Shown: positions 1-64,000 of the stretch, piece by piece
How the letters are laid out: each line of letters opens with the position of its first letter
How positions within the stretch are numbered: the first letter of the stretch is position 1
Sequence record: MN850577.1
Origin: Escherichia phage heid
Reading direction: 5' to 3' (one strand)
DNA: 64,000 bases
The notes under the pieces: model-generated
Database searches by the model: none
What the model was told of the DNA's origin: nothing
What the model saw: the letters and a program-made list of their open reading frames with translations, nothing else
Program-made: the position numbers and the translations under genes

Positions 1-249
1 CTCTACATCATCTGAAGTTCTAAGTTTATATGTGGTATACAGGATTCTTGTATCGGTAAGCCTGATACCTTCCGGTAAAGCAATCTGTGTACCATTCTTT
101 ACAGAACCTTTGATATATGGCTGGATATTACCTTTACAGTTAACCTCTACAATATCTTGTGAAGCTACCCAATCACCATCATCATTATAATAACCGTCTT
201 CAGAGACTTTACGCTTTACTACAAAGCTGTGTCTGTTTAAGAGTCTCAT
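1..249 (-). CDS. hypothetical protein, 5' part only (continues beyond window start); start codon overlaps stop of the next gene
   Basis: Minus-strand ATG at 249..247 opens a frame (MRLLNRHSFVVKRKV...) that runs off the window edge; ATGA-type overlap with the 246..728 gene; sits in the head/neck module. Confidence 0.4.
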   Translation of the reverse strand, partial: MRLLNRHSFVVKRKVSEDGYYNDDGDWVASQDIVEVNCKGNIQPYIKGSVKNGTQIALPEGIRLTDTRILYTTYKLRTSDDVE

Positions 250-728
250 TTCTTAATACCCTTCTTAGTAGAAATTTTATAAGCAAGGTTATCTCTTAAG
301 TCACCTGTCTCAACAAGAGGTGCGTTAAAGCCTTTTTTCTTGACTGTGGAAGGTGCGTTAGGAGGGAGTATAGCAGAATTACCAAAGCCCCTTTTAATTG
401 CCTTTTGAGCATTCTTTGCAAATGCTTCTAAGGTATTTGAAGGGTCTGTGTTGAGACTGCTAAGTTGCTTATATAGATTCTTCTTAGTCTGCTCTAACAA
501 GGTCTGTTTGTTTAGCATCATAGTGATTTCAAACAACCTACGATATACTTTACCAGAAGCTGAAGGAACCCCAATAACTTCTTGTAAATACATTAAAGCA
601 GGATAAGAAAAACCAGAGCTATGTTGACCTTGTTCTTGAAAATACCCAACTTGAGCATTAGCCGTTTGCAAGTTCTTCATAGCCCCGACTAATTTTGCTC
701 TAGCGGGGTGAATAACCCTTTTAACCAT
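246..728 (-). CDS. hypothetical virion protein (possible head-tail joining/neck protein)
   Basis: 160 aa ORF directly downstream of the capsid genes on the same strand, tightly packed; no recognisable motif. Confidence 0.45.
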   Translation of the reverse strand: MVKRVIHPARAKLVGAMKNLQTANAQVGYFQEQGQHSSGFSYPALMYLQEVIGVPSASGKVYRRLFEITMMLNKQTLLEQTKKNLYKQLSSLNTDPSNTLEAFAKNAQKAIKRGFGNSAILPPNAPSTVKKKGFNAPLVETGDLRDNLAYKISTKKGIKK

Positions 729-1177
729 TATTCATCTCGCTCGATAATAAATACGCCATTAACACGGTTGCAGTAATCCCTGCCTTCGTATCTGGCAGCA
801 TCACCATATTCTGTGTATTTCTTGACAGAGCAAGGATTCTGACGACGCATGTCAATATCACACTGATTAATACCACCTGCATAGGGTAGTCCTGAAACAG
901 AGCTTTTAACAAGGTCGTCATAAACAGCTTTCAGAGACTTGAATCTGGAAGAGTTACGTAAATAAACACCACCAACCTTCTCATCTCCCATCTTGGCTAC
1001 TTGAAAGAGTAAATATTTAAGAGCTTTGATGGCTGCTTTCTTTTCATCCTTTCCAGATTCTAGATAGAACCACTCTAGCACAGACTGCTCAATAAGAATT
1101 TCATCGTTATTAGTGTCTGTGCAGAGGATTCTTACTCTATCAAGAGGGTTATTGGCTGGGTCGCCTGTATAACACAT
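728..1177 (-). CDS. hypothetical virion protein (possible head completion/adaptor)
   Basis: 149 aa ORF between major capsid gene and neck-region ORF; function inferred from position only. Confidence 0.4.
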   Translation of the reverse strand: MCYTGDPANNPLDRVRILCTDTNNDEILIEQSVLEWFYLESGKDEKKAAIKALKYLLFQVAKMGDEKVGGVYLRNSSRFKSLKAVYDDLVKSSVSGLPYAGGINQCDIDMRRQNPCSVKKYTEYGDAARYEGRDYCNRVNGVFIIERDE

Positions 1178-1198
1178 TCATAACCCTCCTTAAGAATA

Positions 1199-2308
1199 TT
1201 ATTCTTGAGCGTCAGAACGAACATCTACCAGCAACTGAGGGCGTGTGCAGTATGGCAGCATGTAAGAGTGAGCTTCAAAGTCAATACCTTCGTCACGGTC
1301 TTTTTCGTATTCGAATACATACAGTTCCTGACCCAGAGTATTTGCATAACCCATCTTAGGACATGGGCCATATGCCACTTCGAAGATGTTGTTTGCTTCA
1401 CCCAGCATAGAAACGTTAGGGAAAGCATGACCTACACCTACAGTTCCATCCTGAGTAACACCATCAATACTAACCAGAGTATGAACCTTACCACGCTTGT
1501 CTTTGAACTTACCGTTGTACTGGACAAACTTAACACCACCGTAGTAGAAGGTGTTCATATGAGCCTGAACGCCGTCAGCACCACCAGTTCTCAGAGAACC
1601 AGTAATCTGTTGCCAAGCCAGTGGAGTCTGCTGTGCAAGATAAGCGTCACGAATCTTAGGATGCTTAACCAGTTTGCTGAAGAATACACGGTCAACAACT
1701 ACGTGAATTTCTTCACCGTTGATTACAGTGCCAGTCTTAGCTTCGTCTTCCATGTGCATACGCAGTTCTTCAATAGCAGCGTCAATGTCAGCATTAGGAT
1801 TGTCAAGGTCGAAGTAAATAGTCTTCTTCTCAACGTCGAACTGCTTGTACAGGTCAGCGTACAGAGTACCACGAGCGTCAACAACTTTACCCTTCAGAGC
1901 TTGCATAAACAGGAACTCACGAGTAATATCGAACTTGGTACGAATCTTCATCAGCTTCTTAGCACGTACTACAGCTTCAGTAGTAAGTTCGTTTGCAGTG
2001 CCTGGCTGACGTACACCCTGAATCTCATCAGGAGTAATGCTTTCAACTTCTTTGAAGTACATCATTGGGAAGCTGATTTGACGAACACGCTCAGGTGCGC
2101 TAGTCTCTGCTTTACGGCTATCACGGTCTACCGCATCAAGCAAGCTAACATCCCAATCAGTCAAGTCCATAAGGAAAGTAGTTTGGGTGATTGGTGCTGA
2201 ACGGAACAGACCTAAGTTGGAAATATACCCATAAGTATTTGGGATAGACTGGACTTCACCAGTCAGGTCAGCAAGGAAAAATCTGCTTTTTTCAGAATTA
2301 GTCAACAT
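1199..2308 (-). CDS. major capsid protein (inferred)
   Basis: 369 aa ORF in canonical position downstream of portal, protease-scaffold and decoration genes; size fits HK97-fold capsid proteins; plus-strand ORF 1205..2200 is antisense to it. Confidence 0.65.
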   Translation of the reverse strand: MLTNSEKSRFFLADLTGEVQSIPNTYGYISNLGLFRSAPITQTTFLMDLTDWDVSLLDAVDRDSRKAETSAPERVRQISFPMMYFKEVESITPDEIQGVRQPGTANELTTEAVVRAKKLMKIRTKFDITREFLFMQALKGKVVDARGTLYADLYKQFDVEKKTIYFDLDNPNADIDAAIEELRMHMEDEAKTGTVINGEEIHVVVDRVFFSKLVKHPKIRDAYLAQQTPLAWQQITGSLRTGGADGVQAHMNTFYYGGVKFVQYNGKFKDKRGKVHTLVSIDGVTQDGTVGVGHAFPNVSMLGEANNIFEVAYGPCPKMGYANTLGQELYVFEYEKDRDEGIDFEAHSYMLPYCTRPQLLVDVRSDAQE

Positions 2309-2341
2309 TGTAAAATTCTCCAGAATGTCTTATTATTGTTA

Positions 2342-2719
2342 TTACAGGCCAGTTGGTACGAAATCAATACCTTTAGCAGCCAGAGCTGTCTTGACGGCAG
2401 CAGCATCAACGCTCGCTTCAAGAGTAAGCATGTCTTTTAGTTCTGCATCACGGTAGATACCTACCACTTTCAACTGACCATGATAAGACAGTTGCAGGTC
2501 TGCGTAGAAATTAACGATACATACAGAGTCTGCTTGGGCTTCTTCTCCAGCTTGTACCTTAGTACCATCTGCTTTCAGAACTTCACCTACACGGTATTCT
2601 GTTGAAGCAACTGGAGTGTACTCTTTACGAGAGTGGCCTGTTGGGGTAATTTGTTCCCAAAGAATGATATCATTCAGAGGTTCTCTGTTACCTAACTTAG
2701 TAAAACCTTGATATGCCAT
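2342..2719 (-). CDS. head decoration protein (lambda gpD-like position)
   Basis: 125 aa ORF between protease-scaffold and major capsid genes, the usual place and size for a decoration protein. Confidence 0.45.
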   Translation of the reverse strand: MAYQGFTKLGNREPLNDIILWEQITPTGHSRKEYTPVASTEYRVGEVLKADGTKVQAGEEAQADSVCIVNFYADLQLSYHGQLKVVGIYRDAELKDMLTLEASVDAAAVKTALAAKGIDFVPTGL

Positions 2720-2730
2720 TATTGTGTTCC

Positions 2731-4077
2731 TTATTTGATAAGAGATTTTAGAGCATTCTGGAGAGCCAGTTTGCGTTGTTCAGCGGTGTCTTCGGAAGCA
2801 TTCTTAGCTGGTTCTTTTTCTTCTTCAACCAAATCAGCTTCGCCGTCATTACCCACTTCTTCCATAGCGTTGGAATGTTCAAGAACAGCACCAGCAGTTT
2901 CTTTCAGCTTGGTAATTTCTGATTCTTTTTCTTCCATTGCAGAAGCATGGGACGCGATAGTTTCATTAAGTTTCTGGTTAGCACCTTCCATAGCATTCAT
3001 AAACAGAACACTCAGAGGGTTGTCAAGACCAGCACCTAAAATAGCCGTTGCAGCTTCTTTTGCATCAAACCCAAAAGCTTCAGCAGAAGCAGAAATCTTA
3101 TTAGTCAAATCTGACAAAGCAGCTTCCTGTTCTTTAGCTTTCATTTGAGCAACCTGAAGACGCAAAGCTTCTAGTTCTTGCTTTTCTTGTTCAGTCATTT
3201 CTTCACCTGAATTGTTAACGTTTAAACTTACAGGAGCCTCTTCAGAACCTTGTAAGTAATTTAAGAAATCATCTTGAGACATGATTGAGTTAATTAAACC
3301 AAGTTCAAGAGCTTCCTGAGCAGAATAAACATTCGCCTCAGTATTCTTTACAGCTTCTTCAGAGAGATTACGAGATTCGGCTACAAAACCTGTAAAGGTT
3401 GCGTAGGTATCATTAATTCTCTTTTGAAGTCTTTCTTTGCTTTCTTCTGAAAGTGCTTGGAATGGTGAACCCATACCTTTAAACTCACCAGCTTTGATGA
3501 CGTTAATTGTCACGCCATTCTTTTCAAATGCTTTAGTTAATTCCTGATGAACCATAATTACACCAATAGAACCAACATCTGCATCTGGTGATGCAATAAT
3601 TTCTTCAGCAGAAGATGCAAGAGCGTATGCAGCGGAACAAGCGAACTCATCTACATAAGCAATAATTTTCTTTTGGCCTCTTGAAGCCATAATGTGACGT
3701 GCTAATTCAAAGCAACCTGAAGCTTCACCACCACCAGAATCAATGTGCAGAACGATAGTCTTAATTGACTCATCTGCTAAAGCTTCGTCAAAGCCTCTAC
3801 GCAAACCTTCATAAGAGCTTAATCCACCTGTACACATTGCATCAATGAATGTCATACGATGGGTTAAACCACCCATAATAGGGATAATAGCAATGTCATC
3901 TTTTACTTTTAAAAGACTTCTTGCGTCACCTTTGGGTTTATCAAAGTTTACTGCTGCTTGGACATCACCCAGCAATCTGTTATTCACATAAGTTGCTGCT
4001 GAGTGAGCTAATGATTCAGTGGCTAGTAAAGGTTGGTTGAATAATCTATCAGCAAGTCTGAAGATATTCGAACTCAT
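2731..4077 (-). CDS. prohead protease (S49/ClpP-fold) fused to scaffold-like C-terminal domain
   Basis: N-terminal half resembles S49/SppA-type phage prohead proteases (IPIMGGL, VLHIDSGGG, CSAAYALAS, GSIGVIMVH); C-terminal ~200 aa is E/K/A-rich and coiled-coil-like. Confidence 0.7.
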   Translation of the reverse strand: MSSNIFRLADRLFNQPLLATESLAHSAATYVNNRLLGDVQAAVNFDKPKGDARSLLKVKDDIAIIPIMGGLTHRMTFIDAMCTGGLSSYEGLRRGFDEALADESIKTIVLHIDSGGGEASGCFELARHIMASRGQKKIIAYVDEFACSAAYALASSAEEIIASPDADVGSIGVIMVHQELTKAFEKNGVTINVIKAGEFKGMGSPFQALSEESKERLQKRINDTYATFTGFVAESRNLSEEAVKNTEANVYSAQEALELGLINSIMSQDDFLNYLQGSEEAPVSLNVNNSGEEMTEQEKQELEALRLQVAQMKAKEQEAALSDLTNKISASAEAFGFDAKEAATAILGAGLDNPLSVLFMNAMEGANQKLNETIASHASAMEEKESEITKLKETAGAVLEHSNAMEEVGNDGEADLVEEEKEPAKNASEDTAEQRKLALQNALKSLIK

Positions 4078-4088
4078 TTTTACTCACC

Positions 4089-4421
4089 CTATTTGTTTAA
4101 ATCTACAGAGACTGAAGAGATAACATAAATACCTTCTTCAGCAAAGAATTGAGGTTTGCTAAGAGCACCAGTTGCCACGCATTTATTGTTAGCATCCCAC
4201 AAGCTATAGTGTGAGACCGTTGCAGAAGCTGGAACAGTAATGTTAACTGTGTCTTCTGAGGCAATTAAGCCATTATCTGGTTCAGAAAAATAAATAGCCA
4301 CTGGCTGAGTAACCTTATTTGCTGTAGGGTCTGCCGTTGGGTCTACATTGTGTAAAATAATAGTCGTTGGGGTTAGCGTGGCGAGGATTTTGTTCTTACC
4401 ATCAATAGTTAATGTTCCCAT
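4089..4421 (-). CDS. hypothetical protein (head module)
   Basis: 110 aa ORF between portal and protease genes; stop/start abuts the neighbouring gene. Confidence 0.4.
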   Translation of the reverse strand: MGTLTIDGKNKILATLTPTTIILHNVDPTADPTANKVTQPVAIYFSEPDNGLIASEDTVNITVPASATVSHYSLWDANNKCVATGALSKPQFFAEEGIYVISSVSVDLNK

Positions 4422-4921
4422 TAATTAAACCTTACTTTTTGTTTAAGGACTGTTGAATGGTTACCAGATTCATCTACCACATTTACAATCATATCATATA
4501 CTTTACCTTTGACAAGTACTTTGTAATCATTTTGTGAAAAAATGTATTCAAGTCTGTTTGTTTCTTTATTAACTGTCATTGGAGATTGAAATGCAGTATC
4601 GAGGGTAATGAAAGCGGCTTCAATGCTATTAACATTGATACGTTTATTCTCGCAGTTATATAACTTTACACCCAAAAGGCATGAACTGTCAAATGGAATT
4701 TTAACAATTTCACTACAATTTCCTAAAATAAACGGTTTTCCACTCATTGGTGCATCAAGTAACCTACAAATAGTGAAAACGTCAGAGGTTCCACCATCAC
4801 TTACATAACCTGAAAGGCTGACCCTTGAGCCAGCCTCTACAGAGAATTTGTCAGTGATAATAAGAACACCTCTATACGAATGCACTCGTGTAGCATTTGA
4901 AATAGAGATAACTTCAGCCAT
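4421..4921 (-). CDS. hypothetical protein (head module)
   Basis: 166 aa ORF immediately downstream of portal gene with start/stop overlap. Confidence 0.4.
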   Translation of the reverse strand: MAEVISISNATRVHSYRGVLIITDKFSVEAGSRVSLSGYVSDGGTSDVFTICRLLDAPMSGKPFILGNCSEIVKIPFDSSCLLGVKLYNCENKRINVNSIEAAFITLDTAFQSPMTVNKETNRLEYIFSQNDYKVLVKGKVYDMIVNVVDESGNHSTVLKQKVRFN

Positions 4922-6396
4922 TATTTATTTGCCTTATTTGCTGTGCTTGGGTCTTTCGCTGAAGGTGTCTTTGCAGTACCTTCTCCAGCGGTCTTATAAC
5001 CATCTCCTGAGCGGCTTTGGCTATTTGGAGAAAGCTTTTCAGATACTGGCTGAGACTCATCAGCAGGAGGAAGACCAATATGCTCTCTAAGCTTGTTAGA
5101 TAGCTCTTTGTCAACTTCCAAAGCACCTACTGCAACAGTCTTCTGAATATAAGAGCCAATTGCTTCAAGGTCTGGAGTTTCGATATCATCATATGTGATT
5201 TGTACATGTTCTTCATCATCCCACATATTAAGAGCATAAGTCTGTGCAACTAAATCACGGTTAATTACGTTCTTAATTTGCTTCAGCAGAATATCTACTG
5301 ACATTGCTAGTAAGCTTGTCTTAGAATCTGCAAGAGAGAATGAACCATATTTTGACTGACCCATAGCAAGAACATCTGACATAAATGCCATCATAATCTG
5401 CTTGGAATATCTGTCAATAATAGAACCTGTATCGTATGCTTTAGCACCCTGTCTAGAAACTAATGAGAACTCGAAAATATCCTCTTTAGTATCTGGGTCG
5501 ATATATCTAGGCCAGATTAAGCCTGCTCTGTCATTAGCAATCATATCGTTGACAACAGTTTTGCAGTATTGTACGAAAGCTTTCTTTTCAGGTTCTGCAT
5601 TTTCATCCAGATAATCTGGTGGTAAACCAATCTTTGGCATACCTACCAAGTCTCTTGAAACACCAACAGCTTCATACTCTTCAATCTGTACTTTATACTT
5701 CCACGGTACATAAGCATTAAGTAATGGTGAACGACCTTCTGGATTTCCATATTCATCGTCATACTTGAACAGCATGAATTTAGCTCGTGGAAGTTTTCTT
5801 GTTAGTGGTCTTTCTCCGAGATTAATTGCTCCAGCAATATGTGAAACATTTCTCAGATTCTGCCTAACACCTGTAACTTTTCTAAAGTCTTCGTCAAAAT
5901 ACCACTTATCAAGTGTTGATTGGTTTCTGATTGGTAATTTAGCCCATCCAATTAGACCATCATCAAATTTAGACTGGTACTTTCCTTTTTTACCCTGACG
6001 CTTCTTATAAACTTTCTCGTTAACACAGAACCCATAAGTGCAGAATGACATTACAGAATTAATAAAATCTGCCCAATCATGCTCCATGTCATCCATTAAA
6101 GAATTAAAGAAGTCTGCTCTTTCAAGCATTTTAGGGTCTTGCTCTTTTCCCTTTGGAGGTACGAATCTCCAGTTGACTTTTCTGACAAACATCTTAATAA
6201 TATTTACAGATGCTGCTACAGCAGGGTCACGCATCATTAATTGGAAAGTTTTAATACTTTCAGGGAACCTTAGTGCCTGACGAGGTTCTTCATAGATTCT
6301 TCCATTCTTAACCTTCAGACCCAAAGAACCTACTTCACCCATTCTAAATGGTGGTAAGCTTTCTTGTGTTTCTGTAATATCTGCCATTCTTCTCAC
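4921..6396 (-). CDS. portal protein (inferred)
   Basis: 491 aa ORF immediately downstream of the large terminase gene; size and position typical of portal proteins; acidic/basic C-terminal tail. Confidence 0.6.
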   Translation of the reverse strand: MRRMADITETQESLPPFRMGEVGSLGLKVKNGRIYEEPRQALRFPESIKTFQLMMRDPAVAASVNIIKMFVRKVNWRFVPPKGKEQDPKMLERADFFNSLMDDMEHDWADFINSVMSFCTYGFCVNEKVYKKRQGKKGKYQSKFDDGLIGWAKLPIRNQSTLDKWYFDEDFRKVTGVRQNLRNVSHIAGAINLGERPLTRKLPRAKFMLFKYDDEYGNPEGRSPLLNAYVPWKYKVQIEEYEAVGVSRDLVGMPKIGLPPDYLDENAEPEKKAFVQYCKTVVNDMIANDRAGLIWPRYIDPDTKEDIFEFSLVSRQGAKAYDTGSIIDRYSKQIMMAFMSDVLAMGQSKYGSFSLADSKTSLLAMSVDILLKQIKNVINRDLVAQTYALNMWDDEEHVQITYDDIETPDLEAIGSYIQKTVAVGALEVDKELSNKLREHIGLPPADESQPVSEKLSPNSQSRSGDGYKTAGEGTAKTPSAKDPSTANKANK

Positions 6397-6403
6397 CTAG
6401 CTA

Positions 6404-8020
6404 TCAACGTCTAAGCCCCTCATACGGGTTACCTCTCACTAAATCTGTGTGAGCACCCATTGATGGTGGCTTGAATAATTTAACTTCGTTAAGACTGTTG
6501 AAAGCATCACTGGTAGCATCCACTTGGTCATCTTTAGTTTTACCATCACCACAAAAGCCTTCAAGCTCTTGAAAGTAAGCTTCATTCCAACTACCTCTCA
6601 AGACTTTTACAAGTCCAGCTTCAGAAGCAGCAGAAAATCCCGCAAAGCGGGTAACTTTATCTTTATTTGTTGGTTTGGCTCTTGCTCGATAACCTTTCTC
6701 GGCAAGTTTCCTGATGAGGGATGTTGCGTAGGATTTACCAGCAGCGCCTGGGTCTTGAGGGATAAAAATACCAGTTCGCTTACCGTCACTTTCAGCAGTC
6801 AAATTAATTTGTGTTTCGACTCCAGAGGGTCTATCTCTAAATCTTACTACATCAATGATATAATAGCAACCGTCTTTTTTAGATTTACCCATCTTAACAC
6901 CTGCTGTCCAGTCTGGATTAGGGTTAACCTCAGATGGTAAAGTTGCTGCTAAGTCCCATGCTCTAACATCAAATACATCTTCTGGGAGTGAATCAACAAC
7001 TTCACACCATTGTCTTTGCCAATAGTTTGAACCTTCTGCACGAGCCTTCCAGTTACCGAAACGAAGTCTTGCAACGTTTACAGGAGTGTTGTTTTCCAAC
7101 TTACCACGGTACTTAGGCTCTAAGAAGTCAAGGATTGGGTTATCATCAATCGTACCAGAGATAAAGGTGTATGTTTGAGGAATCTCAAGAGGGAACATTT
7201 CAAGAATCTTGTCTCTCTCCCAATCAGAAACCATCACACCATCATTCATTACATACCAACGAATACGACCACATTTTTCAGGGTCTGGATAGCCTTCTTC
7301 ATCTAAGAATGGCTCTACCCAATCGTAAATAAAGTGGTCTCTGTCTGGGTTCATGGAAATCTTCATGTATGAATCACCTTCAGCACCAGAACGTAGACGG
7401 GTTTGTAGGTATGAAATCTGTGAAGCAGAGAAGTGTGTACCTTCGTCAAAGTAAATAGCTGAGTATTCAATACCCTGATGACCTTCAGCGTGCTTTTCAA
7501 GTTCTAGGTAGGTAAACTTGATAGTTGCCCCAGAAGGGAATGTGATGGTCATTTTCTGCTCGTGAGGAACCCCACCAAACTTACCAAATAGTTTCTTTGC
7601 AGCAGGCCATAAACCACCTTGTAGCTGTGTTGTATTTCGACGGAAATATACAGCATTATAGTTAGGGTCTTCAATAAACCTTAAAGAATCCATTAACAAT
7701 GCAGCAGTTTTACCAGCACCAGCAGCACCACCATAGAGAACCAAGTCAGCATTAGTATTTAAAAAGACCTCTTGAGAACCCGGCTGAGGGGCTACATAAT
7801 TCTTATCAGTCATCAATTTGAAGATAAGTCTAACTTGGTCTGGTGTGTATCTTAATAAAGTCAGAATTTGAGTTGGAAGGAATTTAGAGGGGTCTTTACC
7901 GAATGATTTGATAATTTCTTTTACTTCATCAGAAAGCCCCAACTCTCCAGCTAGGACTTTCCTAACATCTTCCACTCGCTTCTGCTTAACAGCATTTAAG
8001 TCCATTAAGCACCTCCGCAA
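6404..8020 (-). CDS. terminase large subunit
   Basis: 538 aa; N-terminal ATPase with P-loop (LYGGAAGAGKTAAL) and acidic Walker-B-like segment (AIYFDEGTH); C-terminal nuclease-sized domain; directly upstream of portal. Confidence 0.7.
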   Translation of the reverse strand: MRRCLMDLNAVKQKRVEDVRKVLAGELGLSDEVKEIIKSFGKDPSKFLPTQILTLLRYTPDQVRLIFKLMTDKNYVAPQPGSQEVFLNTNADLVLYGGAAGAGKTAALLMDSLRFIEDPNYNAVYFRRNTTQLQGGLWPAAKKLFGKFGGVPHEQKMTITFPSGATIKFTYLELEKHAEGHQGIEYSAIYFDEGTHFSASQISYLQTRLRSGAEGDSYMKISMNPDRDHFIYDWVEPFLDEEGYPDPEKCGRIRWYVMNDGVMVSDWERDKILEMFPLEIPQTYTFISGTIDDNPILDFLEPKYRGKLENNTPVNVARLRFGNWKARAEGSNYWQRQWCEVVDSLPEDVFDVRAWDLAATLPSEVNPNPDWTAGVKMGKSKKDGCYYIIDVVRFRDRPSGVETQINLTAESDGKRTGIFIPQDPGAAGKSYATSLIRKLAEKGYRARAKPTNKDKVTRFAGFSAASEAGLVKVLRGSWNEAYFQELEGFCGDGKTKDDQVDATSDAFNSLNEVKLFKPPSMGAHTDLVRGNPYEGLRR

Positions 8021-8026
8021 ATAGAA

Positions 8027-8227
8027 TTATTCAGAGTCTGTAGCAGTCTCTTCTTTCTTAACTTCGAACTTTGCATCAACAGCATCAAGAAGTGCATCCA
8101 TAGAGGCTTCTTTGATATCAATACCTGTTGCTACAGATAATCTATCTGCAATTGCCATGATAGTGTTCTGCATAAATTCTAGCTTTTTGTTAGCTTCATA
8201 AAGTTCTTTATAAACGGTCTCACTCAT
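8027..8227 (-). CDS. small coiled-coil protein (possible terminase small subunit or packaging accessory)
   Basis: 66 aa ORF directly upstream of large terminase; RBS GGAGAAA precedes the ATG. Confidence 0.3.
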   Translation of the reverse strand: MSETVYKELYEANKKLEFMQNTIMAIADRLSVATGIDIKEASMDALLDAVDAKFEVKKEETATDSE

Positions 8228-8255
8228 TATGTTTTCTCCAAATAATTAACCATGT

Positions 8256-8299
8256 TTCTCCTTAAAAAAGACGGCACAGAGACCGTCAAGGAGAAACCA
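8256..8299 (-). terminator. intrinsic terminator-like hairpin nested in a 10-bp inverted repeat, downstream of the tRNA cluster
   Basis: Minus strand reads GTTTCTCCTT-GACGG-TCTCTGTG-CCGTC-TTTTTT-AAGGAGAAAC: GC stem followed by T6, flanked by a perfect 10-bp outer inverted repeat. Confidence 0.5.
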
Positions 8300-8449
8300 C
8301 AATGTACGTCAGAGACATACTGTATAAGCCTTCTTATAAAGTATAACTCTGTAAAAAAGCCCTGTCTAAAAATACTCTTCGGTAGCGAAAGGAAGAATAC
8401 TTATAGCAGGGCATTATTATTATTTTAATTGAGAGAGAGTAAAATAACT

Positions 8450-8525
8450 TGGAGAATCCGAAGGGACTCGAACCCTTATAAACCTGTTTTGCAGACAGGC
8501 ACATATCCATTTCTGTCACGGATTC
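8450..8525 (-). tRNA. tRNA-Cys (anticodon GCA)
   Basis: Hand-folded cloverleaf: acceptor GAATCCG/CGGATTC, anticodon stem CCTGT/ACAGG, loop CTGCAAA, T-loop TTCGAGT, CCA encoded. Confidence 0.7.
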
Positions 8526-8529
8526 AAAT

Positions 8530-8623
8530 TGGAGGAAGATACCAGACTTGAACTGGTACACCGATTTCTCAGCTACTGGCAGTTTAGCAAACTGCTCCCT
8601 TACCTTTTAGGGTTAATCTTCCA
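8530..8623 (-). tRNA. tRNA-Ser (anticodon GCT), long variable arm
   Basis: Acceptor GGAAGAT/ATCTTCC, anticodon stem GCAGT/ACTGC, loop TTGCTAA, long variable arm, T-loop TTCAAGT. Confidence 0.65.
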
Positions 8624-9358
8624 TTATTTCTGTAATGCGCTCTTCATTTCTGGTGTTGCAATAGTGTCAATCACACCAGTTTTACAAGCATCGTCAAACC
8701 AGTCTGGTAAGATACCTGCTAAGAACCCATTGATATTCGTTTTAAGGTACTCTGCAATAAGGGCAGCTTCTTCTTCAATCATCTGCACAACTTCATCTGC
8801 ATAAGCTGTAATCTTTGAAATACCTTCATTAATCTTACTGACAGCTTGGTTAGCTAAATCAGAAACAGTATCAAGACCCTTATCAATAGCATCTTGTAAG
8901 TCACTTAACACACCATTAACACTATCTAGTGTACTGTTCATCATGTCAATAGCTTTTTGACCATACTCTGTAGCAACACCCATGATACCACTGAATGGTG
9001 TACAACCAACTTGTTCTCCTGCTGCACCCATAACATTGGAATACCCCTTTGCTACCTGCATACGTGATGAAAACTCATCAATAGATTTTTGACCGTAGTC
9101 TGTCAGAGTTTTAGTAGTTGCTGTAGTGCTTGTAAGGCTTGTTGTAAAGCTGTTTAGAAGGACTGTTGTAAGTCCAGCAGCAACAAGTTTCTCCTTCATT
9201 GTAGGGTCTGTTACAGAACTAATAGAGCTTACAAGTGATGTAGAGGCAGCTACGGTTCCACCGAGAACTGCTGCACCAGTAATAAGCGGGTTAGAGAACC
9301 CTTTACCAGTTTTTAAGAGATTAAAAATCTCCTTACCTTGTTCTGTCATCTCTTTCAT
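8624..9358 (-). CDS. hypothetical protein (Thr/Ser-rich central region)
   Basis: The 265 aa ORF call extends into tRNA-Phe; the ATG at 9358 (MKEMTEQGKEIF...) is the likely true start, giving a 244 aa product. Confidence 0.45.
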   Translation of the reverse strand: MKEMTEQGKEIFNLLKTGKGFSNPLITGAAVLGGTVAASTSLVSSISSVTDPTMKEKLVAAGLTTVLLNSFTTSLTSTTATTKTLTDYGQKSIDEFSSRMQVAKGYSNVMGAAGEQVGCTPFSGIMGVATEYGQKAIDMMNSTLDSVNGVLSDLQDAIDKGLDTVSDLANQAVSKINEGISKITAYADEVVQMIEEEAALIAEYLKTNINGFLAGILPDWFDDACKTGVIDTIATPEMKSALQK

Positions 9359-9374
9359 TAAGCACCTTTGAAAT

Positions 9375-9449
9375 TGGTAGTCCAGTGGGATTTGAACCCT
9401 CTTCTCATGTTTTTCAGACACGCGCTTTAACCATATAAGCTACTTGGAC
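9375..9449 (-). tRNA. tRNA-Phe (anticodon GAA)
   Basis: Acceptor GTCCAAG, D-stem GCTT/AAGC, anticodon stem CGTGT/ACATG, loop CTGAAAA, T-loop TTCAAAT, CCA encoded. Confidence 0.75.
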
Positions 9450-9457
9450 TATAAATT

Positions 9458-9532
9458 GGGGTGACCTACGGGATTTGAACCCGTATAGACCATGTTCACA
9501 GCATGGGTCATTACCGTTTATGATAAGGCCAC
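9458..9532 (-). tRNA. tRNA-His (anticodon GTG)
   Basis: Acceptor GTGGCCT/AGGTCAC, D-stem TCAT/ATGA, anticodon stem CCATG/CATGG, loop CTGTGAA. Confidence 0.7.
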
Positions 9533-9563
9533 ATTTAAGGACTCTCGCAAGAATCCTTAGAAG

Positions 9564-9639
9564 TGGCAGCGGCATAAGGATTTGAACCTTAATAGGACAG
9601 CTTCAGAGGCTGCTGCATTGCCAGTTATGCTATACCGCT
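9564..9639 (-). tRNA. tRNA-Gln (anticodon CTG)
   Basis: Acceptor AGCGGTA/TGCCGCT, anticodon stem GCAGC/GCTGT, loop CTCTGAA, T-loop TTCAAAT. Confidence 0.65.
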
Positions 9640-9644
9640 AAATT

Positions 9645-9723
9645 TGGTACTCCATATCGGATTCGAACCGATACATAACACAGATTTTAAGTCTGGCCTC
9701 TCTGCCAATTGGAGTAATGGAGC
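9645..9723 (-). tRNA. short tRNA with leucine-type anticodon TAA, no long variable arm, discriminator A
   Basis: Acceptor GCTCCAT/ATGGAGT, anticodon loop CTTAAAA on a 4-bp stem, T-loop TTCGAAT; about 79 nt. Confidence 0.5.
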
Positions 9724-9725
9724 AT

Positions 9726-9800
9726 TGGCGGGGGATGTTGGAATTGAACCAACTTCTTCGATTTCAAAGACCGAGGTTTTAACCTTGTAAACTAATCCCC
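9726..9800 (-). tRNA. tRNA-Gln (anticodon TTG), tentative
   Basis: Anticodon stem TCGGT/ATCGA, loop CTTTGAA, T-loop TTCAATT; acceptor pairing imperfect in my fold. Confidence 0.5.
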
Positions 9801-9809
9801 TTTAAATCT

Positions 9810-10367
9810 TTACTTTCTCAGTGGATGAATAAAGAATGCCAACATAACTCTTTCCCTTGAGAATGCTCTTTCTTCTGGGACAACACTTTTTAGTTTCCAT
9901 CCAATATAAATTCTCCAGTAAAATTGTTTACCAAAGATTTTAATTGATGGGATAAAAGCGAATAATCCCCAAGCATTACTGTTCCACATTAGGAGATAAC
10001 CTGTCTGATTATCTTCGGGGTCAGAACTTACGTTGATATTACCTTTCCACTTAGTAACATCTCTTACATCTCTTCCTAATACATGGTAAGAGAAGTTATA
10101 AGCTTTGTTTCTCCAGAGCCATCCGACTCTTTGCATGTAGACACCTAGTTTACCAATCCATCTAATATTAGCCCATCTTTTAACGTGACCTTCATCACCA
10201 TCAATTGGGTTGTCATATGTCTCCATCCATCTGAACCCGAAAGGTAAGTGCCCTTTCTTCTCACTGTAGAATGGAACTACAAAAGGTGCTAAGATAACTG
10301 CTAAGATTGCTGCAAATGGCTCTAACAAAGCTAAGAAAATCCATGAAGCATACTTCAAATATCTCAT
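9810..10367 (-). CDS. hypothetical membrane protein embedded in the tRNA cluster
   Basis: 185 aa ORF with hydrophobic N-terminus (IFLALLEPFAAILAVILAPFVVPF) and W/Y-rich body, flanked by tRNA genes. Confidence 0.5.
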   Translation of the reverse strand: MRYLKYASWIFLALLEPFAAILAVILAPFVVPFYSEKKGHLPFGFRWMETYDNPIDGDEGHVKRWANIRWIGKLGVYMQRVGWLWRNKAYNFSYHVLGRDVRDVTKWKGNINVSSDPEDNQTGYLLMWNSNAWGLFAFIPSIKIFGKQFYWRIYIGWKLKSVVPEERAFSRERVMLAFFIHPLRK

Positions 10368-10386
10368 CTAAATAGCCTCTTTAAAT

Positions 10387-10462
10387 TGGCGCAGGATAAG
10401 GGATTCGAACCCCTATTAACAGCTTCGTAGACTGTTGCTCTATCCATTTGAACTAATCCTGC
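10387..10462 (-). tRNA. tRNA-Arg (anticodon ACG)
   Basis: Acceptor GCAGGAT/ATCCTGC, D-stem GTTC/GAGC, anticodon stem ACAGT/GCTGT, loop CTACGAA, T-loop TCGAATC. Confidence 0.7.
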
Positions 10463-10467
10463 AAAAT

Positions 10468-10545
10468 TGGTGTTCCAAGACGGATTCGAACCGTCACTAA
10501 TACAAGGTTTGAGCTTGCATCCTCTGCCAATTGGGATACTGGAAC
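10468..10545 (-). tRNA. short tRNA with leucine-type anticodon CAA, no long variable arm, discriminator A
   Basis: Acceptor GTTCCAG/TTGGAAC, anticodon stem GCAAG/CTTGT, loop CTCAAAC, T-arm GACGG-TTCGAAT-CCGTC; about 78 nt. Confidence 0.5.
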
Positions 10546-10546
10546 A

Positions 10547-10621
10547 TGGTACTCACTAAAGGACTTGAACCTTTTTCTTCATCTTGTAAGGGTGATGTTT
10601 TACCATATAAACTAAGCGAGT
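10547..10621 (-). tRNA. tRNA-Val (anticodon TAC)
   Basis: Acceptor ACTCGCT/AGTGAGT, D-stem GTTT/AAAC, anticodon loop CTTACAA, T-arm AAAGG-TTCAAGT-CCTTT. Confidence 0.6.
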
Positions 10622-10715
10622 ATGAAAGAGGTCTGAAGTTGTGCCGCTAACTCAACTTCGTGGAATTTGTTACGGTCTTCAGTTGACTCAAAGCGGTCTT
10701 TCACTTGACCTCTGA
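10622..10715 (-). ncRNA. structured non-tRNA element between tRNA genes (candidate small RNA or processing element)
   Basis: About 90 nt with outer inverted repeat AGAGGTC...GACCTCT and inner 7-bp hairpin GAAGTTG...CAACTTC; carries the recurrent GGTCTTCAG motif; does not fold as a cloverleaf. Confidence 0.3.
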
Positions 10716-10717
10716 AT

Positions 10718-10793
10718 TGGTGCTCCCACAAGGACTCGAACCCTGATAAGTTGCTTACAAGGCAACCGTAATAACCAATTATACGATAGGAGC
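10718..10793 (-). tRNA. tRNA-Thr (anticodon TGT)
   Basis: Acceptor GCTCCTA/TGGGAGC, anticodon stem GTTGC/GCAAC, loop CTTGTAA, T-arm CAGGG-TTCGAGT-CCTTG. Confidence 0.7.
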
Positions 10794-10800
10794 ATTAATT

Positions 10801-10877
10801 TGGAGCATCCAGAGGGAATCGAACCCTCAACCTCAGTTTGGAAGACTGTAATTTTCCCGTTTAAACTATGGATGCAC
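10801..10877 (-). tRNA. tRNA-Gly (anticodon TCC)
   Basis: Anticodon stem ACAGT/ACTGA (one mismatch), loop CTTCCAA, T-loop TTCGATT, CCA encoded. Confidence 0.6.
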
Positions 10878-10881
10878 TAAT

Positions 10882-10957
10882 TGGTGGAGTCACTGAGAAT
10901 TGAACTCAGTTCCCAAGTTTGCAAAACTCGAATTTTAACCATATAAACTATGACCCC
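10882..10957 (-). tRNA. tRNA-Ala (anticodon TGC)
   Basis: Acceptor GGGGTCA with G3:U70 wobble (alanine identity element), D-stem GTTT/AAAT, anticodon stem CGAGT/ACTTG, loop TTTGCAA. Confidence 0.7.
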
Positions 10958-10963
10958 ATTGTT

Positions 10964-11039
10964 TGGTACAGGTGGAGGGAATTGAACCCATCGTCTTACT
11001 GATTAAGAGTCAGCCGCATAACCATTTTGCTACACCTGC
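10964..11039 (-). tRNA. tRNA-Lys (anticodon CTT), tentative
   Basis: Acceptor GCAGGTG/CACCTGT, anticodon stem GCTGA/TCAGT, loop CTCTTAA, T-loop TTCAATT. Confidence 0.55.
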
Positions 11040-11046
11040 ATTAATT

Positions 11047-11123
11047 TGGTACACCTAGAGAGATTCGAACTCACACTGAGCAGATTCTAAGTCTGCTGCC
11101 TCTACCAGTTGGGCTATAGGTGC
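11047..11123 (-). tRNA. short tRNA with leucine-type anticodon TAG, no long variable arm, discriminator A
   Basis: Clean 76-nt cloverleaf: acceptor GCACCTA/TAGGTGT, anticodon stem GCAGA/TCTGC, loop CTTAGAA, T-loop TTCGAAT. Confidence 0.6.
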
Positions 11124-11377
11124 ATTAAATCTTTTTAGAGAACTTCTAAGAACCTGAGCAACAAGGTTCCACAACAAGCGACTAATAACCTTAGAAGCCC
11201 TCTAAAAAGACCTAAATAGGTCTTTGCATAGTCTTGTTTAATCCGGTGACTAGAACCTTTGGAGAGCTTGATATTATCTCTTCTCCGTGACACCTACTAG
11301 GTGCTTTGACAGTGTACGACAATACACGAGGGATAAACCGACAATGCGAACAAGCATGGACGGAGTAAATCTTATTA
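11124..11377 (-). ncRNA. ORF-free about 250-nt spacer in tRNA cluster (candidate structured RNA, e.g. Y-RNA-like or intron remnant)
   Basis: No convincing ORF (the 64 aa call 11212..11406 overlaps tRNA-Ser); multiple local inverted repeats; lies between two tRNA genes. Confidence 0.25.
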
Positions 11378-11467
11378 GGCGGTAAGTAAAGGAGTCGAAC
11401 CCTCACCGTATCTCTACAGTGGCAACAGTTTTCAAGACTGTTTGGCTGCCATTAGCCGCTACCTACC
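11378..11467 (-). tRNA. tRNA-Ser (anticodon TGA), long variable arm
   Basis: Acceptor GGTAGGT/ACTTACC, anticodon stem ACAGT/ACTGT, loop CTTGAAA, long variable arm, T-loop TTCGACT; terminal CCA not fully encoded. Confidence 0.65.
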
Positions 11468-11480
11468 CCTAATAAGACTT

Positions 11481-11567
11481 TGGCATGGGACGGAGGAGTT
11501 GAACCCCTTTGAAACGGTTTTGGAGGCCGTTGCTCATGCCTTAGAGTCTTAACATCGTCCCATATTA
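11481..11567 (-). tRNA. atypical tRNA-like gene (possibly anticodon CCA, Trp); structure not canonical in my fold
   Basis: Acceptor ATGGGAC/GTCCCAT, T-loop TTCAACT, CCA encoded; candidate anticodon loop CTCCAAA, but the D region is over-long. Confidence 0.4.
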
Positions 11568-11700
11568 TAATTCGAAGCTTACCCTGTTATCTCAACACTG
11601 TCAAGCTTCTTCTCAGATTATTTACATGTTCTGGAAAACATGAGATACAGACCACCTCCCTACAGGAAGACCCGCTTAGGTCGTCTAAGTAATCTGCTAA

Positions 11701-12048
11701 CTAATACTTTGCATGTCTTACCCTATGGCAATTTGAACATAGCAAAACACATTTGTCAAGTTCATCTTTTAGTTCTTGAGAGAACTTAAGGCTTTTCCTA
11801 TGACCAATGTTAAAATCTTTATCTGAAGGATTCAAATGATGGAAGTCATACACTGCTGGATGATATTTCTTACCACAATCATGACAAACCCCACCTTTGT
11901 ACTCAATAGCTGAGAGTTTAAGTGCTCTTTGTCTTTCTATGGTTTGCTCATTAACACACTTTTTACAGTATGAATGAGTTCTCCTACCATCTTTCATGTA
12001 GAAATCATTTTCATCCTTGCTAAGTTTGCACCTAATACAAGTTTTCAT
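11701..12048 (-). CDS. HNH homing endonuclease inserted in the tRNA cluster
   Basis: Likely start MKTCIRC at 12048; paired zinc-binding motifs CIRC...CKKC and CHDCG...CSNCH plus HH...N typical of HNH nucleases; sits between tRNA genes. Confidence 0.6.
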   Translation of the reverse strand: MKTCIRCKLSKDENDFYMKDGRRTHSYCKKCVNEQTIERQRALKLSAIEYKGGVCHDCGKKYHPAVYDFHHLNPSDKDFNIGHRKSLKFSQELKDELDKCVLLCSNCHRVRHAKY

Positions 12049-12062
12049 GATTTCTCCAAAAT

Positions 12063-12144
12063 TGGTCGAGGCGGCAGGACTCGAACCCGCATACTCCACT
12101 TACTCGGTTAACGTCTGTTTAGAAGACAGATGAGATACGCCCCG
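12063..12144 (-). tRNA. tRNA-like gene, type undetermined (an anticodon-like loop reads TCT)
   Basis: Acceptor CGGGGCG/CGCCTCG, T-arm GCGGG-TTCGAGT-CCTGC, CCA encoded; the internal arms do not fold canonically by hand. Confidence 0.4.
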
Positions 12145-12392
12145 TAATTATCTTTAAAGACTCTCTTAGAAAGCCCTTAAAGATGCCCACCTTATTAATC
12201 ATACCGTGGGCGAGTACGCCAAATTCTTTGATGAGGGATTGGAAGACCTCACTGGTGTTTAGCCTATCAAGCTACTGCCAGAAAAACATTGTCGTTTGCA
12301 TTTATTTTAAATTTGCAAAATAGACGCTACGCAACGAAAACTAAGGTTACTATAAAGTAGTCACATCTCAATGTCAACAACTTTATTGAAAT
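12145..12392 (-). ncRNA. ORF-free about 250-nt spacer in tRNA cluster (candidate structured RNA)
   Basis: No ORF; AT-rich with embedded TTGACA-like boxes; between the HNH-adjacent tRNA and tRNA-Ile. Confidence 0.2.
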
Positions 12393-12468
12393 TGGTACTG
12401 GTAGGTGGAATCGAACCACCGATGTTCCCTTATCAGGGGAGTGTTATAACCTTCTTAACTATACCAGC
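12393..12468 (-). tRNA. tRNA-Ile (anticodon GAT)
   Basis: Acceptor GCTGGTA/TACCAGT, anticodon loop CTGATAA on stem TCCC/GGGA, T-arm GGTGG-TTCGATT-CCACC. Confidence 0.6.
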
Positions 12469-12469
12469 T

Positions 12470-12546
12470 TGGAGGTTCAGATGGGAATCGAACCCACATT
12501 CATAGGGCTTATGAGACCCTTGCATTACCTTATCTGCGACTGAACC
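12470..12546 (-). tRNA. tRNA-Met (anticodon CAT; could be elongator, initiator or Ile2)
   Basis: Acceptor GGTTCAG/CTGAACC, anticodon stem AGGGT/GCCCT, loop CTCATAA, T-loop TTCGATT. Confidence 0.6.
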
Positions 12547-12550
12547 ATAT

Positions 12551-12626
12551 TGGTAGAAGTGGAGGGATTCGAACCCATCGCCTGTCAGATTAAAAGTCTG
12601 CCGCATCACCATTCTGCTACACTTCC
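12551..12626 (-). tRNA. tRNA-Lys (anticodon TTT)
   Basis: Acceptor GGAAGTG/CACTTCT, anticodon loop CTTTTAA, T-loop TTCGAAT. Confidence 0.6.
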
Positions 12627-13056
12627 ATTAAATTATCTTTGTAGATAAGCTACCCAGACTTGCTTAAGGTCTGTAGCGATGTGCCTTTTTTGGGTTTAAA
12701 TCTAGAATTTACCCATTCACCCTTTGTGGTCGCATACTCACAAGTAAGCTTAATAACTTATCTACAAAGGTAATTACCAGACCGTTGTTTATCATCTTAA
12801 GTGCTACCATTACACCAACTCGACATCTGCCGAGTGAAGGAATCGAACCTTCGCCTTTTCTTTACCGGAGAAATAGATTGTTTAAGTTTTGCTGTAAACG
12901 GCCTTCTGTAAATTTGTTGAGCCAGACCAAGTTTTAAATTTTCAAAATTAAATTGGCTTGAAATTTCATACATTCTTGCTGTATTTGGTCTTCTGCTCCC
13001 TTAAAGAATACTCGTAAGAACTCTTTAAGGGAGGGGCTAAATAGCCCTCTCAAAAT
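12627..13056 (-). ncRNA. ORF-free spacer with tRNA-like fragment (T-arm GAAGG-TTCGATT-CCTTC near 12830) and repeated trailer motifs
   Basis: Contains a T-arm-like hairpin without a complementary acceptor partner, two copies of TTGCTGTA..GG(C/T)CTTCTG, and a GGGGCT/AGCCCT hairpin near 13030. Confidence 0.25.
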
Positions 13057-13133
13057 TGGCGGCTACGATGAGACTTGAACTCACATCATCTCCCGTGACA
13101 GGGGAGTATTTTCTCCAGTTAAACTACATAGCC
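13057..13133 (-). tRNA. tRNA-Asp (anticodon GTC)
   Basis: Acceptor GGCTATG/CGTAGCC, anticodon stem CTCCC/GGGAG, loop CTGTCAC, T-arm GTGAG-TTCAAGT-CTCAT. Confidence 0.7.
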
Positions 13134-13138
13134 TTTAT

Positions 13139-13226
13139 TGGTGTGCCGTGTAGGAGTCGAACCTACCGAGTCTCAATGACAAGGGATTTACAGTCCCCAC
13201 CGCTACCATCTACGGGATAACGACAC
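13139..13226 (-). tRNA. tRNA-Tyr (anticodon GTA), long variable arm
   Basis: Acceptor GTGTCGT/ACGGCAC, anticodon stem GGGGA/TCCCT, loop CTGTAAA, long variable arm, T-loop TTCGACT. Confidence 0.65.
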
Positions 13227-13234
13227 ATTTAATT

Positions 13235-13311
13235 TGGCGGTTAGTCAGGGATTCGAACCCTGTGCCATTCGCTTAACAGGCGACCGCACATACCTTATGT
13301 GCTTCCTAACC
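13235..13311 (-). tRNA. tRNA-Asn (anticodon GTT)
   Basis: Acceptor GGTTAGG/ACTAACC, anticodon loop CTGTTAA, T-arm CAGGG-TTCGAAT-CCCTG. Confidence 0.6.
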
Positions 13312-13389
13312 TTAATACATTGCCAGACCGTGTTTTTTCTGTTATCCGCAAAAAAGTATTTTGTTGCTGAATACGGTCTTCTGCAAAAT

Positions 13390-13465
13390 TGGAGGCGGGT
13401 GCAGGAGTCGAACCTGCCGATACCATGCTAATGAGACATGTGAGACGCCCTTTCTCTATACCCGC
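13390..13465 (-). tRNA. second tRNA with anticodon CAT (Met/fMet/Ile2)
   Basis: Acceptor GCGGGTA/TGCACCC, anticodon stem CATGT/GCATG, loop CTCATTA, T-loop TTCGACT. Confidence 0.6.
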
Positions 13466-13557
13466 AATTCTTAATGACCAGACCAAATCTCTTCTTTGTC
13501 CGATTTACCTTCAGATGAATAAGATTAAGTTTGCTGTAATTGGTCTTCTGTCAAAAC

Positions 13558-13635
13558 TGGCGTTCCAGAAGGGATTTGAACCCTCAGATATCCACTTTGA
13601 AAGAGTGGTGACTATACCATTTTGTCTACTGGAAC
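13558..13635 (-). tRNA. tRNA-Glu (anticodon TTC)
   Basis: Acceptor GTTCCAG/CTGGAAC, anticodon stem CCACT/AGTGG, loop CTTTCAA, T-loop TTCAAAT. Confidence 0.7.
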
Positions 13636-13642
13636 ATTAATT

Positions 13643-13718
13643 TGGTCTCTGTTGGAGGACTTGAACCTCCGGCCTTACCGCCCCAAACGGAACGCTCTAC
13701 CAATCTGAGCTAAACAGA
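13643..13718 (-). tRNA. tRNA-Pro (anticodon TGG)
   Basis: Acceptor CTCTGTT/AACAGAG, D-arm AGCTCAGATTGGTAGAGC, anticodon loop TTTGGGG, T-arm GGAGG-TTCAAGT-CCTCC. Confidence 0.65.
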
Positions 13719-13837
13719 GATAAACTTTTCAAACTCTATGTAACCACTTTAACATTATTTTTTAGTGATTGTCAAGAACTTTTTTAAAATATTTTTCAGT
13801 ATCTTAGAAAAGCTCTCATTTCGCTTCTATGTAGAAC

Positions 13838-13866
13838 ATATTAAAGGGTATTAAACACATTGTCAA
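13838..13866 (-). promoter_or_regulatory. sigma70-consensus promoter upstream of the tRNA cluster
   Basis: Minus strand reads TTGACA-ATGTGTTTAATACCCTT-TAATAT (17-nt spacer), about 120 nt upstream of the first tRNA. Confidence 0.55.
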
Positions 13867-13884
13867 TACCCTTTTTAAAACTTT

Positions 13885-15300
13885 TTACCAGATATAACGG
13901 TCAATCATTACTGCTTTGAGCATTACACTGATTGGGTCAAACTTCTCACCACCAAGCAGAGCTTTTAAAGTGGCTGGAGAGAACCCTGATACCATTGCTA
14001 CACCGTTATCCTTAACAGATACTTCGCAAGTACCATTACGGTTTGCTAAGTACCAGAATACCAGTTGTGGCATCTCATATCCAGCTTTTTTGTACTTACT
14101 CTGAATTGCTTCAAAGTTTGTACGACCGTTAGCTCCATCAACCTGATTAAACTCCATATCGGAGAAGATGATAAGCTTACTTGGCATATCTTTCTGAGTC
14201 AAGTTGTTTCTTTTACCTGTTTCAAGAATGCGGTCAAAAGCTGCTTGTAAGTTAGTTGAGCCATATTCAACGTGTCGCATCACCTGACGATGACGGTTTC
14301 GTAAATCACCACTCAGTTCGATGAAGTGAGGGTTTGTTGAATAAACCATTAACTCATTCTTAAAGCAACCTGTATTGCGTTCTGCTACATACAAGGCAAG
14401 TGATACACCAATATCCAGAGCAGTAATGGAGCCAAAATTCACCCAAGACATTGAACTTGATACATCAGACATACACAAGATGTTTTCACCTTCTGCCATC
14501 CAGTTTGGTAGTGCTTTCCACTGCTCATTAGCAACATCTGCATTACCATACTTGACAGATTTAATCACATCGTATGGGTAAACAGCACCAGCGTTAATCT
14601 TAGTCTCACCTTTTGATAAGGACTCGATGTAAGCTTTGTAACGCTCTCCATCTTTACGGTTAAACAGTTTTTGGTAACGTGCAGCAGCAAGTGAAGGAAT
14701 CTTACTGTAGTCAATCTTACCAAACTCATTAGCAGAGATTTTTTGCTCAACTGTATCAGATAGTGCAGACAACAGTGTGCGGTACTCTTTCTCACTCAAG
14801 TTGGCAAACTTGCAGAAACGTTTTACAAACTGCTTATGACGTGGTTTGACTCGTGGTAACCACTTAGCCGCCAAACCTGCTGTTGCAGGGTCTAGTAATG
14901 CTGCTTCTAAATGTTTGAAGGCATCTGTCTCGAAACGAGTACCTACGAAGATTTTGAAGTCATCAAAACGACCAAGTTCTGCAATCTTATCCATAATGCG
15001 AAGAACCTGCGTAGACTCTAAAACTTTGTCTTCAATTGCTTGAAGCAAAACAGTTCTGAAGGCTTTACGCTCACCCATACCTTCTCGTACATCTCGCATA
15101 TGAAGCAAAATACGAACTGCAACATCAACATCCTCACGCAAAGCTTTGTAGAACAGGTCTGGTAAGATTTCTACGTTGCTACGGCTTGAACCAGCAGCTT
15201 TGTAAAAGTTTACTAGAGCAGACATTGATGAAGTATGGTTTACAGCACCATTTTCAGTTCGACCTGCATGAAGGTGCGCATGTTTAAATAATTCGCTCAT
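13885..15300 (-). CDS. vWA-domain protein with MIDAS motif; possibly TROVE/Ro60-like or DUF2828-like
   Basis: 471 aa; helical N-terminal about 270 aa, then a DxSxS MIDAS motif (CMSDVSSSMS) and a C-terminal segment ending LIIFSDMEF, as in vWA folds; adjacent to the tRNA cluster. Confidence 0.45.
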   Translation of the reverse strand: MSELFKHAHLHAGRTENGAVNHTSSMSALVNFYKAAGSSRSNVEILPDLFYKALREDVDVAVRILLHMRDVREGMGERKAFRTVLLQAIEDKVLESTQVLRIMDKIAELGRFDDFKIFVGTRFETDAFKHLEAALLDPATAGLAAKWLPRVKPRHKQFVKRFCKFANLSEKEYRTLLSALSDTVEQKISANEFGKIDYSKIPSLAAARYQKLFNRKDGERYKAYIESLSKGETKINAGAVYPYDVIKSVKYGNADVANEQWKALPNWMAEGENILCMSDVSSSMSWVNFGSITALDIGVSLALYVAERNTGCFKNELMVYSTNPHFIELSGDLRNRHRQVMRHVEYGSTNLQAAFDRILETGKRNNLTQKDMPSKLIIFSDMEFNQVDGANGRTNFEAIQSKYKKAGYEMPQLVFWYLANRNGTCEVSVKDNGVAMVSGFSPATLKALLGGEKFDPISVMLKAVMIDRYIW

Positions 15301-15381
15301 ATTTTACTCTCTTCTCTCATTTGTTGTTTGATGTGACAGACTTTAGAGCAACTTTATAGAGTCTGTCAACACCTTTTAAAA

Positions 15382-15753
15382 TTATTTTTTGAGAGTCGCT
15401 ACAGCAGAAAACGTTGGTTTGTTATCTGTCTGGGTTTGACCACCATTATCAGGGGTTTTCTTAGTGTCTGCTGCAATCGCTTTCATCTCACCTGCTGAGT
15501 GGGTCATGATAGTTTTACCAGCTTCCATCATCGACTTCAGGTTTACATCGTCAGTCGTCAAACCGAACTCTGCAAGCTTAGCAGCATCCCTTGTAACAAT
15601 CGCCTCAAACAACTTTGCAGCAAACTCAGCAGAATTATCAATGGTCAGTTGAGCTTTTACGAGTGAACTTTTGTTACGAGAGCCTTTTGGTCTTCCAGAT
15701 GGGTTTCCAGACTGGCCTTTTTTAAACTGGCCTTTGTTTGTTCTGTTTTTCAT
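15382..15753 (-). CDS. hypothetical basic protein with N-terminal GNPSGRPKG motif
   Basis: 123 aa; N-terminus KGQFKKGQSGNPSGRPKGSRNK resembles a motif seen in small phage DNA-binding/packaging proteins (from memory, unverified). Confidence 0.4.
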   Translation of the reverse strand: MKNRTNKGQFKKGQSGNPSGRPKGSRNKSSLVKAQLTIDNSAEFAAKLFEAIVTRDAAKLAEFGLTTDDVNLKSMMEAGKTIMTHSAGEMKAIAADTKKTPDNGGQTQTDNKPTFSAVATLKK

Positions 15754-16145
15754 TGGTATGCCTCTTATAAGACCTCTTAAAAGGCTTTTAAGATAAAAGA
15801 TAGATATCCAGAAAGATATCTGTTTAAATAGCCTTTTTAGAGGAACCTTTTAAGTTATCTTCTAAGTATTTATAAGCCTACACCTTGTCAAGTACTTTGT
15901 CAACAACTTTTTTAACTTGCAATAGTTCTTGACTTGTTGTATGGATTACTGTACCATCTTACTTAAAGCTGTAGGTCTGCCTTGTTCTACAAAGGAGACT
16001 TAATGAGAAAATCAAATAAACCGAAGAAAGGTAAGAATACCAATCACTGTAAGGAATCAAAAAGGGTAGAATTAATCTACTATTCATCCTCTGAAATTGG
16101 TCTGTACCTGTTCTTTCAAAATTACAGAAGACAAGAGGATTATCT

Positions 16146-16379
16146 ATGTGTAGTTCCCAATTAGAAATCGCAGATATTATAGACTTATATCAAACTGCAA
16201 AGAGTCATGGCTATATAACCTCAATTGGAAAGAATAGTCACTATGATGCTTTGACTGGAATGTATTTCAGGGCAATGGCTCAATCTAGTGAACAACACTT
16301 AGTGGTTTCTTCCAGTGAGTTTACTTCGTTTCTCTATTGCAGCAAAATTATAAATCGCAGGAGAACTGAAAAATGTTAA
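16146..16379 (+). CDS. hypothetical small protein
   Basis: 77 aa ORF at the start of the plus-strand block; weak support. Confidence 0.3.
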   Translation: MCSSQLEIADIIDLYQTAKSHGYITSIGKNSHYDALTGMYFRAMAQSSEQHLVVSSSEFTSFLYCSKIINRRRTEKC

Positions 16380-16963
16380 CAGTAAGTTTTAATTACAATA
16401 GTGATGGCTCTGTATCAATTAACTCACCATATGCAAATGACCTACTTAAAGAGCTAGTCAGTCAGTGTGAGCGGGGTCTTCACTATGTTCAAAATTCTTT
16501 TAAACAGAAGACTATTGCTAATAACTTGATGCGTGTAACAGTGACGGCATCGAATCCAAACTATGACTTTGATAGTGAAAGTCCATACTCATTAGTTGCG
16601 CTTGGAGAGTCCAGCCAATTCAAACTTGTTTGCCACGACTCAGAAACATTCCTTAAGGTATTTTCCAACCTTATCCATAATAATAAGTACAGCTACGTTG
16701 ATGGTAGTGTAAACTTCTATCCAGCAAACTATACATGTTTGTTGACTGATAATATGAGAAAAAGTAAGCAAGAACCTACAGAAATTTCATTTGATGTGAA
16801 CTCTAGTCCAGACGCAGAAACAAGTAAGAACTTTGATATGAGTTACGCATTGTCACTTAGTAAGAAATCCGAGTTCATTGATTATGTCAATGGATTTGGT
16901 TTTAAGTTTGATGAGAGTATGAATCTTAAAAAACTTAAGAACCTACTTAAGACTAAAGCTTAA
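16373..16963 (+). CDS. hypothetical protein
   Basis: 196 aa ORF followed by a hairpin (AGGGGCTGATGCCCCT) at about 16972-16992. Confidence 0.5.
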   Translation: MLTVSFNYNSDGSVSINSPYANDLLKELVSQCERGLHYVQNSFKQKTIANNLMRVTVTASNPNYDFDSESPYSLVALGESSQFKLVCHDSETFLKVFSNLIHNNKYSYVDGSVNFYPANYTCLLTDNMRKSKQEPTEISFDVNSSPDAETSKNFDMSYALSLSKKSEFIDYVNGFGFKFDESMNLKKLKNLLKTKA

Positions 16964-17010
16964 GTGTGAATAGGGGCTGATGCCCCTTTAACTATTTATA
17001 AGGATATTTA

Positions 17011-17382
17011 ATGAAAGCTAAGAGTGCAAAAGACTTTTATTGCTTCCTACAATCCTATATCAATTCCGTGCAAAATGGTGAAAGGTACAACCTTAATGAT
17101 GTTATCCCAACACCTTTGACATGGAGACTCAGCAAATGGCCTGAAGAAGATATTACACCAACAAGCGAACAACGCACCTACAAACCTGAAATCAATATTC
17201 CAGATTCTGAGAATCTACTATATCCAATGTTCCATATTGTTGGTCTTGGAAGATTCCTTATGGATATCCAGTATGTAATTGGTAAGGGTTATAAGGTTAA
17301 AGGTATTGTTGTTGGTGATGTATCTCCACATCACAAAGGTTATTTTAGACTAAACGCACATTTAGAGGCTAAAAAGAAATGA
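17011..17382 (+). CDS. hypothetical protein, paralog of the N-terminal domain of the downstream Ig-like protein
   Basis: 123 aa; shares motifs with residues 1-125 of the next gene (PLTWRLSKWPEEDI vs PLTYSSYWPEADI; FLMDIQYVIGKG vs FMDLQYAIINGK); ATGA overlap with the next gene. Confidence 0.55.
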   Translation: MKAKSAKDFYCFLQSYINSVQNGERYNLNDVIPTPLTWRLSKWPEEDITPTSEQRTYKPEINIPDSENLLYPMFHIVGLGRFLMDIQYVIGKGYKVKGIVVGDVSPHHKGYFRLNAHLEAKKK

Positions 17383-18512
17383 TTAAAGCAAAGACTTACC
17401 CAGACTTCAAAGAGTTTGTGAAGGGCTTCATTGCAAACGTAAAAGCTGGTAAGAGATATGATTTTAGAGCATATCAAGAGGCTATTTTACCGCTTACCTA
17501 TAGTTCGTATTGGCCTGAAGCTGATATTGCAGAAGTTGAGGAGTTTGACTACAAACCAGACTACAAAGTTCCATTTAGTGATGAGTTGCTTTACAACATT
17601 GGTGCTCAAATGAGAACTTCTGACTTCTTCATGGACTTACAATATGCAATTATCAATGGTAAAGATGTTGATACAATTTATTGTGAATGGCTGGCAAGAG
17701 TTAAACCGTTCTCAATGTTGAATGCTAAGTTGAAGGATGCTATCAAGCCACCATCAATCACTCAGCAACCAACCAATCAAACAGTAAATGAAGGGGGTAC
17801 ACTTACCCTAAGCGTTATTGCAACTAATGTCACTGGATATCAATGGAAAAAGGATGGTGAGGACATCCCTAGTGCCAATTCTGCAACTTACACAAAACAG
17901 TCAGTAGCACCTTCTGACGCTGGTTCATACACTTGTGTTGTATCTGGAGAGGGTGGAACAAGTGTTACCTCAGATGCAGCAACAGTGACTGTGAACGCAC
18001 TACCTGTGATTACACAACAACCTTCTAGCCAGACCATCAATGAGGGTGGAAACATCAGCTTGGAAGTGACTGCAACGGGTGCAACGGGTTACCAGTGGAA
18101 GAAAGATGGCTCTGACATTCCTTCAGCGACAAATGCTACCTATAGCAAGTCTGGTGCTCTGCCAGCAGATGCAGGTTCATACACTTGCGTTGTAACAGGT
18201 GCAGGTGGTTCTGTTACTTCTAGCCCTGCAACAGTTACTGTGAATGCACTTCCGGTAATCACTCAGCAACCAACCAATCAAGAAATCACTGAAGGTGAGA
18301 CCTTAACACTGAATGTTGTGGCAACAGGTGCGACAGGTTATCAGTGGAAGAAAGGTGAGGAAGTCATCCCAGACGCAACTGCTGCAACTTACACCAAAGA
18401 AGGTGCAACCGCTGCTGATGCAGGAAGCTACACCTGTGTAGTGACTGGCGCAGGTGGCTCTGTAACATCTAATGCGGCAACAGTTACAGTTAACCCAGCA
18501 GGGGAGGCATAA
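17379..18512 (+). CDS. Ig-like-repeat protein (Hoc-like surface/adhesin candidate)
   Basis: 377 aa; N-domain paralogous to the upstream gene, then three tandem about 83-aa repeats (ITQQP..NEGG.L.L.V.ATG.TGYQWKKDG.DIP.A..ATY.K....DAGSYTCVV.G.GG.VTS..ATVTVN) with Ig-like W and Y-x-C positions. Confidence 0.6.
   Translation: MIKAKTYPDFKEFVKGFIANVKAGKRYDFRAYQEAILPLTYSSYWPEADIAEVEEFDYKPDYKVPFSDELLYNIGAQMRTSDFFMDLQYAIINGKDVDTIYCEWLARVKPFSMLNAKLKDAIKPPSITQQPTNQTVNEGGTLTLSVIATNVTGYQWKKDGEDIPSANSATYTKQSVAPSDAGSYTCVVSGEGGTSVTSDAATVTVNALPVITQQPSSQTINEGGNISLEVTATGATGYQWKKDGSDIPSATNATYSKSGALPADAGSYTCVVTGAGGSVTSSPATVTVNALPVITQQPTNQEITEGETLTLNVVATGATGYQWKKGEEVIPDATAATYTKEGATAADAGSYTCVVTGAGGSVTSNAATVTVNPAGEA
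17754..18500 (+). repeat. three tandem about 249-bp coding repeats (Ig-like domains)
   Basis: Near-identical DNA segments, e.g. actcagcaaccaaccaatcaa at about 17761 and 18261; repeat unit equals one Ig-like domain. Confidence 0.6.
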
Positions 18513-18976
18513 TGCAACTCTCAAGAAAAGGTTTAGATGCTATTAAGTTCTTCGAAGGTCTGGAGTTAGAGGCTTACGAAGATTCTGCCGGAATCCCAAC
18601 AATCGGGTATGGGACAATCCGTATTGACGGAAAACCTGTTAAGATGGGTATGAAGATTACCGCTGAACAAGCTGAACAGTATCTTCTCGCAGATGTTGAA
18701 AAGTTTGTTGCAGCAGTGAACAAAGCCGTCAATGTTCCAACTTCTCAGAATGAGTTTGACGCACTTGTAAGTGAAACATACAACATTGGTATCACAGCTA
18801 TGCAGGATTCCACATTTATCAAGCGCCACAATGCTGGTAATAAGGTGGGTTGTGCAGAAGCTATGCAGTGGTGGAACAAGGTTACAGTCAAAGGTAAGAA
18901 GGTCACTTCAAACGGACTGAAAAACAGACGTAGAATGGAAGCTGACATTTATCTTGACAGTGTATACCCAAAGTAA
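18512..18976 (+). CDS. endolysin, T4-lysozyme-like (GH24) muramidase
   Basis: 154 aa; catalytic-region motif FEGLELEAYEDSAGIPTIGYGT matches the E...D...T triad spacing of T4 lysozyme-type enzymes. Confidence 0.7.
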   Translation: MQLSRKGLDAIKFFEGLELEAYEDSAGIPTIGYGTIRIDGKPVKMGMKITAEQAEQYLLADVEKFVAAVNKAVNVPTSQNEFDALVSETYNIGITAMQDSTFIKRHNAGNKVGCAEAMQWWNKVTVKGKKVTSNGLKNRRRMEADIYLDSVYPK

Positions 18977-18986
18977 TATCTTCATA

Positions 18987-19008
18987 GGCTCCTTCGGGAG
19001 CCTTTTTT
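18987..19008 (+). terminator. rho-independent terminator after the endolysin gene
   Basis: GGCTCC-TTCG-GGAGCC hairpin followed by TTTTTT. Confidence 0.7.
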
Positions 19009-19027
19009 ATTTTCTAAGGAGAAAACT

Positions 19028-19426
19028 ATGAAACTTTGGGCTAGTGACTTTGGGACTTTTAAGTACACTCGTAATGGCTCGCTTGTACGCATTGTCGGGA
19101 ACAATGTGGTTTCAAGAGGTGACAAGGTATATACACGGTTTACTGTAGAGCTTGTTGAACTGTCACCTATTGAGTCTGTGAACAATGGCCTGTTCAAGTT
19201 TGAGACTTACAATGTCAACGAACATGGACAATTCAACCCTCTCGGTGAAAGTGGACTTGATATTATTTCAGAGCACCCATTGACAAAAGAGCAACTTGCA
19301 AGTTATTATAAAACTGTTCTGGAAAGGCAGTTAGCAACACATGAACAAGAAGCTAACTATCATTTACAACATTGCGAAGCTTTAAGAGCAAAAATCGAAC
19401 AAGCAGAGAGAGGTTTCTATGAATAA
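19028..19426 (+). CDS. hypothetical protein
   Basis: 132 aa ORF with upstream RBS (AGGAGAAAA); compact operon with downstream overlapping genes. Confidence 0.5.
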   Translation: MKLWASDFGTFKYTRNGSLVRIVGNNVVSRGDKVYTRFTVELVELSPIESVNNGLFKFETYNVNEHGQFNPLGESGLDIISEHPLTKEQLASYYKTVLERQLATHEQEANYHLQHCEALRAKIEQAERGFYE

Positions 19427-19808
19427 AGAGATTCAAGTAAAAGTTGACACTTTTGGCCATGATGGCCGTGAAGACGCTGGTCTTGCTGATGCAGTAATTT
19501 TTGAGTGTAATGGTAATATCAGCCTTCGTTTTACAGGCTCAGGTAGCACACTACGTAGGATGCGAGATGATGCAGATGGCTGCCCTGTATTTGGTTGGTA
19601 TGACATGGAGTTCCCACTTTATGCAATCCATTATCCAGATGGTGGGGAAGATTGGACAACTCAATCAATCCGTGATGAGCTTAACGGTATTCCAGTTGAG
19701 CAAGAAGAGCAAGAGCCTGTTGAACTCACCTTCACTTTTATCAAAGAAGAGAAAGTTGGTGATTTGTCTGTAACTGAAGCAATTCAAGTCTCACAGGTTA
19801 TTCGTTAA
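19419..19808 (+). CDS. hypothetical protein
   Basis: 129 aa ORF; start overlaps the stop of the previous gene. Confidence 0.5.
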   Translation: MNKEIQVKVDTFGHDGREDAGLADAVIFECNGNISLRFTGSGSTLRRMRDDADGCPVFGWYDMEFPLYAIHYPDGGEDWTTQSIRDELNGIPVEQEEQEPVELTFTFIKEEKVGDLSVTEAIQVSQVIR

Positions 19809-20101
19809 TGAGTAAAGTACAGGTTGTTTTCCCTATTTGTGACTTCTCACTAGAGCGTGAACTTGACCTGTACGAAGAAATTACTGACGAAATCATCTGG
19901 TCTGTTGTAGAAGAGGCTATCAAGAAGCTGTATGGTGGCCTCTTAAACCCATCAAGTAAAAAGCTCAACACTAAACAAGTAGCTGATACGTACACTGCAT
20001 ACGATGCCTACAACAAGCCTTTTGAAAATACCTGCTTTGACCTTATGGTAGGTAATAATAAAGTCAACTATTTCTTCGTCAGAGAGTTTAACGATGAGTA
20101 A
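19808..20101 (+). CDS. hypothetical protein
   Basis: 97 aa ORF, overlap-coupled to neighbours. Confidence 0.45.
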   Translation: MSKVQVVFPICDFSLERELDLYEEITDEIIWSVVEEAIKKLYGGLLNPSSKKLNTKQVADTYTAYDAYNKPFENTCFDLMVGNNKVNYFFVREFNDE

Positions 20102-20438
20102 GCTCCATGTCACAGTGTACAAAAACTTCTCAGATATCAAAGAGTCTTTAACAAATAAGCTTGACTTACAACGTAAAAGACTCTTTTTAATGTACGATAT
20201 AGACAACTACAACCATCCTAAAGAGTTCAACTACAAAGATGGTACAAAGGTTGTTGAGTTTGAAGATTCTGTGACGGTGTATGTCAAATATGACTTACCA
20301 GCAAAGTACATAGGGATGTTAGAGTATTACATATTCAAACATACAGGTATGCGTGGTGAAGCTGTCAAGATATCTTCTATAGAAGTTTTTGAGAAACCTA
20401 ACACACAACTTAAAAAGTATTTAATGAGGAAACTGTAA
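20094..20438 (+). CDS. hypothetical protein
   Basis: 114 aa ORF, overlap-coupled. Confidence 0.45.
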   Translation: MSKLHVTVYKNFSDIKESLTNKLDLQRKRLFLMYDIDNYNHPKEFNYKDGTKVVEFEDSVTVYVKYDLPAKYIGMLEYYIFKHTGMRGEAVKISSIEVFEKPNTQLKKYLMRKL

Positions 20439-21019
20439 TGTCCGAAGAGCAACAGGATATCATTCCACAAGTAACATTAGTCCAACATTTTGGAAACATT
20501 GAAGGGTGTGTTGCACTTTTTCAACCGAGTATCAATTCCCCTGCAAAAGTTTGCAAGTTGACTATGAATGTTAATAACATTAGTGTCTGCCTTGTTGATG
20601 AAGTCCAGTACTTCAAGTTTAATGACAGAGAGGTTGATGCTGCACTATTGAAGTACCGAGCAAGCCTAGAAAAAGACATCGACCACAAAGAACTTGTAAC
20701 ACTGTTTGGTGACCTTCACAAGCTTCTTGAAAAGGTTATTAAGCGCACATATTACATGAACAATGGTTCAATCATCACCACTTTGATTTCACCATGTATT
20801 TCAGAGCCAATTTTAACTGATGATGGTGGATACTACGTGGTAGCATCAGCAGATTCTGATTGGTGGATGAAGAACACAGCACTTAAAACAGTGATTGATG
20901 CTATCCGTGAACACATCCCTTCATTCAGCCCGTGGAAAGGTAAAAGTGATGATTTCATTGCACTATTGAGTGAAGAGAGTAACAAGCGCAGTGCATTACT
21001 GCCTAAAAAATACTCTTGA
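20438..21019 (+). CDS. hypothetical protein
   Basis: 193 aa ORF, overlap-coupled. Confidence 0.5.
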   Translation: MSEEQQDIIPQVTLVQHFGNIEGCVALFQPSINSPAKVCKLTMNVNNISVCLVDEVQYFKFNDREVDAALLKYRASLEKDIDHKELVTLFGDLHKLLEKVIKRTYYMNNGSIITTLISPCISEPILTDDGGYYVVASADSDWWMKNTALKTVIDAIREHIPSFSPWKGKSDDFIALLSEESNKRSALLPKKYS

Positions 21020-21102
21020 CCGAGTATACAAAACTGATTATGATGGGAGCTATCGAGAGGTAGTTCCCTTTTTAGTTTCTAGAGAAGAGACATGGTAAAA
21101 GA

Positions 21103-21321
21103 ATGAAAAAGTTAACTACAGTTGAAGATTACTACAAACTTTCCCTGTTAGAACAGTATCGCAGAAGCCAGAATATCAGAAAATGCTATGGTAAGTACGC
21201 TGAAGGCGATTTTTACCATTGCTATGATGCAGATTTAAAAGGCGTAACACCTAGAGGGAAAGTTCTGCAAAGATTTGTTGACCTTGAATGGAACAAACGA
21301 TTGAGAGGGGTTGGGAAATGA
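21103..21321 (+). CDS. hypothetical protein
   Basis: 72 aa ORF. Confidence 0.4.
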   Translation: MKKLTTVEDYYKLSLLEQYRRSQNIRKCYGKYAEGDFYHCYDADLKGVTPRGKVLQRFVDLEWNKRLRGVGK

Positions 21322-21821
21322 TTTACGAAGAAAGATACAAAATAGATTACCAGAAGACTGGTCATCATGTCTCCCTAAGAGTAACAAAACCAAATGGAGA
21401 TACCGGTATCATAGCACATTTTGGTGGTGATTACTGGTACGGTACAGGTTGCTTTGAAGGCTACACTCAAGAATACTTGAAAGCTTTCTACAGAGACTTT
21501 ACAAATGACTACAACAGTGTTGTTGAAGAGAAGAATAAGTGCATTAAGCATGAATACCATGCCAGAGGTTGTCTGAATATTGCCATGATACTGGTTTTCT
21601 TCTTAGCAACATTACTAGCCGTATCAGCAATCAGCTACATAGCTCAAGACTTGACTATTACACAGATTACTGCAAAGGTATATGATGTTTGGTACTTGTA
21701 TGCTGTTCCTTTAGCTGGTATCATAATCTCACTACTAAGATTCAGAGTTCATAAGAAACGACTTAAGGACTCTGAAGTTAAACTTGAAGAGGTAAGTAAA
21801 GAATGCAACCTACAATTATAG
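21318..21821 (+). CDS. hypothetical membrane protein
   Basis: Likely start MIYEERYK (ATGA overlap with upstream stop); C-terminal region has two hydrophobic helices (IAMILVFFLATLLAVSAISYI; LYAVPLAGIIISLL). Confidence 0.45.
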   Translation: MIYEERYKIDYQKTGHHVSLRVTKPNGDTGIIAHFGGDYWYGTGCFEGYTQEYLKAFYRDFTNDYNSVVEEKNKCIKHEYHARGCLNIAMILVFFLATLLAVSAISYIAQDLTITQITAKVYDVWYLYAVPLAGIIISLLRFRVHKKRLKDSEVKLEEVSKECNLQL

Positions 21822-21897
21822 CTGTATGTGTTCGTTTTGCAATCGCTGAAATGATTAACAAGGCAATCTTAAAAGATGCCTATGGAGAGACTAAACA

Positions 21898-22122
21898 ATG
21901 ATTAAGACACCTGTACCAATTTTTGGATTTCCTTCTATAGAAGAGTTCAAAGTTTATCTTGACAAAAACTTCTACAACGAGCAGCCTGTTACTTTGCTGA
22001 AGAGTGACTTATCAGAGCTTCTTGATATGGTTATTAAGGCAACTTCTGAGAAGGAGCCTGAACAGAAAGCTGAGAAGAAGACTAGTAAGAAATCCGACAA
22101 GAAGACTGAAAAGTCTGAGTAA
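21898..22122 (+). CDS. hypothetical protein with lysine-rich C-terminus
   Basis: 74 aa ORF; followed by hairpin AGGGGTTACTTGATAGCCCCT. Confidence 0.4.
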   Translation: MIKTPVPIFGFPSIEEFKVYLDKNFYNEQPVTLLKSDLSELLDMVIKATSEKEPEQKAEKKTSKKSDKKTEKSE

Positions 22123-22174
22123 TAACTTAGGGGTTACTTGATAGCCCCTTTGTAGAAACTTAGAAGGTAGCGAA

Positions 22175-22639
22175 ATGAAAATTAAAGAAGTCGTTCAAAA
22201 AGCAATGCTTGACAACTCAACTAAAGATGAAATGTACAAAGAGATTTGTGATAAGTTGAATTGTTCAAGACATGCTGCTAAGGCTCTTGTACATTGTTTT
22301 ATCTGGGAATGCTCAGAGGCTTATATGCAATATGTAGCTTTTGAAAGTTCTCACTTGCTAGGTGATGTAGAAGCTGGTGATAAGCTAAAAGAGCCTGAGA
22401 TGAAAACAGTCCCTAGAGTCGGTAATACATACCCTCTTAAAGATTTCAAGACTGGAAAGATTGTTGCAAAAGGTGTAGTAGAATCTGTTTATCATGATGG
22501 TAAATACTTACTTAAAATATTTGAGTATGATAGCCACTATACGCACTTATGTGGGATTACATTCTTAGTAACAGAAGAAGACCTTATTAAGAACAATGGC
22601 AACAAGTTTGCAGTACCAGCCTACCAAGTTTTACGATAA
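22175..22639 (+). CDS. hypothetical protein
   Basis: 154 aa ORF with RBS upstream. Confidence 0.45.
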   Translation: MKIKEVVQKAMLDNSTKDEMYKEICDKLNCSRHAAKALVHCFIWECSEAYMQYVAFESSHLLGDVEAGDKLKEPEMKTVPRVGNTYPLKDFKTGKIVAKGVVESVYHDGKYLLKIFEYDSHYTHLCGITFLVTEEDLIKNNGNKFAVPAYQVLR

Positions 22640-23201
22640 TGGTGTGATAGCTATGGAAAAAGATAACTTAAAAGAAGTTGAAGGTAACTACCTAGTACTT
22701 GACTGGAGCGATATTCGGGAAGCACTATCCGAAGAAAGCCTTGACCTGCTAGAGCAACTTATCTTCTCAGTACGCCATACCAGAGGTATTGTAAACGGTA
22801 AAGAGCCACTTGAAGGAATCTTTGTAGAGAAGTCTTATCCGTTCTATGAAGACACCTTGCAGAAGGTTAAAATGTACTTCAGACAGAAGAACCGTAAAGT
22901 GGTCACTATGGTATCTCTTGGTGGACAGAGTATGTCTATTATGGAAGATATCAACCCTAAGAGACCGAGTAAAGGTGTCTGTATAAAAATCACAGGTCAT
23001 GAAGAGTATATCTCAGCAAGTGATTTTAGTGTATTCTGTAATGGTTCTGCTGTCTTTAATGGGTTTCACTATGATATCCGAGTGTACCCAATCAAGGGAG
23101 ATGCTGTTATGATGCAGATATTCGATAACAACAACGGATTCACTCATTTTTATCAGACAACCAAGTCATCACTAAAAACAGTTTTAGAAAGTCTGATTTA
23201 A
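22596..23201 (+). CDS. hypothetical protein (start uncertain, possibly MEKDNLKEV at about 22653)
   Basis: 201 aa ORF; last gene of the plus-strand block, followed by a hairpin/T-run near 23205-23245. Confidence 0.45.
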   Translation: MATSLQYQPTKFYDNGVIAMEKDNLKEVEGNYLVLDWSDIREALSEESLDLLEQLIFSVRHTRGIVNGKEPLEGIFVEKSYPFYEDTLQKVKMYFRQKNRKVVTMVSLGGQSMSIMEDINPKRPSKGVCIKITGHEEYISASDFSVFCNGSAVFNGFHYDIRVYPIKGDAVMMQIFDNNNGFTHFYQTTKSSLKTVLESLI

Positions 23202-23204
23202 AAT

Positions 23205-24880
23205 ATCTTAAGAGCCTCCTTAATTGGGGGCTTTTTAATTTTTATAAAATTCCATCGGTTGTCCCAACCTCTGGGTCACCAGCATATGTGAACAAAATAT
23301 CTATCCTTCTTAACAACCCTCTTAATCTTACTCTCTATATAGTTATATAGTACTATATAGTATCTTAGTAACTATCTAGTGGTCTTAATAGCCCTCTGTA
23401 TAACCCTTCTAACAAGCCCTCTAACAAGCCTTCTTAACAACCTATACAATCACCTTAACCATCTCTCTATACCCTCTTAGAAGCTCCTATACACCTCTTA
23501 ATCTCTAGGTTAGCTATGATACCCTCTATAGGTGTTCACTAGGTATTACTAAGCCTCTATATAGACTGTTTTAACAAACTTAACAGGAATATCTTTACAG
23601 ACCTTATCTCACAAGGTCTAACACGGTACTAACAAGGTATCTTATAAGCCTGTTATTACCTGTATTTTTAAAAGACTGTCTAGGTAATTATTCAGAATCT
23701 TAAAATTTTTATAAAATAGGACTATCAAGTCATTTTTTAGGGTCTTTGAAGGAACTGAAAAATATCTGTAGAAGATGTATATCTGCTTGGTAGCCCTTAA
23801 CAACTCCCTTACAAGTACTTTGCAAAATTTTAAAATATCCTTAACAATTTCTTAACAACTCTCTCAAGCTCTTAACAACCCTTCAAAGGTCTTAACAGAT
23901 TCTTAACAGAACTAACAAGGCTGTAACAGTTTTCTAGGGATTGGTAACAATACCAATTAACAAGTGCTGAATAGGCTTTACAGAATCTTAACAGATGACT
24001 AACAAGAGCTAACAAGTTAATTTTAAAGAGTTATTTTGTTAAGATAATTAACAAGTCTCTAACAAGTGTTTAATCTTTTTAACAAGCTATTAACATGGTC
24101 ACTATCTCTTGGTCTATAGTTCCCTTTCCCTCTTAGTGATTCTTTAAACATACCTCTTAAAAGCTCTCTATAGCTCTTTATAAGCTCTTTTAAGTCTCTT
24201 CCTAGTAGTTACACCCCAACTATACAGAAAGCTCTTTATAGGGCTTTACAGGAGCTTTTAAGGCTATGTCAAAGGCTCTTACAAGGTTTTTACATGGTCT
24301 TAACAGAGATTTAACAAGGGGCTAACAAGTTGCTAACAAGTGCCTTAAAAGCATAACTATGTAGGGTTTGTTAAGAAATTGTTAAGAAATTGTTAAGAAA
24401 ATGTTAAGGGGGCTAGCATTTACGTAACTTTTAAGCTACTTTATAGCCCCTATAACATACTTTTAAGACACTAACAAGCCCTTTTTAGATATTCACAAGA
24501 TAGCTAACGAGATGATAAAGCTTACACCCTTATAAGATTCTTTTAAGGCTGTAGGAAGCTTTATAAAGAGCTTTTAAGGGTGAGTTAATGCAATCCCTTA
24601 AGTTAGGTTGATAAGGCTGTTATAGAGCTTTATAGAGCGTTTAAACGGTTGCCCTTCCCTTTCGGGTTATGGGCTTTTATTTAAGTTGATTTGATAAGAG
24701 ATTATAGAGTAGACTATAGAGTTATTGCTTTTAAGGTCTGGTAAGATTCTATCGAATCAGTAGGGTAGATTCTGGAAAGGAAAGGAAAGGGATTGTATAG
24801 AGGTTATTACATAGACGTAAAAAAAGCCCCTATGAGAAGGAGCTTTGCAGGTATCTGGGGCTATTTAGCCCCGTTGCGTC
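23205..24880. repeat. 1.65 kb ORF-free repeat-dense region (TAACAA(G)-family short repeats in both orientations, tandem TTGTTAAGAAA x3, TATAGAG/TATATAG runs)
   Basis: No ORF of 60 aa or more in any frame; dozens of cttaacaa / ctaacaag / ttgttaag copies by eye; three exact tandem ttgttaagaaa units near 24363-24400; lies between the convergent plus- and minus-strand blocks. Confidence 0.7.
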
Positions 24881-24882
24881 GA

Positions 24883-25131
24883 TTAGTTGTAACCTTGTTT
24901 ATTGTAGTACAGTGAGATAATCAAGTCACCCCAGTAATGATAGTGATGCTCGTCGTTTAATGCCTCTTTTACAGCGTCTTTCCAGAAGTCATCAGTAGGG
25001 TTATAATCTGGGATAACTTGCTTGATAACTGTCTTCACTAATGAAAAGCATTCATCAGTTCCACCGATATCAAATTTAACGTCCAGAGTATAACAGCCAT
25101 AAGCATTGACAGTTGCGCGGATAGTTGCCAT
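24883..25131 (-). CDS. small-gene array gene 1, hypothetical (82 aa)
   Basis: ORF starting directly after a conserved type-A intergenic element (RBS TAGGAGA + 7 nt + ATG). Confidence 0.55.
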   Translation of the reverse strand: MATIRATVNAYGCYTLDVKFDIGGTDECFSLVKTVIKQVIPDYNPTDDFWKDAVKEALNDEHHYHYWGDLIISLYYNKQGYN

Positions 25132-25200
25132 TTTTTGAATCTCCTAGTTTAAGGACTTTACTTAGTGGGGAAGGTCATTCCCTCCCCGTTGATTAGTAAT
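25132..25200 (-). repeat. type-A intergenic element (copy 1)
   Basis: Minus strand: stop-ATTACTAATCAAC-GGGGAGGG-AATGA-CCTTCCCC-ACTAAGTAAAGTCCTTAAACTAGGAGATTCAAAA-ATG; hairpin plus RBS. Confidence 0.7.
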
Positions 25201-25464
25201 TTACTGCATGTTGGCGTATGTTGCAAGCCTTTTTTCGTTGTATTTTGTCAGAATCTCACAAGATAAAACATCATATTTTGTAACCGCTTTGCCTTTGTCG
25301 AGGTCAAAGAATCCGAACGCTTTACCATCTTTGAATCCGACAACTTCGTAAGATTCTTTGATGATTTCACCATTGAACAAATCACTTTCGATACGGTGAA
25401 ATAATGCTACATCTTCTTTGTCGGTTGCAATTTGTAAAAGTGTGGTTAATTCTACGTTTTCCAT
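25201..25464 (-). CDS. small-gene array gene 2, hypothetical (87 aa)
   Basis: ORF bounded on both sides by type-A elements. Confidence 0.55.
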   Translation of the reverse strand: MENVELTTLLQIATDKEDVALFHRIESDLFNGEIIKESYEVVGFKDGKAFGFFDLDKGKAVTKYDVLSCEILTKYNEKRLATYANMQ

Positions 25465-25527
25465 CTTGATGCCCCTAGTTTAAGGATTTTATTGAGTGGG
25501 GGAGGTCATCCCCCGTTAATGAGTAAT
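25465..25527 (-). repeat. type-A intergenic element (copy 2, diverged 5' end)
   Basis: tagtttaaggattttattgagtgggggaggtcatcccccgttaatgagtaattt; same hairpin core. Confidence 0.6.
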
Positions 25528-26058
25528 TTACAGATTTTTGATTGTCTCGTCAATGTCTTTTTCAATATCTTTTAAAGTTTTTTCTAAGTTCTTGATATTG
25601 AAAGATAAACCCTCTCCCAATGTTTTGCTGTAACCACTAGGGCGCAAGTCATGCAGTTCGATTTCTTCCACTTCGAAGAGACTAACCAACTCACCGCTTA
25701 CACTGTAAGCCATTGAAACAGTATTTACAGGGGCTTTATAGAACTTGTTTAAGGACTTGATAGAACGCTCATAAGCCATTTTATAACCGTTTAAAAGGTC
25801 TTTAACGTGGTTGCGAACGTTTTTACACTCATCTAAGTAAATCCCTAAGAATAGCGGTAATAACTCTGCTACAGCTTGCATAAAGTGAGAGACTACAACG
25901 GTTGCAACATTACGACGATGTACATAATAAGCCCCATTTTCTGATTTAGTGATGGTTGCAAAGTGTACCCCATTGCAGCGAAATTCGTAGGTATCTTTAA
26001 CAGGCTTAGCCATTACAGCATTTGAACGAATGTAGTTGATAGCTTGAAATTTGTTCAT
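25528..26058 (-). CDS. small-gene array gene 3, hypothetical (about 176 aa)
   Basis: Start revised to the ATG at 26058 (MNKFQAINY...) because the longer ORF call runs through the conserved element; RBS TAGGAGA at canonical spacing. Confidence 0.55.
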   Translation of the reverse strand: MNKFQAINYIRSNAVMAKPVKDTYEFRCNGVHFATITKSENGAYYVHRRNVATVVVSHFMQAVAELLPLFLGIYLDECKNVRNHVKDLLNGYKMAYERSIKSLNKFYKAPVNTVSMAYSVSGELVSLFEVEEIELHDLRPSGYSKTLGEGLSFNIKNLEKTLKDIEKDIDETIKNL

Positions 26059-26130
26059 TTTTGAATCTCCTAGTTTAAGGACTTTATTTAGTGGGGAGGT
26101 CATTACCTCCCGTTGATTAGTAATTTACTT
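26059..26130 (-). repeat. type-A intergenic element (copy 3)
   Basis: ttttgaatctcctagtttaaggactttatttagtggggaggtcattacctcccgttgattagtaatttac. Confidence 0.7.
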
Positions 26131-26218
26131 GTTTTGATATCTGATTGCAAGCAATTTTTTAAGTTTATCTATAAAGAATCTTTTAAGTTAATCCCTTTTA
26201 GATAAACCCCCTCGAACA

Positions 26219-26247
26219 AATCTACCAATGTCAAGGGGCGTTGTCAA
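26219..26247 (-). promoter_or_regulatory. sigma70-like promoter inside the small-gene array
   Basis: Minus strand TTGACA-ACGCCCCTTGACATTGG-TAGATT (17-nt spacer) in an ORF-free 150-nt spacer. Confidence 0.4.
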
Positions 26248-26279
26248 TACTTTTTTGAAAGTTTTTTGTAAGTTATTGA

Positions 26280-26621
26280 TTAACTGATGAATATTTTTTC
26301 AGGTTTTACATAGCTGATACGCTGACTTTTTAGCAGGTCATCCCAGATTAACGCGGCGATATGGGCATAACCGGATTCACGTAAAAGCTTCATTGTTTTA
26401 CTTCTCGTTTCAAAACGGCTTGCGTAGTACTCACTATTTAAAACCGTTTTATTCCCTTCGTTATCTACATGGATAATCTGCATCACTTGAAAGGGGCTTG
26501 TGTCCTCGCCTTTGTTCCACTGTTCAAAGTATTTTAGGCACTGCATAGGTGACATCTTATCACTTACTTGAGTTGACCAAGATGAATTTTCTTTATCGGT
26601 AATTACGGTTACATAAGCCAT
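26280..26621 (-). CDS. small-gene array gene 4, hypothetical (113 aa)
   Basis: ORF preceded by a type-A element. Confidence 0.55.
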   Translation of the reverse strand: MAYVTVITDKENSSWSTQVSDKMSPMQCLKYFEQWNKGEDTSPFQVMQIIHVDNEGNKTVLNSEYYASRFETRSKTMKLLRESGYAHIAALIWDDLLKSQRISYVKPEKIFIS

Positions 26622-26690
26622 TTTTGAATCTCCTAGTTTAAGGATTGTACTTAGTGGGGAAGGTCATTCCCTCCCCGTTGATTGACAATT
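26622..26690 (-). repeat. type-A intergenic element (copy 4)
   Basis: ttttgaatctcctagtttaaggattgtacttagtggggaaggtcattccctccccgttgattgacaatttac. Confidence 0.7.
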
Positions 26691-26712
26691 TACAGATTTT
26701 TATCAGGCTTGT

Positions 26713-26946
26713 CTAGTCTTTTTCAATGATAATTTCATACTGACCATCTACGCTGTCAAAATAGATACCGTCTTCATCTTCTGTCTTAAAGTAACATTGT
26801 ATATCATCACTAGCGGGATAGTCTTGTCTTGCTATCTGACAGACCTGAACAGCATTTTCTTTACTTCCTGTAAACTCCTCAAGCCCTTTAAAATCACATG
26901 AATGACCATTACAAATAGAAAGGATAAGATAAACGGTTGTAAGCAT
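26713..26946 (-). CDS. small-gene array gene 5, small Cys-containing protein with hydrophobic N-terminus (77 aa)
   Basis: MLTTVYLILSICNGHSC... signal-peptide-like N-terminus; preceded by terminator-like hairpin and RBS AAGAGG. Confidence 0.5.
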   Translation of the reverse strand: MLTTVYLILSICNGHSCDFKGLEEFTGSKENAVQVCQIARQDYPASDDIQCYFKTEDEDGIYFDSVDGQYEIIIEKD

Positions 26947-26960
26947 GATTTAAGCCTCTT

Positions 26961-26980
26961 AAAAGCCCCTGTGAGGGGCT
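26961..26980 (-). terminator. intrinsic terminator-like hairpin between array genes 6 and 5
   Basis: Minus strand AGCCCCTCACAGGGGCT followed by TTTT. Confidence 0.5.
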
Positions 26981-27012
26981 AATCAGTGTTTATAAGGTGA
27001 TTGCATAGGTTT

Positions 27013-34903: not shown

Positions 34904-36013
34904 TTAGATTTCACGTTTACGCTGAGAGATGAGTTCACCAGCAGTACCGACGATGACATGCAAAGCTTCAGTCTTACCGTCCCATGCTTTCAGCACTTTG
35001 CGTTGGTTATCAACGATTGCTGCAACTTCATAACGAGAGGAACGCATCTTCATATCGTTGTAATCAGTTGGGACAGATACAACATCTCGTGGATGGACAC
35101 GAACCTTCAGGATTGTATCACCTGAGAAGCAACGGACATAATCCCAAGCACCAACATGAAGACCCTGGGAGCAAGTCACATTACGGTTATTATCAACCAT
35201 CCAACGTGGCATTTCTACAATGTTACCCAAGTCATTAGGTACTCTGTATGTGTGGGAGTCAACCAGCTTGCCTTCACGAGTAGAGACTTTCTTCCAACCA
35301 ATGATGTAGCCTTCTTCATCAATCTCAACATCAAGGTGAGATACGAATCCCCAAAGTTGTTCTACAGAATCTTTAGATGGATTTTCCATCAGTTTTTCGA
35401 AGAACATTACAAGGCGTTCAAAACCTTTATCTCCAGTCTTCATCATGTGAAGAATACGGTCAACCAGAGTAGAACGCATCTCAACAGCACCGTAGAATAG
35501 TTTGTCACCTTTGATTGTGATAGCACCCTGAGTGAAGTTTTCGATAGACTTACGAATGTTCATTAGTTCGAAAGCTTTCTTATACTCACCGGATACAACA
35601 GCCATCACGATTTCTTTGTAGTTTGGATGGGTAGATTCAACGATTTCAGAATCTGCACCGAAAGTCATGATAACAGAGTCGCCAGTAATCATGTACTCAA
35701 TCTGGTTGCCATTCTGCATAGCTTCGTGCAGTTTATTTACTGGAGCTTTCTGTACAGCGTCTTTAACGACCTTTTCAACTGGTTTGCCAGCTTTCTTTTT
35801 AAAAGTCTTAGCAACTTGCTTCAAAGTCTTCGTAGCTGGTGTAGAAGTCACCTTCTTCTTCCCTTTTAAGGTTGCTTCATGACGCTCTACAGCACGACCA
35901 ACTGAACGGGTTGAAGTGTTAAATTTCTGTGCAATAGCTGTTTTGGTCAGCTTACCTTCTTTAACCAGTTTGTAAATTTCTGCGTCAATCTGTGCTTTAG
36001 TTTTAGTAGTCAT
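34904..36013 (-). CDS. rIIB: rIIB-like protein (by synteny with rIIA)
   Basis: 369 aa ORF immediately downstream of the rIIA-like gene; basic, HTH-like N-terminus; no motif recognised, call rests on synteny. Confidence 0.4.
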   Translation of the reverse strand: MTTKTKAQIDAEIYKLVKEGKLTKTAIAQKFNTSTRSVGRAVERHEATLKGKKKVTSTPATKTLKQVAKTFKKKAGKPVEKVVKDAVQKAPVNKLHEAMQNGNQIEYMITGDSVIMTFGADSEIVESTHPNYKEIVMAVVSGEYKKAFELMNIRKSIENFTQGAITIKGDKLFYGAVEMRSTLVDRILHMMKTGDKGFERLVMFFEKLMENPSKDSVEQLWGFVSHLDVEIDEEGYIIGWKKVSTREGKLVDSHTYRVPNDLGNIVEMPRWMVDNNRNVTCSQGLHVGAWDYVRCFSGDTILKVRVHPRDVVSVPTDYNDMKMRSSRYEVAAIVDNQRKVLKAWDGKTEALHVIVGTAGELISQRKREI

Positions 36014-36092
36014 CTTATTACTCTCTCTTGTTAGTTAATCAATCAATTTGTGAGGCTATTCTAAGGGGTTTTGAAGCCCCTTGTCAAACACT

Positions 36093-38459
36093 TTAATCGT
36101 AAATTGTAGTCCCTTCTGGAACACACTTCACATCAAAGCCTAAAAACTTACTCACTTCGATAGGTGATACTTTATTCCAATCTAAGTGTGAAAGCAAGAA
36201 GTTTTCTTGTTTTCTTTTTGAAAGATAGTTTGTCACCTTAATAACCATACGGTCACCAGCTTTCTTAATTTTATTGTAAAGCTTTGTATCATTGTCAAGA
36301 CAGTCTTTCAAAGTTTTCAATACACTAATAGTATAAGTGTATGCAAATGGTGCAGCAACGTATTGGATTTTACCGAACATTGCCTCTACAGCCTCTTCAT
36401 TACCTTCTAGGAAGATAGTTTTGTTTGTATCCCGTGAATAGCAATAACCACGAGAAATCTTCCTATTATTGAATGTAAAGTTTCTGGCAATAATCCAGCT
36501 ACTTGTAAGGTCAAGAACACCATTCATGTAGATGCGTGTCATATACCTGTTGTGATTAATCCAATGAACATCAGTTAAGCTGTCGTTCAAGAGCTTCTCA
36601 TCTACTTCAATCCAGTCTTCTGGTATCTTTTTCCAATTTGCTTTTCGGAAAACATAGACTGTCTTTCCAATAACATTAGCAACTGACTTAGCTACATCTT
36701 CTGGGGATGAGCAAAAACATTCACCATCAACTGTGTCACCAATTGCCTTAATGTAAAGCTGAGGTTCTTCAATTGTGTCTAAGTCCTCTGAAACCTCTTT
36801 ATAGGAAGCTACAGATTCTGCTGGAACAGCTTTCCAGAGTTTTACAACACCTCTCACAGCCTCTTTACGCTGATAATGATGCTCCTTATCAGACATTTTC
36901 ACAATCTTTAACAAGCTTTTATCAAGTTTGTGTAGATTGATTAAATCATCTAACTCTTTTTCAGTCGAGAATACAAACACAATACCATTGTATCTGTGGA
37001 ACAGGCCTGACTCGTTAGCGTAGTCTCGACATGCACCACGCAAGATTTGATTTCGTCCTACAGTCTTCTCAGTACCGTTTTTATTGCGACGGTCATTAAT
37101 CACGAACAAAAACTGTTCAATTTGGCTTTTACGCATTGCACCAAAGATATTGAACATACTTGCCTCTTGAGTGTAGGAAAGTGCTGTTGCACGAATCTTA
37201 CTCTCTAAAGAGTTGAACTTGACATAAGCAACTGGGTCATAAAGGTAATCTACTTTAGGGATGTTGTTTCCGTTCCTATCAACCTTAATATTACCTTTAC
37301 CGTCACGTTCATAAATGACTGAGCCGTCTTCTGCGTAGATAATCCCACGACGAATGTTTAGCAATTCTTCTTCCAGAGAATCAAGCTTAACGCCTCCCCA
37401 CTCTAGCTTTGGACACACAGCATTAAACATCTCTCGTGAGTTCAAACGTAACTCAGCATAAGCCTGTGCAGCATCCATGAGTGTAGGTTGGCTATTAACT
37501 TTCTTGATAACATCCTTTGTAATGGCTTCAGTTATCTTTTTAGTAGCCTCAATGATAACATTTTTTGTCGTGTCATTCATCTGCAATGCTTCACGAGAAG
37601 CTGCAATAGCAACTGAACCAATAGGCATGTAGATGTTTACAAGGTCTACGCTCCTACGGAAAAATTCTGGCAATACTTTGAAGAAATCATCACCAAGTAA
37701 TGCTTCCATATTAACAGGGTAGGCAATGTTACCCATCACCACATTAAACTCTGTCCTGTTACCACTAGAACGCCAGCTTTGCTTATGAATCATGGCATCA
37801 TAAACACCTTCTTCACGGGCAATGACGTTCATATCTGCTAATACATCGTCGTACTCAATATTACTTTCTGGTTTTACAGTGAAGTATGAGTACACATTCC
37901 CAGCTTCTTCAAAGAACTTTGAGATACGGTGGTCAGCAACTGCCACACGTACAGCTAAACCATTAGGTTCTTTTGTTGGGTTAGTTGTCAGCTTAGTTAC
38001 TTGAGGGATACCATTCTCAAGGTAAACAGAGTACTTATTAACAACACCATCAACATAGCTAGATACTGTGAATGACTGAGCAATTGCAAATGGTGACTTT
38101 GAGCCGATACCCATTGCACCAATGTAGTCATTGGAGTCATTCTTTGTAGAAGCCCCGTAGTTTAGGTACAAGCTCATAACTTTGTCATGAGTTAATCCAG
38201 TTCCAAAATCACGAACTTCAAAGTAAGGCTCAAAACGAGTAGGTAAATGCACATGGAATGGGATGTTCTCTTTTCCAGCTTCTTTCTGAGCATCTACTGC
38301 GTTACATGACAGTTCACGAATAACTGCCCTTTCTTTAAATGTGTATACACCAGAACTCAAAAGGCTGAACATTTCAGGTGTCATTGTAATCTGTGCTTGA
38401 GACGTCTCTAAAGAAGTTGAACTCTTAATCACTTCTGCGTGGTCGTTTACCATGCGCAT
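36093..38459 (-). CDS. rIIA: rIIA-like protein (GHKL-type ATPase domain)
   Basis: 788 aa; N-terminal GHKL ATPase motifs: N-box RELSCNAVDA, G1 VRDFGTGL, G2 GAMGIGSKS; size and adjacent rIIB-like gene fit T4-type rIIA. Confidence 0.65.
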   Translation of the reverse strand: MRMVNDHAEVIKSSTSLETSQAQITMTPEMFSLLSSGVYTFKERAVIRELSCNAVDAQKEAGKENIPFHVHLPTRFEPYFEVRDFGTGLTHDKVMSLYLNYGASTKNDSNDYIGAMGIGSKSPFAIAQSFTVSSYVDGVVNKYSVYLENGIPQVTKLTTNPTKEPNGLAVRVAVADHRISKFFEEAGNVYSYFTVKPESNIEYDDVLADMNVIAREEGVYDAMIHKQSWRSSGNRTEFNVVMGNIAYPVNMEALLGDDFFKVLPEFFRRSVDLVNIYMPIGSVAIAASREALQMNDTTKNVIIEATKKITEAITKDVIKKVNSQPTLMDAAQAYAELRLNSREMFNAVCPKLEWGGVKLDSLEEELLNIRRGIIYAEDGSVIYERDGKGNIKVDRNGNNIPKVDYLYDPVAYVKFNSLESKIRATALSYTQEASMFNIFGAMRKSQIEQFLFVINDRRNKNGTEKTVGRNQILRGACRDYANESGLFHRYNGIVFVFSTEKELDDLINLHKLDKSLLKIVKMSDKEHHYQRKEAVRGVVKLWKAVPAESVASYKEVSEDLDTIEEPQLYIKAIGDTVDGECFCSSPEDVAKSVANVIGKTVYVFRKANWKKIPEDWIEVDEKLLNDSLTDVHWINHNRYMTRIYMNGVLDLTSSWIIARNFTFNNRKISRGYCYSRDTNKTIFLEGNEEAVEAMFGKIQYVAAPFAYTYTISVLKTLKDCLDNDTKLYNKIKKAGDRMVIKVTNYLSKRKQENFLLSHLDWNKVSPIEVSKFLGFDVKCVPEGTTIYD

Positions 38460-38645
38460 AATACTTTCCTCTCAGTTTACTGTTAAATTACTTATTAAAC
38501 ATTTTACCAGAACCACCACACATAGGGCAACATCCTGCCCTTATGTACCCCTCTCCATTACAGTAGTCACATTTTTTGTGCTCTGCAAAGTACTTGCAAA
38601 GGAGGTAGACAAATACTGCTACACAACCAAGTGACAGTAAAATTT

Positions 38646-38981
38646 CTATCCAATATGCTTGCATGACTCACCTCTCATATTCTTGTAAAGGATAAAGCTT
38701 CTGTCATGGACGATACTTGTAGACACTGCAAAGTTACTTTCAAGCATCTGTTTGTTTGGATTGTAGAAGCTTTCTTTAAACTCGTCAAGTGCAAATTGGT
38801 GATTATCTGGAAGACCTTTTACACAGACCTTTATTGTAATTGCTGCTGCGACCTTGCCAGTCAGTTCTTCTTTAGCTGCTACTAAAATTTTGTTAAGAAA
38901 CTTATGGCCATCTTCAGGCTTCTTGATGTTCTCCCAACGTTCTTCTAAGACAATGTTGATGTTCATCTCTTTGATTTTCAT
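38646..38981 (-). CDS. hypothetical protein
   Basis: 111 aa ORF between the NAMPT-like gene and the rIIA-like gene. Confidence 0.45.
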   Translation of the reverse strand: MKIKEMNINIVLEERWENIKKPEDGHKFLNKILVAAKEELTGKVAAAITIKVCVKGLPDNHQFALDEFKESFYNPNKQMLESNFAVSTSIVHDRSFILYKNMRGESCKHIG

Positions 38982-38996
38982 AGTTTTCTCCAGAAA

Positions 38997-39021
38997 TTAA
39001 AAAGGCTCCCGTAGGAGCCTC
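38997..39021 (-). terminator. intrinsic terminator after the NAMPT-family gene
   Basis: Minus strand GGCTCC-TACG-GGAGCC followed by TTTTTAATTT. Confidence 0.6.
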
Positions 39022-39034
39022 TTATCATATACTT

Positions 39035-40816
39035 TTAAAGCTGCTTGTCAATATTATTTCGAATATCACCAAGAGTTGTGTAACCAAACTGCTCAGAGTC
39101 ACTAAAGACTAAACGTAAAGCACAAGCTGGGTGGTCAAGTACATCTGCAAAACTCTGGAATCCATAGCCATCTACAGCTTTCAGCTTACCACCATCCCAC
39201 ATAGGTGCTACACCACCAAAGGCAGATTTCTTAACACCACTATCTGTTTTAGGGTCTTTTGCAAGCATAATCTCTTTACCACCAATGCTTGCAAGAGTTG
39301 CTTTGACAGCAAATGCAAAGGTGTCACGAGTCATGTACTGGTAAGTGTAAGAACCTACGCCAAACACTACGTTAGAGCTTGCAAAACCCATTTCATACAG
39401 ACGCTTCAGGATTTCGTTTGCACGTTCCAGCGTGATAGAGTCACCATAGATAAGTCCGATATGCTCATCCAGTACCTTAAACCCTTTAGAGTTAATAGTT
39501 CCCCCAAAGATGTTGTACAGTGTCTTAATAGCTCCATCAATCTCAGCTACAGGACGTGTTACAACGTTTGCAGAACCAACCATATAAGCGTTTTTCAACA
39601 GCACTGTATCAGCAACTTCAAAGTCTTCTCTGTCAACAACCATTTCGTAGCCTTCTGACAGTAGCCATCCAGCAATACCATAATTGATGTTTTCAAGCTT
39701 CATGTTCAGAACAGCATTCAACATTGTGTCACTGGCTTCAAGCTTGCTTAAGTGTTCGTAATAAGCCTTTTTAGCACACTCTAAGTGGATTGCTTTATAA
39801 CCTGTGACAATATGTACAGGGTCTCCAGAGTCAGGACGAATTACCAGTTTACCGTCACGTCCCATAATCTCTTTGCGAAGTGCTGGTAAGATTTCTGACA
39901 CAGTTCTCCAGAAGTTATAAGTGTCTGAAACAACACTTGCAATACCAGTTGGGTAAGTTTCTGTTAAGAAACGACGGAAGGTTTGTAACTCACCTTTAAA
40001 GCGTCTTTCTTCTTCAATCAACTCATTACCACCTTCCCAAGCAATGTTTGCACACATTACAGAGTGCTCAGTGGCTGGTACAGAGCTACCAATATCAGAG
40101 ATTGGGTAGGACTGTCCATAGATTCGTTTAGCCGTATACACAGCAGGGAAGCTATCAGTTCCTTTAAAGCTGGTTAAGTGGCCTACAGCGTTAAATGCGT
40201 CATCAGTAAAGCCGGACATACCACGCATAGCAAAGTCATGGCACTGATAAGGCAAATGCAAGTCGTTGTCACAAGTAAGGTCAGCCCACTTCTTACAGAT
40301 ACGTTTGTAGTGCAATGCAATAGTTGCAATGGTACAAGCCTTCCAAATCTCAGCAGAGAAAGCATCTTCCAGATAACCTGCTACCCAATGGAAACCTGAA
40401 ACAGTGTTCTGGAAAACAATCATTGGGACACGCATAGGGACAACTGTACCTTCTTCTACAGCGTATACTTCAACTGGTAGATAACCTAAGTCGTGAAGTG
40501 CTTCCCAATGCTCTCGACTGATAGCATCTTTACCCAGAACACCATTCATGACTTCTAAGATTTCATCAATGGCTTCTTTTTTATCACGTTCAAAGAAAGT
40601 GGCGTTCCAGTGGTCTATCAAGTAATCTTTAACGAAACGTTGAATACCAAAAGCTACTACACCATCAATTGCTAAGGGGCTGTTAAACCATTTGTCACTA
40701 CGTGGTGTCAGGTTGAACATCAAGTACTCTGTTGCACTAGGGTACTGGTAAACATGACCAGATTTGTAAGCATCTGCGTTTAAACCTGCTGGTACTGCAT
40801 AAAGTGATTTAGTCAT
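39035..40816 (-). CDS. nicotinamide phosphoribosyltransferase family protein (NadV/Namat-like)
   Basis: 593 aa; N-terminal NADAYKSGHVYQYP matches the NAMPT signature (DSYK..H..QYP); adjacent to a Prs-like gene. Confidence 0.7.
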   Translation of the reverse strand: MTKSLYAVPAGLNADAYKSGHVYQYPSATEYLMFNLTPRSDKWFNSPLAIDGVVAFGIQRFVKDYLIDHWNATFFERDKKEAIDEILEVMNGVLGKDAISREHWEALHDLGYLPVEVYAVEEGTVVPMRVPMIVFQNTVSGFHWVAGYLEDAFSAEIWKACTIATIALHYKRICKKWADLTCDNDLHLPYQCHDFAMRGMSGFTDDAFNAVGHLTSFKGTDSFPAVYTAKRIYGQSYPISDIGSSVPATEHSVMCANIAWEGGNELIEEERRFKGELQTFRRFLTETYPTGIASVVSDTYNFWRTVSEILPALRKEIMGRDGKLVIRPDSGDPVHIVTGYKAIHLECAKKAYYEHLSKLEASDTMLNAVLNMKLENINYGIAGWLLSEGYEMVVDREDFEVADTVLLKNAYMVGSANVVTRPVAEIDGAIKTLYNIFGGTINSKGFKVLDEHIGLIYGDSITLERANEILKRLYEMGFASSNVVFGVGSYTYQYMTRDTFAFAVKATLASIGGKEIMLAKDPKTDSGVKKSAFGGVAPMWDGGKLKAVDGYGFQSFADVLDHPACALRLVFSDSEQFGYTTLGDIRNNIDKQL

Positions 40817-40861
40817 CTTTTAATCTCTCTCAAAATGGGGCTTTTAAGCCCCTATAAACTT

Positions 40862-41758
40862 TCAATCAAGGTTTGCTACAGTAACTTGACTGTAATGTGT
40901 TAAGCCACGGTCTTTAGCTTCGCCTAAAGAGTTTGTAGTGTAAATATGGTCGATACCATTGTCAAGAAGGTTTTCAACATCTTTAGAGAAGATACCATGT
41001 GTTACATAAAGTTCCACACGTTTTGCACCTGCTTCACGAAGATGCTTCGCTGCTTCTATGAAGGTTCGACCACCATCACAGATATCATCCAGAATCATGA
41101 CGGTTTTATCTGTCAAATCAACATCATCAAGGATTCGCATACCAGTAATTTCACCAGTCTTAAGGTTACGCACTTTAGACATTGTGATGTATGGTTTATC
41201 CACCTCTTTAGCAGTCTCTGCAATCTTCTTAGCAGCACCTGCATCTGGGGCTACTAAGTAATCAATCAGTGGGTCATTTGCATAGTGGACTGCAATTTCC
41301 TTTTGAGGAATACTCTGGAAGCAGTTAAACAGGTTATCTGGTACATAGCTGTGAGGGTCAACTGCACAGACTGCATCAAAACCCATTGCATTAACCTGTT
41401 GTGCAAACACTTTCAAAGCTGCTGCATCACCTTTAAACATGTGACGGTCGTAACGTGCATTTGGCAAATAGTAAAAGATAGCAGTCTTCATAGCAAACTT
41501 ATGAGGTACTAAATCATCAATTGCTTCTTTAGCAAGTGCCACAGCAAACAATGTGTCCTTATCATAACCTTTTACAATCATAATCACATTGTTGATAGAT
41601 GATGCTGCATAAGCAGTAAAATCAACAAACTCTGGCGAAAAGTGTCCACCAATCTCACCAGAAGGGAATTGGACGATGTTAAACTCTTCTTCATGAGTCC
41701 CTTTAGTTGGTGAATGAACTGTAACACGGATAGATGTTTTCATAGTTTTCTCTCTCAA
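40862..41758 (-). CDS. ribose-phosphate pyrophosphokinase (Prs) family protein; candidate ADP-ribose pyrophosphokinase (Adps-like)
   Basis: 298 aa; phosphoribosyltransferase-type PRPP-binding motif VMILDDICDGGRT and C-terminal VTHGIFS, as in Prs. Confidence 0.6.
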   Translation of the reverse strand: MREKTMKTSIRVTVHSPTKGTHEEEFNIVQFPSGEIGGHFSPEFVDFTAYAASSINNVIMIVKGYDKDTLFAVALAKEAIDDLVPHKFAMKTAIFYYLPNARYDRHMFKGDAAALKVFAQQVNAMGFDAVCAVDPHSYVPDNLFNCFQSIPQKEIAVHYANDPLIDYLVAPDAGAAKKIAETAKEVDKPYITMSKVRNLKTGEITGMRILDDVDLTDKTVMILDDICDGGRTFIEAAKHLREAGAKRVELYVTHGIFSKDVENLLDNGIDHIYTTNSLGEAKDRGLTHYSQVTVANLD

Positions 41759-42033
41759 TCAAAAGTTACGTTTGTTACTGCCATTGCAGATTTGCATTTT
41801 GCAGGGTCTACAACGTGATAAAGTACACTACAGTTACCTGTGCTGTCTGGTACAGGCTTTACCCATTGCTGCTTTATAGTTGGCTCTCCTAAGTCTTTGT
41901 AAGAGCCATCTGTAAAGTTGTTTACCATCTCAAGTGCAATTGGTTCTGGAACATGACCACGTATCATGTACATCTCACAACCATTACCACCTTCACTGAC
42001 TAATGGTAAAATCTCCCACTTCTCTTTAGCCAT
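41755..42033 (-). CDS. hypothetical protein
   Basis: 92 aa ORF, overlap-coupled to the Prs-like gene. Confidence 0.4.
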   Translation of the reverse strand: MAKEKWEILPLVSEGGNGCEMYMIRGHVPEPIALEMVNNFTDGSYKDLGEPTIKQQWVKPVPDSTGNCSVLYHVVDPAKCKSAMAVTNVTFD

Positions 42034-42541
42034 TATAAGTTGCCCTATAAACTGTCTCGAACTTCAACAGGAGAGATATTGCCAAATCTGTATAGTTGTT
42101 GTCAAGCACATCTGGCATATTGTTTTTGATATATTTCTCTTGCTCTTCATAGGTCATCTTAGGTGTACTTAGGAGGCTATCTCCTTGCTTCTGGTTATCA
42201 GCTTTAGTTTGGATAAACCAGTTTGCACAGTGATGTTCACCACCTTTTGTAACAGGTTTGTGGTGACCTAATGTAAATGTTTGCTTACCCGTATACCTGC
42301 AAAGATTGTTCAGTGTTGCAATGGTGTTCTTCACAACACACCATTCATACAGGTTATCTATTGTGTAGTGTGGGTAATAACGGACAAGTGCTCTTTCACG
42401 GAAGTTATCACGATTCCAAAGAACCATGTGATTAGAATTTGAAGGGTCATATTTGTGGGAGTCTATAAACTCTTGACGCTCATCAAAGCTGAGTCTTAGA
42501 ACTGACATTGCAACCGAACGTTTCAGGTTTGACAGATACAT
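42026..42541 (-). CDS. HNH-like endonuclease candidate
   Basis: 171 aa; LGHHKPVTKGGEHHCANWF has the H-H...N arrangement typical of HNH nucleases. Confidence 0.4.
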   Translation of the reverse strand: MYLSNLKRSVAMSVLRLSFDERQEFIDSHKYDPSNSNHMVLWNRDNFRERALVRYYPHYTIDNLYEWCVVKNTIATLNNLCRYTGKQTFTLGHHKPVTKGGEHHCANWFIQTKADNQKQGDSLLSTPKMTYEEQEKYIKNNMPDVLDNNYTDLAISLLLKFETVYRATYNG

Positions 42542-42592
42542 TTTACCTCCAAAATAAAAAGGGAACCTTTACAGTCCCCTTATAGTATCTGT

Positions 42593-42913
42593 TTACTGAG
42601 CTACTTTCAAGATGCTTGTGAATGAAATCTCACTCTCATCCATAAACTCTTTTGCTTCTCCAGTAACTTTCACAAAGTTATCTAGGCAGATAATCTTCTT
42701 ATCTTTCTTGCTGTAGGTTAGCTTAACCTTTTCAATATCTTTCTTAGAGCTTTTCTCTTCATTAAAGAGTTTTACAGCTTCTTTGAATGGGAGGTATGAG
42801 CCATCATCATCGCTAATAAAACCTGTACCACAATAGTAGAAGTTGTATTCTTTAGCCATAAACTGGCACAGTACGAAAATCTGTAATTTACGAGTGTTAT
42901 AAACTTTGCTCAT
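42593..42913 (-). CDS. hypothetical protein
   Basis: 106 aa ORF. Confidence 0.4.
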   Translation of the reverse strand: MSKVYNTRKLQIFVLCQFMAKEYNFYYCGTGFISDDDGSYLPFKEAVKLFNEEKSSKKDIEKVKLTYSKKDKKIICLDNFVKVTGEAKEFMDESEISFTSILKVAQ

Positions 42914-42915
42914 GG

Positions 42916-43182
42916 TTATTTAACCTTCTTGTTACGTTTACGGTTACGAGCTTTCTTAGCTGCTCGTTTAATAGCTGCTGCACCAGATTGGCGGTGGGCT
43001 TGTTTCTTACCACCTTTACCACGTCCTACGTAGATGTAAGGCTGCTGTTCAATTTGGCTTGCAAGAACCTGTGCAACCGCTGAAGCATCTACACCGACCT
43101 GCTTTCCAGTCATAGAAACAATTGCTGCTGCTTTTTCCAGTGCCTTCAAGAATCCAGCTTTCATATTACCTAAAATTCCCAT
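42916..43182 (-). CDS. small basic protein (possible nucleic-acid-binding)
   Basis: 88 aa; Lys/Arg-rich C-terminus (KRAAKKARNRKRNKKVK). Confidence 0.4.
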   Translation of the reverse strand: MGILGNMKAGFLKALEKAAAIVSMTGKQVGVDASAVAQVLASQIEQQPYIYVGRGKGGKKQAHRQSGAAAIKRAAKKARNRKRNKKVK

Positions 43183-43278
43183 TTTTAGTCTCTCTCATTA
43201 AAGTTTAATACAGAACTTATGAAGTTCTTCTTCAGTGATACCAATTGGAGTTATACCTTAGTCCATTTGCCAGAATAA

Positions 43279-43764
43279 TCACTCTGCTCTCCACTGACAA
43301 TCACCTTGCCATCCGTACTCTTTTCTCCAGAGGTTTTGGTTATCTGAACCACGATACGGTTTAACTGTTGGTTTAGATGAATCATACTTACCATCAATCA
43401 CCACGTCAACATATTTCATCACATCAAGGTGAATTTTTTCATGTAACTGAAAACCTGTCCAGAGCCAGATAGATTTTTCTGGGTAAACGGTTTTAATACG
43501 TTTGCATATGTTGGTAACCTCTTGAATGTTTCTATCATCCAGAGGTTCTCCACCAAGTATTGACAGCCCACTGATGGCATTATCATCCATTAACTTAATG
43601 ATGCCATAAAGGTTTGCATAAGTGAACTCTTTACCAGCATTAAACTTCCAAGATTCCTTATTAAAGCAACCTTCACAGTGATGCTTACAACCAGCTATGA
43701 AGAGGCTTACACGAACCCCTTCACCATTAGCTGTGTCAAATGGTCGAATCTCCATGTAATTCAT
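43279..43764 (-). CDS. nrdG: anaerobic ribonucleotide reductase activating protein (radical SAM)
   Basis: 161 aa; CxxxCxxC radical-SAM cluster motif (CKHHCEGC); small size and position near nrdD. Confidence 0.7.
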   Translation of the reverse strand: MNYMEIRPFDTANGEGVRVSLFIAGCKHHCEGCFNKESWKFNAGKEFTYANLYGIIKLMDDNAISGLSILGGEPLDDRNIQEVTNICKRIKTVYPEKSIWLWTGFQLHEKIHLDVMKYVDVVIDGKYDSSKPTVKPYRGSDNQNLWRKEYGWQGDCQWRAE

Positions 43765-43773
43765 CTAGTTACC

Positions 43774-44073
43774 TCACCAATACATATAAGTGTTCTTAGC
43801 GGATTTCTTTGGAGACTTGCTATCAATATCAAAATCTTCATCTAAGAAGGATGTCTTAGAAAGCTGCCTTATTTGTGTTCTTGTAAGACGTTTAGTGGCC
43901 TTCTTAATCTCTCTACAAGGCTGGCTTGTGAAGTCGTAAGAGCCACCTTTTCTAGACATCATATCAGAGTGGTAGTAGACCTCTGAAGCATTTTCTCTGT
44001 TACGTACCTCATTTCTCCACTCATAAAGTCCATGAACGTTCTTTAAACCTTTTCTTCGAATTGTTTTACTCAT
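43774..44073 (-). CDS. hypothetical protein
   Basis: 99 aa ORF. Confidence 0.4.
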   Translation of the reverse strand: MSKTIRRKGLKNVHGLYEWRNEVRNRENASEVYYHSDMMSRKGGSYDFTSQPCREIKKATKRLTRTQIRQLSKTSFLDEDFDIDSKSPKKSAKNTYMYW

Positions 44074-44465
44074 TCAAATACCACCTGACAAGGAACCTGT
44101 TTAGTAATAAATTCTTCACAGTGCTCTTTAATGAAGTTTTGTAATGGTACACAATCTTGTGCGCAAGTCATTAGCATAATGTACTCTGGGTTCATGATGT
44201 TTTCAAGGGTGTAGAAGACAACATCATCAGACAGCTCGTGACCATCTTCTTCAGACCAAGTTCCAGAGACTACAGCTAGTTTATCAAGTAATTCATTAGG
44301 CAATACTACACCATCTTCTACAGAATCACTTAGAACATTGTCACCAATATACAATGTGAAGTTCGTATGGAATGTTGAGTACCTTACGTGATTCTTTTCA
44401 CAAGAGCCACACTCTGAGGCATAATCTTTAATCCACTCTAACTGTTTTTGGTTCAACTTAATCAT
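44070..44465 (-). CDS. hypothetical protein
   Basis: 131 aa ORF, overlap-coupled. Confidence 0.4.
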   Translation of the reverse strand: MIKLNQKQLEWIKDYASECGSCEKNHVRYSTFHTNFTLYIGDNVLSDSVEDGVVLPNELLDKLAVVSGTWSEEDGHELSDDVVFYTLENIMNPEYIMLMTCAQDCVPLQNFIKEHCEEFITKQVPCQVVFE

Positions 44466-44677
44466 AATTTCACCTTAGTTGGTAATGCACTGAATGCTAT
44501 AGCTAACCCTAAAAATGGTTTGAAGCATGACCATAAATCCATCTGACCATGATATGAGAAACTCCATTGTGGGTCTGAAAATCCCCATACCATAACACTA
44601 ACACCAAAAAAGAAGACTGCTATATGTAGTATGGGTATCAATACTTTTAAGAGTGTTGTCATTGTTAATTCCACCAT
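44462..44677 (-). CDS. small membrane protein
   Basis: 71 aa with two hydrophobic helices. Confidence 0.35.
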   Translation of the reverse strand: MVELTMTTLLKVLIPILHIAVFFFGVSVMVWGFSDPQWSFSYHGQMDLWSCFKPFLGLAIAFSALPTKVKL

Positions 44678-45051
44678 ATAGTTTTACCATTATCACATGT
44701 GTAAAGATACTCTACAGAAGTTTGTGGGACAAGTATAGTGGTGCTACCACTAAGTACACTCACAAAATGAGTAACCTCACGATGCTGATGAGTTTTTACA
44801 CAATTGTTTGCCTCCATCCATATCACAGTTTTGTATGAATAGAACACAGCCAAGACACAAAGTGTAATAACTCCAACTATCATGGTAAACTCAGGCAAAA
44901 AATCTGACTGTATGATGTCTCTAAATCGCATTATTCCAAGAATAAATAAGATTATCAGACATACAATCCCACAAACTGCTACATAAAGCCACAAGTCCAT
45001 AATGTAACTCCAAATAAAAAGGTGATGTAAGCCTATCAAGACCCACACCAC
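44665..45051 (-). CDS. membrane protein
   Basis: 128 aa with multiple hydrophobic segments (LYVAVCGIVCLIILFILGI; IVGVITLCVLAVFY). Confidence 0.4.
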   Translation of the reverse strand: MVWVLIGLHHLFIWSYIMDLWLYVAVCGIVCLIILFILGIMRFRDIIQSDFLPEFTMIVGVITLCVLAVFYSYKTVIWMEANNCVKTHQHREVTHFVSVLSGSTTILVPQTSVEYLYTCDNGKTIWWN

Positions 45052-45062
45052 CTTGTCAAGTT

Positions 45063-47207
45063 TTACATAGAAACCCTATCCTTAATTTCTGCCATCTTAG
45101 CGTCATTCATTCGAGACTGACCTTTAATTTTTGTGAATGACAAGTACCCGCACACCCTGTTAATCACAGAGATATCATGTGAATGGCAAACCTCACATTC
45201 TTCAACATCAGCCTTTGGTCTGTTACCACAATGTTCACAGATTGCTAAGTCAAAGTTAAGCCCCTGATAGAAACCTTTCAACATCCCTCTTGTAATACAA
45301 CTTTTAAGTGCTGTTAAGTTTTCTGGGTTAGCTACCCTTACATACTGGATTCTACCACCTCTACAGATATGGAAGAATGGCTCTTCTAAGTCCTGCTTCT
45401 CAAATGGTGAGATGTCTGCTGCAACATTCATATGGAAACTGTTTGTAAAGTATTCCTTGTCAGAGACACCTTTAATAACGCCAAACATATCTCTGAACTG
45501 TTTTAACTGAGTTCCACAAAGTGATTCTGCTGGAGTGCCATATACCGCATACAAGAAGCCATCTTCGTTCTTAAACTCTTCAGTTTTCATGTTAATGTAT
45601 GCCAGAACATCATATGCAAAACTACAGCTTCCAACTTCATGGAGTCGTTTACCTTCAGCAAGAACAGATAGCTCATCAAGCGCAGTAACCCCAAAAGAAG
45701 CTGTGAAGGACTTCACGATATCCCAGCCAACCTTGTCAGTAGGTTTCTTATTCCCTTTGTACAGACCACCCTGTGTGAATGCAAGAGGGTTAGAGCTTGC
45801 TGGCATGTTAGCAATCATTTCGTAGCGTTTCTTGTGGAAGCTGCGAATCATCTCTAGGTACTTATCAAGCTCTTTCCAGAAATCTAAACCATTCTCTTTA
45901 GAATACTGGTAAATCATTGGCAAGTTCAAAGATACAGCACCAATGTTAGCACGACCAACATAGAACTCTTCTCCATTCTCGTTAAGATATGGAGATAAGA
46001 AAGCTCTGCAACCCATCGGTGAAATCACCTTACCAGAACGCTTAAAAGCATCTGCTACAGCACCATGACCAGATACACTTAAGAAATCTGGATACATCGC
46101 TTTAGAGCAACACTCAATAGCTTTTTCAAACAACCTTGCTTGGCATACATCAAGTTTATGTCTTGTCTCTTCATAGATATACACAAGTTTAGGAAACACA
46201 ACAGGTTTTTTGCTTTTTCCTTGCCCGTTCATCCTTACATTAAGGATTGTATTGGCAATCATAAACTGAAGACGGTTATCTTCATTGTGCATATCTGGTT
46301 CCAACAGGCCAAATGTCAGAGTAGTAAATGCAAAATCACCGCGACTGCAAGGAACAGTGTTAAGTTTCATTTCAAGAGATTGGAAACCTTGTGTTAACTC
46401 ATTCTGTAATTGCTCCATTACGTAATTATAGTGTTGCTCTTTAGGTATTCCGTACTCTTCAGCTTTCTCTGAGTGGTACACTAAAGATTTTTTAGCATAC
46501 GGTACAAGTACCTTATCAATCTCTGCTAAAGTAAAGCCACCAAATTGCTGTGCAGTTGCTGAAAGAACTACATCGCCAATAACCTGTAAGGCTGACAGCA
46601 CAGACTTTGGTTCACAGTATTCGATACCAGACATTTCAAAGCCACCTTTCAGTACTTTACCGATGTCAAACAGGCAACAGTTGATACCACCAAAAATTAG
46701 GTCTCTTAAATCATGGATGTAGATAAACCCTTTTTCAATGGCTTCAAGTTCCTCTGGTGTTAAATGGTACTGTTTAAAGATTTCTTTAGTCAAGTAACCA
46801 CGAATAATTGAGCCTTTTGTAGAAATTAAACTGCTGTCAAAGTTAGCATTTTCACGGTCACCTAAGAAGAGTGTATCTCTAGTCTTTTGGTAAAGCTCAT
46901 CCCAATTTTGAGCAACCTCTTTACGGTAATTTCTATATGTTGAGTAAGACTCATAAATCTCGTGATTGACTTCTGCCAAAGCACCCTCAACAATACTGTG
47001 AATATCATTTACCGAAATTAGCAAATTATTCTGCTTAGTGGACTTTACCAGAATCCTCATAAATGCTGACTCAAGAGCTTGAGTAACATCTGGTGGAAGC
47101 TCTTTATAACCAACTCTGTTAGCTGACTTTGTGACTGCTGCTAAAACTTTTTTGATATCAGGTTCTTCAAGTGAGCCATTCTTTTTAATAATCTGTACTT
47201 TGTTCAT
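45063..47207 (-). CDS. nrdD: anaerobic (class III) ribonucleoside-triphosphate reductase
   Basis: 714 aa; C-terminal zinc ribbon (CEHCGN...CEVCHS) and glycyl-radical motif (RVCGYLS). Confidence 0.75.
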   Translation of the reverse strand: MNKVQIIKKNGSLEEPDIKKVLAAVTKSANRVGYKELPPDVTQALESAFMRILVKSTKQNNLLISVNDIHSIVEGALAEVNHEIYESYSTYRNYRKEVAQNWDELYQKTRDTLFLGDRENANFDSSLISTKGSIIRGYLTKEIFKQYHLTPEELEAIEKGFIYIHDLRDLIFGGINCCLFDIGKVLKGGFEMSGIEYCEPKSVLSALQVIGDVVLSATAQQFGGFTLAEIDKVLVPYAKKSLVYHSEKAEEYGIPKEQHYNYVMEQLQNELTQGFQSLEMKLNTVPCSRGDFAFTTLTFGLLEPDMHNEDNRLQFMIANTILNVRMNGQGKSKKPVVFPKLVYIYEETRHKLDVCQARLFEKAIECCSKAMYPDFLSVSGHGAVADAFKRSGKVISPMGCRAFLSPYLNENGEEFYVGRANIGAVSLNLPMIYQYSKENGLDFWKELDKYLEMIRSFHKKRYEMIANMPASSNPLAFTQGGLYKGNKKPTDKVGWDIVKSFTASFGVTALDELSVLAEGKRLHEVGSCSFAYDVLAYINMKTEEFKNEDGFLYAVYGTPAESLCGTQLKQFRDMFGVIKGVSDKEYFTNSFHMNVAADISPFEKQDLEEPFFHICRGGRIQYVRVANPENLTALKSCITRGMLKGFYQGLNFDLAICEHCGNRPKADVEECEVCHSHDISVINRVCGYLSFTKIKGQSRMNDAKMAEIKDRVSM

Positions 47208-47227
47208 TATTGCCCCTTTACATGCTA

Positions 47228-47250
47228 AAAAGGTCTCCGAAGAGACCCTT
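47228..47250 (-). terminator. intrinsic terminator upstream of nrdD
   Basis: Minus strand GGGTCTC-TTCG-GAGACC followed by TTTTTAGC. Confidence 0.55.
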
Positions 47251-47255
47251 TCATT

Positions 47256-47462
47256 TTAAATCTTTTTAGAAAACTTCGCAAAGATTTCTCTTAGTTTTTC
47301 AGTGATGCCTAGCTGTATCTCTAATATTTCGAAGATAACCCATAGTAACATGGCTCCAAACAATGAACCTTGTTCAAAGTCAGTAAATAGGTTAACAATA
47401 AGCATACCAATCACAATAGCTGGTGCATCAACAACCAAACCTTCCCAAATGCGTTTAAGCAT
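47256..47462 (-). CDS. small membrane protein
   Basis: 68 aa with hydrophobic helices. Confidence 0.35.
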   Translation of the reverse strand: MLKRIWEGLVVDAPAIVIGMLIVNLFTDFEQGSLFGAMLLWVIFEILEIQLGITEKLREIFAKFSKKI

Positions 47463-47697
47463 TATTCACCTCTGCCATAAAATTCTGTAGCGTCCCAACA
47501 GGTTTTAGGTTTTGTCCATCGGTTTTCATGATGAATGGCATCTGACGAACTGGCATCTGTGCAATATCCATCAGGTCTGACAGTTCATAATCCTGCCCTA
47601 ACATTCTCACAACATGGTCAATACCACGAGCTTTTGCAAAATTCTTTGCAGTCTCACACTGAGGGCATCCAGTTTTGGAGTAAATTATATAAGTCAT
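47455..47697 (-). CDS. glutaredoxin/NrdH-like redoxin
   Basis: 80 aa; CPQC active-site motif near the N-terminus (YSKTGCPQCETAK). Confidence 0.7.
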   Translation of the reverse strand: MTYIIYSKTGCPQCETAKNFAKARGIDHVVRMLGQDYELSDLMDIAQMPVRQMPFIMKTDGQNLKPVGTLQNFMAEVNNA

Positions 47698-48770
47698 TAA
47701 GGAACCTCTAAAAATCCACTATTCAAATCATCTACAACAGTATTCAACAGGTACGCACCGTTCTGTTGCTCCTGATTAGCATTCTGCTCTTTATCAATTT
47801 CCATCTTCTTAATCATGTACTTCAAAGGTGGTTCTTTGGGAGCTACAAAATCTCTTGGAATGCCAAACATATCATACAGTGGGGCAGCATTATAGTAAAC
47901 CCACTCATGAAGAAGCTTTGTATTTAAGCCAACTACAGCACGTCCTTCGGAGAAGATATAATACGACCATTTCTCTTCACTTTCAACTACTTCATCTAAG
48001 ATTACTTTAATCTCTGGAAGAATCTGTTGAAAAGCTTTCTGCCACTCATCATCTCTTAAAGTTTCTTTTAAAACTTCAATATCAATTTTAGTGTGAAGGA
48101 TTTCGTCAAGCATAATCTTCTGGACAGCTTGAGCAATACCCTGAAATTTATCTTGAGCATCAAGTGCAAAGGTACATGCAAAGGATGCCATAAAAGATAT
48201 ACCTTCAAGTGCAGTCACTGCAAACAGACCTTTTAGAATCACTTTATGGAAGTGTAAAGGGTCTTTGTCCAGAAGTGAATCACGTACATAACTCAGTCGG
48301 TAGTTTATCCCTTCATCCAATAATTCTTCAAGAACACGATTCACAGTTTTTAATCGGTCTTGCACAGCAACATTCTGGTTAATCTCATCTAAGATTGTTT
48401 CAGGGTTTTTAATACATTGCCTTACAATCTCTGAGTAAGTAAGAGCATGTAGGTTTTCAATCTCAGACTGCTTCATAATTGCAGTTGCATATATGTCATC
48501 AGAGATAAAAGGTGCAAAGGCAAATGCCAAGCTCTTAGCAACTTGAGTGTCTGCTTCCCATTGCCACTTAAGAATCTCAAGCATTACACCTGACATTGAT
48601 GCTGGGACACTCTCAAAATCAAGACGTGATTGTTCAAAAGGGAACTCATCTTCTGACCAATCTTGTGCTTTTTGTTGTTTATAAAGTTCAAAGATTTTTG
48701 GGTAGTGCTTATTGAGTGAGTCAAAAGTTTTTCTCTCACCACCTAAAAAGATTGGGTGCTGGTTAATCAT
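47697..48770 (-). CDS. nrdB: ribonucleotide reductase small subunit (class Ia beta)
   Basis: Start set to the ATG at 48770 (MINQHPIF...) with RBS AAGGAGA 8 nt upstream; di-iron-type helical protein of typical size, adjacent to nrdA. Confidence 0.7.
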   Translation of the reverse strand: MINQHPIFLGGERKTFDSLNKHYPKIFELYKQQKAQDWSEDEFPFEQSRLDFESVPASMSGVMLEILKWQWEADTQVAKSLAFAFAPFISDDIYATAIMKQSEIENLHALTYSEIVRQCIKNPETILDEINQNVAVQDRLKTVNRVLEELLDEGINYRLSYVRDSLLDKDPLHFHKVILKGLFAVTALEGISFMASFACTFALDAQDKFQGIAQAVQKIMLDEILHTKIDIEVLKETLRDDEWQKAFQQILPEIKVILDEVVESEEKWSYYIFSEGRAVVGLNTKLLHEWVYYNAAPLYDMFGIPRDFVAPKEPPLKYMIKKMEIDKEQNANQEQQNGAYLLNTVVDDLNSGFLEVP

Positions 48771-49024
48771 AGTGTGATTTCTCCTTTCTTTATCATTTCT
48801 GAGGCTTGTTTTCTGTCTAAAACTTCCCAATTTTCTTTGTTAAACATCTCATAAGGTCTTGCATAGATTTTACCATCTACTGTGGAGATGTAAGAGATAC
48901 CAGCAACCCATGAGTCATCCTTTTGTTTTATCATCATATCTGTGCTACTCACATAGTACATCGTTTTCCGAGGCTTGTGGAGCAAGTATATAGGTCGCTC
49001 ATGTTTTTCTATTAAATCTTTCAT
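48767..49024 (-). CDS. hypothetical small protein between nrdA and nrdB
   Basis: Likely start MKDLIEKHE at 49024; stop overlaps the nrdB start (ATGA). Confidence 0.4.
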   Translation of the reverse strand: MKDLIEKHERPIYLLHKPRKTMYYVSSTDMMIKQKDDSWVAGISYISTVDGKIYARPYEMFNKENWEVLDRKQASEMIKKGEITL

Positions 49025-49079
49025 GGTCTCTCCAAAGTTATTTTTAGAGGGTCTTTTACGACCCTCATAGTTATTAAAA

Positions 49080-51314
49080 CTAAACACCACAACCCTCGCA
49101 ATAAGCATCTTGCAGTGCAGATTTACCTACACCAATGCGACTGTTAAGGTAGTACATGGTTTTCATACCAACTGAGTTGGCATAAATCATGTACTTCAAA
49201 GCTTGAGCCAATGATACCTTCTTAGACTTTGCATAGTCAACATAGAAGTCTGAAGAAATAGCTTGACCAGTGAACTTTTGAACAATTGCATAACAATCAA
49301 TCATATCAAAGGTGTCAATATCCCAAGCAATTTCATAAACATACTTCAACTCTTCATAATCTGGAACAATAAACAGTACGTTACCAGTTGCAGATTTTTT
49401 AGTTAAAATAAAGTCACGAATTGGGTACAAGCCATTTGTCGTATTAGTTGCTAGTGAAGAACTCTCATTAGGCATGTAAGCTTCTAATACAGAGTTTCGG
49501 ATTCCACCATTCTCTTTGATACGTTGTGCTAAGTCATCCCAATCATATCTTAGTTTTGCATCATGCTTTTCATCAATCTTCTTGTTAGCTGTCTTTGGAG
49601 GAACCCAGCCTTCAGGATACTTAGTGAACTTCATGTACTCTGGAACACCACGCTCTTTAGCAAGTCTCAGAGAGGCTTCATGCAGATAGTAAGAGTGCAT
49701 TTCAGCAAGCTCATGAAGCTTCGTTTTACCTGCTCGTGAAGAGTAGTTCACGTAGTTCTTCGCAAGGTAATGAGCCACATTTGTAAGGCCAATCCCAACA
49801 GAACGACGCTTCTGAACATGGTTACGCATCGACGGATACGGATAATCCATAAGGTCAATAACGGAGTCAACCATTGCAAGAGCATAATAAGCAACGTCAG
49901 CGTATTCATCTTCTGAAATTCTCCCTGCAACCAAACTAGCTAGGAAGCAAAGAGCCACCTCACCATCCTCTTTCACAGCATCATCTCTGTAAAGGTCTGT
50001 CTCTTTCTCAAAACCATACACTGGCAACACAATTTCCATACAAAGATTTGACATCTTCAATGACTCTTTAAATGGTGTATGCGTGTTTGCATTGTTAGTG
50101 AAGAATGGATACACACGACCTGTAGCATAACGCTGTTGAATAAACAGCTTAGCAATTTCACGAGCCTTTACTCGTCTGTGCTTAACTCCTGAATGTACTG
50201 CGTGACCAACTGCCATAGCAAACTCATCAGCAGATGCTGTGTAGAACATGTCATAGAGTTTTGGTGCATCTTTGTAAGAGAATAGCAACCAATCTGTATC
50301 ATACTGAACACACTGCCAGAAATAATCGTTTGTGCCGAATGAGTAGTCCATCTCATTAATACGTTTAGAAGGAACCGTTGTAGGGTGCTTCAAACGCAGT
50401 AAATCTTCAATCTGCGGGTCTAGAGCAGTGTAGAAGTTATTAGCTGAACCACCACGACTCTTCTGTTTGTTTGCCTCTACAGATGAACGTACAAGCTTAT
50501 AATAAGGCAGCTTACCCATGTGTTCAATAGTATTTTGACGGATGCCATCACCAATAGTGCGAGTCTCCATCAGCATCCCAATGCCAGCTTGCTTTGTGGT
50601 CATGTCATAGGCAACCTTTGCAGCAATACCTAGAGATTCAGCAGTATCATTCGCCTTAATCAAACAGCATGACGCATAACCTGATTTAGTAGCTCTTAAA
50701 CCATTTAAATAAGGCGTAGGAGCATTAATCTTCAGGTCAGATAGGTAAGTGTACAGCTTGATAACATCTTGCAGTCTACGGTGCTTTGGTTGCTTCTCAA
50801 AGGCTTTCATAGCCATACCCATAAACATAAATTGTGGTGACTCAAAAAGTCTTCCTGTTTTAATATCACGGATACCATACTTGTCTCTGAACTGTTTCAA
50901 GACTGCATAACCGTAAGAGATATCTTTTGAGTGTACGATGTAACCTTGCAGGTATTCAAGCTCTTCCTGTGAATAATCCATCTTCTCCCAAAGTCCTGCT
51001 CTCTCCATATTTTTAACGAAGGTAACCAGCGTAGGAACCTTAGTAAAGCCTCCAAAGGCTTCTTTGTAGATAATACCCAAAAGCAGTCGTCCTGCCATAT
51101 CTGAGTACTCTTGAGTTTGTTTATCAACACAAACATCAATCATGGCTTGGTGCATCTCTTTTGTAGTGCAACCCTCATAGACACGTTTCATGGCTTCCAT
51201 AGTGACTTCTGACCAGATAATCCCACGTTTATCTGCCCATGATGCCCACTTATTCAGTCTTTCTGGGTCAAAGCTTACTACTGTACCGTTTGATTTTTTA
51301 ATTGTCTTAATCAT
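49080..51314 (-). CDS. nrdA: ribonucleotide reductase large subunit (class Ia alpha)
   Basis: 744 aa; N-terminal ATP-cone-like region, large catalytic body, C-terminal cysteine pair (CEGCGV); adjacent nrdB and glutaredoxin. Confidence 0.75.
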   Translation of the reverse strand: MIKTIKKSNGTVVSFDPERLNKWASWADKRGIIWSEVTMEAMKRVYEGCTTKEMHQAMIDVCVDKQTQEYSDMAGRLLLGIIYKEAFGGFTKVPTLVTFVKNMERAGLWEKMDYSQEELEYLQGYIVHSKDISYGYAVLKQFRDKYGIRDIKTGRLFESPQFMFMGMAMKAFEKQPKHRRLQDVIKLYTYLSDLKINAPTPYLNGLRATKSGYASCCLIKANDTAESLGIAAKVAYDMTTKQAGIGMLMETRTIGDGIRQNTIEHMGKLPYYKLVRSSVEANKQKSRGGSANNFYTALDPQIEDLLRLKHPTTVPSKRINEMDYSFGTNDYFWQCVQYDTDWLLFSYKDAPKLYDMFYTASADEFAMAVGHAVHSGVKHRRVKAREIAKLFIQQRYATGRVYPFFTNNANTHTPFKESLKMSNLCMEIVLPVYGFEKETDLYRDDAVKEDGEVALCFLASLVAGRISEDEYADVAYYALAMVDSVIDLMDYPYPSMRNHVQKRRSVGIGLTNVAHYLAKNYVNYSSRAGKTKLHELAEMHSYYLHEASLRLAKERGVPEYMKFTKYPEGWVPPKTANKKIDEKHDAKLRYDWDDLAQRIKENGGIRNSVLEAYMPNESSSLATNTTNGLYPIRDFILTKKSATGNVLFIVPDYEELKYVYEIAWDIDTFDMIDCYAIVQKFTGQAISSDFYVDYAKSKKVSLAQALKYMIYANSVGMKTMYYLNSRIGVGKSALQDAYCEGCGV

Positions 51315-51332
51315 TTTTGAATCCTACAGATG

Positions 51333-51356
51333 AAAAGAGCCTCCGAAGAGGCTCCA
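51333..51356 (-). terminator. intrinsic terminator upstream of nrdA
   Basis: Minus strand GGAGCCTC-TTCG-GAGGCTC followed by TTTTCATC. Confidence 0.55.
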
Positions 51357-51360
51357 TAGT

Positions 51361-51696
51361 TTAAATCTTGAAAATTTGCTCATTCTGCCACATATCGTAA
51401 AACTTATCACTTACTTTTGTGACTGACGAGGTGTGCATACAATTTAGGAACCATGATGGTGCGCTAGCATCCATAATTGTTTCAAGTTTTTGTGTAACGT
51501 TCACATCCATGTCTGCAACAACGTAATTACCTCTCATCTTGCAAACAATTCTTCCAAACAAGATTGCACTTCTACCTCTTCGGTCATCACAGTACATGAC
51601 TGTGTCTCCGTGCTTAACATCTTGTCCGATACTATCAACACCTAACTTAGCACCTGAGATAATGTCATCATAAGATAGCTTTTTTGCTTTAGACAC
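51361..51696 (-). CDS. hypothetical protein
   Basis: 111 aa ORF. Confidence 0.4.
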   Translation of the reverse strand: MSKAKKLSYDDIISGAKLGVDSIGQDVKHGDTVMYCDDRRGRSAILFGRIVCKMRGNYVVADMDVNVTQKLETIMDASAPSWFLNCMHTSSVTKVSDKFYDMWQNEQIFKI

Positions 51697-52021
51697 GGTA
51701 TTTCTCCAAGTTTCTTTTCAGATACAACCAGCCATAGTCAGTCCTTTCTACGCCCATAAAGAGTGGAGCCATCACAACTTTACCAAAAGTGTTTCTGTGT
51801 TGGCAGATTTCAAAAGAATACTCTTTCTCAATATCAATACCGTATTTGTACAGGACTGCTTTTAAAACTTGTTCATTGTCCAGAAGTGTATCTGGAGTCT
51901 CACCATATTTTTCTAGTAACGGGTCATTCATAAACACCGTCATAGAAATATTGTAGTTTGAGAAGTGGCTCAGAAGAGCCACACCCTCTTTATTAATGTT
52001 CTGTGAATCCATTATAACCAA
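51689..52021 (-). CDS. hypothetical protein
   Basis: 110 aa ORF, overlap-coupled. Confidence 0.4.
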   Translation of the reverse strand: MVIMDSQNINKEGVALLSHFSNYNISMTVFMNDPLLEKYGETPDTLLDNEQVLKAVLYKYGIDIEKEYSFEICQHRNTFGKVVMAPLFMGVERTDYGWLYLKRNLEKYRV

Positions 52022-52748
52022 CCCCTTTTAACCAGCACTTCAGGTTATTAGCATCATAATTCAGTTTCGGGTATGAGGTTACATGGAACTGCTCACCATC
52101 ATAGTAGACAATATCTGCAATCCATAGTCCGTTCTCTTTACAGAAGTCTTTATCTGCTTTAGAGGTAATTGGATTAACTTCTACAAAACCATCTACACCC
52201 AAATCCTTTAAGCTACCTACAATACCTTTGCAGATAACGCATGTCTCAGATACTACCACAAAAAGTTCTTGGCTTTCAAGTTCTACAATGTATTCACCAA
52301 GCTGTACTTTAGGGAGATTTGATTGCTTCATAATCTTCCCATCGGCTGCACGAACAATAGCATACCACTCTTTACCATCAACTACTGACATTCTGATAAT
52401 ACACTCTTGACCAGTACGCTTTTCAATGTCTGCAAGACGTTTTAAAGCTTCTTCATAGTTATCTGTGTACTTCAGGTCATTATTATGGCAAACAGCTTTC
52501 ATAGCACCGTTATGGTCATGTTGTGACAGATAAATCAAACCGTCAAGAACATATTGCAAATCTGCCTGAGCATCCAGTGTCTCAATGGGGTCTTTCTCTT
52601 CAATTGCTTTTACAAGCTCTTTTGCTTCTTCAAGCATACACAGAGATTGAGATTTTAAAGATTCCCAATACTCATCACTGTAAGGTTGCTTTTGAGTGTT
52701 TCCACAACGAAGGTTCCAGTTTTTTACTGATTCTCTTGAGTTAAACAT
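51993..52748 (-). CDS. MazG-like nucleotide pyrophosphohydrolase candidate (N-terminal domain) with C-terminal extension
   Basis: 251 aa; LEEAKELVKAIEEKD...LDAQADLQYVLDG resembles the E-E-x-x-E...D metal-binding helix pair of MazG/all-alpha NTP-PPases. Confidence 0.3.
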   Translation of the reverse strand: MFNSRESVKNWNLRCGNTQKQPYSDEYWESLKSQSLCMLEEAKELVKAIEEKDPIETLDAQADLQYVLDGLIYLSQHDHNGAMKAVCHNNDLKYTDNYEEALKRLADIEKRTGQECIIRMSVVDGKEWYAIVRAADGKIMKQSNLPKVQLGEYIVELESQELFVVVSETCVICKGIVGSLKDLGVDGFVEVNPITSKADKDFCKENGLWIADIVYYDGEQFHVTSYPKLNYDANNLKCWLKGVGYNGFTEH

Positions 52749-52987
52749 TCGGACTCCTTAAAATATTTGTTAACCTTTAGCTCTCGTGTTTCAATATATT
52801 CTAGATGTTCACGTAGCTCTTGACGTTTAAGCATTAGGTGCTGCATTTGAGACTCAACAGCTTCAACTTCTTTAATTATTGACTCTCTAGCATTTGCAAG
52901 GATGCGCTCAAGTTCTTCAATCTTGCTGTCAACTTTTGCTACATGACTCACAGCTTTACTTTTGTTAAACATTTTATTCTCTCTCAA
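52724..52987 (-). CDS. small coiled-coil protein
   Basis: 87 aa, heptad-rich. Confidence 0.35.
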   Translation of the reverse strand: MRENKMFNKSKAVSHVAKVDSKIEELERILANARESIIKEVEAVESQMQHLMLKRQELREHLEYIETRELKVNKYFKESECLTQENQ

Positions 52988-52993
52988 TAGTTA

Positions 52994-53491
52994 TCAAGCA
53001 CAATTTGCTTTCATTACCTTATGGATTCTTTTTTCAGCATCTTCATAAGTTTCTTTAGTGATAAACTTAATTGCTGCAATATTGGCATTGTAGAAGAGTC
53101 TGAGCTTAGAGTCAATCCTTTTTGTCATTACATCGAATTTATGTTGAAGGTTTGCTTCACCATAGACTAGGCCACCTTTTGTGTAGTAGGTCTGAATAAT
53201 GTAAAAGTCAAAAAATTCTTTTCCAAAACTCTCAATATCTTTTTTAATATACTCAGAAGAAGTCTCATAAGTCATCCAATCACTTTCCTTAGTGACTATC
53301 TTCTTCCGAGTCTTCCCAGCAACTTTTCTTTTGGTCACACTGTTAAACTGTTTCTTTCCGATATAATATTGTCCAGTCTTCTTACAGTGCACTAAATAGA
53401 CAAAGCCAAAATGTTTAGTGGGGTCAACTTCCCCACATAAAGATACCCAATGACCGTAGGTAGGGCAATTGCCAAATCCTTTAATCTTCAT
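52994..53491 (-). CDS. GIY-YIG-like domain protein (possible homing endonuclease)
   Basis: 165 aa; FGFVYLVHCKKTGQYYIGKK resembles the GIY...YIG core. Confidence 0.35.
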   Translation of the reverse strand: MKIKGFGNCPTYGHWVSLCGEVDPTKHFGFVYLVHCKKTGQYYIGKKQFNSVTKRKVAGKTRKKIVTKESDWMTYETSSEYIKKDIESFGKEFFDFYIIQTYYTKGGLVYGEANLQHKFDVMTKRIDSKLRLFYNANIAAIKFITKETYEDAEKRIHKVMKANCA

Positions 53492-54012
53492 TCATAAGCT
53501 TCTCCGTGATTTGAAAACTCTTTATGTAGTTCTTCTCTTTTCTTTGTGACTGCATCTTTGGCATCTTCAATACTGTCAAAATACCCCAGAAAGTGAGATA
53601 CTCCGTGTGTCATAACTCTGGCCTTCCATTTTTGGTTAGCCTTATAGAAAGATACACCCTTAACTCCAGATGTGTTGTTGGAGTGTGTTCTTCTATTCCA
53701 AGAGTTTTCAGCTTGTGTGCAAACCCTTAGATTTAATCTCCGATTATCATTAGTAATACCGTTTCGATGGTCTACTCTGTTAGGTAGGAAACCGTCTGTG
53801 TACAGGATTGCTAAATCATGAGCCATATAGGGTTTTCTTTTAATTTTTATCCTAATATAACCTCGCTTATGTGGTGTACCTGCAATGGAACCTATAACTG
53901 TTCTTTTAGCTGATTTCTTTATCCACGTAAAGACCCCTGTTTCGGGGTCATAGTGTAGATATTCTTTAAGTATCTGCTGAGTCAACATTTGGAGTCCAAC
54001 CATACTTTTCAA
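53488..54012 (-). CDS. HNH endonuclease with AP2-type DNA-binding domain (homing endonuclease)
   Basis: 174 aa; HNH core VDHRNGITNDNRRLNLRVCTQAEN, then AP2-like GVKGVSF...WKARV...HFLGYF; paralog of the ORF beginning at 63580. Confidence 0.6.
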   Translation of the reverse strand: MKSMVGLQMLTQQILKEYLHYDPETGVFTWIKKSAKRTVIGSIAGTPHKRGYIRIKIKRKPYMAHDLAILYTDGFLPNRVDHRNGITNDNRRLNLRVCTQAENSWNRRTHSNNTSGVKGVSFYKANQKWKARVMTHGVSHFLGYFDSIEDAKDAVTKKREELHKEFSNHGEAYE

Positions 54013-55012
54013 ATGAAAAAATATCTGATTTATTTCGCTCTTGATAAGCTAGGAAGAAATGCTGTTCCATTAACTCTAACGGCGTCTTTGTAACGGTCTG
54101 TCCATCCCATGACACATAGGTATAAGAGTCTTTTTTAGCATAAAGTTCATAGATAGCGTCAAGACACTCTTTGTAGGTCTCTTTACCCTCTAAAGCATTC
54201 ATCACAGCTACTTTACCAGCACCTTTTAGGCCGAAGTAGTTGTCTGCATTATCTCCAGCAACAGCCTGATAACACAAGAATTTAAAACCTACACCAACTG
54301 TTTTTGCAGCTTTTGGTTTTGATTTGATAGGGCAATCCCAGATATTACCAACATTATTATCAGCGATAAAAATTAGTGGTGATTTTTCATAAGTCATATC
54401 AATACAATAAGTCCCTTCAGCTTGTCGAAGGTCTTTGTCAATACTCATAAGAGCAGCTTTCTTACCCATCTTTTCAGCTTTAGCAATTACGATTGAATCG
54501 GCTTCGAAGCCTCCCCTTAAGAGTTTGAACTCTGGTCTTGACAGAAGATATTCACGACAAGCAACTAAGTGTGTTGGTGTGACAGCATCTTTACGGTTAC
54601 CTTGATATTGGTGCTCAAGACCTTTAATGTCTTTATGTTTATGCACACCTTTCTCTGTTAAGTAACCTACCCAAGTTCTCTCTTTACCAACAACCTTAAG
54701 CCATTCCTGAAGAACCTGTTGAGTAGCCATGATAGCTTCTTTTTCACTCTTAGCTTCTTTCCAAGTCTGTCTTTCCCATTCATCTTCATCAAATGTCAGG
54801 CCAAGTTCTTCCACAAGGATTCTCTGGTCTGCTAACCATCTTGCAGCATCTTTCGCATTATCAAATGGTTCAGATTCTTCTGCTGTGAGTTTATTGACAT
54901 ATTTATATTTTGCTTTCTCAACTACACAAGCACCTTTATAGGCAATACTGTCAGAGTCAATAAAAACATGTGTAACTGAATCGGGAAGTTTTGTTAATGT
55001 GTACTTCTCCAT
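53966..55012 (-). CDS. 5'-3' exonuclease, T7 gp6-like
   Basis: 348 aa; N-terminal HVFIDSDSIAYKGA parallels T7 gp6 ILVMDGDWLVFQA; internal SIDKDL and GDNADNYFGLKGAG parallel gp6 CDKDF and GDITDGYSGIAG (T7 sequence recalled from memory). Confidence 0.55.
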   Translation of the reverse strand: MEKYTLTKLPDSVTHVFIDSDSIAYKGACVVEKAKYKYVNKLTAEESEPFDNAKDAARWLADQRILVEELGLTFDEDEWERQTWKEAKSEKEAIMATQQVLQEWLKVVGKERTWVGYLTEKGVHKHKDIKGLEHQYQGNRKDAVTPTHLVACREYLLSRPEFKLLRGGFEADSIVIAKAEKMGKKAALMSIDKDLRQAEGTYCIDMTYEKSPLIFIADNNVGNIWDCPIKSKPKAAKTVGVGFKFLCYQAVAGDNADNYFGLKGAGKVAVMNALEGKETYKECLDAIYELYAKKDSYTYVSWDGQTVTKTPLELMEQHFFLAYQERNKSDIFSFEKYGWTPNVDSADT

Positions 55013-55022
55013 TATGGCTCTC

Positions 55023-55055
55023 CATATGAAAAAGCCCCATACTAAGTACAGGGCT
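55023..55055 (-). terminator. terminator-like hairpin after the SSB gene
   Basis: Minus strand AGCCC-TGTACTTAGTATG-GGGCT followed by TTTTTC. Confidence 0.4.
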
Positions 55056-55074
55056 TTAAAGTAACTTTTAGAGA

Positions 55075-64000: not shown

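Follow-up and report, generated by a model that had tools for sequence, protein, structure and literature searches.

Three tRNA-Leu genes in the tRNA cluster of phage heid

Escherichia phage heid is a Felixounavirus, that is, a Felix O1-like phage. The stretch of its DNA analyzed here, referred to as the window, is 64 kb long (64,000 nucleotides of record MN850577.1). It contains a tRNA cluster in which the tRNA genes are interspersed with small ORFs, namely DUF7217, DUF7338 and an HNH endonuclease cassette, and which is flanked by the large terminase gene on one side and by a vWA-like gene on the other. Three of the tRNAs carry leucine anticodons but not the long variable arm that is usual in bacterial tRNA-Leu (Table 1). 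At 12066-12144 the cluster also harbors a tRNA-like element that lacks a D arm, and at 12828-12902 a weak remnant.

Table 1. The tRNA cluster of the phage heid window and the parts of its three tRNA-Leu genes
Feature	Position	Strand	Description
tRNA cluster	8450..13719	-	25 tRNAs, all on the minus strand, including the three Leu tRNAs; ARAGORN, Rfam, Pfam
tRNA-Leu(UAA), short-armed type I	9645..9723	-	76 nt plus encoded CCA; ARAGORN, Rfam 47.5 bits, R1 72.5 bits
Leu(UAA) anticodon UAA	9687..9689	-	predicted to read TTA, TTG
Leu(UAA) anticodon loop	9685..9691	-	CUUAAAA; A36A37A38 motif
Leu(UAA) variable loop	9673..9679	-	GUUAUGU; 3'-terminal U48, able to pair with A15
tRNA-Leu(CAA), short-armed type I	10468..10545	-	75 nt plus encoded CCA; ARAGORN, Rfam 44.0 bits, R1 73.8 bits
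Leu(CAA) anticodon CAA	10509..10511	-	predicted to read TTG
Leu(CAA) anticodon loop	10507..10513	-	CUCAAAC
Leu(CAA) variable loop	10496..10501	-	AUUAGU; last base U48
tRNA-Leu(UAG), short-armed type I	11047..11123	-	74 nt plus encoded CCA; ARAGORN, Rfam 57.3 bits, R1 84.1 bits
Leu(UAG) anticodon UAG	11087..11089	-	predicted to read CTA, CTG; more CTN if U34 is modified as in the host
Leu(UAG) anticodon loop	11085..11091	-	CUUAGAA; A37, where the host tRNA has G37
Leu(UAG) variable loop	11075..11079	-	UCAGU; fits the family consensus NCAGU; last base U48

The three genes were called by ARAGORN with lengths of 79, 78 and 77 nt, including the encoded CCA, and the Rfam tRNA model RF00005 matches the same three sites over its full length (positions 1-71). 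Membership was defined by the gathering score of 29 bits together with a 7-nt anticodon loop and U33, and all three tRNAs have these properties. An earlier, sequence-only reading had folded the tRNAs by hand, giving them the positions and anticodon loops of Table 1, discriminator A73 and variable regions of only 5-7 nt. ARAGORN and Rfam place the genes and their loops identically, A73 is present in all three, and the variable loops are 7, 6 and 5 nt long. None of them has the variable region of more than 10 nt, folded as a stem-loop, that defines class II; each has a Leu anticodon and a variable loop within the range of 4-7 nt, which is the definition of short-armed used here. A hidden long arm, or an anticodon placed elsewhere, was considered and rejected, because ARAGORN, Rfam and the family covariance model described below agree on both the anticodon and the short loop.

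In Leu(UAA), the acceptor stem GCUCCAU/AUGGAGU, which contains a G1.U72 pair, is followed by U8 and A9, a 3-bp D stem with C13.A22 and the D loop AAUUGGCAG; the T loop is UUCGAAU and the discriminator A73. Leu(CAA) has the same D loop, U8, A9, C13.A22 and A73, with an acceptor stem of GUUCCAG/UUGGAAC. Leu(UAG) follows the family consensus almost base for base, with UA GCCC AACUGGUAG AGGC A, the anticodon stem GCAGA/UCUGC and the variable loop UCAGU. There are imperfections, which comprise C27.U43 in Leu(UAA), a single mismatch in the T stem of Leu(UAG) (U50.U64) and G1.U72 pairs, and two of the RF00005 scores are modest (44 and 47.5 bits). Thermodynamic folding produced z-scores of -1.7, -2.2 and -0.3, and for Leu(UAA) the fold of minimum energy differs from a cloverleaf. 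These values were not counted as evidence, because weak folds are normal for unmodified, AT-rich tRNAs. Instead, the three genes are supported by covariance models, by covariation within their family and by conservation in relatives. In addition, patterns matching the three tRNAs occurred 0 times in 100 shuffles of the window.

The variable region is longer in three other tRNAs of this cluster, with 21 nt in Ser(GCU), 20 nt in Ser(UGA) and 15 nt in Tyr(GUA). Neither the 25 ARAGORN calls nor the 24 Rfam calls include a long-armed tRNA with a Leu anticodon, so that the combination noted from the letters alone, long-armed Ser and Tyr without a class II Leu tRNA, holds for the cluster and the lack of the latter for the entire 64-kb window. 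The Leu tRNAs of the E. coli host are exclusively long-armed, with variable regions of 13-15 nt in K-12, and a blastn search of 5,426 complete E. coli genomes returned no native or prophage copy of Leu(UAG). A phage LeuRS was also sought: Pfam found no synthetase domain in 30 ORFs, a set that includes every non-overlapping ORF of at least 590 aa and leaves out about 20 smaller ORFs of the window. One 788-aa ORF has no Pfam match at all.

A short-armed tRNA-Leu family of phages and Actinomycetota

A covariance model, R1, was trained on 140 independent short-armed Leu tRNAs, each at most 81% identical to those of the window. On this model, many of whose training sequences were found by a pattern that the window tRNAs match too, the three phage tRNAs take the top three ranks, with Leu(UAG) the best of 60 matches (scores in Table 1). 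The next window tRNA reaches 55.1 bits, the long-armed Leu tRNAs of E. coli 48-60 bits and the best non-member overall 60.1 bits. The family has 98.1% of its cells paired and scores 0.956 for covariation, versus 0.204 in shuffles. Positions A14, A15, U48 and A73 are conserved at 96-100% (A73 alone at 99%), and the anticodons found comprise five other Leu anticodons and no non-Leu anticodon.

The short-armed tRNAs also differ from class II Leu tRNAs in the tRNA core. The signature A9, C13.A22 and C12-G23 occurs in all three window tRNAs, in 113 of 156 short-armed Leu tRNAs from bacterial genomes and in 62 of 95 from viral contigs. The alternative, G9, R13.A22 and G12-C23, is found in 231 of 247 long-armed viral Leu tRNAs and in none of the three. 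A minority of the short-armed tRNAs is of the G9 type, which suggests that the arm was lost more than once. E. coli K-12 and phage T5 both have class II Leu tRNAs with G9, G13.A22 and G12-C23 and a variable stem-loop of 13-15 nt, which the heid tRNAs lack. Features common to both groups are Leu anticodons, A73, A14, A15-U48, the D loop AAYYGGUAG, in which G18G19 and A20a lie, and a D stem of 3 bp in which 13.22 is unpaired.

Short-armed tRNA-Leu is a native chromosomal gene in Actinomycetota (see also Fan et al. 2019, PMC6614811). The close relatives of the phage tRNAs include the type I tRNA-Leu(CAA) of Streptomyces coelicolor (PMC6614811) and lone genes of Mycobacterium, Nocardia, Pseudonocardia and other Actinomycetota. 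These share with the phage tRNAs a 5-nt variable loop of NCAG(U/C), the D arm U8 A9 YCCC...AGGR with C13.A22, the D loop AAYUGGCAG, the T loop UUCGAAU, A73 and Leu anticodons, and R1, of which the phage tRNAs are the best matches, is largely built from such genes. The two groups differ in that the actinobacterial genes are chromosomal and reside in high-GC Gram-positive bacteria, whereas those of heid are carried by a phage of Enterobacteria. In addition, the S. coelicolor tRNA has C48, whereas the heid tRNAs have U48 and two of the three have variable loops of 6-7 nt. To our knowledge, the Streptomyces tRNA is the only short-armed bacterial tRNA-Leu to have been characterized.

The family also occurs in viruses. 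In samples of viral contigs, 95 of 347 Leu tRNAs (about 27%) are short-armed, compared with 0 of 97 Ser and 1 of 40 Tyr tRNAs. Long-armed Leu tRNAs are the majority there, and some phages carry both kinds. An enrichment of short-armed Leu in tRNA-rich viral loci, seen in a first scan (p = 0.01), shrank to 29% versus 25% once a second scan was added and was dropped. Short-armed Leu tRNAs were found in phages of Mycobacterium (Bixzunavirus), Streptomyces, Pseudomonas, Klebsiella/Cronobacter (Certrevirus) and Enterococcus (Schiekvirus), and in cyanophage P-RSM6 and a crAss-like phage. These tRNAs have the same architecture and are often 75-82% identical to heid Leu(UAG) despite unrelated hosts; as in heid, they lie in clusters with HNH endonucleases and adjoin long-armed Ser tRNAs. 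Their hosts and virus families differ from those of heid, and some of these phages also keep a long-armed Leu tRNA. Full-text literature searches returned no paper describing short-armed Leu tRNAs of Felix O1-like phages or of phages generally. In the literature searched on phages and transferred arrays, a short Leu loop is mentioned only for the mycobacterial tRNA cluster, in one sentence of a study on horizontally transferred arrays (Behra et al. 2019, PMC6582537).

The three phage tRNAs thus belong to a widespread short-armed Leu family of phages and Actinomycetota. The exceptional status that the sequence-only reading gave them stands with respect to the host, whose Leu tRNAs are all long-armed. 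As a general statement it goes too far: the type is native to Actinomycetota and makes up about a quarter of the Leu tRNAs on viral contigs. These molecules are unusual for this host, yet they are not a new kind of molecule, because their family is widespread in phages and Actinobacteria.

Conservation among related phages is high. The three genes are 95-100% identical across about 250 Ounavirinae genomes: identity of at least 99% is found for Leu(UAA) in 215 phage records and for Leu(CAA) in 159, Felix O1 itself included, and Leu(UAG) is 100% identical in many Felix O1-like phages. Among the Sf phages listed in a published isotype analysis (PMC12482277), the closest are Sf13 and Sf16: Leu(CAA) of Sf13 is 100% identical to that of the window, and Leu(UAA) of both is 98.7% identical. 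Three Leu tRNAs of the more distant Erwinia Kolesnikvirus are short-armed as well, with stems that are different and compensated. Phage Si3 has a chimeric Leu gene.

Hardly any probability can be given to the view that the heid genes are decaying or non-functional relics, in which the arm was simply lost by deletion. Degenerate copies do occur in phage clusters, as with the elements at 12066-12144 and 12828-12902 and the Si3 gene, but the three genes keep 95-100% identity over some 250 genomes, each retains its cloverleaf and encodes CCA, and the covariance scores are high. Further evidence against decay comes from the coordinated re-modeling of the core, which is common to native actinobacterial genes, and from the distant relatives with compensated stems.

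Leucine identity elements and codon meaning

U8-A14, A15-U48, G18G19, A20a, U54-A58 and A73 are all present in each of the three phage tRNAs. These elements are the ones by which tRNA-Leu is identified by E. coli LeuRS (PMC9976931, PMC6614811), and A73, which had been singled out from the letters as a LeuRS identity element, is among them (PMC9976931). The long arm does not belong to the identity set of this enzyme, and variants of E. coli tRNA-Leu without the arm are still active (PMC9976931, PMC6614811). Removal of the arm only reduces affinity for Aquifex LeuRS, while deletion of U48 abolishes charging (PMC2377443). E. coli TrmL still methylates an arm-deleted tRNA-Leu(CAA) (PMC4615657). 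Animal mitochondrial tRNA-Leu also has a short variable loop in place of a long arm, and A73 and A14 are the elements through which it is charged (PMC9976931). Mitochondrial tRNAs differ in being reduced and AT-rich, often with non-canonical D and T loops, and in having a dedicated LeuRS, whereas the D and T loops of the heid tRNAs are canonical bacterial ones. The use of A15-U48 as a Leu-specific mark in this phage was rejected, because many other tRNAs of the AT-rich cluster share it; the pair is therefore necessary for Leu identity and non-discriminating here.

The sequence-only reading had left two alternatives, unusual class-I Leu isoacceptors or tRNAs charged with something else. In a wider form of the second, another synthetase would recode or blur TTA, TTG and CTA, or the tRNAs would be uncharged decoys or regulators. 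A class-I shape is atypical for a Leu tRNA of this host, and E. coli LeuRS failed to charge the short-armed tRNA-Leu(CAA) of Streptomyces and has been described as charging long-armed Leu tRNAs only (Fan et al. 2019, PMC6614811), whereas Streptomyces LeuRS was shown to charge both types. The failure of the E. coli enzyme may be explained by position 48, which is C in the Streptomyces tRNA and U in the phage tRNAs.

For the orthologues of the related phage Sf14, the Leu model scores highest among the published tRNAscan-SE isotype scores in three of three (67.4, 49.1 and 60.2), with the qualification that for Leu(UAG) it lies only about 2 bits above the runner-up and the Ile2, Lys and Arg models are near (PMC12482277). 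The heid tRNAs carry the complete Leu identity set, and most other synthetases require anticodon bases that are lacking here (identity rules, PMC9976931). Those enzymes that take tRNAs with A73 recognize, for the most part, anticodons other than the three present here. Their 3:70 pairs are U-A, U-A and A-U; there is no G3:U70 and hence no Ala identity. With short loops and A73 in all three, they have neither the G73 nor the long arm of tRNA-Ser and hence no Ser identity.

The codons themselves point the same way. When nrdA of the phage was compared with E. coli NrdA, 11 of its 25 TTA, TTG and CTA codons fell at Leu, against a background Leu fraction of 9.8%, and 21 of 25 at L, I, V, M or F; the codons read by a family with Leu anticodons only are thus aligned with Leu-like residues in a conserved protein. 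Charging with another amino acid finds no support in these results; it is highly improbable, as is a role as uncharged decoys or regulators. The other alternative, class-I Leu isoacceptors, gains from the full identity set, the top three R1 ranks and the Leu scores of Sf14.

A probable role in codon supply and possible reasons for the short arm

The phage is 39% GC, and its use of TTA, TTG and CTA is about two to three times that of E. coli. As fractions of Leu codons, TTA, TTG, CTA and CTG account for 0.23, 0.16, 0.11 and 0.16 in the phage and for 0.10, 0.11, 0.04 and 0.57 in the E. coli sample. The three tRNAs are probably functional, class-I-shaped Leu isoacceptors that are charged by host LeuRS and supplement codons that are rare in the host. 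Here, they would be transcribed from the phage tRNA cluster after infection and charged by host LeuRS via A73 and the core formed by the D loop, the T loop and 15-48, for which the arm is dispensable. The UAA anticodon would then decode TTA and TTG, CAA would decode TTG, and UAG would decode CTA and CTG, possibly with other CTN codons. The benefit to the phage would lie in codons that are scarcely served by the E. coli pool, which is dominated by the CTG-reading tRNA. Codon supplementation is one among several roles proposed for phage tRNAs (PMC10264068). The Ser and Tyr tRNAs of the cluster would keep their arms because Leu alone among the long-armed isotypes has a synthetase that tolerates arm loss.

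A different explanation concerns why the tRNAs exist and are short, and leaves leucine acceptance unchanged. Here, the short arm itself would be selected, as an escape from nucleases, toxins or shut-off directed at the arm, and the phage tRNAs would replace a destroyed host Leu pool. In E. coli, two defense systems, retron-Eco7 and Septu, cleave the tRNA-Tyr of the host in the variable arm, and phage T5 encodes a tRNA-Tyr that evades retron-Eco7 because its variable loop is different (PMC13096335). For MenT3, a mycobacterial toxin, the long variable loop is the feature by which tRNA-Ser is selected (PMC11541572). In viral samples, arm loss is specific to Leu among the long-armed isotypes, which fits Leu being the only one able to shed it.

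The anticodon loop of Leu(UAG) offers a further hint of evasion. It differs from the host loop at three positions, and such differences have been proposed to evade nucleases (PMC10264068); the same three are listed for Sf14 relative to its host (PMC12482277). They include positions 32 and 37, as the CUN-reading tRNA has U32 and G37 in the host and C32 and A37 in heid. With A37 in place of G37, m1G37 is therefore not possible in the phage tRNA, a point against its role as a functional isoacceptor.

Against selection for the short arm, no nuclease or toxin aimed at the arm of tRNA-Leu was found, most viral Leu tRNAs are still long-armed, T5 has such a tRNA and some phages carry both types. In addition, Actinomycetota carry tRNAs of the short-armed family as ordinary chromosomal genes, and a phage-specific reason is therefore unneeded. 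Early accounts in which T-even phage infection reportedly leads to cleavage of a tRNA-Leu of the host were not counted in its favor. Selection for arm loss is accordingly considered unlikely. The same doubt attaches to a fuller version of the idea, in which the tRNAs would stand in for the host Leu pool as nuclease-proof substitutes and would be tuned via U48 for charging by enterobacterial LeuRS, an enzyme that does not accept the actinobacterial type. Supplementation of rare codons by host-charged isoacceptors is the preferred explanation.

A well-known lineage of coliphages and Salmonella phages relies entirely on short-armed molecules among its Leu tRNAs. For annotation, this means that pipelines expecting a long-armed Leu tRNA may flag or mis-score such genes. 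For experiment, the three natural tRNAs, together with a tractable phage and a single synthetase that has been well studied, make up a simple, testable system. With it, one could ask which features a bacterial LeuRS requires in a tRNA of class-I shape, what re-modeling the core undergoes at positions 9, 12-23 and 13 when the arm is lost, and whether arm loss shields phage tRNAs from tRNA-targeting immunity.

The three leucine tRNA genes and their surroundings

According to ARAGORN, the window contains 25 tRNA genes, which all lie on one strand. Three of these carry leucine anticodons and, as the sequence-only reading had claimed, lack a long variable arm. An ARAGORN check of the cluster upheld this in every detail: the coordinates and Leu anticodons were reproduced exactly by ARAGORN and by the general Rfam tRNA model (gathering score, 29 bits), whose covariance-model fold places all three anticodons identically rather than elsewhere, and the short variable loops and A73 were found in the parsed ARAGORN structures. 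The three genes are real tRNAs. The Ser and Tyr tRNAs are long-armed, also as described, with variable regions of 21 and 20 nt in the two Ser tRNAs and 15 nt in the Tyr tRNA, and none of the long-armed tRNAs found in the window has a Leu anticodon. The long arm, which defines class II tRNA-Leu, is thus absent from all three.

Features of the tRNA cluster and of other parts of the window
Feature	Coordinates	Strand	Rfam (bits)	Details
tRNA cluster	8450-13719	minus		25 genes
DUF7217 ORF	8624-9358	minus		conserved; within cluster; annotated putative membrane protein; longest form (GTG start), 8624-9421, overlaps 3' part of tRNA-Phe gene
tRNA-Leu(UAA)	9645-9723	minus	47.5	79 nt with encoded CCA; anticodon loop CUUAAAA; variable loop GUUAUGU; A73
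DUF7338 ORF	9810-10367	minus		conserved; within cluster
tRNA-Leu(CAA)	10468-10545	minus	44.0	78 nt with encoded CCA; anticodon loop CUCAAAC; variable loop AUUAGU; A73
tRNA-Leu(UAG)	11047-11123	minus	57.3	77 nt with encoded CCA; anticodon loop CUUAGAA (11085-11091); variable loop UCAGU; A73
tRNA-Ser(UGA)	11378-11467	minus	31	A8; 3' end CC, not CCA
Cassette	11704-12146	minus		443 bp
ORF in cassette	11701-12099			annotated elsewhere as HNH homing endonuclease
tRNA-like element in cassette	12066-12144		33.4	no ARAGORN call
tRNA-like remnant	12828-12902	minus	22	weak; R1, 17.4 bits
tRNA-Tyr	13139-13226	minus		ARAGORN call; below Rfam gathering score
CAU-anticodon tRNA (one of two)	13390-13466	minus		ARAGORN call; below Rfam gathering score
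ORF adjoining cluster	13885-15300	minus		471 aa; matches DUF2828 and DUF7788; vWFA protein in fjerdesal annotation
Macro-domain protein	30764-31549	minus		
NAMPT and PRPP-synthetase-like pair	39035-41743	minus		NAD salvage

The low Rfam scores or odd features of the Ser(UGA), Tyr and CAU tRNAs make several members of the cluster atypical. The cassette, which is covered in full in 25 other phage records, replaces the normal 76-nt tRNA-Arg(UCU) of the closest phage, fjerdesal. Its tRNA-like element shares the UCU anticodon and has A73 and an encoded CCA; the acceptor stem and the T arm are good, just 4 nt stand in place of the D arm, and the variable region is about 20 nt long. The remnant, in the Lys(UUU)-Asp tRNA spacer, is probably a decayed tRNA gene. 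The macro-domain and NAD-salvage genes, which are unrelated to the tRNAs, may be of interest in connection with ADP-ribosylation or NAD-depleting defences.

Leucine identity and the host synthetase

Two possibilities had been raised for these tRNAs: unusual class-I Leu isoacceptors, or charging with another amino acid. Leucine identity in E. coli is conferred by A73, A14, A15-U48, G18G19, A20a and U54-A58; it is independent of the anticodon and the long arm, and arm-less variants stay active (PMC9976931, PMC6614811). Every testable feature of this identity is present in all three phage tRNAs, which share U8, A9, a D stem of 3 bp with an unpaired C13.A22 after it, the D loop AAYUGGYAG (including A14, A15, G18, G19 and A20a), a variable loop ending in U48, the T loop UUCGAAU (including U54 and A58) and A73. 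The complete set favours the first possibility, and the second is weakened since G3:U70 and G73, which mark other arm- or anticodon-independent identities, are absent from all three. Published isotype scores for the orthologues in the related Shigella phage Sf14, rather than for the window's own sequences, place the Leu model first in three of three (67.4, 49.1 and 60.2), in a paper that is silent on the variable arm (PMC12482277). Judged by sequence, the three most probably accept leucine and are of the short-armed (type I) kind.

All five of the E. coli K-12 Leu isoacceptors used for comparison are long-armed. They resemble the phage tRNAs in the D loop (AAUYGGUAG), A15-U48 and A73; the differences are an arm of 13-15 nt, G9 and G13.A22. 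For the Aquifex LeuRS, arm removal chiefly lowers affinity and deletion of U48 abolishes charging (PMC2377443). Serine identity is mainly arm-dependent (PMC9976931), so that tRNA-Leu can shed the arm while tRNA-Ser retains it. In addition, E. coli TrmL methylates arm-deleted tRNA-Leu(CAA) normally (PMC4615657), and the arm is therefore irrelevant to at least one of the host's modification enzymes. The anticodon loop of the phage Leu(UAG) differs from that of the host tRNA-Leu(UAG), UUUAGGU, at positions 32, 37 and 38; with A37 instead of G37, m1G37 is not possible, unlike in the host's CUN-reading Leu tRNAs.

An apparent conflict is that E. coli LeuRS reportedly did not charge the short-armed tRNA-Leu of Streptomyces (Fan et al., PMC6614811). 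Position 48 is C in that tRNA, whereas the phage tRNAs have the U needed for E. coli identity, and this difference may be the cause of the failure. No synthetase domain was found in the 30 window ORFs scanned with Pfam. A search of 5,426 complete E. coli genomes found nothing that matches Leu(UAG); the E. coli host is without such a short-armed tRNA.

A short-armed family in phages and bacteria

The window phage belongs to the genus Felixounavirus, with which its neighbouring genes are consistent: major capsid protein, prohead protease, portal and large terminase, together with NrdA, NrdB, NrdD, NAMPT, a PRPP-synthetase-like protein, primase-helicase and family A DNA polymerase. Its tRNA region has matches in 371 phage records; the identity is 99.7% with Escherichia phage fjerdesal and 95% with Salmonella phage Felix O1. 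The three genes are already known as annotations in hundreds of records, being labelled tRNA-Leu in most of the related phages, and each is 95-100% identical across about 250 genomes of the subfamily. Three short-armed Leu tRNAs (CAA, AAG, UAA), with stems of different, compensated sequence, are likewise present in a more distant member of the subfamily, Erwinia phage Harbringer (Kolesnikvirus). In Salmonella phage Si3, one Leu tRNA (locus L256, 4001-4076) looks chimeric, with the 5' end of Leu(CAA) and the remainder of Leu(UAA), so that G7 and A66 are mismatched in its acceptor stem; the tRNAs between these two genes are apparently deleted, and several adjacent tRNAs are annotated pseudo.

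With blastn, the 77-nt Leu(UAG) gives near full-length, ungapped, tRNA-Leu-annotated matches in unrelated phages, one of them crAss-like, whose hosts include Mycobacterium, Streptomyces, Gordonia, Pseudomonas, Klebsiella/Cronobacter, Enterococcus and Prochlorococcus. All of these Leu tRNAs are short-looped, as confirmed by ARAGORN and by their annotated lengths (74-80 nt), and the Ser tRNAs of the same phages are long. Phage T5, unlike the window, carries a Leu tRNA with a long arm. Viral contigs were scanned twice with a pattern that left the arm length between the anticodon and T loops free. When ARAGORN was run on the matches listed, a short loop (7 nt or fewer) was found in 95/347 Leu (27%, a pattern-defined sample estimate and no census), 0/97 Ser and 1/40 Tyr tRNAs. 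In full-text searches, no paper was found that remarks on the short arm of these tRNAs in Felix O1-like phages or on how widespread the family is among phages.

Family membership was examined with an alignment of 140 distinct short-armed Leu tRNAs from bacterial and viral loci, each at most 81% identical to those of the window. Its cloverleaf is strongly supported: 98.1% of cells are paired, both-sided changes occur in 19/20 pairs, and the covariation score is 0.956 as compared to 0.204 for shuffles and at most 0.17 for slid controls. R1, the covariance model built from this alignment, was searched against the window, the T5 tRNA region and E. coli loci, and the window's Leu tRNAs were the top three of 60 matches (84.1, 73.8 and 72.5 bits), followed among window tRNAs by one at 55.1 bits; E. 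coli long-armed Leu tRNAs scored 48-60. A14, A15, U48 and A73, though outside the search patterns, are 96-100% conserved in the family, every testable feature of which is found in all three window tRNAs. The core of the family is re-modelled: long-armed viral Leu tRNAs have G9 / R13.A22 / G12-C23 (231/247) and short-armed ones have A9 / C13.A22 / C12-G23 (62/95 on viral contigs, 113/156 in bacterial genomes and 3/3 in the window). The minority of short-armed Leu tRNAs that retain the G9 core suggests further, more recent arm losses.

The short-armed Leu family is native in bacteria too. Among the matches listed from a scan of one genome per species with a short-arm-only pattern, most are lone tRNA genes on large Actinomycetota contigs (Mycobacterium, Nocardia, Pseudonocardia, Nonomuraea, Micromonospora, Amycolatopsis), and others come from metagenome-assembled genomes of other phyla, where tRNAs are densely arrayed at 17-34 per 8 kb. 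The array-bearing genomes are from Acidobacteriota, Planctomycetota, Elusimicrobia and Lachnospiraceae (within loci L134-L253, e.g. L158, L193, L141, L151 and L191). Consistent with this, the type I tRNA-Leu(CAA) of Streptomyces coelicolor has the variable loop ACAGC, M. tuberculosis has long loops in only three Leu tRNAs, tRNA-Leu-2, -3 and -5 (PMC11541572), and a short-looped tRNA-Leu(UAG) is remarked on in one line for a horizontally transferred mycobacterial tRNA cluster (PMC6582537). The lone chromosomal genes, which are common across Actinomycetota, and the arrays contradict a review according to which only animal mitochondria have tRNA-Leu without a long arm.

Codon usage and the missing arm

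The window is 39% G+C. As the sequence-only reading had proposed, leucine codon use was compared with the host, and it differs sharply between 50 long phage ORFs and 40 ORFs of one 50-kb E. coli K-12 segment (TTA, 0.23 versus 0.10; TTG, 0.16 versus 0.11; CTT, 0.29 versus 0.09; CTC, 0.05 versus 0.08; CTA, 0.11 versus 0.04; CTG, 0.16 versus 0.57), the phage fractions of TTA, TTG and CTA being higher. The three anticodons would directly serve TTA, TTG, CTA and CTG, and more CTN codons would be readable if U34 were modified as in the host; serving these codons is probably the role of the tRNAs. To see whether these codons stand for leucine, the phage NrdA was aligned to E. coli NrdA (34.6% identical); 11 of its 25 TTA/TTG/CTA codons lay opposite Leu (background fraction, 9.8%) and 21 opposite L/I/V/M/F.

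On the simplest reading, LeuRS tolerates this tRNA architecture and the phage lineage either acquired or inherited it. On another, which is more interesting, absence of the arm would protect from arm-directed immunity, although we know of no arm-directed activity against tRNA-Leu. The toxin MenT3 recognises tRNA-Ser through the long loop (PMC11541572). The short-armed kind was already known from animal mitochondria and one characterised Streptomyces tRNA; the finding is of moderate interest for two reasons: it seems to be at odds with the specificity reported for E. coli LeuRS, and it may be linked to tRNA-targeting immunity.

What the first reader, a model, noticed from the sequence alone, without database searches (positions are those of the whole stretch)
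13885..15300. vWA/MIDAS protein next to the tRNA cluster: possible Ro60/TROVE-like RNA-binding module with a Y-RNA-like partner
The 471-aa protein has a helical N-terminal region followed by a DxSxS MIDAS motif (DVSSSMS) and a C-terminal vWA-like segment, the domain order of Ro60/Rsr (TROVE + vWA) and of DUF2828-type proteins. Bacterial and phage Rsr homologues are reported next to Y RNAs that contain tRNA-like modules (recalled from the literature, not checked). This gene sits beside a tRNA cluster containing several ORF-free structured spacers (10622-10715, 11124-11377, 12145-12392, 12627-13056).
Basis: inference. Interest (0 to 1): 0.55.

Follow-up and report, generated by a model that had tools for sequence, protein, structure and literature searches.

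The report
Ro60-like phage protein with partner RNAs
A Felix O1-type phage gene encodes a ring protein predicted to fold like the RNA-binding autoantigen Ro60, and just downstream, hidden between tRNA genes, lie four small RNAs of a widespread family that I could not find described anywhere and that looks like its counterpart of Y RNAs.

Summary

Rfam's Y RNA models find nothing. Reading the spacers revealed four paralogous elements on the gene's strand: E1 13473-13552, E2 13318-13385, E3 12917-12997 and E4 12772-12910. All share one "handle": a 7-bp stem AGRNUNN/NNANYCU, then NUW-CAGCAA, with a G after the 3' strand. E4 encloses a permuted tRNA-like domain (T arm, acceptor-like hairpin, D arm), the topology of bacterial YrlA.

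The same handle flanks DUF2828 genes in diverse phages and bacterial assemblies. Within 500 nt of the gene there are 88 copies on the gene strand and 7 opposite. In an independent genome set, 68 of 80 loci carry it. Covariation is strong (94.6% paired against 39% in slid controls). No Rfam 15 family matches.

Verdict: a Ro60-like protein with candidate Y-like partner RNAs, a new variant of a known kind. RNA expression and protein binding are untested. gp130 alone counters ppl.

The parts
13885..15300 (-). Gene for a 471-aa Ro60-like protein: an N-terminal helical (TROVE-like) ring, Pfam DUF2828, followed by a vWA domain with a complete MIDAS motif, Pfam DUF7788. It is the orthologue of Bas63 gp130.
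15340..15369 (-). Sigma-70-like promoter match (TTGACA-18-TAAAGT) upstream of the gene. This is a consensus match only.
13843..13874 (-). 12-bp hairpin followed by a T-rich tail, just after the stop codon (terminator-like). It overlaps one of two promoter-like sites (13866-13838 and 13775-13746) that could drive the tRNA/RNA cluster.
13473..13552 (-). E1, a short handle RNA between tRNA-Glu and tRNA-Met. The stem is AGACCAA/UUGGUCU (13546-13540 with 13486-13480), followed by UUACAGCAA, with a 3' G. An outer 4-bp stem UGAC/GUCA lies across an AGA/G internal loop.
   Evidence: R2 33.0 bits, E 5.3e-4
13318..13385 (-). E2, a short handle RNA between tRNA-Met and tRNA-Asn. The stem is AGACCGU/ACGGUCU (13379-13373 with 13331-13325), followed by AUUCAGCAA. 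The outer stem is UUGC/GCAA.
   Evidence: R2 34.6 bits, E 2.6e-4
12917..12997 (-). E3, a short handle RNA in the tRNA-Asp/tRNA-Lys spacer. The stem is AGACCAA/UUGGUCU (12991-12985 with 12930-12924), followed by AUACAGCAA. The outer stem is GAGC/GCUC.
   Evidence: R2 30.7 bits, E 1.5e-3
12772..12910 (-). E4, a long handle RNA with a permuted tRNA-like domain. The handle is AGGCCGU (12904-12898) with ACGGUCU (12785-12779), and G at 12778. UUACAGCAA is at 12897-12889. The T arm GAAGG-UUCGAUU-CCUUC is at 12852-12836, the acceptor-like hairpin at 12835-12818 and the D arm GUGU-AAUGGUA-GCAC at 12815-12801.
   Evidence: R1, trained without this sequence, gives 51.6 bits, E 3.6e-6, full length; covariation
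13390..13719 (-). tRNA-Pro, tRNA-Glu and tRNA-Met, which flank E1 and E2. Their processing (RNase P on the 5' side and 3' trimming) would release E1 and E2 as RNAs of about 80-90 nt. That step is inferred.
   Evidence: inference

Best explanation
The gene encodes a ring-shaped, Ro60-like RNA-binding protein of the DUF2828/DUF7788 lineage. The tRNA operon directly downstream carries four cognate small RNAs (E1-E4) that stand in relation to this protein as Y RNAs do to Ro60.

Each RNA has a conserved 'handle': a helix AGRNUNN/NNANYCU, an unpaired G after its 3' strand, and a single-stranded NUW-CAGCAA next to its 5' strand. I infer that this handle is the protein-binding site. The interior is a variable module. 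In E1-E3 it is a small A-rich loop with a hairpin. In E4 it is a permuted tRNA-like domain (T arm, acceptor-like hairpin, D arm), the topology of bacterial YrlA.

The RNAs are probably cut out of the tRNA-cluster transcript by the tRNA-processing machinery (inferred). By analogy with Ro60-Y RNA particles, and given the neighbourhoods seen (tRNA clusters; RtcB ligase and an HD phosphohydrolase in Listeria phages), the particle most likely acts on RNA, probably tRNA, during infection. It could act in surveillance or repair, or as a decoy or adaptor for host tRNA-acting enzymes or nucleases. The result would be help against host defences.

Shown by computation: the fold, the RNA family, its covariation, and its tight strand-specific linkage to the gene. 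Shown by others in experiments: the orthologue counters the ppl defence. Inferred: RNA expression, protein-RNA binding, and the molecular activity.

For: RNAs in the window. There are four paralogues with compensatory changes in the outer and inner stems. They are detected by models trained only on other genera. No comparable hit exists elsewhere in the 64 kb.

Family. A strict motif search finds 88 gene-strand copies against 0 opposite-strand copies in 44 of 80 viral loci. A generalised motif finds 88 against 7 within 500 nt of the gene, and 38 against 31 beyond 2.5 kb. All 65 R1 hits and 64 of 65 R2 hits lie on the gene strand. Positions the search did not select are conserved: G after the helix in 106 of 119, stem position 2 = G in 94 of 119, n2 = U in 97 of 119.

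Covariation in 21 tRNA-like members. 94.6% of cells are paired, against 61% in shuffles and 36-47% in slid controls. There are 150 double-change cells against 42, and 18 of 23 pairs covary.

Replication. In bacterial assemblies there are 155 gene-strand copies against 28 opposite, in 68 of 80 loci. The elements are also present next to the gene in LeBron, Aeh1, CP30A and Listeria List-36.

Topology. The canonical YrlA of ET08 is hit by the same model through its T, AS and D arms.

Function. Bas63 gp130, 97% identical with the same synteny, counters ppl. RtcB and an HD phosphohydrolase lie in the List-36 block.
Against: There is no direct evidence that the RNAs are expressed or stable, or that the protein binds them. 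gp130 alone, expressed from a plasmid or inserted in T7, restores T7 growth on ppl, so at least that activity needs no Bas63 RNA. No TROVE HMM match exists, and the Ro60 profile match reaches only E=0.4, so homology rests on a predicted structure. The handle motif differs from the GNCGAA/GGUCCGA motif of known Y RNAs. E1-E3 score modestly (E 3e-4 to 1.5e-3, with roughly calibrated E-values). About 10-20% of homologous loci show no element with my searches. The regex sets were selected for pairing, so their stem covariation is partly circular; the strand asymmetry, the unselected positions and the CM-based set are not.
Confidence: 0.75

Rival explanations
1. The protein is a stand-alone anti-defence protein that acts by protein-protein contacts, for example with its vWA/MIDAS face binding or titrating the ppl ATPase-PHP protein. 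On this view the neighbouring RNAs do something unrelated to it.
For: gp130 alone rescues T7 on ppl and even improves plating without the defence. vWA/MIDAS domains are classic protein-binding modules, as the Midasin, integrin and Ku80 hits show.
Against: The RNA family follows the gene across phages of Proteobacteria, Firmicutes, Actinobacteria and others. It is always on the gene's strand and mostly within 500 nt, including in loci with no tRNA genes at all. That linkage is hard to explain without a shared function. The helical ring domain matches an RNA-binding ring.
Confidence: 0.12
2. The elements are cis-acting signals rather than trans-acting partner RNAs. They could be processing or stability signals of the tRNA operon, or autoregulatory operators on the gene's own mRNA.
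For: In the window they sit between tRNAs. In many loci they lie in the 5' or 3' UTR region of the gene. An RNA-binding protein regulating its own mRNA would be unremarkable.
Against: They occur equally upstream and downstream (65 against 66) and often as 2-5 tandem copies. They carry elaborate conserved cargo: tRNA-like domains with T- and D-loop consensus, and 165-250-nt structured domains. They are present in loci without tRNAs. In the window, promoter-like sites and 2-3 tRNAs separate them from the gene.
Confidence: 0.08
3. It is simply a canonical Ro60 (TROVE) with a canonical YrlA/Y RNA, that is, an ordinary member of the known family.
For: The domain order, fold and RNA topology are the same.
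Against: The TROVE (PF05731) and vWA_Ro60 (PF25045) models match the ET08 Ro protein at E 5e-49 and 2e-54, but do not match this protein at E<=1. The handle lacks GNCGAA and has CAGCAA instead. The ET08 Ro locus has no CAGCAA-handle cluster. Rfam Y RNA models find nothing.
Confidence: 0.03
4. The elements are chance inverted repeats, tRNA pseudogenes or small mobile repeats with no RNA-level function.
For: E4 contains tRNA-derived arms. Phage tRNA clusters are known to decay and are invaded by homing endonucleases; an HNH gene sits at 11701-12099.
Against: Structure-preserving covariation occurs in four helices. Strand specificity is extreme. A conserved single-stranded motif and a conserved 3' G persist across phyla.
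Confidence: 0.02

Closest known systems
Ro60/Rsr with Y RNAs, especially bacterial and phage YrlA (Deinococcus, Salmonella, mycobacteriophage ET08/Bxz1 group, Thermus phage phiLo)
   Same: A ring of helical repeats plus a vWA/MIDAS domain. Partner RNA genes lie within a few kb on the same strand, often several per locus. The RNA architecture is a closing stem plus a variable module. One class has a permuted tRNA-like domain in the order T arm, acceptor-like hairpin, D arm. There is also a genomic link to RtcB-type RNA repair genes (rsr-yrlBA-rtcBA and the literature).
   Different: No sequence-level membership in TROVE or vWA_Ro60. The recognition motif is NUW-CAGCAA on the loop side of a 7-bp AG.../...CU helix followed by G, not GNCGAA/GGUCCGA in a bulged helix. 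The cargo repertoire is wider: empty, tRNA-like, whole tRNA, and 165-250-nt domains. In this phage the RNAs are embedded in a tRNA operon.
Bas63 (JohannRWettstein) gp130, PhageMaP preprint PMC11482910
   Same: It is the orthologue: 97% identical, 471 aa, in the same position ahead of tRNA-Pro. The authors already noted the structural similarity to Ro60 and the adjacency to tRNAs.
   Different: They proposed that some annotated tRNA genes might be Y RNAs. The candidates found here are not annotated tRNAs but inter-tRNA spacers, and in Bas63 they are partly covered by small opposite-strand CDS annotations, bas63_0137 and 0138. Their experiments address only the protein and the ppl defence.
Pfam DUF2828 (PF11443) / DUF7788 (PF25043); PHROG 850 'RNA-binding protein'; 'Ro-like RNA binding protein' of cluster L mycobacteriophages (LeBron gp53)
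   Same: Direct family membership. LeBron gp53 has the same two Pfam domains and three handle RNAs in the unannotated gap behind it.
   Different: These are annotation labels only. I found no RNA partner and no mechanism described for them.
tRNA (Rfam RF00005) and tRNA-like structures
   Same: E4 has the T-loop GGUUCGAUUCC and a D-loop with GG.
   Different: The order of the arms is permuted. There is no anticodon loop and no open acceptor end. The Rfam tRNA model scores only 22 bits on a partial match, below the gathering score of 29, and ARAGORN does not call it.

Membership tests
Ro60 / TROVE protein family (Pfam PF05731 + PF25045) | Significant match to the TROVE and vWA_Ro60 sequence profiles | tested here: not met
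   hmmscan at E<=1 returns only DUF7788 and DUF2828. The positive control, ET08 gp220, matches TROVE at 4.7e-49 and vWA_Ro60 at 2e-54. The family profile against PDB sequences gives Ro60 at E=0.42, around the MIDAS motif only.
Ro60 / TROVE protein family | Ring of alpha-helical repeats closed by a C-terminal vWA domain | tested here: met
Ro60 / TROVE protein family | MIDAS motif (DxSxS...T...D) in the vWA domain | tested here: met
   D279, S281, S283, T349 and D381 are invariant in 61 homologues.
Ro60 / TROVE protein family | Binds Y RNA or misfolded RNA | not testable with these tools
   Needs RIP/CLIP, EMSA or a structure. Only genomic linkage to an RNA family is shown.
Bacterial Y RNA of the YrlA type | Encoded within about 4 kb of the Ro gene on the same strand | tested here: met
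   E1-E4 lie 333-1113 nt downstream of the stop codon on the same strand. The criterion comes from Chen et al. 2014.
Bacterial Y RNA of the YrlA type | Closing stem enclosing a tRNA-like domain in the order (V) - T arm - acceptor-like stem-loop - D arm | tested here: met
   Met for E4 only. The RNAalifold structure comes from 6 other sequences. R1 hits E4 full length at 51.6 bits. All four helices are supported. The same model hits the canonical ET08 YrlA. E1-E3 lack this domain, like YrlB.
Bacterial Y RNA of the YrlA type | GNCGAA(N0-1)G / GGUCCGA-like Ro-binding motif near the 5' end | tested here: not met
   No such motif occurs in E1-E4. The conserved motif is NUW-CAGCAA. ET08 YrlA has GCCGAGAG and no CAGCAA.
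Bacterial Y RNA of the YrlA type | tRNA-type modifications, RNase P cleavage and CCA addition | not testable with these tools
   These are biochemical assays (abstract).
Rfam Y_RNA and all other Rfam 15 families | Covariance-model match | tested here: not met
   No Y RNA hit at E<=10 in 8000-16000. Only tRNA appears at gathering score in the window and in 10 diverse loci.
Pfam DUF2828 / DUF7788; PHROG 850 | Profile match above the curated cut-off | tested here: met
   DUF7788 scores 148.9 bits (cut-off 27.1) and DUF2828 99.4 bits (cut-off 29). phrog_850 matches at E 1.6e-183 over the full length.
Anti-defence protein against ppl (Bas63 gp130) | Orthology to the experimentally tested protein | tested here: met
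   459 of 471 residues identical with the same synteny. The phenotype itself is taken from the preprint and was not tested here.

The most novel reading that the evidence does not exclude
DUF2828/DUF7788 proteins and the CAGCAA-handle RNAs form a second, very large and so far unrecognised branch of Ro60-type ribonucleoproteins. This branch is present in more than 700 sequenced phages (Felix O1, KVP40-like, Aeh1, Campylobacter, Listeria P100-like, Staphylococcus, Enterococcus, Bacillus and cluster L mycobacteriophages) and in many bacterial assemblies. The handle would be a portable tag that loads interchangeable RNA modules onto the ring: tRNA mimics, whole tRNAs, and 165-250-nt structured domains. 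Phages would use the particles to protect or repair their translation apparatus, or to decoy RNA-targeting and other defences.
Probability: 0.6. Interest if true: 0.85.

Novelty: new variant of a known kind. Interest (0 to 1): 0.72.

Why it matters
Ro60-Y RNA particles are a classic but still poorly understood RNA-surveillance system. In bacteria and phages only the canonical TROVE family with YrlA-type RNAs has been studied.

This analysis gives the DUF2828 proteins concrete candidate partner RNAs. So far those proteins have carried only vague labels such as 'RNA-binding', 'vWFA' or 'Ro-like'. The candidates come with a defined recognition motif, a covarying structure and exact coordinates in genetically tractable phages (Felix O1, Bas63, LeBron, Listeria P100-like).

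That makes several questions directly testable:
- How does a ring protein recognise its RNAs?
- What are the tRNA-like modules for?
- Does the anti-ppl activity of gp130, and its general growth benefit, involve RNA?

It also shows that inter-tRNA spacers of phage tRNA clusters can encode functional RNAs, and that some are currently mis-annotated as small ORFs or odd tRNAs.

Tried and rejected
- Rfam Y RNA and all other Rfam models, at gathering score and at E<=10, gave only tRNAs and noise.
- Sequence searches against PDB with the single protein and with a 61-sequence profile gave no usable Ro60 hit.
These are 10622-10715 (a strong hairpin, z -3.3), 11124-11377 and 12145-12392.
- I considered that the repeated GGTCTGG/AGAAGACC arms pair across a tRNA, flanking it, rather than within a spacer. 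Both give the same 7 bp in this phage. Distant loci without tRNAs settle it in favour of the hairpin-type closing stem.
- A 12-sequence MAFFT alignment of the long elements was too poor to use. I replaced it with a 6-sequence one.
- My first signature filter was mis-indexed and returned nothing. It was corrected.
- The supplements of Chen 2014 and of the PhageMaP preprint are not held. I therefore took a canonical YrlA from ET08 instead, and could not see fitness data for the spurious Bas63 ORFs.
- The Annual Review on bacterial Ro60 is not held.
- Literature searches for DUF2828, YrlA+phage, Ro-like+phage+tRNA and Felixounavirus+Ro60 found no description of these RNAs.
Full report
**What the window is.** The 1416-nt ORF is 99.9% identical to Escherichia phage warpig. 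It has near-identical copies in about 250 Felix O1-type phages of Escherichia, Salmonella, Shigella and Citrobacter, so the window is a Felixounavirus. The annotations in those records are 'hypothetical', 'vWFA protein', 'RNA-binding protein' or 'DUF2828 family protein'.

**The observation.** The ORF 13885-15300 (-) is 471 aa. It is followed on the same strand by 25 tRNA genes, plus one extra tRNA-like sequence seen only by Rfam. Pfam gives DUF7788 (residues 274-455) and DUF2828 (best stretch 172-264). PHROGs gives phrog_850 'RNA-binding protein' over the full length. The MIDAS residues D279, S281, S283, T349 and D381 are invariant in 61 homologues of 40-89% identity.

**Is the protein Ro60-like?** Not by sequence:
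- There is no TROVE match at E<=1.
- The single sequence has no PDB hit.
- The family profile reaches Ro60 only at E=0.42, around the MIDAS motif.

By predicted structure, yes:
- The AlphaFold2 model built on the 61-sequence alignment is confident (pLDDT 90.6, pTM 0.90).
- The eleven best Foldseek matches in the PDB are all full-length Ro60 proteins: Xenopus, human, Thermus phage phiLo and Deinococcus Rsr. TM is up to 0.66 over about 500-560 columns. After them come only isolated vWA domains.
- A canonical phage Ro (ET08 gp220) matches Pfam TROVE and vWA_Ro60 strongly.

The present protein is therefore a separate sequence family with the same architecture.

**Prior knowledge of this gene.** Bas63 (MZ501086) gene bas63_0130 is 97% identical and sits in the same place ahead of tRNA-Pro. 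The PhageMaP preprint reports four things:
- Deleting it cripples Bas63 on hosts carrying the ppl defence.
- The protein alone, from a plasmid or inserted in T7, restores T7 on ppl.
- It resembles Ro60 structurally.
[quoted passage not shown]'

[quoted passage not shown] It is moderately toxic when over-expressed. None of these sources identifies an RNA partner.

**The RNAs in the window.** Rfam's Y RNA models find nothing, even at E<=10. Reading the minus strand showed repeated arms (AGAAGACC ... GGTCTGG) clustered in 12777-13549. Folding shows four elements with one architecture, read 5' to 3':
- an outer 4-bp stem;
- an internal loop, AGA on the 5' side and G on the 3' side;
- a 7-bp inner stem;
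- the sequence WUWCAGCAA immediately after the 5' strand of that stem.

The stems differ between copies by compensatory changes. The outer stems are UGAC/GUCA, UUGC/GCAA, GAGC/GCUC and UUAC/GUAA. The inner stems are AGACCAA/UUGGUCU, AGACCGU/ACGGUCU and AGGCCGU/ACGGUCU.

E1 and E2 fill the tRNA-Glu/tRNA-Met and tRNA-Met/tRNA-Asn spacers. E3 and E4 lie in the tRNA-Asp/tRNA-Lys spacer. The interior of E4 holds, in order, a T arm (GAAGG-UUCGAUU-CCUUC), a hairpin, and a D arm (GUGU-AAUGGUA-GCAC). This is the permuted order that defines the tRNA-like domain of bacterial YrlA.

**The family beyond this phage.** I fetched 80 viral loci that encode homologues, most at about 40% identity, oriented with the gene on the + strand.
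- A strict pattern finds 88 copies on the gene strand in 44 loci and none on the opposite strand. The pattern is A, then a perfect 6-bp stem, N3-CAGCAA, the complementary strand, then UG.
- Among all CAGCAA sites on the gene strand, 109 of 383 have a 7-bp partner, against about 34 expected. On the other strand it is 34 of 300 against about 29 expected.
- Loci that seemed empty carry variants with CUGCAA, CCGCAA or CGGCAA.
- With the generalised motif in 76 non-redundant loci, 88 gene-strand elements lie within 500 nt of the gene, against 7 on the other strand. Beyond 2.5 kb the two strands are alike, 38 and 31. Elements are equally often upstream and downstream, and often occur as 2-5 tandem copies.
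- Positions that the search did not constrain are conserved in 119 non-redundant elements. There is a G after the helix in 106, G at stem position 2 in 94, A at position 1 in 89, U at position 5 in 88, and U two bases before the CAGCAA in 97. The stretch before the 3' strand is A-rich.

**Structure support.**
- Six long elements from other loci, none from this phage, gave an RNAalifold consensus of handle + T arm + hairpin + D arm. Seventeen of 23 pairs show compensatory changes.
- The covariance model R1 built from them found 65 matches at E<=1 in 77 sources, all on the gene strand. They include window 12772-12910 (-) at 51.6 bits, E 3.6e-6, full length.
- On the 21 best matches, 94.6% of cells are paired, against 61% in column shuffles and 36-47% when partners are slid. 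There are 150 double-change cells against 42, and 18 of 23 pairs covary. All four helices are supported. That alignment is fitted to the model, which inflates pairing somewhat, but not to this degree.
- A second model, R2, was trained on 21 short elements from other genera. It finds E2, E1 and E3 in the window at E 2.6e-4, 5.3e-4 and 1.5e-3, and nothing else below E 0.1 except part of E4. In the loci, 64 of its 65 hits are on the gene strand.
- In the whole 64-kb window, only E1-E4 and one coding-region chance match carry the full signature.

**Breadth and replication.**
- tblastn finds the protein in 709 phage records. They include Felixounavirus, KVP40-like Vibrio phages, Aeromonas Aeh1, Campylobacter, Listeria P100-like, Staphylococcus, Enterococcus, Bacillus, cluster L mycobacteriophages and a Lak phage.
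- Handle RNAs lie beside the gene, on its strand, in each of the four cultured phages I checked. LeBron has three, in the unannotated gap after gp53. Listeria List-36 has three, just upstream. CP30A has two or three. Aeh1 has one, overlapping an odd 122-nt 'tRNA-Val'.
- An independent set of 80 loci from bacterial assemblies reproduces the pattern. There are 155 gene-strand elements within 1.5 kb in 68 loci, against 28 on the other strand. A G follows the stem in 119 of 155, against 8 of 28.
- No Rfam 15 family matches any element in the window or in ten diverse loci. Literature searches found no description.

**Comparison with canonical YrlA.** In ET08 the canonical Ro gene has its YrlA just upstream. 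R1 recognises it (29.8 bits) through the T, hairpin and D arms and a closing stem. In place of NUW-CAGCAA it has other sequence, and its Ro-binding motif is GCCGAGAG in an internal loop. The ET08 locus has no CAGCAA-handle cluster. The two RNA families therefore share topology, and possibly ancestry, but not the recognition motif. This parallels the two protein families.

**How it most likely works.**

Shown:
- a predicted Ro60-type fold;
- a conserved, covarying RNA family tightly and strand-specifically linked to the gene;
- a YrlA-like tRNA mimic among its members.

Shown by others: the orthologue counters ppl.

Inferred:
- The protein binds the handle.
- RNase P and 3' trimming of the flanking tRNAs release E1 and E2, and further cuts release E3 and E4.
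- The particle works on RNA, probably tRNA, during infection. I base this on the recurrent placement at the head of tRNA clusters, the RtcB ligase and HD phosphohydrolase in the List-36 block, and the RNA ligase and polynucleotide kinase in LeBron.

The main caveat is that gp130 alone suffices against ppl in T7. Either that activity is RNA-independent, or host RNAs can substitute.

**Context features.** A promoter-like site precedes the gene. A terminator-like hairpin and two promoter-like sites lie between the gene and tRNA-Pro. These are consensus matches only.

**Verdict.** However, the fold resemblance and the idea that Y RNAs might be present had already been proposed for the Bas63 orthologue. 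What appears new is the identification of the actual candidate RNAs, and of a large RNA family with a defined handle that accompanies DUF2828 proteins across phages and bacterial assemblies. I rate it a new variant of a known kind (Ro60-Y RNA particles), with interest 0.72.

Noticed in passing
window 12066-12144 (-): A tRNA-like sequence that Rfam scores at 33.4 bits but ARAGORN does not call. It has an anticodon loop CUUCUAA (UCU, Arg), no canonical D arm and an extra arm of about 23 nt. Bas63 has a normal tRNA-Arg(UCU) at the equivalent place. Its 3' end overlaps the mechanical N-terminal extension of the HNH endonuclease ORF 11701-12099, whose real start is probably the ATG giving MKTCIRCK.
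   Followed up: partly
L086 (Bas63 MZ501086) 5749-6023, equivalent to window about 12770-13000: The GenBank CDSs bas63_0137 and bas63_0138 (opposite strand, 36-50 aa) lie over RNA elements E3 and E4 and are probably spurious. Any knockout phenotypes reported for them would really be RNA phenotypes.
   Followed up: partly
L048 5734-5834; L080 8520-8616; L089 (Aeh1) 7730-7869: In some phages the CAGCAA handle encloses a complete, normally ordered tRNA or tRNA-like sequence, with the handle outside or instead of the acceptor stem. In Aeh1 this is annotated as a 122-nt 'tRNA-Val'.
   Followed up: partly
L046 5486-5898, L051 5479-5900, L058 1714-2142, L081 4111-4533, L073 5435-5674: Two larger RNA classes, about 165 nt and about 250 nt, lie in tandem just upstream of the gene and are closed by the same handle. 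For the 250-nt class, RNAalifold predicts 44 pairs, 17 of them with compensatory changes. No Rfam family matches them.
   Followed up: partly
L088 (Listeria phage List-36) 3114-7521: Three handle RNAs, the DUF2828 gene, an HD phosphohydrolase and an RtcB 'tRNA splicing ligase' form one same-strand block next to tRNAs. This is reminiscent of the Salmonella rsr-yrlBA-rtcBA RNA repair operon.
   Followed up: no
window 10622-10717 (-): The spacer between tRNA-Val and tRNA-Thr folds into a long hairpin (-26.9 kcal/mol, z -3.3, 0 of 200 shuffles as stable). It has no CAGCAA handle. Its function is unknown.
   Followed up: no
window 12627-12771 and 13001-13056 (-): The parts of the tRNA-Asp/tRNA-Lys spacer outside E3 and E4 contain further inverted repeats. 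One is UUUGUAGAUAAG...CUUAUCUACAAA, enclosing about 110 nt. Another is CCUUAAAGA...UCUUUAAGG. I read them from the sequence and did not analyse them.
   Followed up: no
window 15382-15753 (-): The gene upstream of the Ro60-like gene is a DUF5681 protein (E 7e-14) conserved in Felix O1-type phages. I saw no evident link to the RNA system.
   Followed up: no
L001 (warpig) against the window: The content of the cluster varies between close relatives. Warpig, 99.9% identical in the gene, lacks tRNA-Asp, tRNA-Tyr and tRNA-Asn and has only two handle RNAs (E1-like and E4-like). The window, Bas63 and L002-L006 have four.
   Followed up: partly

Follow-up and report, generated by a model that had tools for sequence, protein, structure and literature searches.

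A probable Hoc-like capsid decoration gene and an Ig-less duplicate of its capsid-binding domain upstream of the endolysin gene in Felixounavirus

What is the role of a protein with three immunoglobulin (Ig)-like domains, preceded by a short relative of its own N-terminus, in a phage that encodes both directly upstream of its endolysin? This was addressed in the window, i.e., the whole 64,000-nt stretch of Escherichia phage heid (MN850577.1) that was analyzed. The window is a Felixounavirus genome with ~96-97.5% identity to ECML-1 and wV8, and its 16300-19100 region matched 250 phage records, the closest being Escherichia phage ECML-1 (97.5%) followed by dune and wV8 (96%). The gene pair is very probably a Felixounavirus Hoc-like capsid decoration gene with an ancient copy of its capsid-binding domain (CapBD), devoid of Ig domains, just upstream.

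The locus and its neighbors

The pair comprised open reading frames at 17011-17382 (123 aa, the short gene) and 17379-18512 (377 aa, the long gene), exactly the coordinates at which the earlier note had read a tandem paralog pair. The paralogy was borne out by BLASTP, which aligned the two proteins with 38% identity over ~100 residues (residues 2-100 of the long protein; E 6e-17), and by the reciprocal matches of the short and long proteins to each other's PHROG (phrog_4463 and phrog_3995; E 4e-16 and 6e-15). The features of the locus are listed below, where Hex-Dec is the decoration protein of phage Bas63 to which the long protein is compared in the next section.

16973-16989, + strand: GC hairpin GGGGC-TGAT-GCCCC with a trailing TTT, located between the short gene and the preceding gene for a 196-aa protein (reading of the sequence)
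17011-17382, + strand: short paralog, 123 aa, pI 9.1, phrog_4463, CapBD fold without Ig domains (homology and AF2)
17379-17756, + strand: CapBD of the Hex-Dec ortholog, residues 1-126 (aligned with the cryo-EM chains 9ncf_S and 9c2d_S)
17757-18008, + strand: Ig-like (I-set/Ig_3) domain 1 (Pfam, AF2, Foldseek)
18009-18257, + strand: Ig-like domain 2 (Pfam, AF2, Foldseek)
18093-18105, + strand: 13-nt word CAGTGGAAGAAAG (QWKK codons), with an exact copy in unit 3 at 18342-18354
18258-18509, + strand: Ig-like domain 3 (Pfam, AF2, Foldseek), with the stop codon directly after it at 18510-18512
18512-18976, + strand: endolysin (Phage_lysozyme, E 9e-41), last in the three-gene block
18986-19013, + strand: intrinsic terminator-like hairpin AGGCTCC-TTCG-GGAGCCT with a T-run, closing the block and annotated as a terminator in wV8

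The short and long genes share a 4-nt ATGA overlap (17379-17382) and the endolysin ATG overlaps the stop codon of the long gene by one base (TAATG), the three genes overlapping end to end between two terminator-like hairpins. The wV8 site equivalent to the upstream hairpin (16973-16989) is annotated as a rho-independent terminator; a consensus scan made no terminator call for this hairpin, and read-through past it is likely because the T-tract is weak. A sigma-70 promoter scan returned hits no more numerous than in shuffled sequence and none that was convincing at 16963-17011. The wV8 equivalents are gp42 (short, hypothetical) and gp41 (long, "tail protein") followed by the endolysin in the wV8 annotation, and those of Felix O1 are ORF37 (short), ORF36 (long, encoding gp36), and the adjoining lysin gene ORF35. 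By its own coordinates the long gene lies immediately before the lysozyme gene (start at 18512) and away from the structural module, and a scan of ORFs of at least 200 aa in the 30-64 kb part of the window identified replication, nucleotide-metabolism, rII, and NAMPT genes.

Capsid placement of the Ig-bearing protein

Comparison of the long protein with the PDB by phmmer gave near full-length alignments, both beginning at residue 1, to 9ncf_S ("Immunoglobulin-like domain protein", 460 aa; E 1e-295) and 9c2d_S ("Tail protein", 372 aa; E 6e-167), which identify the long gene by sequence as the ortholog of Bas63 Hex-Dec (9ncf_S) and Sf14 gp20 (9c2d_S). The likeness includes full-length homology, Arg79 and Arg107, the I-set type of Ig domain, and the position in the genome, with three Ig domains in the window phage and in Sf14 and four in Bas63. 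In these orthologs >10 kb separate the decoration gene and the structural module, the CapBD is made up of the N-terminal 118-120 residues and binds as a monomer in hexamer centers, and the Ig domains are flexible and unresolved in cryo-EM (PMC12609058; PMC11821841). Occupancy of the T=9 head is limited to the pentamer-adjacent (quasi-3-fold, facet-edge) hexamers, such that Hex-Dec is found on 60 of the 80 hexamers and the other 20 are the true-3-fold hexamers (PMC12609058; PMC11821841). The hexamer center of Sf14 is lined with Asp, and Arg79 and Arg107 pair with Asp221 of the MCP (PMC11821841). Both arginines were present in the window's long protein and invariant in alignment A4.

With the capsid location carried over from orthologs that share roughly 85-95% identity in the CapBD, the long protein would almost certainly decorate the capsid hexamer centers in the manner of its Bas63 and Sf14 counterparts. 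One monomer would insert its N-terminal ~120-aa helical CapBD into the acidic center of each of the 60 pentamer-adjacent hexamers, Arg79 and Arg107 would pair with MCP Asp221 by homology to Sf14, and the three flexible I-set Ig domains would project outward from the head. Decoration of the virion surface had been proposed in the earlier note, which regarded absence from virions and lack of an Ig fold as evidence to the contrary; the orthologs have been solved on the capsid, Felix O1 gp36 was detected in virions by mass spectrometry, and both virion presence and the Ig fold were found for orthologs.

Most database records describe the product of the long gene as a tail protein, which is at odds with this placement. 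The labels "tail protein" and "putative tail protein" occur in wV8, Felix O1, and many other records, and the 2010 mass spectrometry study of Felix O1 virions reported gp36 (31.6 kDa) as the "major tail protein" (PMC3185647). However, two independent cryo-EM structures locate the N-terminal domain of the orthologs in capsid hexamer centers and report that the decoration protein is often mis-annotated as a tail component (PMC12609058; PMC11821841), and the authors of the Bas63 study call the tail annotation wrong (PMC12609058). The tail-protein reading is already refuted for the orthologs and has a negligible probability for the window's protein.

The long protein shares with T4 Hoc its predicted state as a hexamer-center monomer, an outward string of Ig-like domains, an acidic surface, and a probably non-essential role. 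PHROG families annotated as "Hoc-like head decoration" matched only residues ~121-290, i.e., the Ig part, and no sequence similarity to T4 Hoc was found outside the Ig domains. Further differences are the order of domains, as the CapBD is N-terminal in the long protein whereas it is C-terminal in T4 Hoc, and the CapBD fold, which is larger, topologically distinct, and pseudo-C2 symmetric (PMC12609058). The Hex-Dec type also occupies only a subset of the hexamers, unlike T4 Hoc. The long protein works like Hoc but falls outside the Hoc family. A like modular logic, with an N-terminal capsid anchor and swappable Ig-like/Big_2 display domains, is seen in T5 pb10 and similar decoration proteins, the anchors of which are unrelated in sequence to the CapBD.

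Adhesion, aggregation, or environmental sensing have been proposed as functions from the analogy with T4 Hoc (PMC12609058; PMC11821841). By this analogy, the purpose of the Ig domains is probably weak surface adhesion or particle-particle contacts, while weak adhesion taken singly is a plausible role that they may or may not have, with the balance slightly against it. The adhesion to carbohydrate or mucin raised in the earlier note is likewise a literature analogy with T4 Hoc and would be a putative role for this family. A mouse-gut Felixounavirus paper checked for Ig or mucus data contained none.

Ig domain number and in-register recombination

The three repeats of ~83 aa with conserved W and YTC positions described in the earlier note corresponded to units 84, 83, and 84 aa long, all of which contained GYQWKK and GSYTCVV, with 67-71% protein identity between units. 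Pfam assigned Ig_3 (E 1e-33), Ig_2, and I-set to three stretches apiece of the long protein, AF2 modeled the three domains with pLDDT 94-97, and Foldseek matched the Ig model to three-Ig fragments of titin I67-I69 (target-normalized TM 0.63), Robo1, and LRIG1. At the DNA level the units of 249-252 nt were 63-66% identical in pairwise comparisons, and the longest exact words common to the unit pairs were 13, 14, and 24 nt. The suggestion of near-identical tandem DNA units of 249 bp was dropped because Tandem Repeats Finder identified no 249-nt array in 16000-20000.

A variable number of Ig domains was described for the group with four in Bas63 and one to three in the other felixounaviruses compared, 18 in all (PMC12609058). 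The forms identified in the present searches were as follows.

One Ig domain, 210 aa: IME338, HK3, Henu11, SFPB, and many metagenomic clusters
Two Ig domains, 293-294 aa: Felix O1, Moogle, and REP5
Three Ig domains, 377 aa: the window and wV8; most of the best 120 clusters
Four Ig domains, 460-461 aa: P0106-P0110

These are examples and carry no unbiased frequency, because the first profile search (alignment A1) gave only proteins of at most 217 aa and the full-protein search was represented by its best 120 matches, mostly 377-aa forms. Some of the one-Ig variants derive from short-read metagenome assemblies and are possible artifacts; 210-aa forms were also present in four complete GenBank phage genomes.

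Several of these forms were also compared at the DNA level. The Felix O1 gene consists of unit 1 and a unit 2/3 hybrid that tracks unit 2 of the window for ~80 nt and then unit 3, with the switch at the word common to both units (18093 and 18342). REP5 carries a unit 1/2 hybrid and unit 3, the switch falling in the zone equivalent to that of Felix O1, and the single unit of IME338 is unit 3 with a patch of unit 1. The four-Ig form is composed of units 1, 2, X, and 3, where X is ~65% identical to each of the three others; the window phage is without this unit type, which lies between units 2 and 3 in the four-Ig forms. Approximately 20 different mosaic patterns were distinguished at the protein level among the 210-aa clusters, although this is a crude map and some of the clusters come from short-read assemblies.

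The hybrid units show in-register unequal recombination that changes the number of Ig domains, which upholds the earlier proposal that repeat number is altered in this way and does so despite repeats of only ~65% identity. The recombination acts on an old, diverged array via short conserved words, and the traceable events in repeat number are deletions or mosaics and not fresh duplications. Repeated shortening and reshuffling of the array at such words would give rise to the relatives with one to four Ig domains.

The stand-alone CapBD paralog

The short protein matched the same two chains as the long protein in phmmer against the PDB (9ncf_S and 9c2d_S; E 1e-11, residues 2-117). Its AF2 model was of moderate confidence (pLDDT 63.5), and a Foldseek search with this model retrieved only 9c2d_S and 9ncf_S (TM 0.58, prob 1.00, 123-124 aligned columns). 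The solved chains were used for this comparison of the paralog folds in place of an AF2 model of the long protein's CapBD, which was poor (pLDDT 31-59). The short gene is a stand-alone paralog of the Hex-Dec CapBD that has the same fold and lacks Ig domains. It is a member of phrog_4463, a family of hypothetical 123-aa proteins including wV8 gp42, Felix O1 ORF37, and CHB7 gp94, the records of which are labeled hypothetical or, by transfer, "tail protein". The stand-alone paralog receives no mention in the structure papers on Bas63 (PMC12609058) or Sf14 (PMC11821841).

An intact short copy was identified in 232 of 252 Ounavirinae records (Felixounavirus and Mooglevirus) with 74-100% identity, preceding Hex-Dec genes that encode anywhere from one to four Ig domains. 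The same order was displayed by a divergent metagenomic contig of 87 kb, with genes for proteins of 195 aa, 122 aa, and 298 aa (two Ig domains) followed by the lysozyme. The remaining ~20 records were without an intact copy, and the two that were inspected (REP5 and Z31) held a remnant in which the ATG was gone and an internal deletion of ~230 nt had occurred. REP5 retains an intact two-Ig Hex-Dec gene and that of Z31 is also truncated; it therefore seems that neither gene is required to form plaques.

The duplication is ancient, because the paralogs are only 38% identical, their synonymous sites are saturated (pS 0.71), and in a neighbor-joining tree of the CapBD the short copies form one clade and the long copies another, each spanning Felixounavirus, Mooglevirus, and the lineage of the divergent 87-kb contig. 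The recent diversification that the earlier note had suspected is contradicted by these data. Among short orthologs, dN/dS values of 0.06-0.20 at a dS of ~1 indicate that the short copy is maintained by purifying selection.

Regarding expression, ORF37 and ORF36 of Felix O1 were both assigned by RT-PCR to the 60-min class together with other structural genes, and the lysin and ORF38 peaked at 25 min (PMC3185647). This 2010 table is the sole source for the timing, as no relevant Felixounavirus transcriptome turned up in the literature. ORF37 was not among the proteins detected by mass spectrometry in Felix O1 virions, though proteins of 9.7 and 11.7 kDa were (PMC3185647), which is a weak negative, and the supplement of the Sf14 study lists no mass spectrometry results for the short gene's ortholog. 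No density was reported on the remaining hexamers of Bas63 or Sf14 (PMC12609058; PMC11821841), where icosahedral averaging in cryo-EM could hide low-occupancy binding. Our best guess, offered tentatively, is that the short protein is an accessory to head decoration or assembly that is transient or not part of the virion; it would act at hexamer centers or on the loading of Hex-Dec during head assembly and be helpful but dispensable.

Recruitment of the short paralog to a job away from the capsid, e.g., host-factor binding or as a decoy of a defense sensor, would make the homology only historical and is a somewhat doubtful alternative. It would account for the inverted charge compared to the CapBD of the long gene (pI 9.1 versus 5.0) and for the loss of Arg79, where all 16 short copies that were compared have Gly. 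At the Arg107 position, Felixounavirus and Mooglevirus have His or Gln, and only the divergent lineage (P0099) has Arg. Faster evolution than the long CapBD (45% versus 57% identity to the divergent lineage) and the failure to find the short protein in virions point in the same direction. However, the short gene was linked to the Hex-Dec gene by the start/stop overlap in every genome examined, late expression is odd timing for host takeover or anti-defense, and neither Pfam nor Foldseek of the AF2 model linked the short protein to another family.

It is unlikely that the short paralog is a minor virion component, bound to the 20 true-3-fold hexamers or competing with Hex-Dec and in this way setting the number of Ig fibers. 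The solved CapBD fold, the late peak with structural genes in Felix O1, the basic protein (pI 9.1) facing an Asp-lined hexamer center, and the coverage of only 60 of the 80 hexamers by Hex-Dec are consistent with such a role. Against it stand the lack of density on the other hexamers in both cryo-EM studies, the missing ORF37 in a Felix O1 virion proteome in which smaller proteins were detected, and the Gly in every short copy at the Arg79 contact position. A dedicated regulator of decoration that binds hexamer centers or Hex-Dec during head assembly and sets which, or how many, hexamers receive the Ig fiber is a more speculative and rather improbable reading. If true, it would help to explain why just 60 of the 80 hexamers are decorated, and the decoration protein would have a paralog of its own as antagonist or chaperone, an arrangement not met in descriptions of Hoc-like systems. 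A functionless duplicate in the course of being lost is very improbable, as the ~20 records without an intact copy and the remnants in REP5 and Z31 are set against the low dN/dS over a dS of ~1, intact copies in 232 of 252 records and across three lineages, and late transcription in Felix O1.

For the wider family, a CapBD profile run exhaustively with HMMER against 1.84 billion representatives returned only 12 clusters, and in the distant relatives the CapBD is followed by Big_2, I-set, or a Lys/Ser-rich tail. The few clusters and varied tails thus describe the CapBD as a lineage-restricted anchor with exchangeable display modules. Distant loci with enough flanking DNA (P0105) contained a single CapBD gene between gp43-like and lysozyme genes, and other distant contigs were too short or divergent to tell the number of CapBD genes. 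One distant contig has, upstream of its CapBD gene, a gene for 141 aa whose beginning resembles a CapBD helix; it was not counted as a paralog because the match was not significant (hhalign probability 19%, BLASTP E 0.05). The short gene probably represents a derived copy from which a display module was lost or in which none ever existed.

The Ig-bearing protein is already known, its orthologs having been solved by two cryo-EM studies in 2025, and the "tail protein" label still present on most genomes is wrong. The "hypothetical" gene upstream duplicates the capsid anchor as a stand-alone protein, is conserved, and is expressed late, with natural null alleles in REP5 and Z31, and the variants with one to four Ig domains reflect recurrent in-register recombination in an old, diverged array. 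The CapBD anchor belongs to a family with very few members, and in distant relatives it is joined to different display modules. As the decoration protein tolerates loss and exchange of Ig modules, display engineering of such phages may be possible in principle.

Gene order around the pair

The genes upstream of the tandem pair, i.e., the short stand-alone CapBD paralog and the Hex-Dec gene encoding a CapBD followed by three Ig units, were identified in the window as follows.

Features upstream of the pair
8450-13719, minus strand: cluster of 25 tRNA genes
13885-15300: 471-aa DUF2828/DUF7788 "RNA-binding protein" gene, directly adjoining the tRNA cluster
15382-15753: DUF5681 gene, neighboring the tRNA cluster together with the DUF2828/DUF7788 gene
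16373-16963: 196-aa gene of phrog_4034, upstream of the pair

The trio of tRNA cluster, DUF2828/DUF7788, and DUF5681, followed by the gp43-like, CapBD, and lysozyme genes, was conserved in this order also in highly divergent relatives (loci L012-L014). The phrog_4034 gene was found beside the CapBD gene in every lineage examined, including the distant ones, and its product's counterparts in L012-L014 displayed a faint Phage_Inh_N match in Pfam. In a further distant locus (L010, metagenome contig ERZ28641481 scaffold_2981), a 141-aa gene at 1739-2161 was located directly 5' of the CapBD-I-set gene. The start of its protein (MLKAKQYDSFEEL...) was similar to the first CapBD helix, a match that was not significant (hhalign probability 19%), and the gene may represent a second paralog in tandem that has diverged strongly.

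Elsewhere in the window, the rII-like, nicotinamide phosphoribosyltransferase, and Nrd genes are standard Felixounavirus content.

Other genes of the window
34904-36013, minus strand: rIIB-like gene
36093-38459, minus strand: rIIA-like gene
39035-40816, minus strand: nicotinamide phosphoribosyltransferase gene (593 aa)
45063-47207: NrdD gene, beyond the nicotinamide phosphoribosyltransferase gene
47697-51314: ribonucleoside-diphosphate reductase small and large subunit genes, beyond NrdD

Reduced and anomalous copies of the locus

In Shigella phage Z31 (MN655999; locus L003, 2998-3570), the short paralog was mostly gone and the Hex-Dec gene was reduced to a 134-aa CapBD-only ORF plus a 55-aa fragment that retains the terminal part of the last Ig unit. 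Either both genes are naturally close to null in this phage, or the arrangement stems from a sequencing or assembly error.

The 147 kb record GU169904 (matched record H45), labeled "Staphylococcus phage SA1," contained copies of the Felixounavirus short paralog (143190-143558) and of Hex-Dec at 99% identity to them, and looks like a chimeric or contaminated entry. The locus occurred at two locations in each of MG969406 (Salmonella phage GE_vB_B3, H26) and MG969407 (H25); at 109,375 bp, GE_vB_B3 is ~20 kb above other members of the genus and may have been assembled with concatenated or redundant sequence.

Ig units and bacterial I-set repeats

A PDB sequence search matched the Hex-Dec Ig units to 12 stretches of the grappling-hook protein GhpA (9flp_A; E 6e-75) from Aureispira, a predatory bacterium. 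This match was far stronger than those to animal Ig proteins and hints at a pool of I-set repeats common to bacteria and phages.

Follow-up and report, generated by a model that had tools for sequence, protein, structure and literature searches.

The 1681-bp gene-free gap at positions 23202-24882 of Escherichia phage heid (MN850577.1) is very probably the concatemer junction at which the two ends of the linear genome meet, comprising one copy of a direct terminal repeat (DTR) with unique DNA on either side and carrying arrays of phased short sites that are most likely bound by a protein. All coordinates refer to the window, the 64,000-nucleotide stretch of heid DNA analysed here. We assign positions 23789-24413 as the putative DTR of heid, its identity and boundaries being placed through homology to relatives. 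The region 23205-24880 matched 256 phage records; for 200 of these the match covered 80% or more of the region, with 80-95% identity. Nearly all matches were to Felixounavirus (Felix O1-like) phages, with hosts in Escherichia, Salmonella, Shigella and Citrobacter, and by sequence similarity the window is assigned to the genome of a Felixounavirus myophage. The identity of the DTR is already known for the genus, a homologous repeat having been located by experiment and its sequence printed in a 2016 paper; the site arrays within it are undescribed in searchable papers. A first-pass annotation had offered four candidates for this region without choosing among them, namely a packaging or terminal-repeat region, an iteron-bearing replication origin, a protein-binding array and a non-coding RNA locus. 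The first of these is taken up by the results below, and neither the origin nor the non-coding RNA gained positive support.

The gap is the longest stretch in the 64-kb window without an open reading frame (ORF) of at least 60 aa, in agreement with the ORF-free region of about 1.65 kb reported at first pass. The next-longest such stretches (1134 and 844 bp) are tRNA clusters, and no tRNAs were found inside the gap. Mononucleotide shuffles of this AT-rich sequence were likewise free of 60-aa ORFs in 166 of 500 cases, so the oddity is that a compact genome should carry 1.7 kb of non-coding DNA, and not that ORFs are absent. Small proteins in the gap were considered and rejected, as each of three small ORFs (53, 47 and 40 aa) is interrupted by stops or frameshifts in close relatives. 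GenBank records label the gap only as 'repeat_region', 'terminator' or, occasionally, 'hypothetical protein', and we regard the last of these as over-calls. The plus-strand gene block ends at 23201 and the minus-strand block at 24883, and the convergence of the two on the gap, noted in the earlier annotation, is marked on each side by an intrinsic terminator (Table 1), the homologous sites of which are annotated as terminators in AYO145A and Moogle. These convergent terminators insulate the gap from the flanking transcription units. In Felix O1 the gap falls between the converging transcription units '40-24' and '97-131/1-23' of the genome paper (PMC3185647); it is not discussed in that paper or in the wV8 genome paper, and data on it are likewise missing from the PhageMaP paper on Bas63, a tractable relative that has been engineered before. 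A literature search for a Felixounavirus transcriptome turned up nothing relevant.

The lead to the DTR lay in the start and stop points of public records, many of which fall inside the gap, and always at two points; the records of pEP20, D4, ECP2307, EcSzw_1 and NJ12 also start or stop there. The record of Ro111lw (MH571750) carries 613 bases at its two ends that are 100% identical, and the DTR of this phage was put at 613 bp by PhageTerm (PMC6454146), while Mooglevirus HP1 has an annotated 570-bp repeat_region at each end. The repeats of both phages start with GCCCCCTTAACATTT and finish with GTTAAGGGCTACC, which in the window place the repeat at 23789-24413, and both map there with the same boundary sequences, GGTAGCCCTTAACA... 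and ...TGTTAAGGGGGC. The greater length in heid (625 bp, compared with 613 bp in Ro111lw) results from one extra 11-bp unit. Boundaries obtained by experiment are available for UAB_Phi87, in which a 608-bp DTR was determined by Bal31 digestion and run-off sequencing, its sequence being given in Figure S1 (PMC4837284). The entire extracted length of this DTR aligns to window positions 24394-23787 and, once a difference in repeat number is allowed for, corresponds to 23787-24405, with experimental and PhageTerm boundaries 2 nt apart at one end and 8 nt at the other. Relatives' DTRs hence map onto 23787/23789-24405/24413, bearing out the packaging or terminal-repeat candidate of the first-pass annotation. 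A further DTR, of 581 bp, was assigned to Pr103Blw by PhageTerm (PMC8303462). Taken together, the DTRs of Felix O1-like phages (UAB_Phi87, Ro111lw, Pr103Blw and Mooglevirus HP1) are homologous, with 81-95% identity, and share both their boundary sequences and their place between converging gene blocks (PMC4837284, PMC6454146, PMC8303462, PMC9120918); heid differs from them in its extra 11-bp unit, and its ends are placed by homology. The DTR is present once in the window, as expected of a concatemer-like or collapsed assembly.

Both boundaries are strongly conserved. On the left, the sequence TGTATATCTGCTT^GGTAGCCCTTAACA (a caret marks the boundary) is kept in Felixounavirus, Mooglevirus and Suspvirus and largely in Kolesnikvirus, the outer TGTATATCTGCTT block being invariant in the first three genera and nearly so in Kolesnikvirus phiEa21-4. 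On the right, TGTTAAGGGGGC^TAGC(A/T)TTTACGTAAC is invariant in eight Felixounavirus, Mooglevirus and Suspvirus genomes. The two boundaries resemble one another in inverted orientation, a likeness only modestly above chance (18 of 2000 shuffles were as good; p ~0.009), and we take this symmetry as a modest lead only. In the record of the Kolesnikvirus vEam_W_25, an Erwinia phage, each end carries a 401-bp repeat at the homologous place, with an Illumina adapter remnant directly after the conserved end sequence and with the other (left) end ~45 bp short of the expected boundary, which is a partial fit to the DTR scheme for Kolesnikvirus. The Fifi318 record, which is without repeated ends and starts beside the operon of the large terminase (TerL), carries no information on the termini.

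Table 1. Features of the gap and of the putative concatemer junction of heid, in window coordinates.
Feature	Position	Strand	Evidence or remark
Intrinsic terminator closing the plus-strand block	23210-23235	+	Terminator scan: 10-bp stem, then T-run
Left unique flank of the putative junction	23245-23788		Outside the terminal repeat in Ro111lw and HP1
Conserved block TGTATATCTGCTT, directly outside the left DTR boundary	23776-23788		Candidate cleavage or recognition context
Putative direct terminal repeat (DTR), 625 bp	23789-24413		Repeats of Ro111lw, HP1 and UAB_Phi87 map here
Arrays A/B: 21 T[AT]ACA sites (19 in + orientation)	23798-24095	+	Spacings mostly 11 or 20 bp
Most conserved element, TTTGCAAAATTTTAAAATATCCTTAACAATTTCTTAACAA, ~30 bp inside the left DTR boundary	23818-23861		Kept in distant relatives
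Central DTR block, second motif family CT(C/T)T(A/T)(A/T)AG	24150-24265		10/21-bp spacing
Array C: 7 T[AT]ACA sites	24246-24340	+	Six (24279-24334) at exact 11-bp spacing
Inverted array: 4 TTAACA sites, each exactly 11 bp from the next, up against the right DTR boundary	24368-24410	-	TTGTTAAGAAA x3 + ATGTTAAGGGG
Conserved block TAGCATTTACGTAAC, directly outside the right DTR boundary	24414-24428		Invariance among relatives
Right unique flank, CTTTTAAG/CTTTATAG/CTTATAAG motifs at 11/21-bp spacing	24414-24820		G-rich on the + strand
Intrinsic terminator closing the minus-strand block	24823-24846	-	Terminator scan

The dense TAACAA(G)-type repeats reported at first pass are concentrated within the DTR. 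Counting both orientations, the gap holds 48 sites of the form T[AT]ACA, 33 of which lie in the DTR, a density of 52.8/kb compared with 6.8/kb elsewhere in the window; any other 625-bp segment of the 64-kb stretch contains at most 12. The longer forms are similarly clustered: 14 of the 26 TAACAAG matches in the 64 kb fall in 23410-24478, all on the plus strand, and 16 of the 39 CTTAACA matches in the window fall in 23309-24408, a window-wide total reached by no shuffle, while in a k-mer enrichment analysis TAACAA was observed 13 times against 0.25 expected. The repeat unit resolves to a 6-bp core with a modal spacing of 11 bp. Adjacent sites are exactly 11 bp apart in 16 of 47 spacings in the gap, compared with 4 of 421 elsewhere in the window, and further spacings in the gap fall within 9-13 bp (eight) or 20-22 bp (six). 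Fourier analysis is weaker evidence of this periodicity than the spacing histogram: over the whole gap it peaks at 10.4-11.9 bp with a value of 5.04, compared with 2.42 +/- 0.76 in other windows, the maximum of which is 5.9. Phasing at 11 bp puts the sites on one face of the helix.

Within the DTR, 27 of the 33 sites point one way, and the other six include four in 11-bp phase that abut the right boundary (24369-24402). This inverted array contains the three exact tandem 11-bp units seen in the first-pass annotation, which Tandem Repeats Finder (TRF) places at 24368-24408 with a period of 11, 3.7 copies and 96% matches, as three exact TTGTTAAGAAA units and one variant. Over 29 nt the array shows 90% complementarity to 23830-23858, a segment close to the left DTR boundary (inverted repeat I2). 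Copy number of the 11-bp unit varies among relatives, the window having one more than Ro111lw. This internal architecture, with its 6-bp core, 11-bp period, inverted set at a boundary and conservation throughout Ounavirinae, was not found described in searchable papers.

A second motif family, CT(C/T)T(A/T)(A/T)AG, fills the centre and right part of the region at spacings of 10, 11 or 21 bp, and CTCTATAG, CTTTATAG and CTTTTAAG motifs are also present. The left flank contains a CTATATAG run (23333-23380), a 12-bp CCTTCTAACAAG repeat in 2.9 copies (23405-23440), 10 T[AT]ACA sites and an AT-rich stretch at ~23660-23760 (GC ~0.31). The two flanks, 23245-23788 and 24414-24820, are unique non-coding DNA just inside the two genome ends.

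Comparison with related phages indicates that the gap has been retained, and at a higher identity between genera (84-86%) than the flanking coding sequences (71-78%). Conservation is focused on the sites: across genera, site cores score 0.85 compared with 0.71 for other DTR positions (permutation p ~0.004), and the position profile peaks on T-A-A-C-A. The most conserved element, 44 nt in length, is 91% identical in Pectobacterium phage Arno162 and is matched in Erwinia Kolesnikviruses, in all of which the rest of the gap is past alignability. At the corresponding position in Erwinia phage phiEa21-4 and Arno162, 1.2-1.5 kb of sequence is likewise gene-free and crowded with TTAACA/TGTTAA sites spaced 11 bp apart, a direct pair lying to one side and an inverted run to the other, and the architecture of the arrays is kept across five Ounavirinae lineages.

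In T7, there is one DTR per concatemer junction, the terminase cuts at its boundaries and the repeat is then duplicated. By analogy with such short-DTR phages, replication of heid would yield head-to-tail concatemers with one DTR copy per junction; the terminase would recognise the junction and cut at the conserved boundaries TGTATATCTGCTT^GGTAGCC and GGGGGC^TAGCATTT, and duplication of the DTR would leave each packaged genome with the repeat at both ends. A phage DNA-binding protein may coat or wrap the DNA of the phased sites and mark the junction for end formation, and a candidate reader of the sites would be a cryptic small terminase or an end-processing factor that positions the two cuts. 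We consider the 33 phased T(A/T)ACA sites of the DTR to be most likely candidate binding sites for a phage packaging or end-processing protein; binding by a phage protein is inferred because the sites share one helix face, exceed other positions in conservation and include an inverted set at a cut site. The protein-binding array proposed at first pass therefore agrees with the 11-bp phasing and with the conservation of cores over spacers, and binding itself is likely. We suggest more tentatively that the TTAACA arrays could form a conserved nucleoprotein landmark of Ounavirinae, read by a hitherto unrecognised phage protein, as the subfamily has no known small terminase, and in which the inverted sets at 23830-23858 and 24379-24407 set two cuts on opposite strands and fix the length of the DTR; this is a possibility to which we would give distinctly less than even weight. 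If it were true, reading of such a landmark would mean that junction recognition in short-DTR packaging can follow a logic other than that of T7.

TerL is encoded at 6404-8020 (Terminase_6N/6C, PHROG 979). A Felix O1-like DTR cluster has been reported among large terminases, and no small terminase is known in the group (PMC4837284). The six ORFs that flank the gap and a 66-aa ORF at 8027-8227, upstream of TerL, all belong to PHROGs of unknown function, and PHROG assignment yielded no candidate binding protein or small terminase among them.

The junction of heid shares the short-repeat-array organisation of T7, without homology to the T7 arrays or packaging machinery; the likeness is one of organisation and not of family. 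In the T7 sequence (NC_001604) we found a terminal repeat of 160 bp and 11 copies of CCTAAAG in the first 800 bp, at 13-bp spacing; these short-repeat arrays are reportedly those named SRL and SRR by Dunn and Studier in 1983, and they have been proposed to bind a packaging or end-processing protein, a role that is itself not firmly established. In both phages the terminal repeat is short and exact, and a 6-7-bp motif occurs many times in one orientation at regular spacing. The motifs themselves are unrelated (CCTAAAG and TTAACA), the period is 13 bp in T7 and 11 bp in heid, and the repeat of heid is four times longer. Unlike T7, in which the array lies just inside unique DNA, heid has most of its sites inside the repeat and an inverted set at one boundary; it also differs in its T4-like Terminase_6 TerL and in a junction without flanking phage RNA polymerase promoters.

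Phased sites beside a cleavage site are familiar from other packaging systems, as the R sites of lambda cosB and the pacL/pacR boxes of SPP1 and SF6 are recognition sites for the terminase small subunit. There, as in heid, several short sites lie about one helical turn apart beside the cleavage site, a spacing expected for the wrapping of DNA on an oligomeric DNA-binding protein. Outside packaging, the parC centromere of plasmid R1 has ten 11-bp iterons bound by ParR and resembles heid in its 11-bp phased direct repeats, an arrangement by which a bound protein would sit along a single face of the DNA; unlike parC, the sites of heid lie in the terminal repeat of a strictly lytic phage, and no par genes were seen near the region. 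Heid is unlike lambda, SPP1 and SF6 in having many more sites (33 in 625 bp) and in belonging to a subfamily with no known small terminase (PMC4837284).

Several other explanations bear on the same sites. They might bind a protein unrelated to packaging, such as host sigma-70 RNA polymerase, a nucleoid protein or a phage factor for end protection or ejection, acting on the DNA that enters the cell first or last. TTAACA agrees with the -35 hexamer TTGACA at 5/6 positions and TATAG-type motifs resembling a -10 element are also enriched; sites that share a helix face and lie in the last 625 bp at either genome end would suit such a protein. In a scan for sigma-70 promoters, however, the 11 promoter-like pairs in the gap were not a significant excess over the 6.7 +/- 2.7 found in shuffles, and promoters of this type were rejected as an account of the gap; furthermore, the inverted set exactly at the cleavage boundary and the conservation of both boundaries tie the motif to end formation, and we judge a packaging-unrelated protein unlikely. 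We rate as somewhat less probable again the proposal that the arrays are origin iterons, at which a phage or host initiator would bind and melt adjacent AT-rich DNA, a role that could coexist with the DTR. T7 has secondary origins near its genome end, and in heid many direct repeats adjoin the AT-rich stretch of the left flank, local GC skew across the gap runs from -0.63 to +0.47 and the cumulative minimum falls at ~24200-24300. Yet the units are 6-9-bp cores with an 11-bp period in more than 30 copies and not 3-8 iterons of 17-22 bp, and no initiator-like gene lies nearby, the six flanking ORFs falling only in PHROGs of unknown function and the gap being without a conserved ORF. The skew flip that the first-pass annotation had proposed to look for exists at the local scale and tracks the change in motif orientation, which may account for it; over the whole genome, cumulative skew reaches a local maximum at the gap and follows gene orientation.

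The remaining explanations do not involve binding of the sites. One or more non-coding RNAs could account for a gap that is non-coding yet highly conserved, and RNA folds of three sub-regions are more stable than those of shuffles (z -2.4, -4.5 and -3.2), but it is the inverted TTAACA/TGTTAA sets, repeats at the DNA level, that make the folds stable, and conservation sits in short phased cores and not in paired stems. Rfam 15 gave no match at E <= 0.1 on either strand of 22900-25200, the best hit (E = 0.2) being on a flanking terminator; a significant promoter excess is also absent and the gap is insulated by its terminators. We consider a non-coding RNA locus very improbable. Lower still stands the idea of non-functional filler, slippage-prone junk tolerated between converging operons, to which we give almost no credence. 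Differences between relatives in the copy number of the 11-bp unit would fit it, as would the fact that absence of ORFs is by itself not improbable in AT-rich sequence; it is contradicted by the conservation data, because identity between genera is higher in the gap than in the flanking genes, motif cores have changed less than spacers and the architecture is kept in five lineages, and the region holds the genome ends mapped by experiment in relatives.

Read as a concatemer junction, the gap gives the position of the physical genome ends of heid and implies a circularly collapsed or permuted assembly; a corrected record should begin at ~24413 or 23789 and include both copies of the repeat. Recognition and duplication of short exact terminal repeats have been worked out only in T7-like podophages, and there only in part. 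The Felix O1 group, which is widely used in diagnostics and biocontrol of Salmonella and E. coli, is without an identified small terminase. The architecture of the site arrays and the protein that reads them pose a testable question of modest scope and not a surprise. For the engineering of Felix O1-like phages, the junction is a region that is safe to avoid, or to target on purpose, and as a compact, highly conserved element built on a simple phased 6-bp site it is open to mutagenesis and footprinting.

The record of the Erwinia phage vEam_W_25 (PP079183.1) provides incidental evidence for a physical DNA end: its last nine bases, AGATCGGAA (1992–2000 of L016, the locus taken from this phage), are an Illumina adapter remnant lying directly 3' of the conserved terminal sequence ...GGCCAC, which supports a DNA end at that point. 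According to its description, the record of Fifi318 (PQ051114.1; loci L019 and L020) was rearranged so as to match PhageTerm termini; despite this its start adjoins the operon of the large terminase (TerL), the record has no repeated ends, and the homologue of the concatemer junction (left unique flank, one direct terminal repeat (DTR) and right unique flank) lies 7.8 kb away from the record end.

Copy number of the 11-bp unit TTGTTAAGAAA differs among phages (window 24368–24410; positions 1–60 of L004 and about 1600–1660 of L011, both loci of related phages). Three exact units and one variant are present in the window, and other phages, Ro111lw, FO1a and Bas63 among them, carry one unit fewer.

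Across the non-coding gap between the converging gene blocks (window 23300–24800), local strand asymmetry is strong, with a GC skew of -0.63 at 23300–23499 vs +0.47 at 24600–24799, reflecting an inverted arrangement of the motifs, on a large scale, about the right-hand portion of this repeat. Inspection by eye of the right flank of the DTR also revealed a plus-strand hairpin with a GC stem at 24648–24680, followed by TTTTATTT (GCCCTTCCCTTTCGGGTTATGGGCTTTTATTT), which reads like an extra intrinsic terminator. This hairpin was absent from the output of the terminator scan, probably because its loop is too long.

Further features of the window are listed in the table below. The approximately 70-bp repeated element may be one of the direct repeats that the Felix O1 paper (PMC3185647) lists between genes. 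At the position matching that of the 377-aa protein gene, the locus of Erwinia phage phiEa21-4 has gene 38, whose annotation is conserved structural protein and names an Ig-like domain.

Further genes and repeats (window coordinates)
Feature	Position	Strand	Context or annotation
66-aa ORF	8027–8227	-	Directly upstream of TerL (6404–8020); PHROG 4397, function unknown
25-tRNA gene cluster	8450–13719	-	Between DUF2828/DUF7788 protein gene (13885–15300) and TerL gene
377-aa protein gene	17379–18512	+	Three immunoglobulin-like domains: Ig_3, I-set, Ig_2
Repeated intergenic element, about 70 bp	25133–25205 and 25462–25531		Between small minus-strand genes adjoining the gap

Felix O1-like phages lack an annotated small terminase (PMC4837284), and the 66-aa ORF is therefore a candidate for this role, as a putative small terminase.
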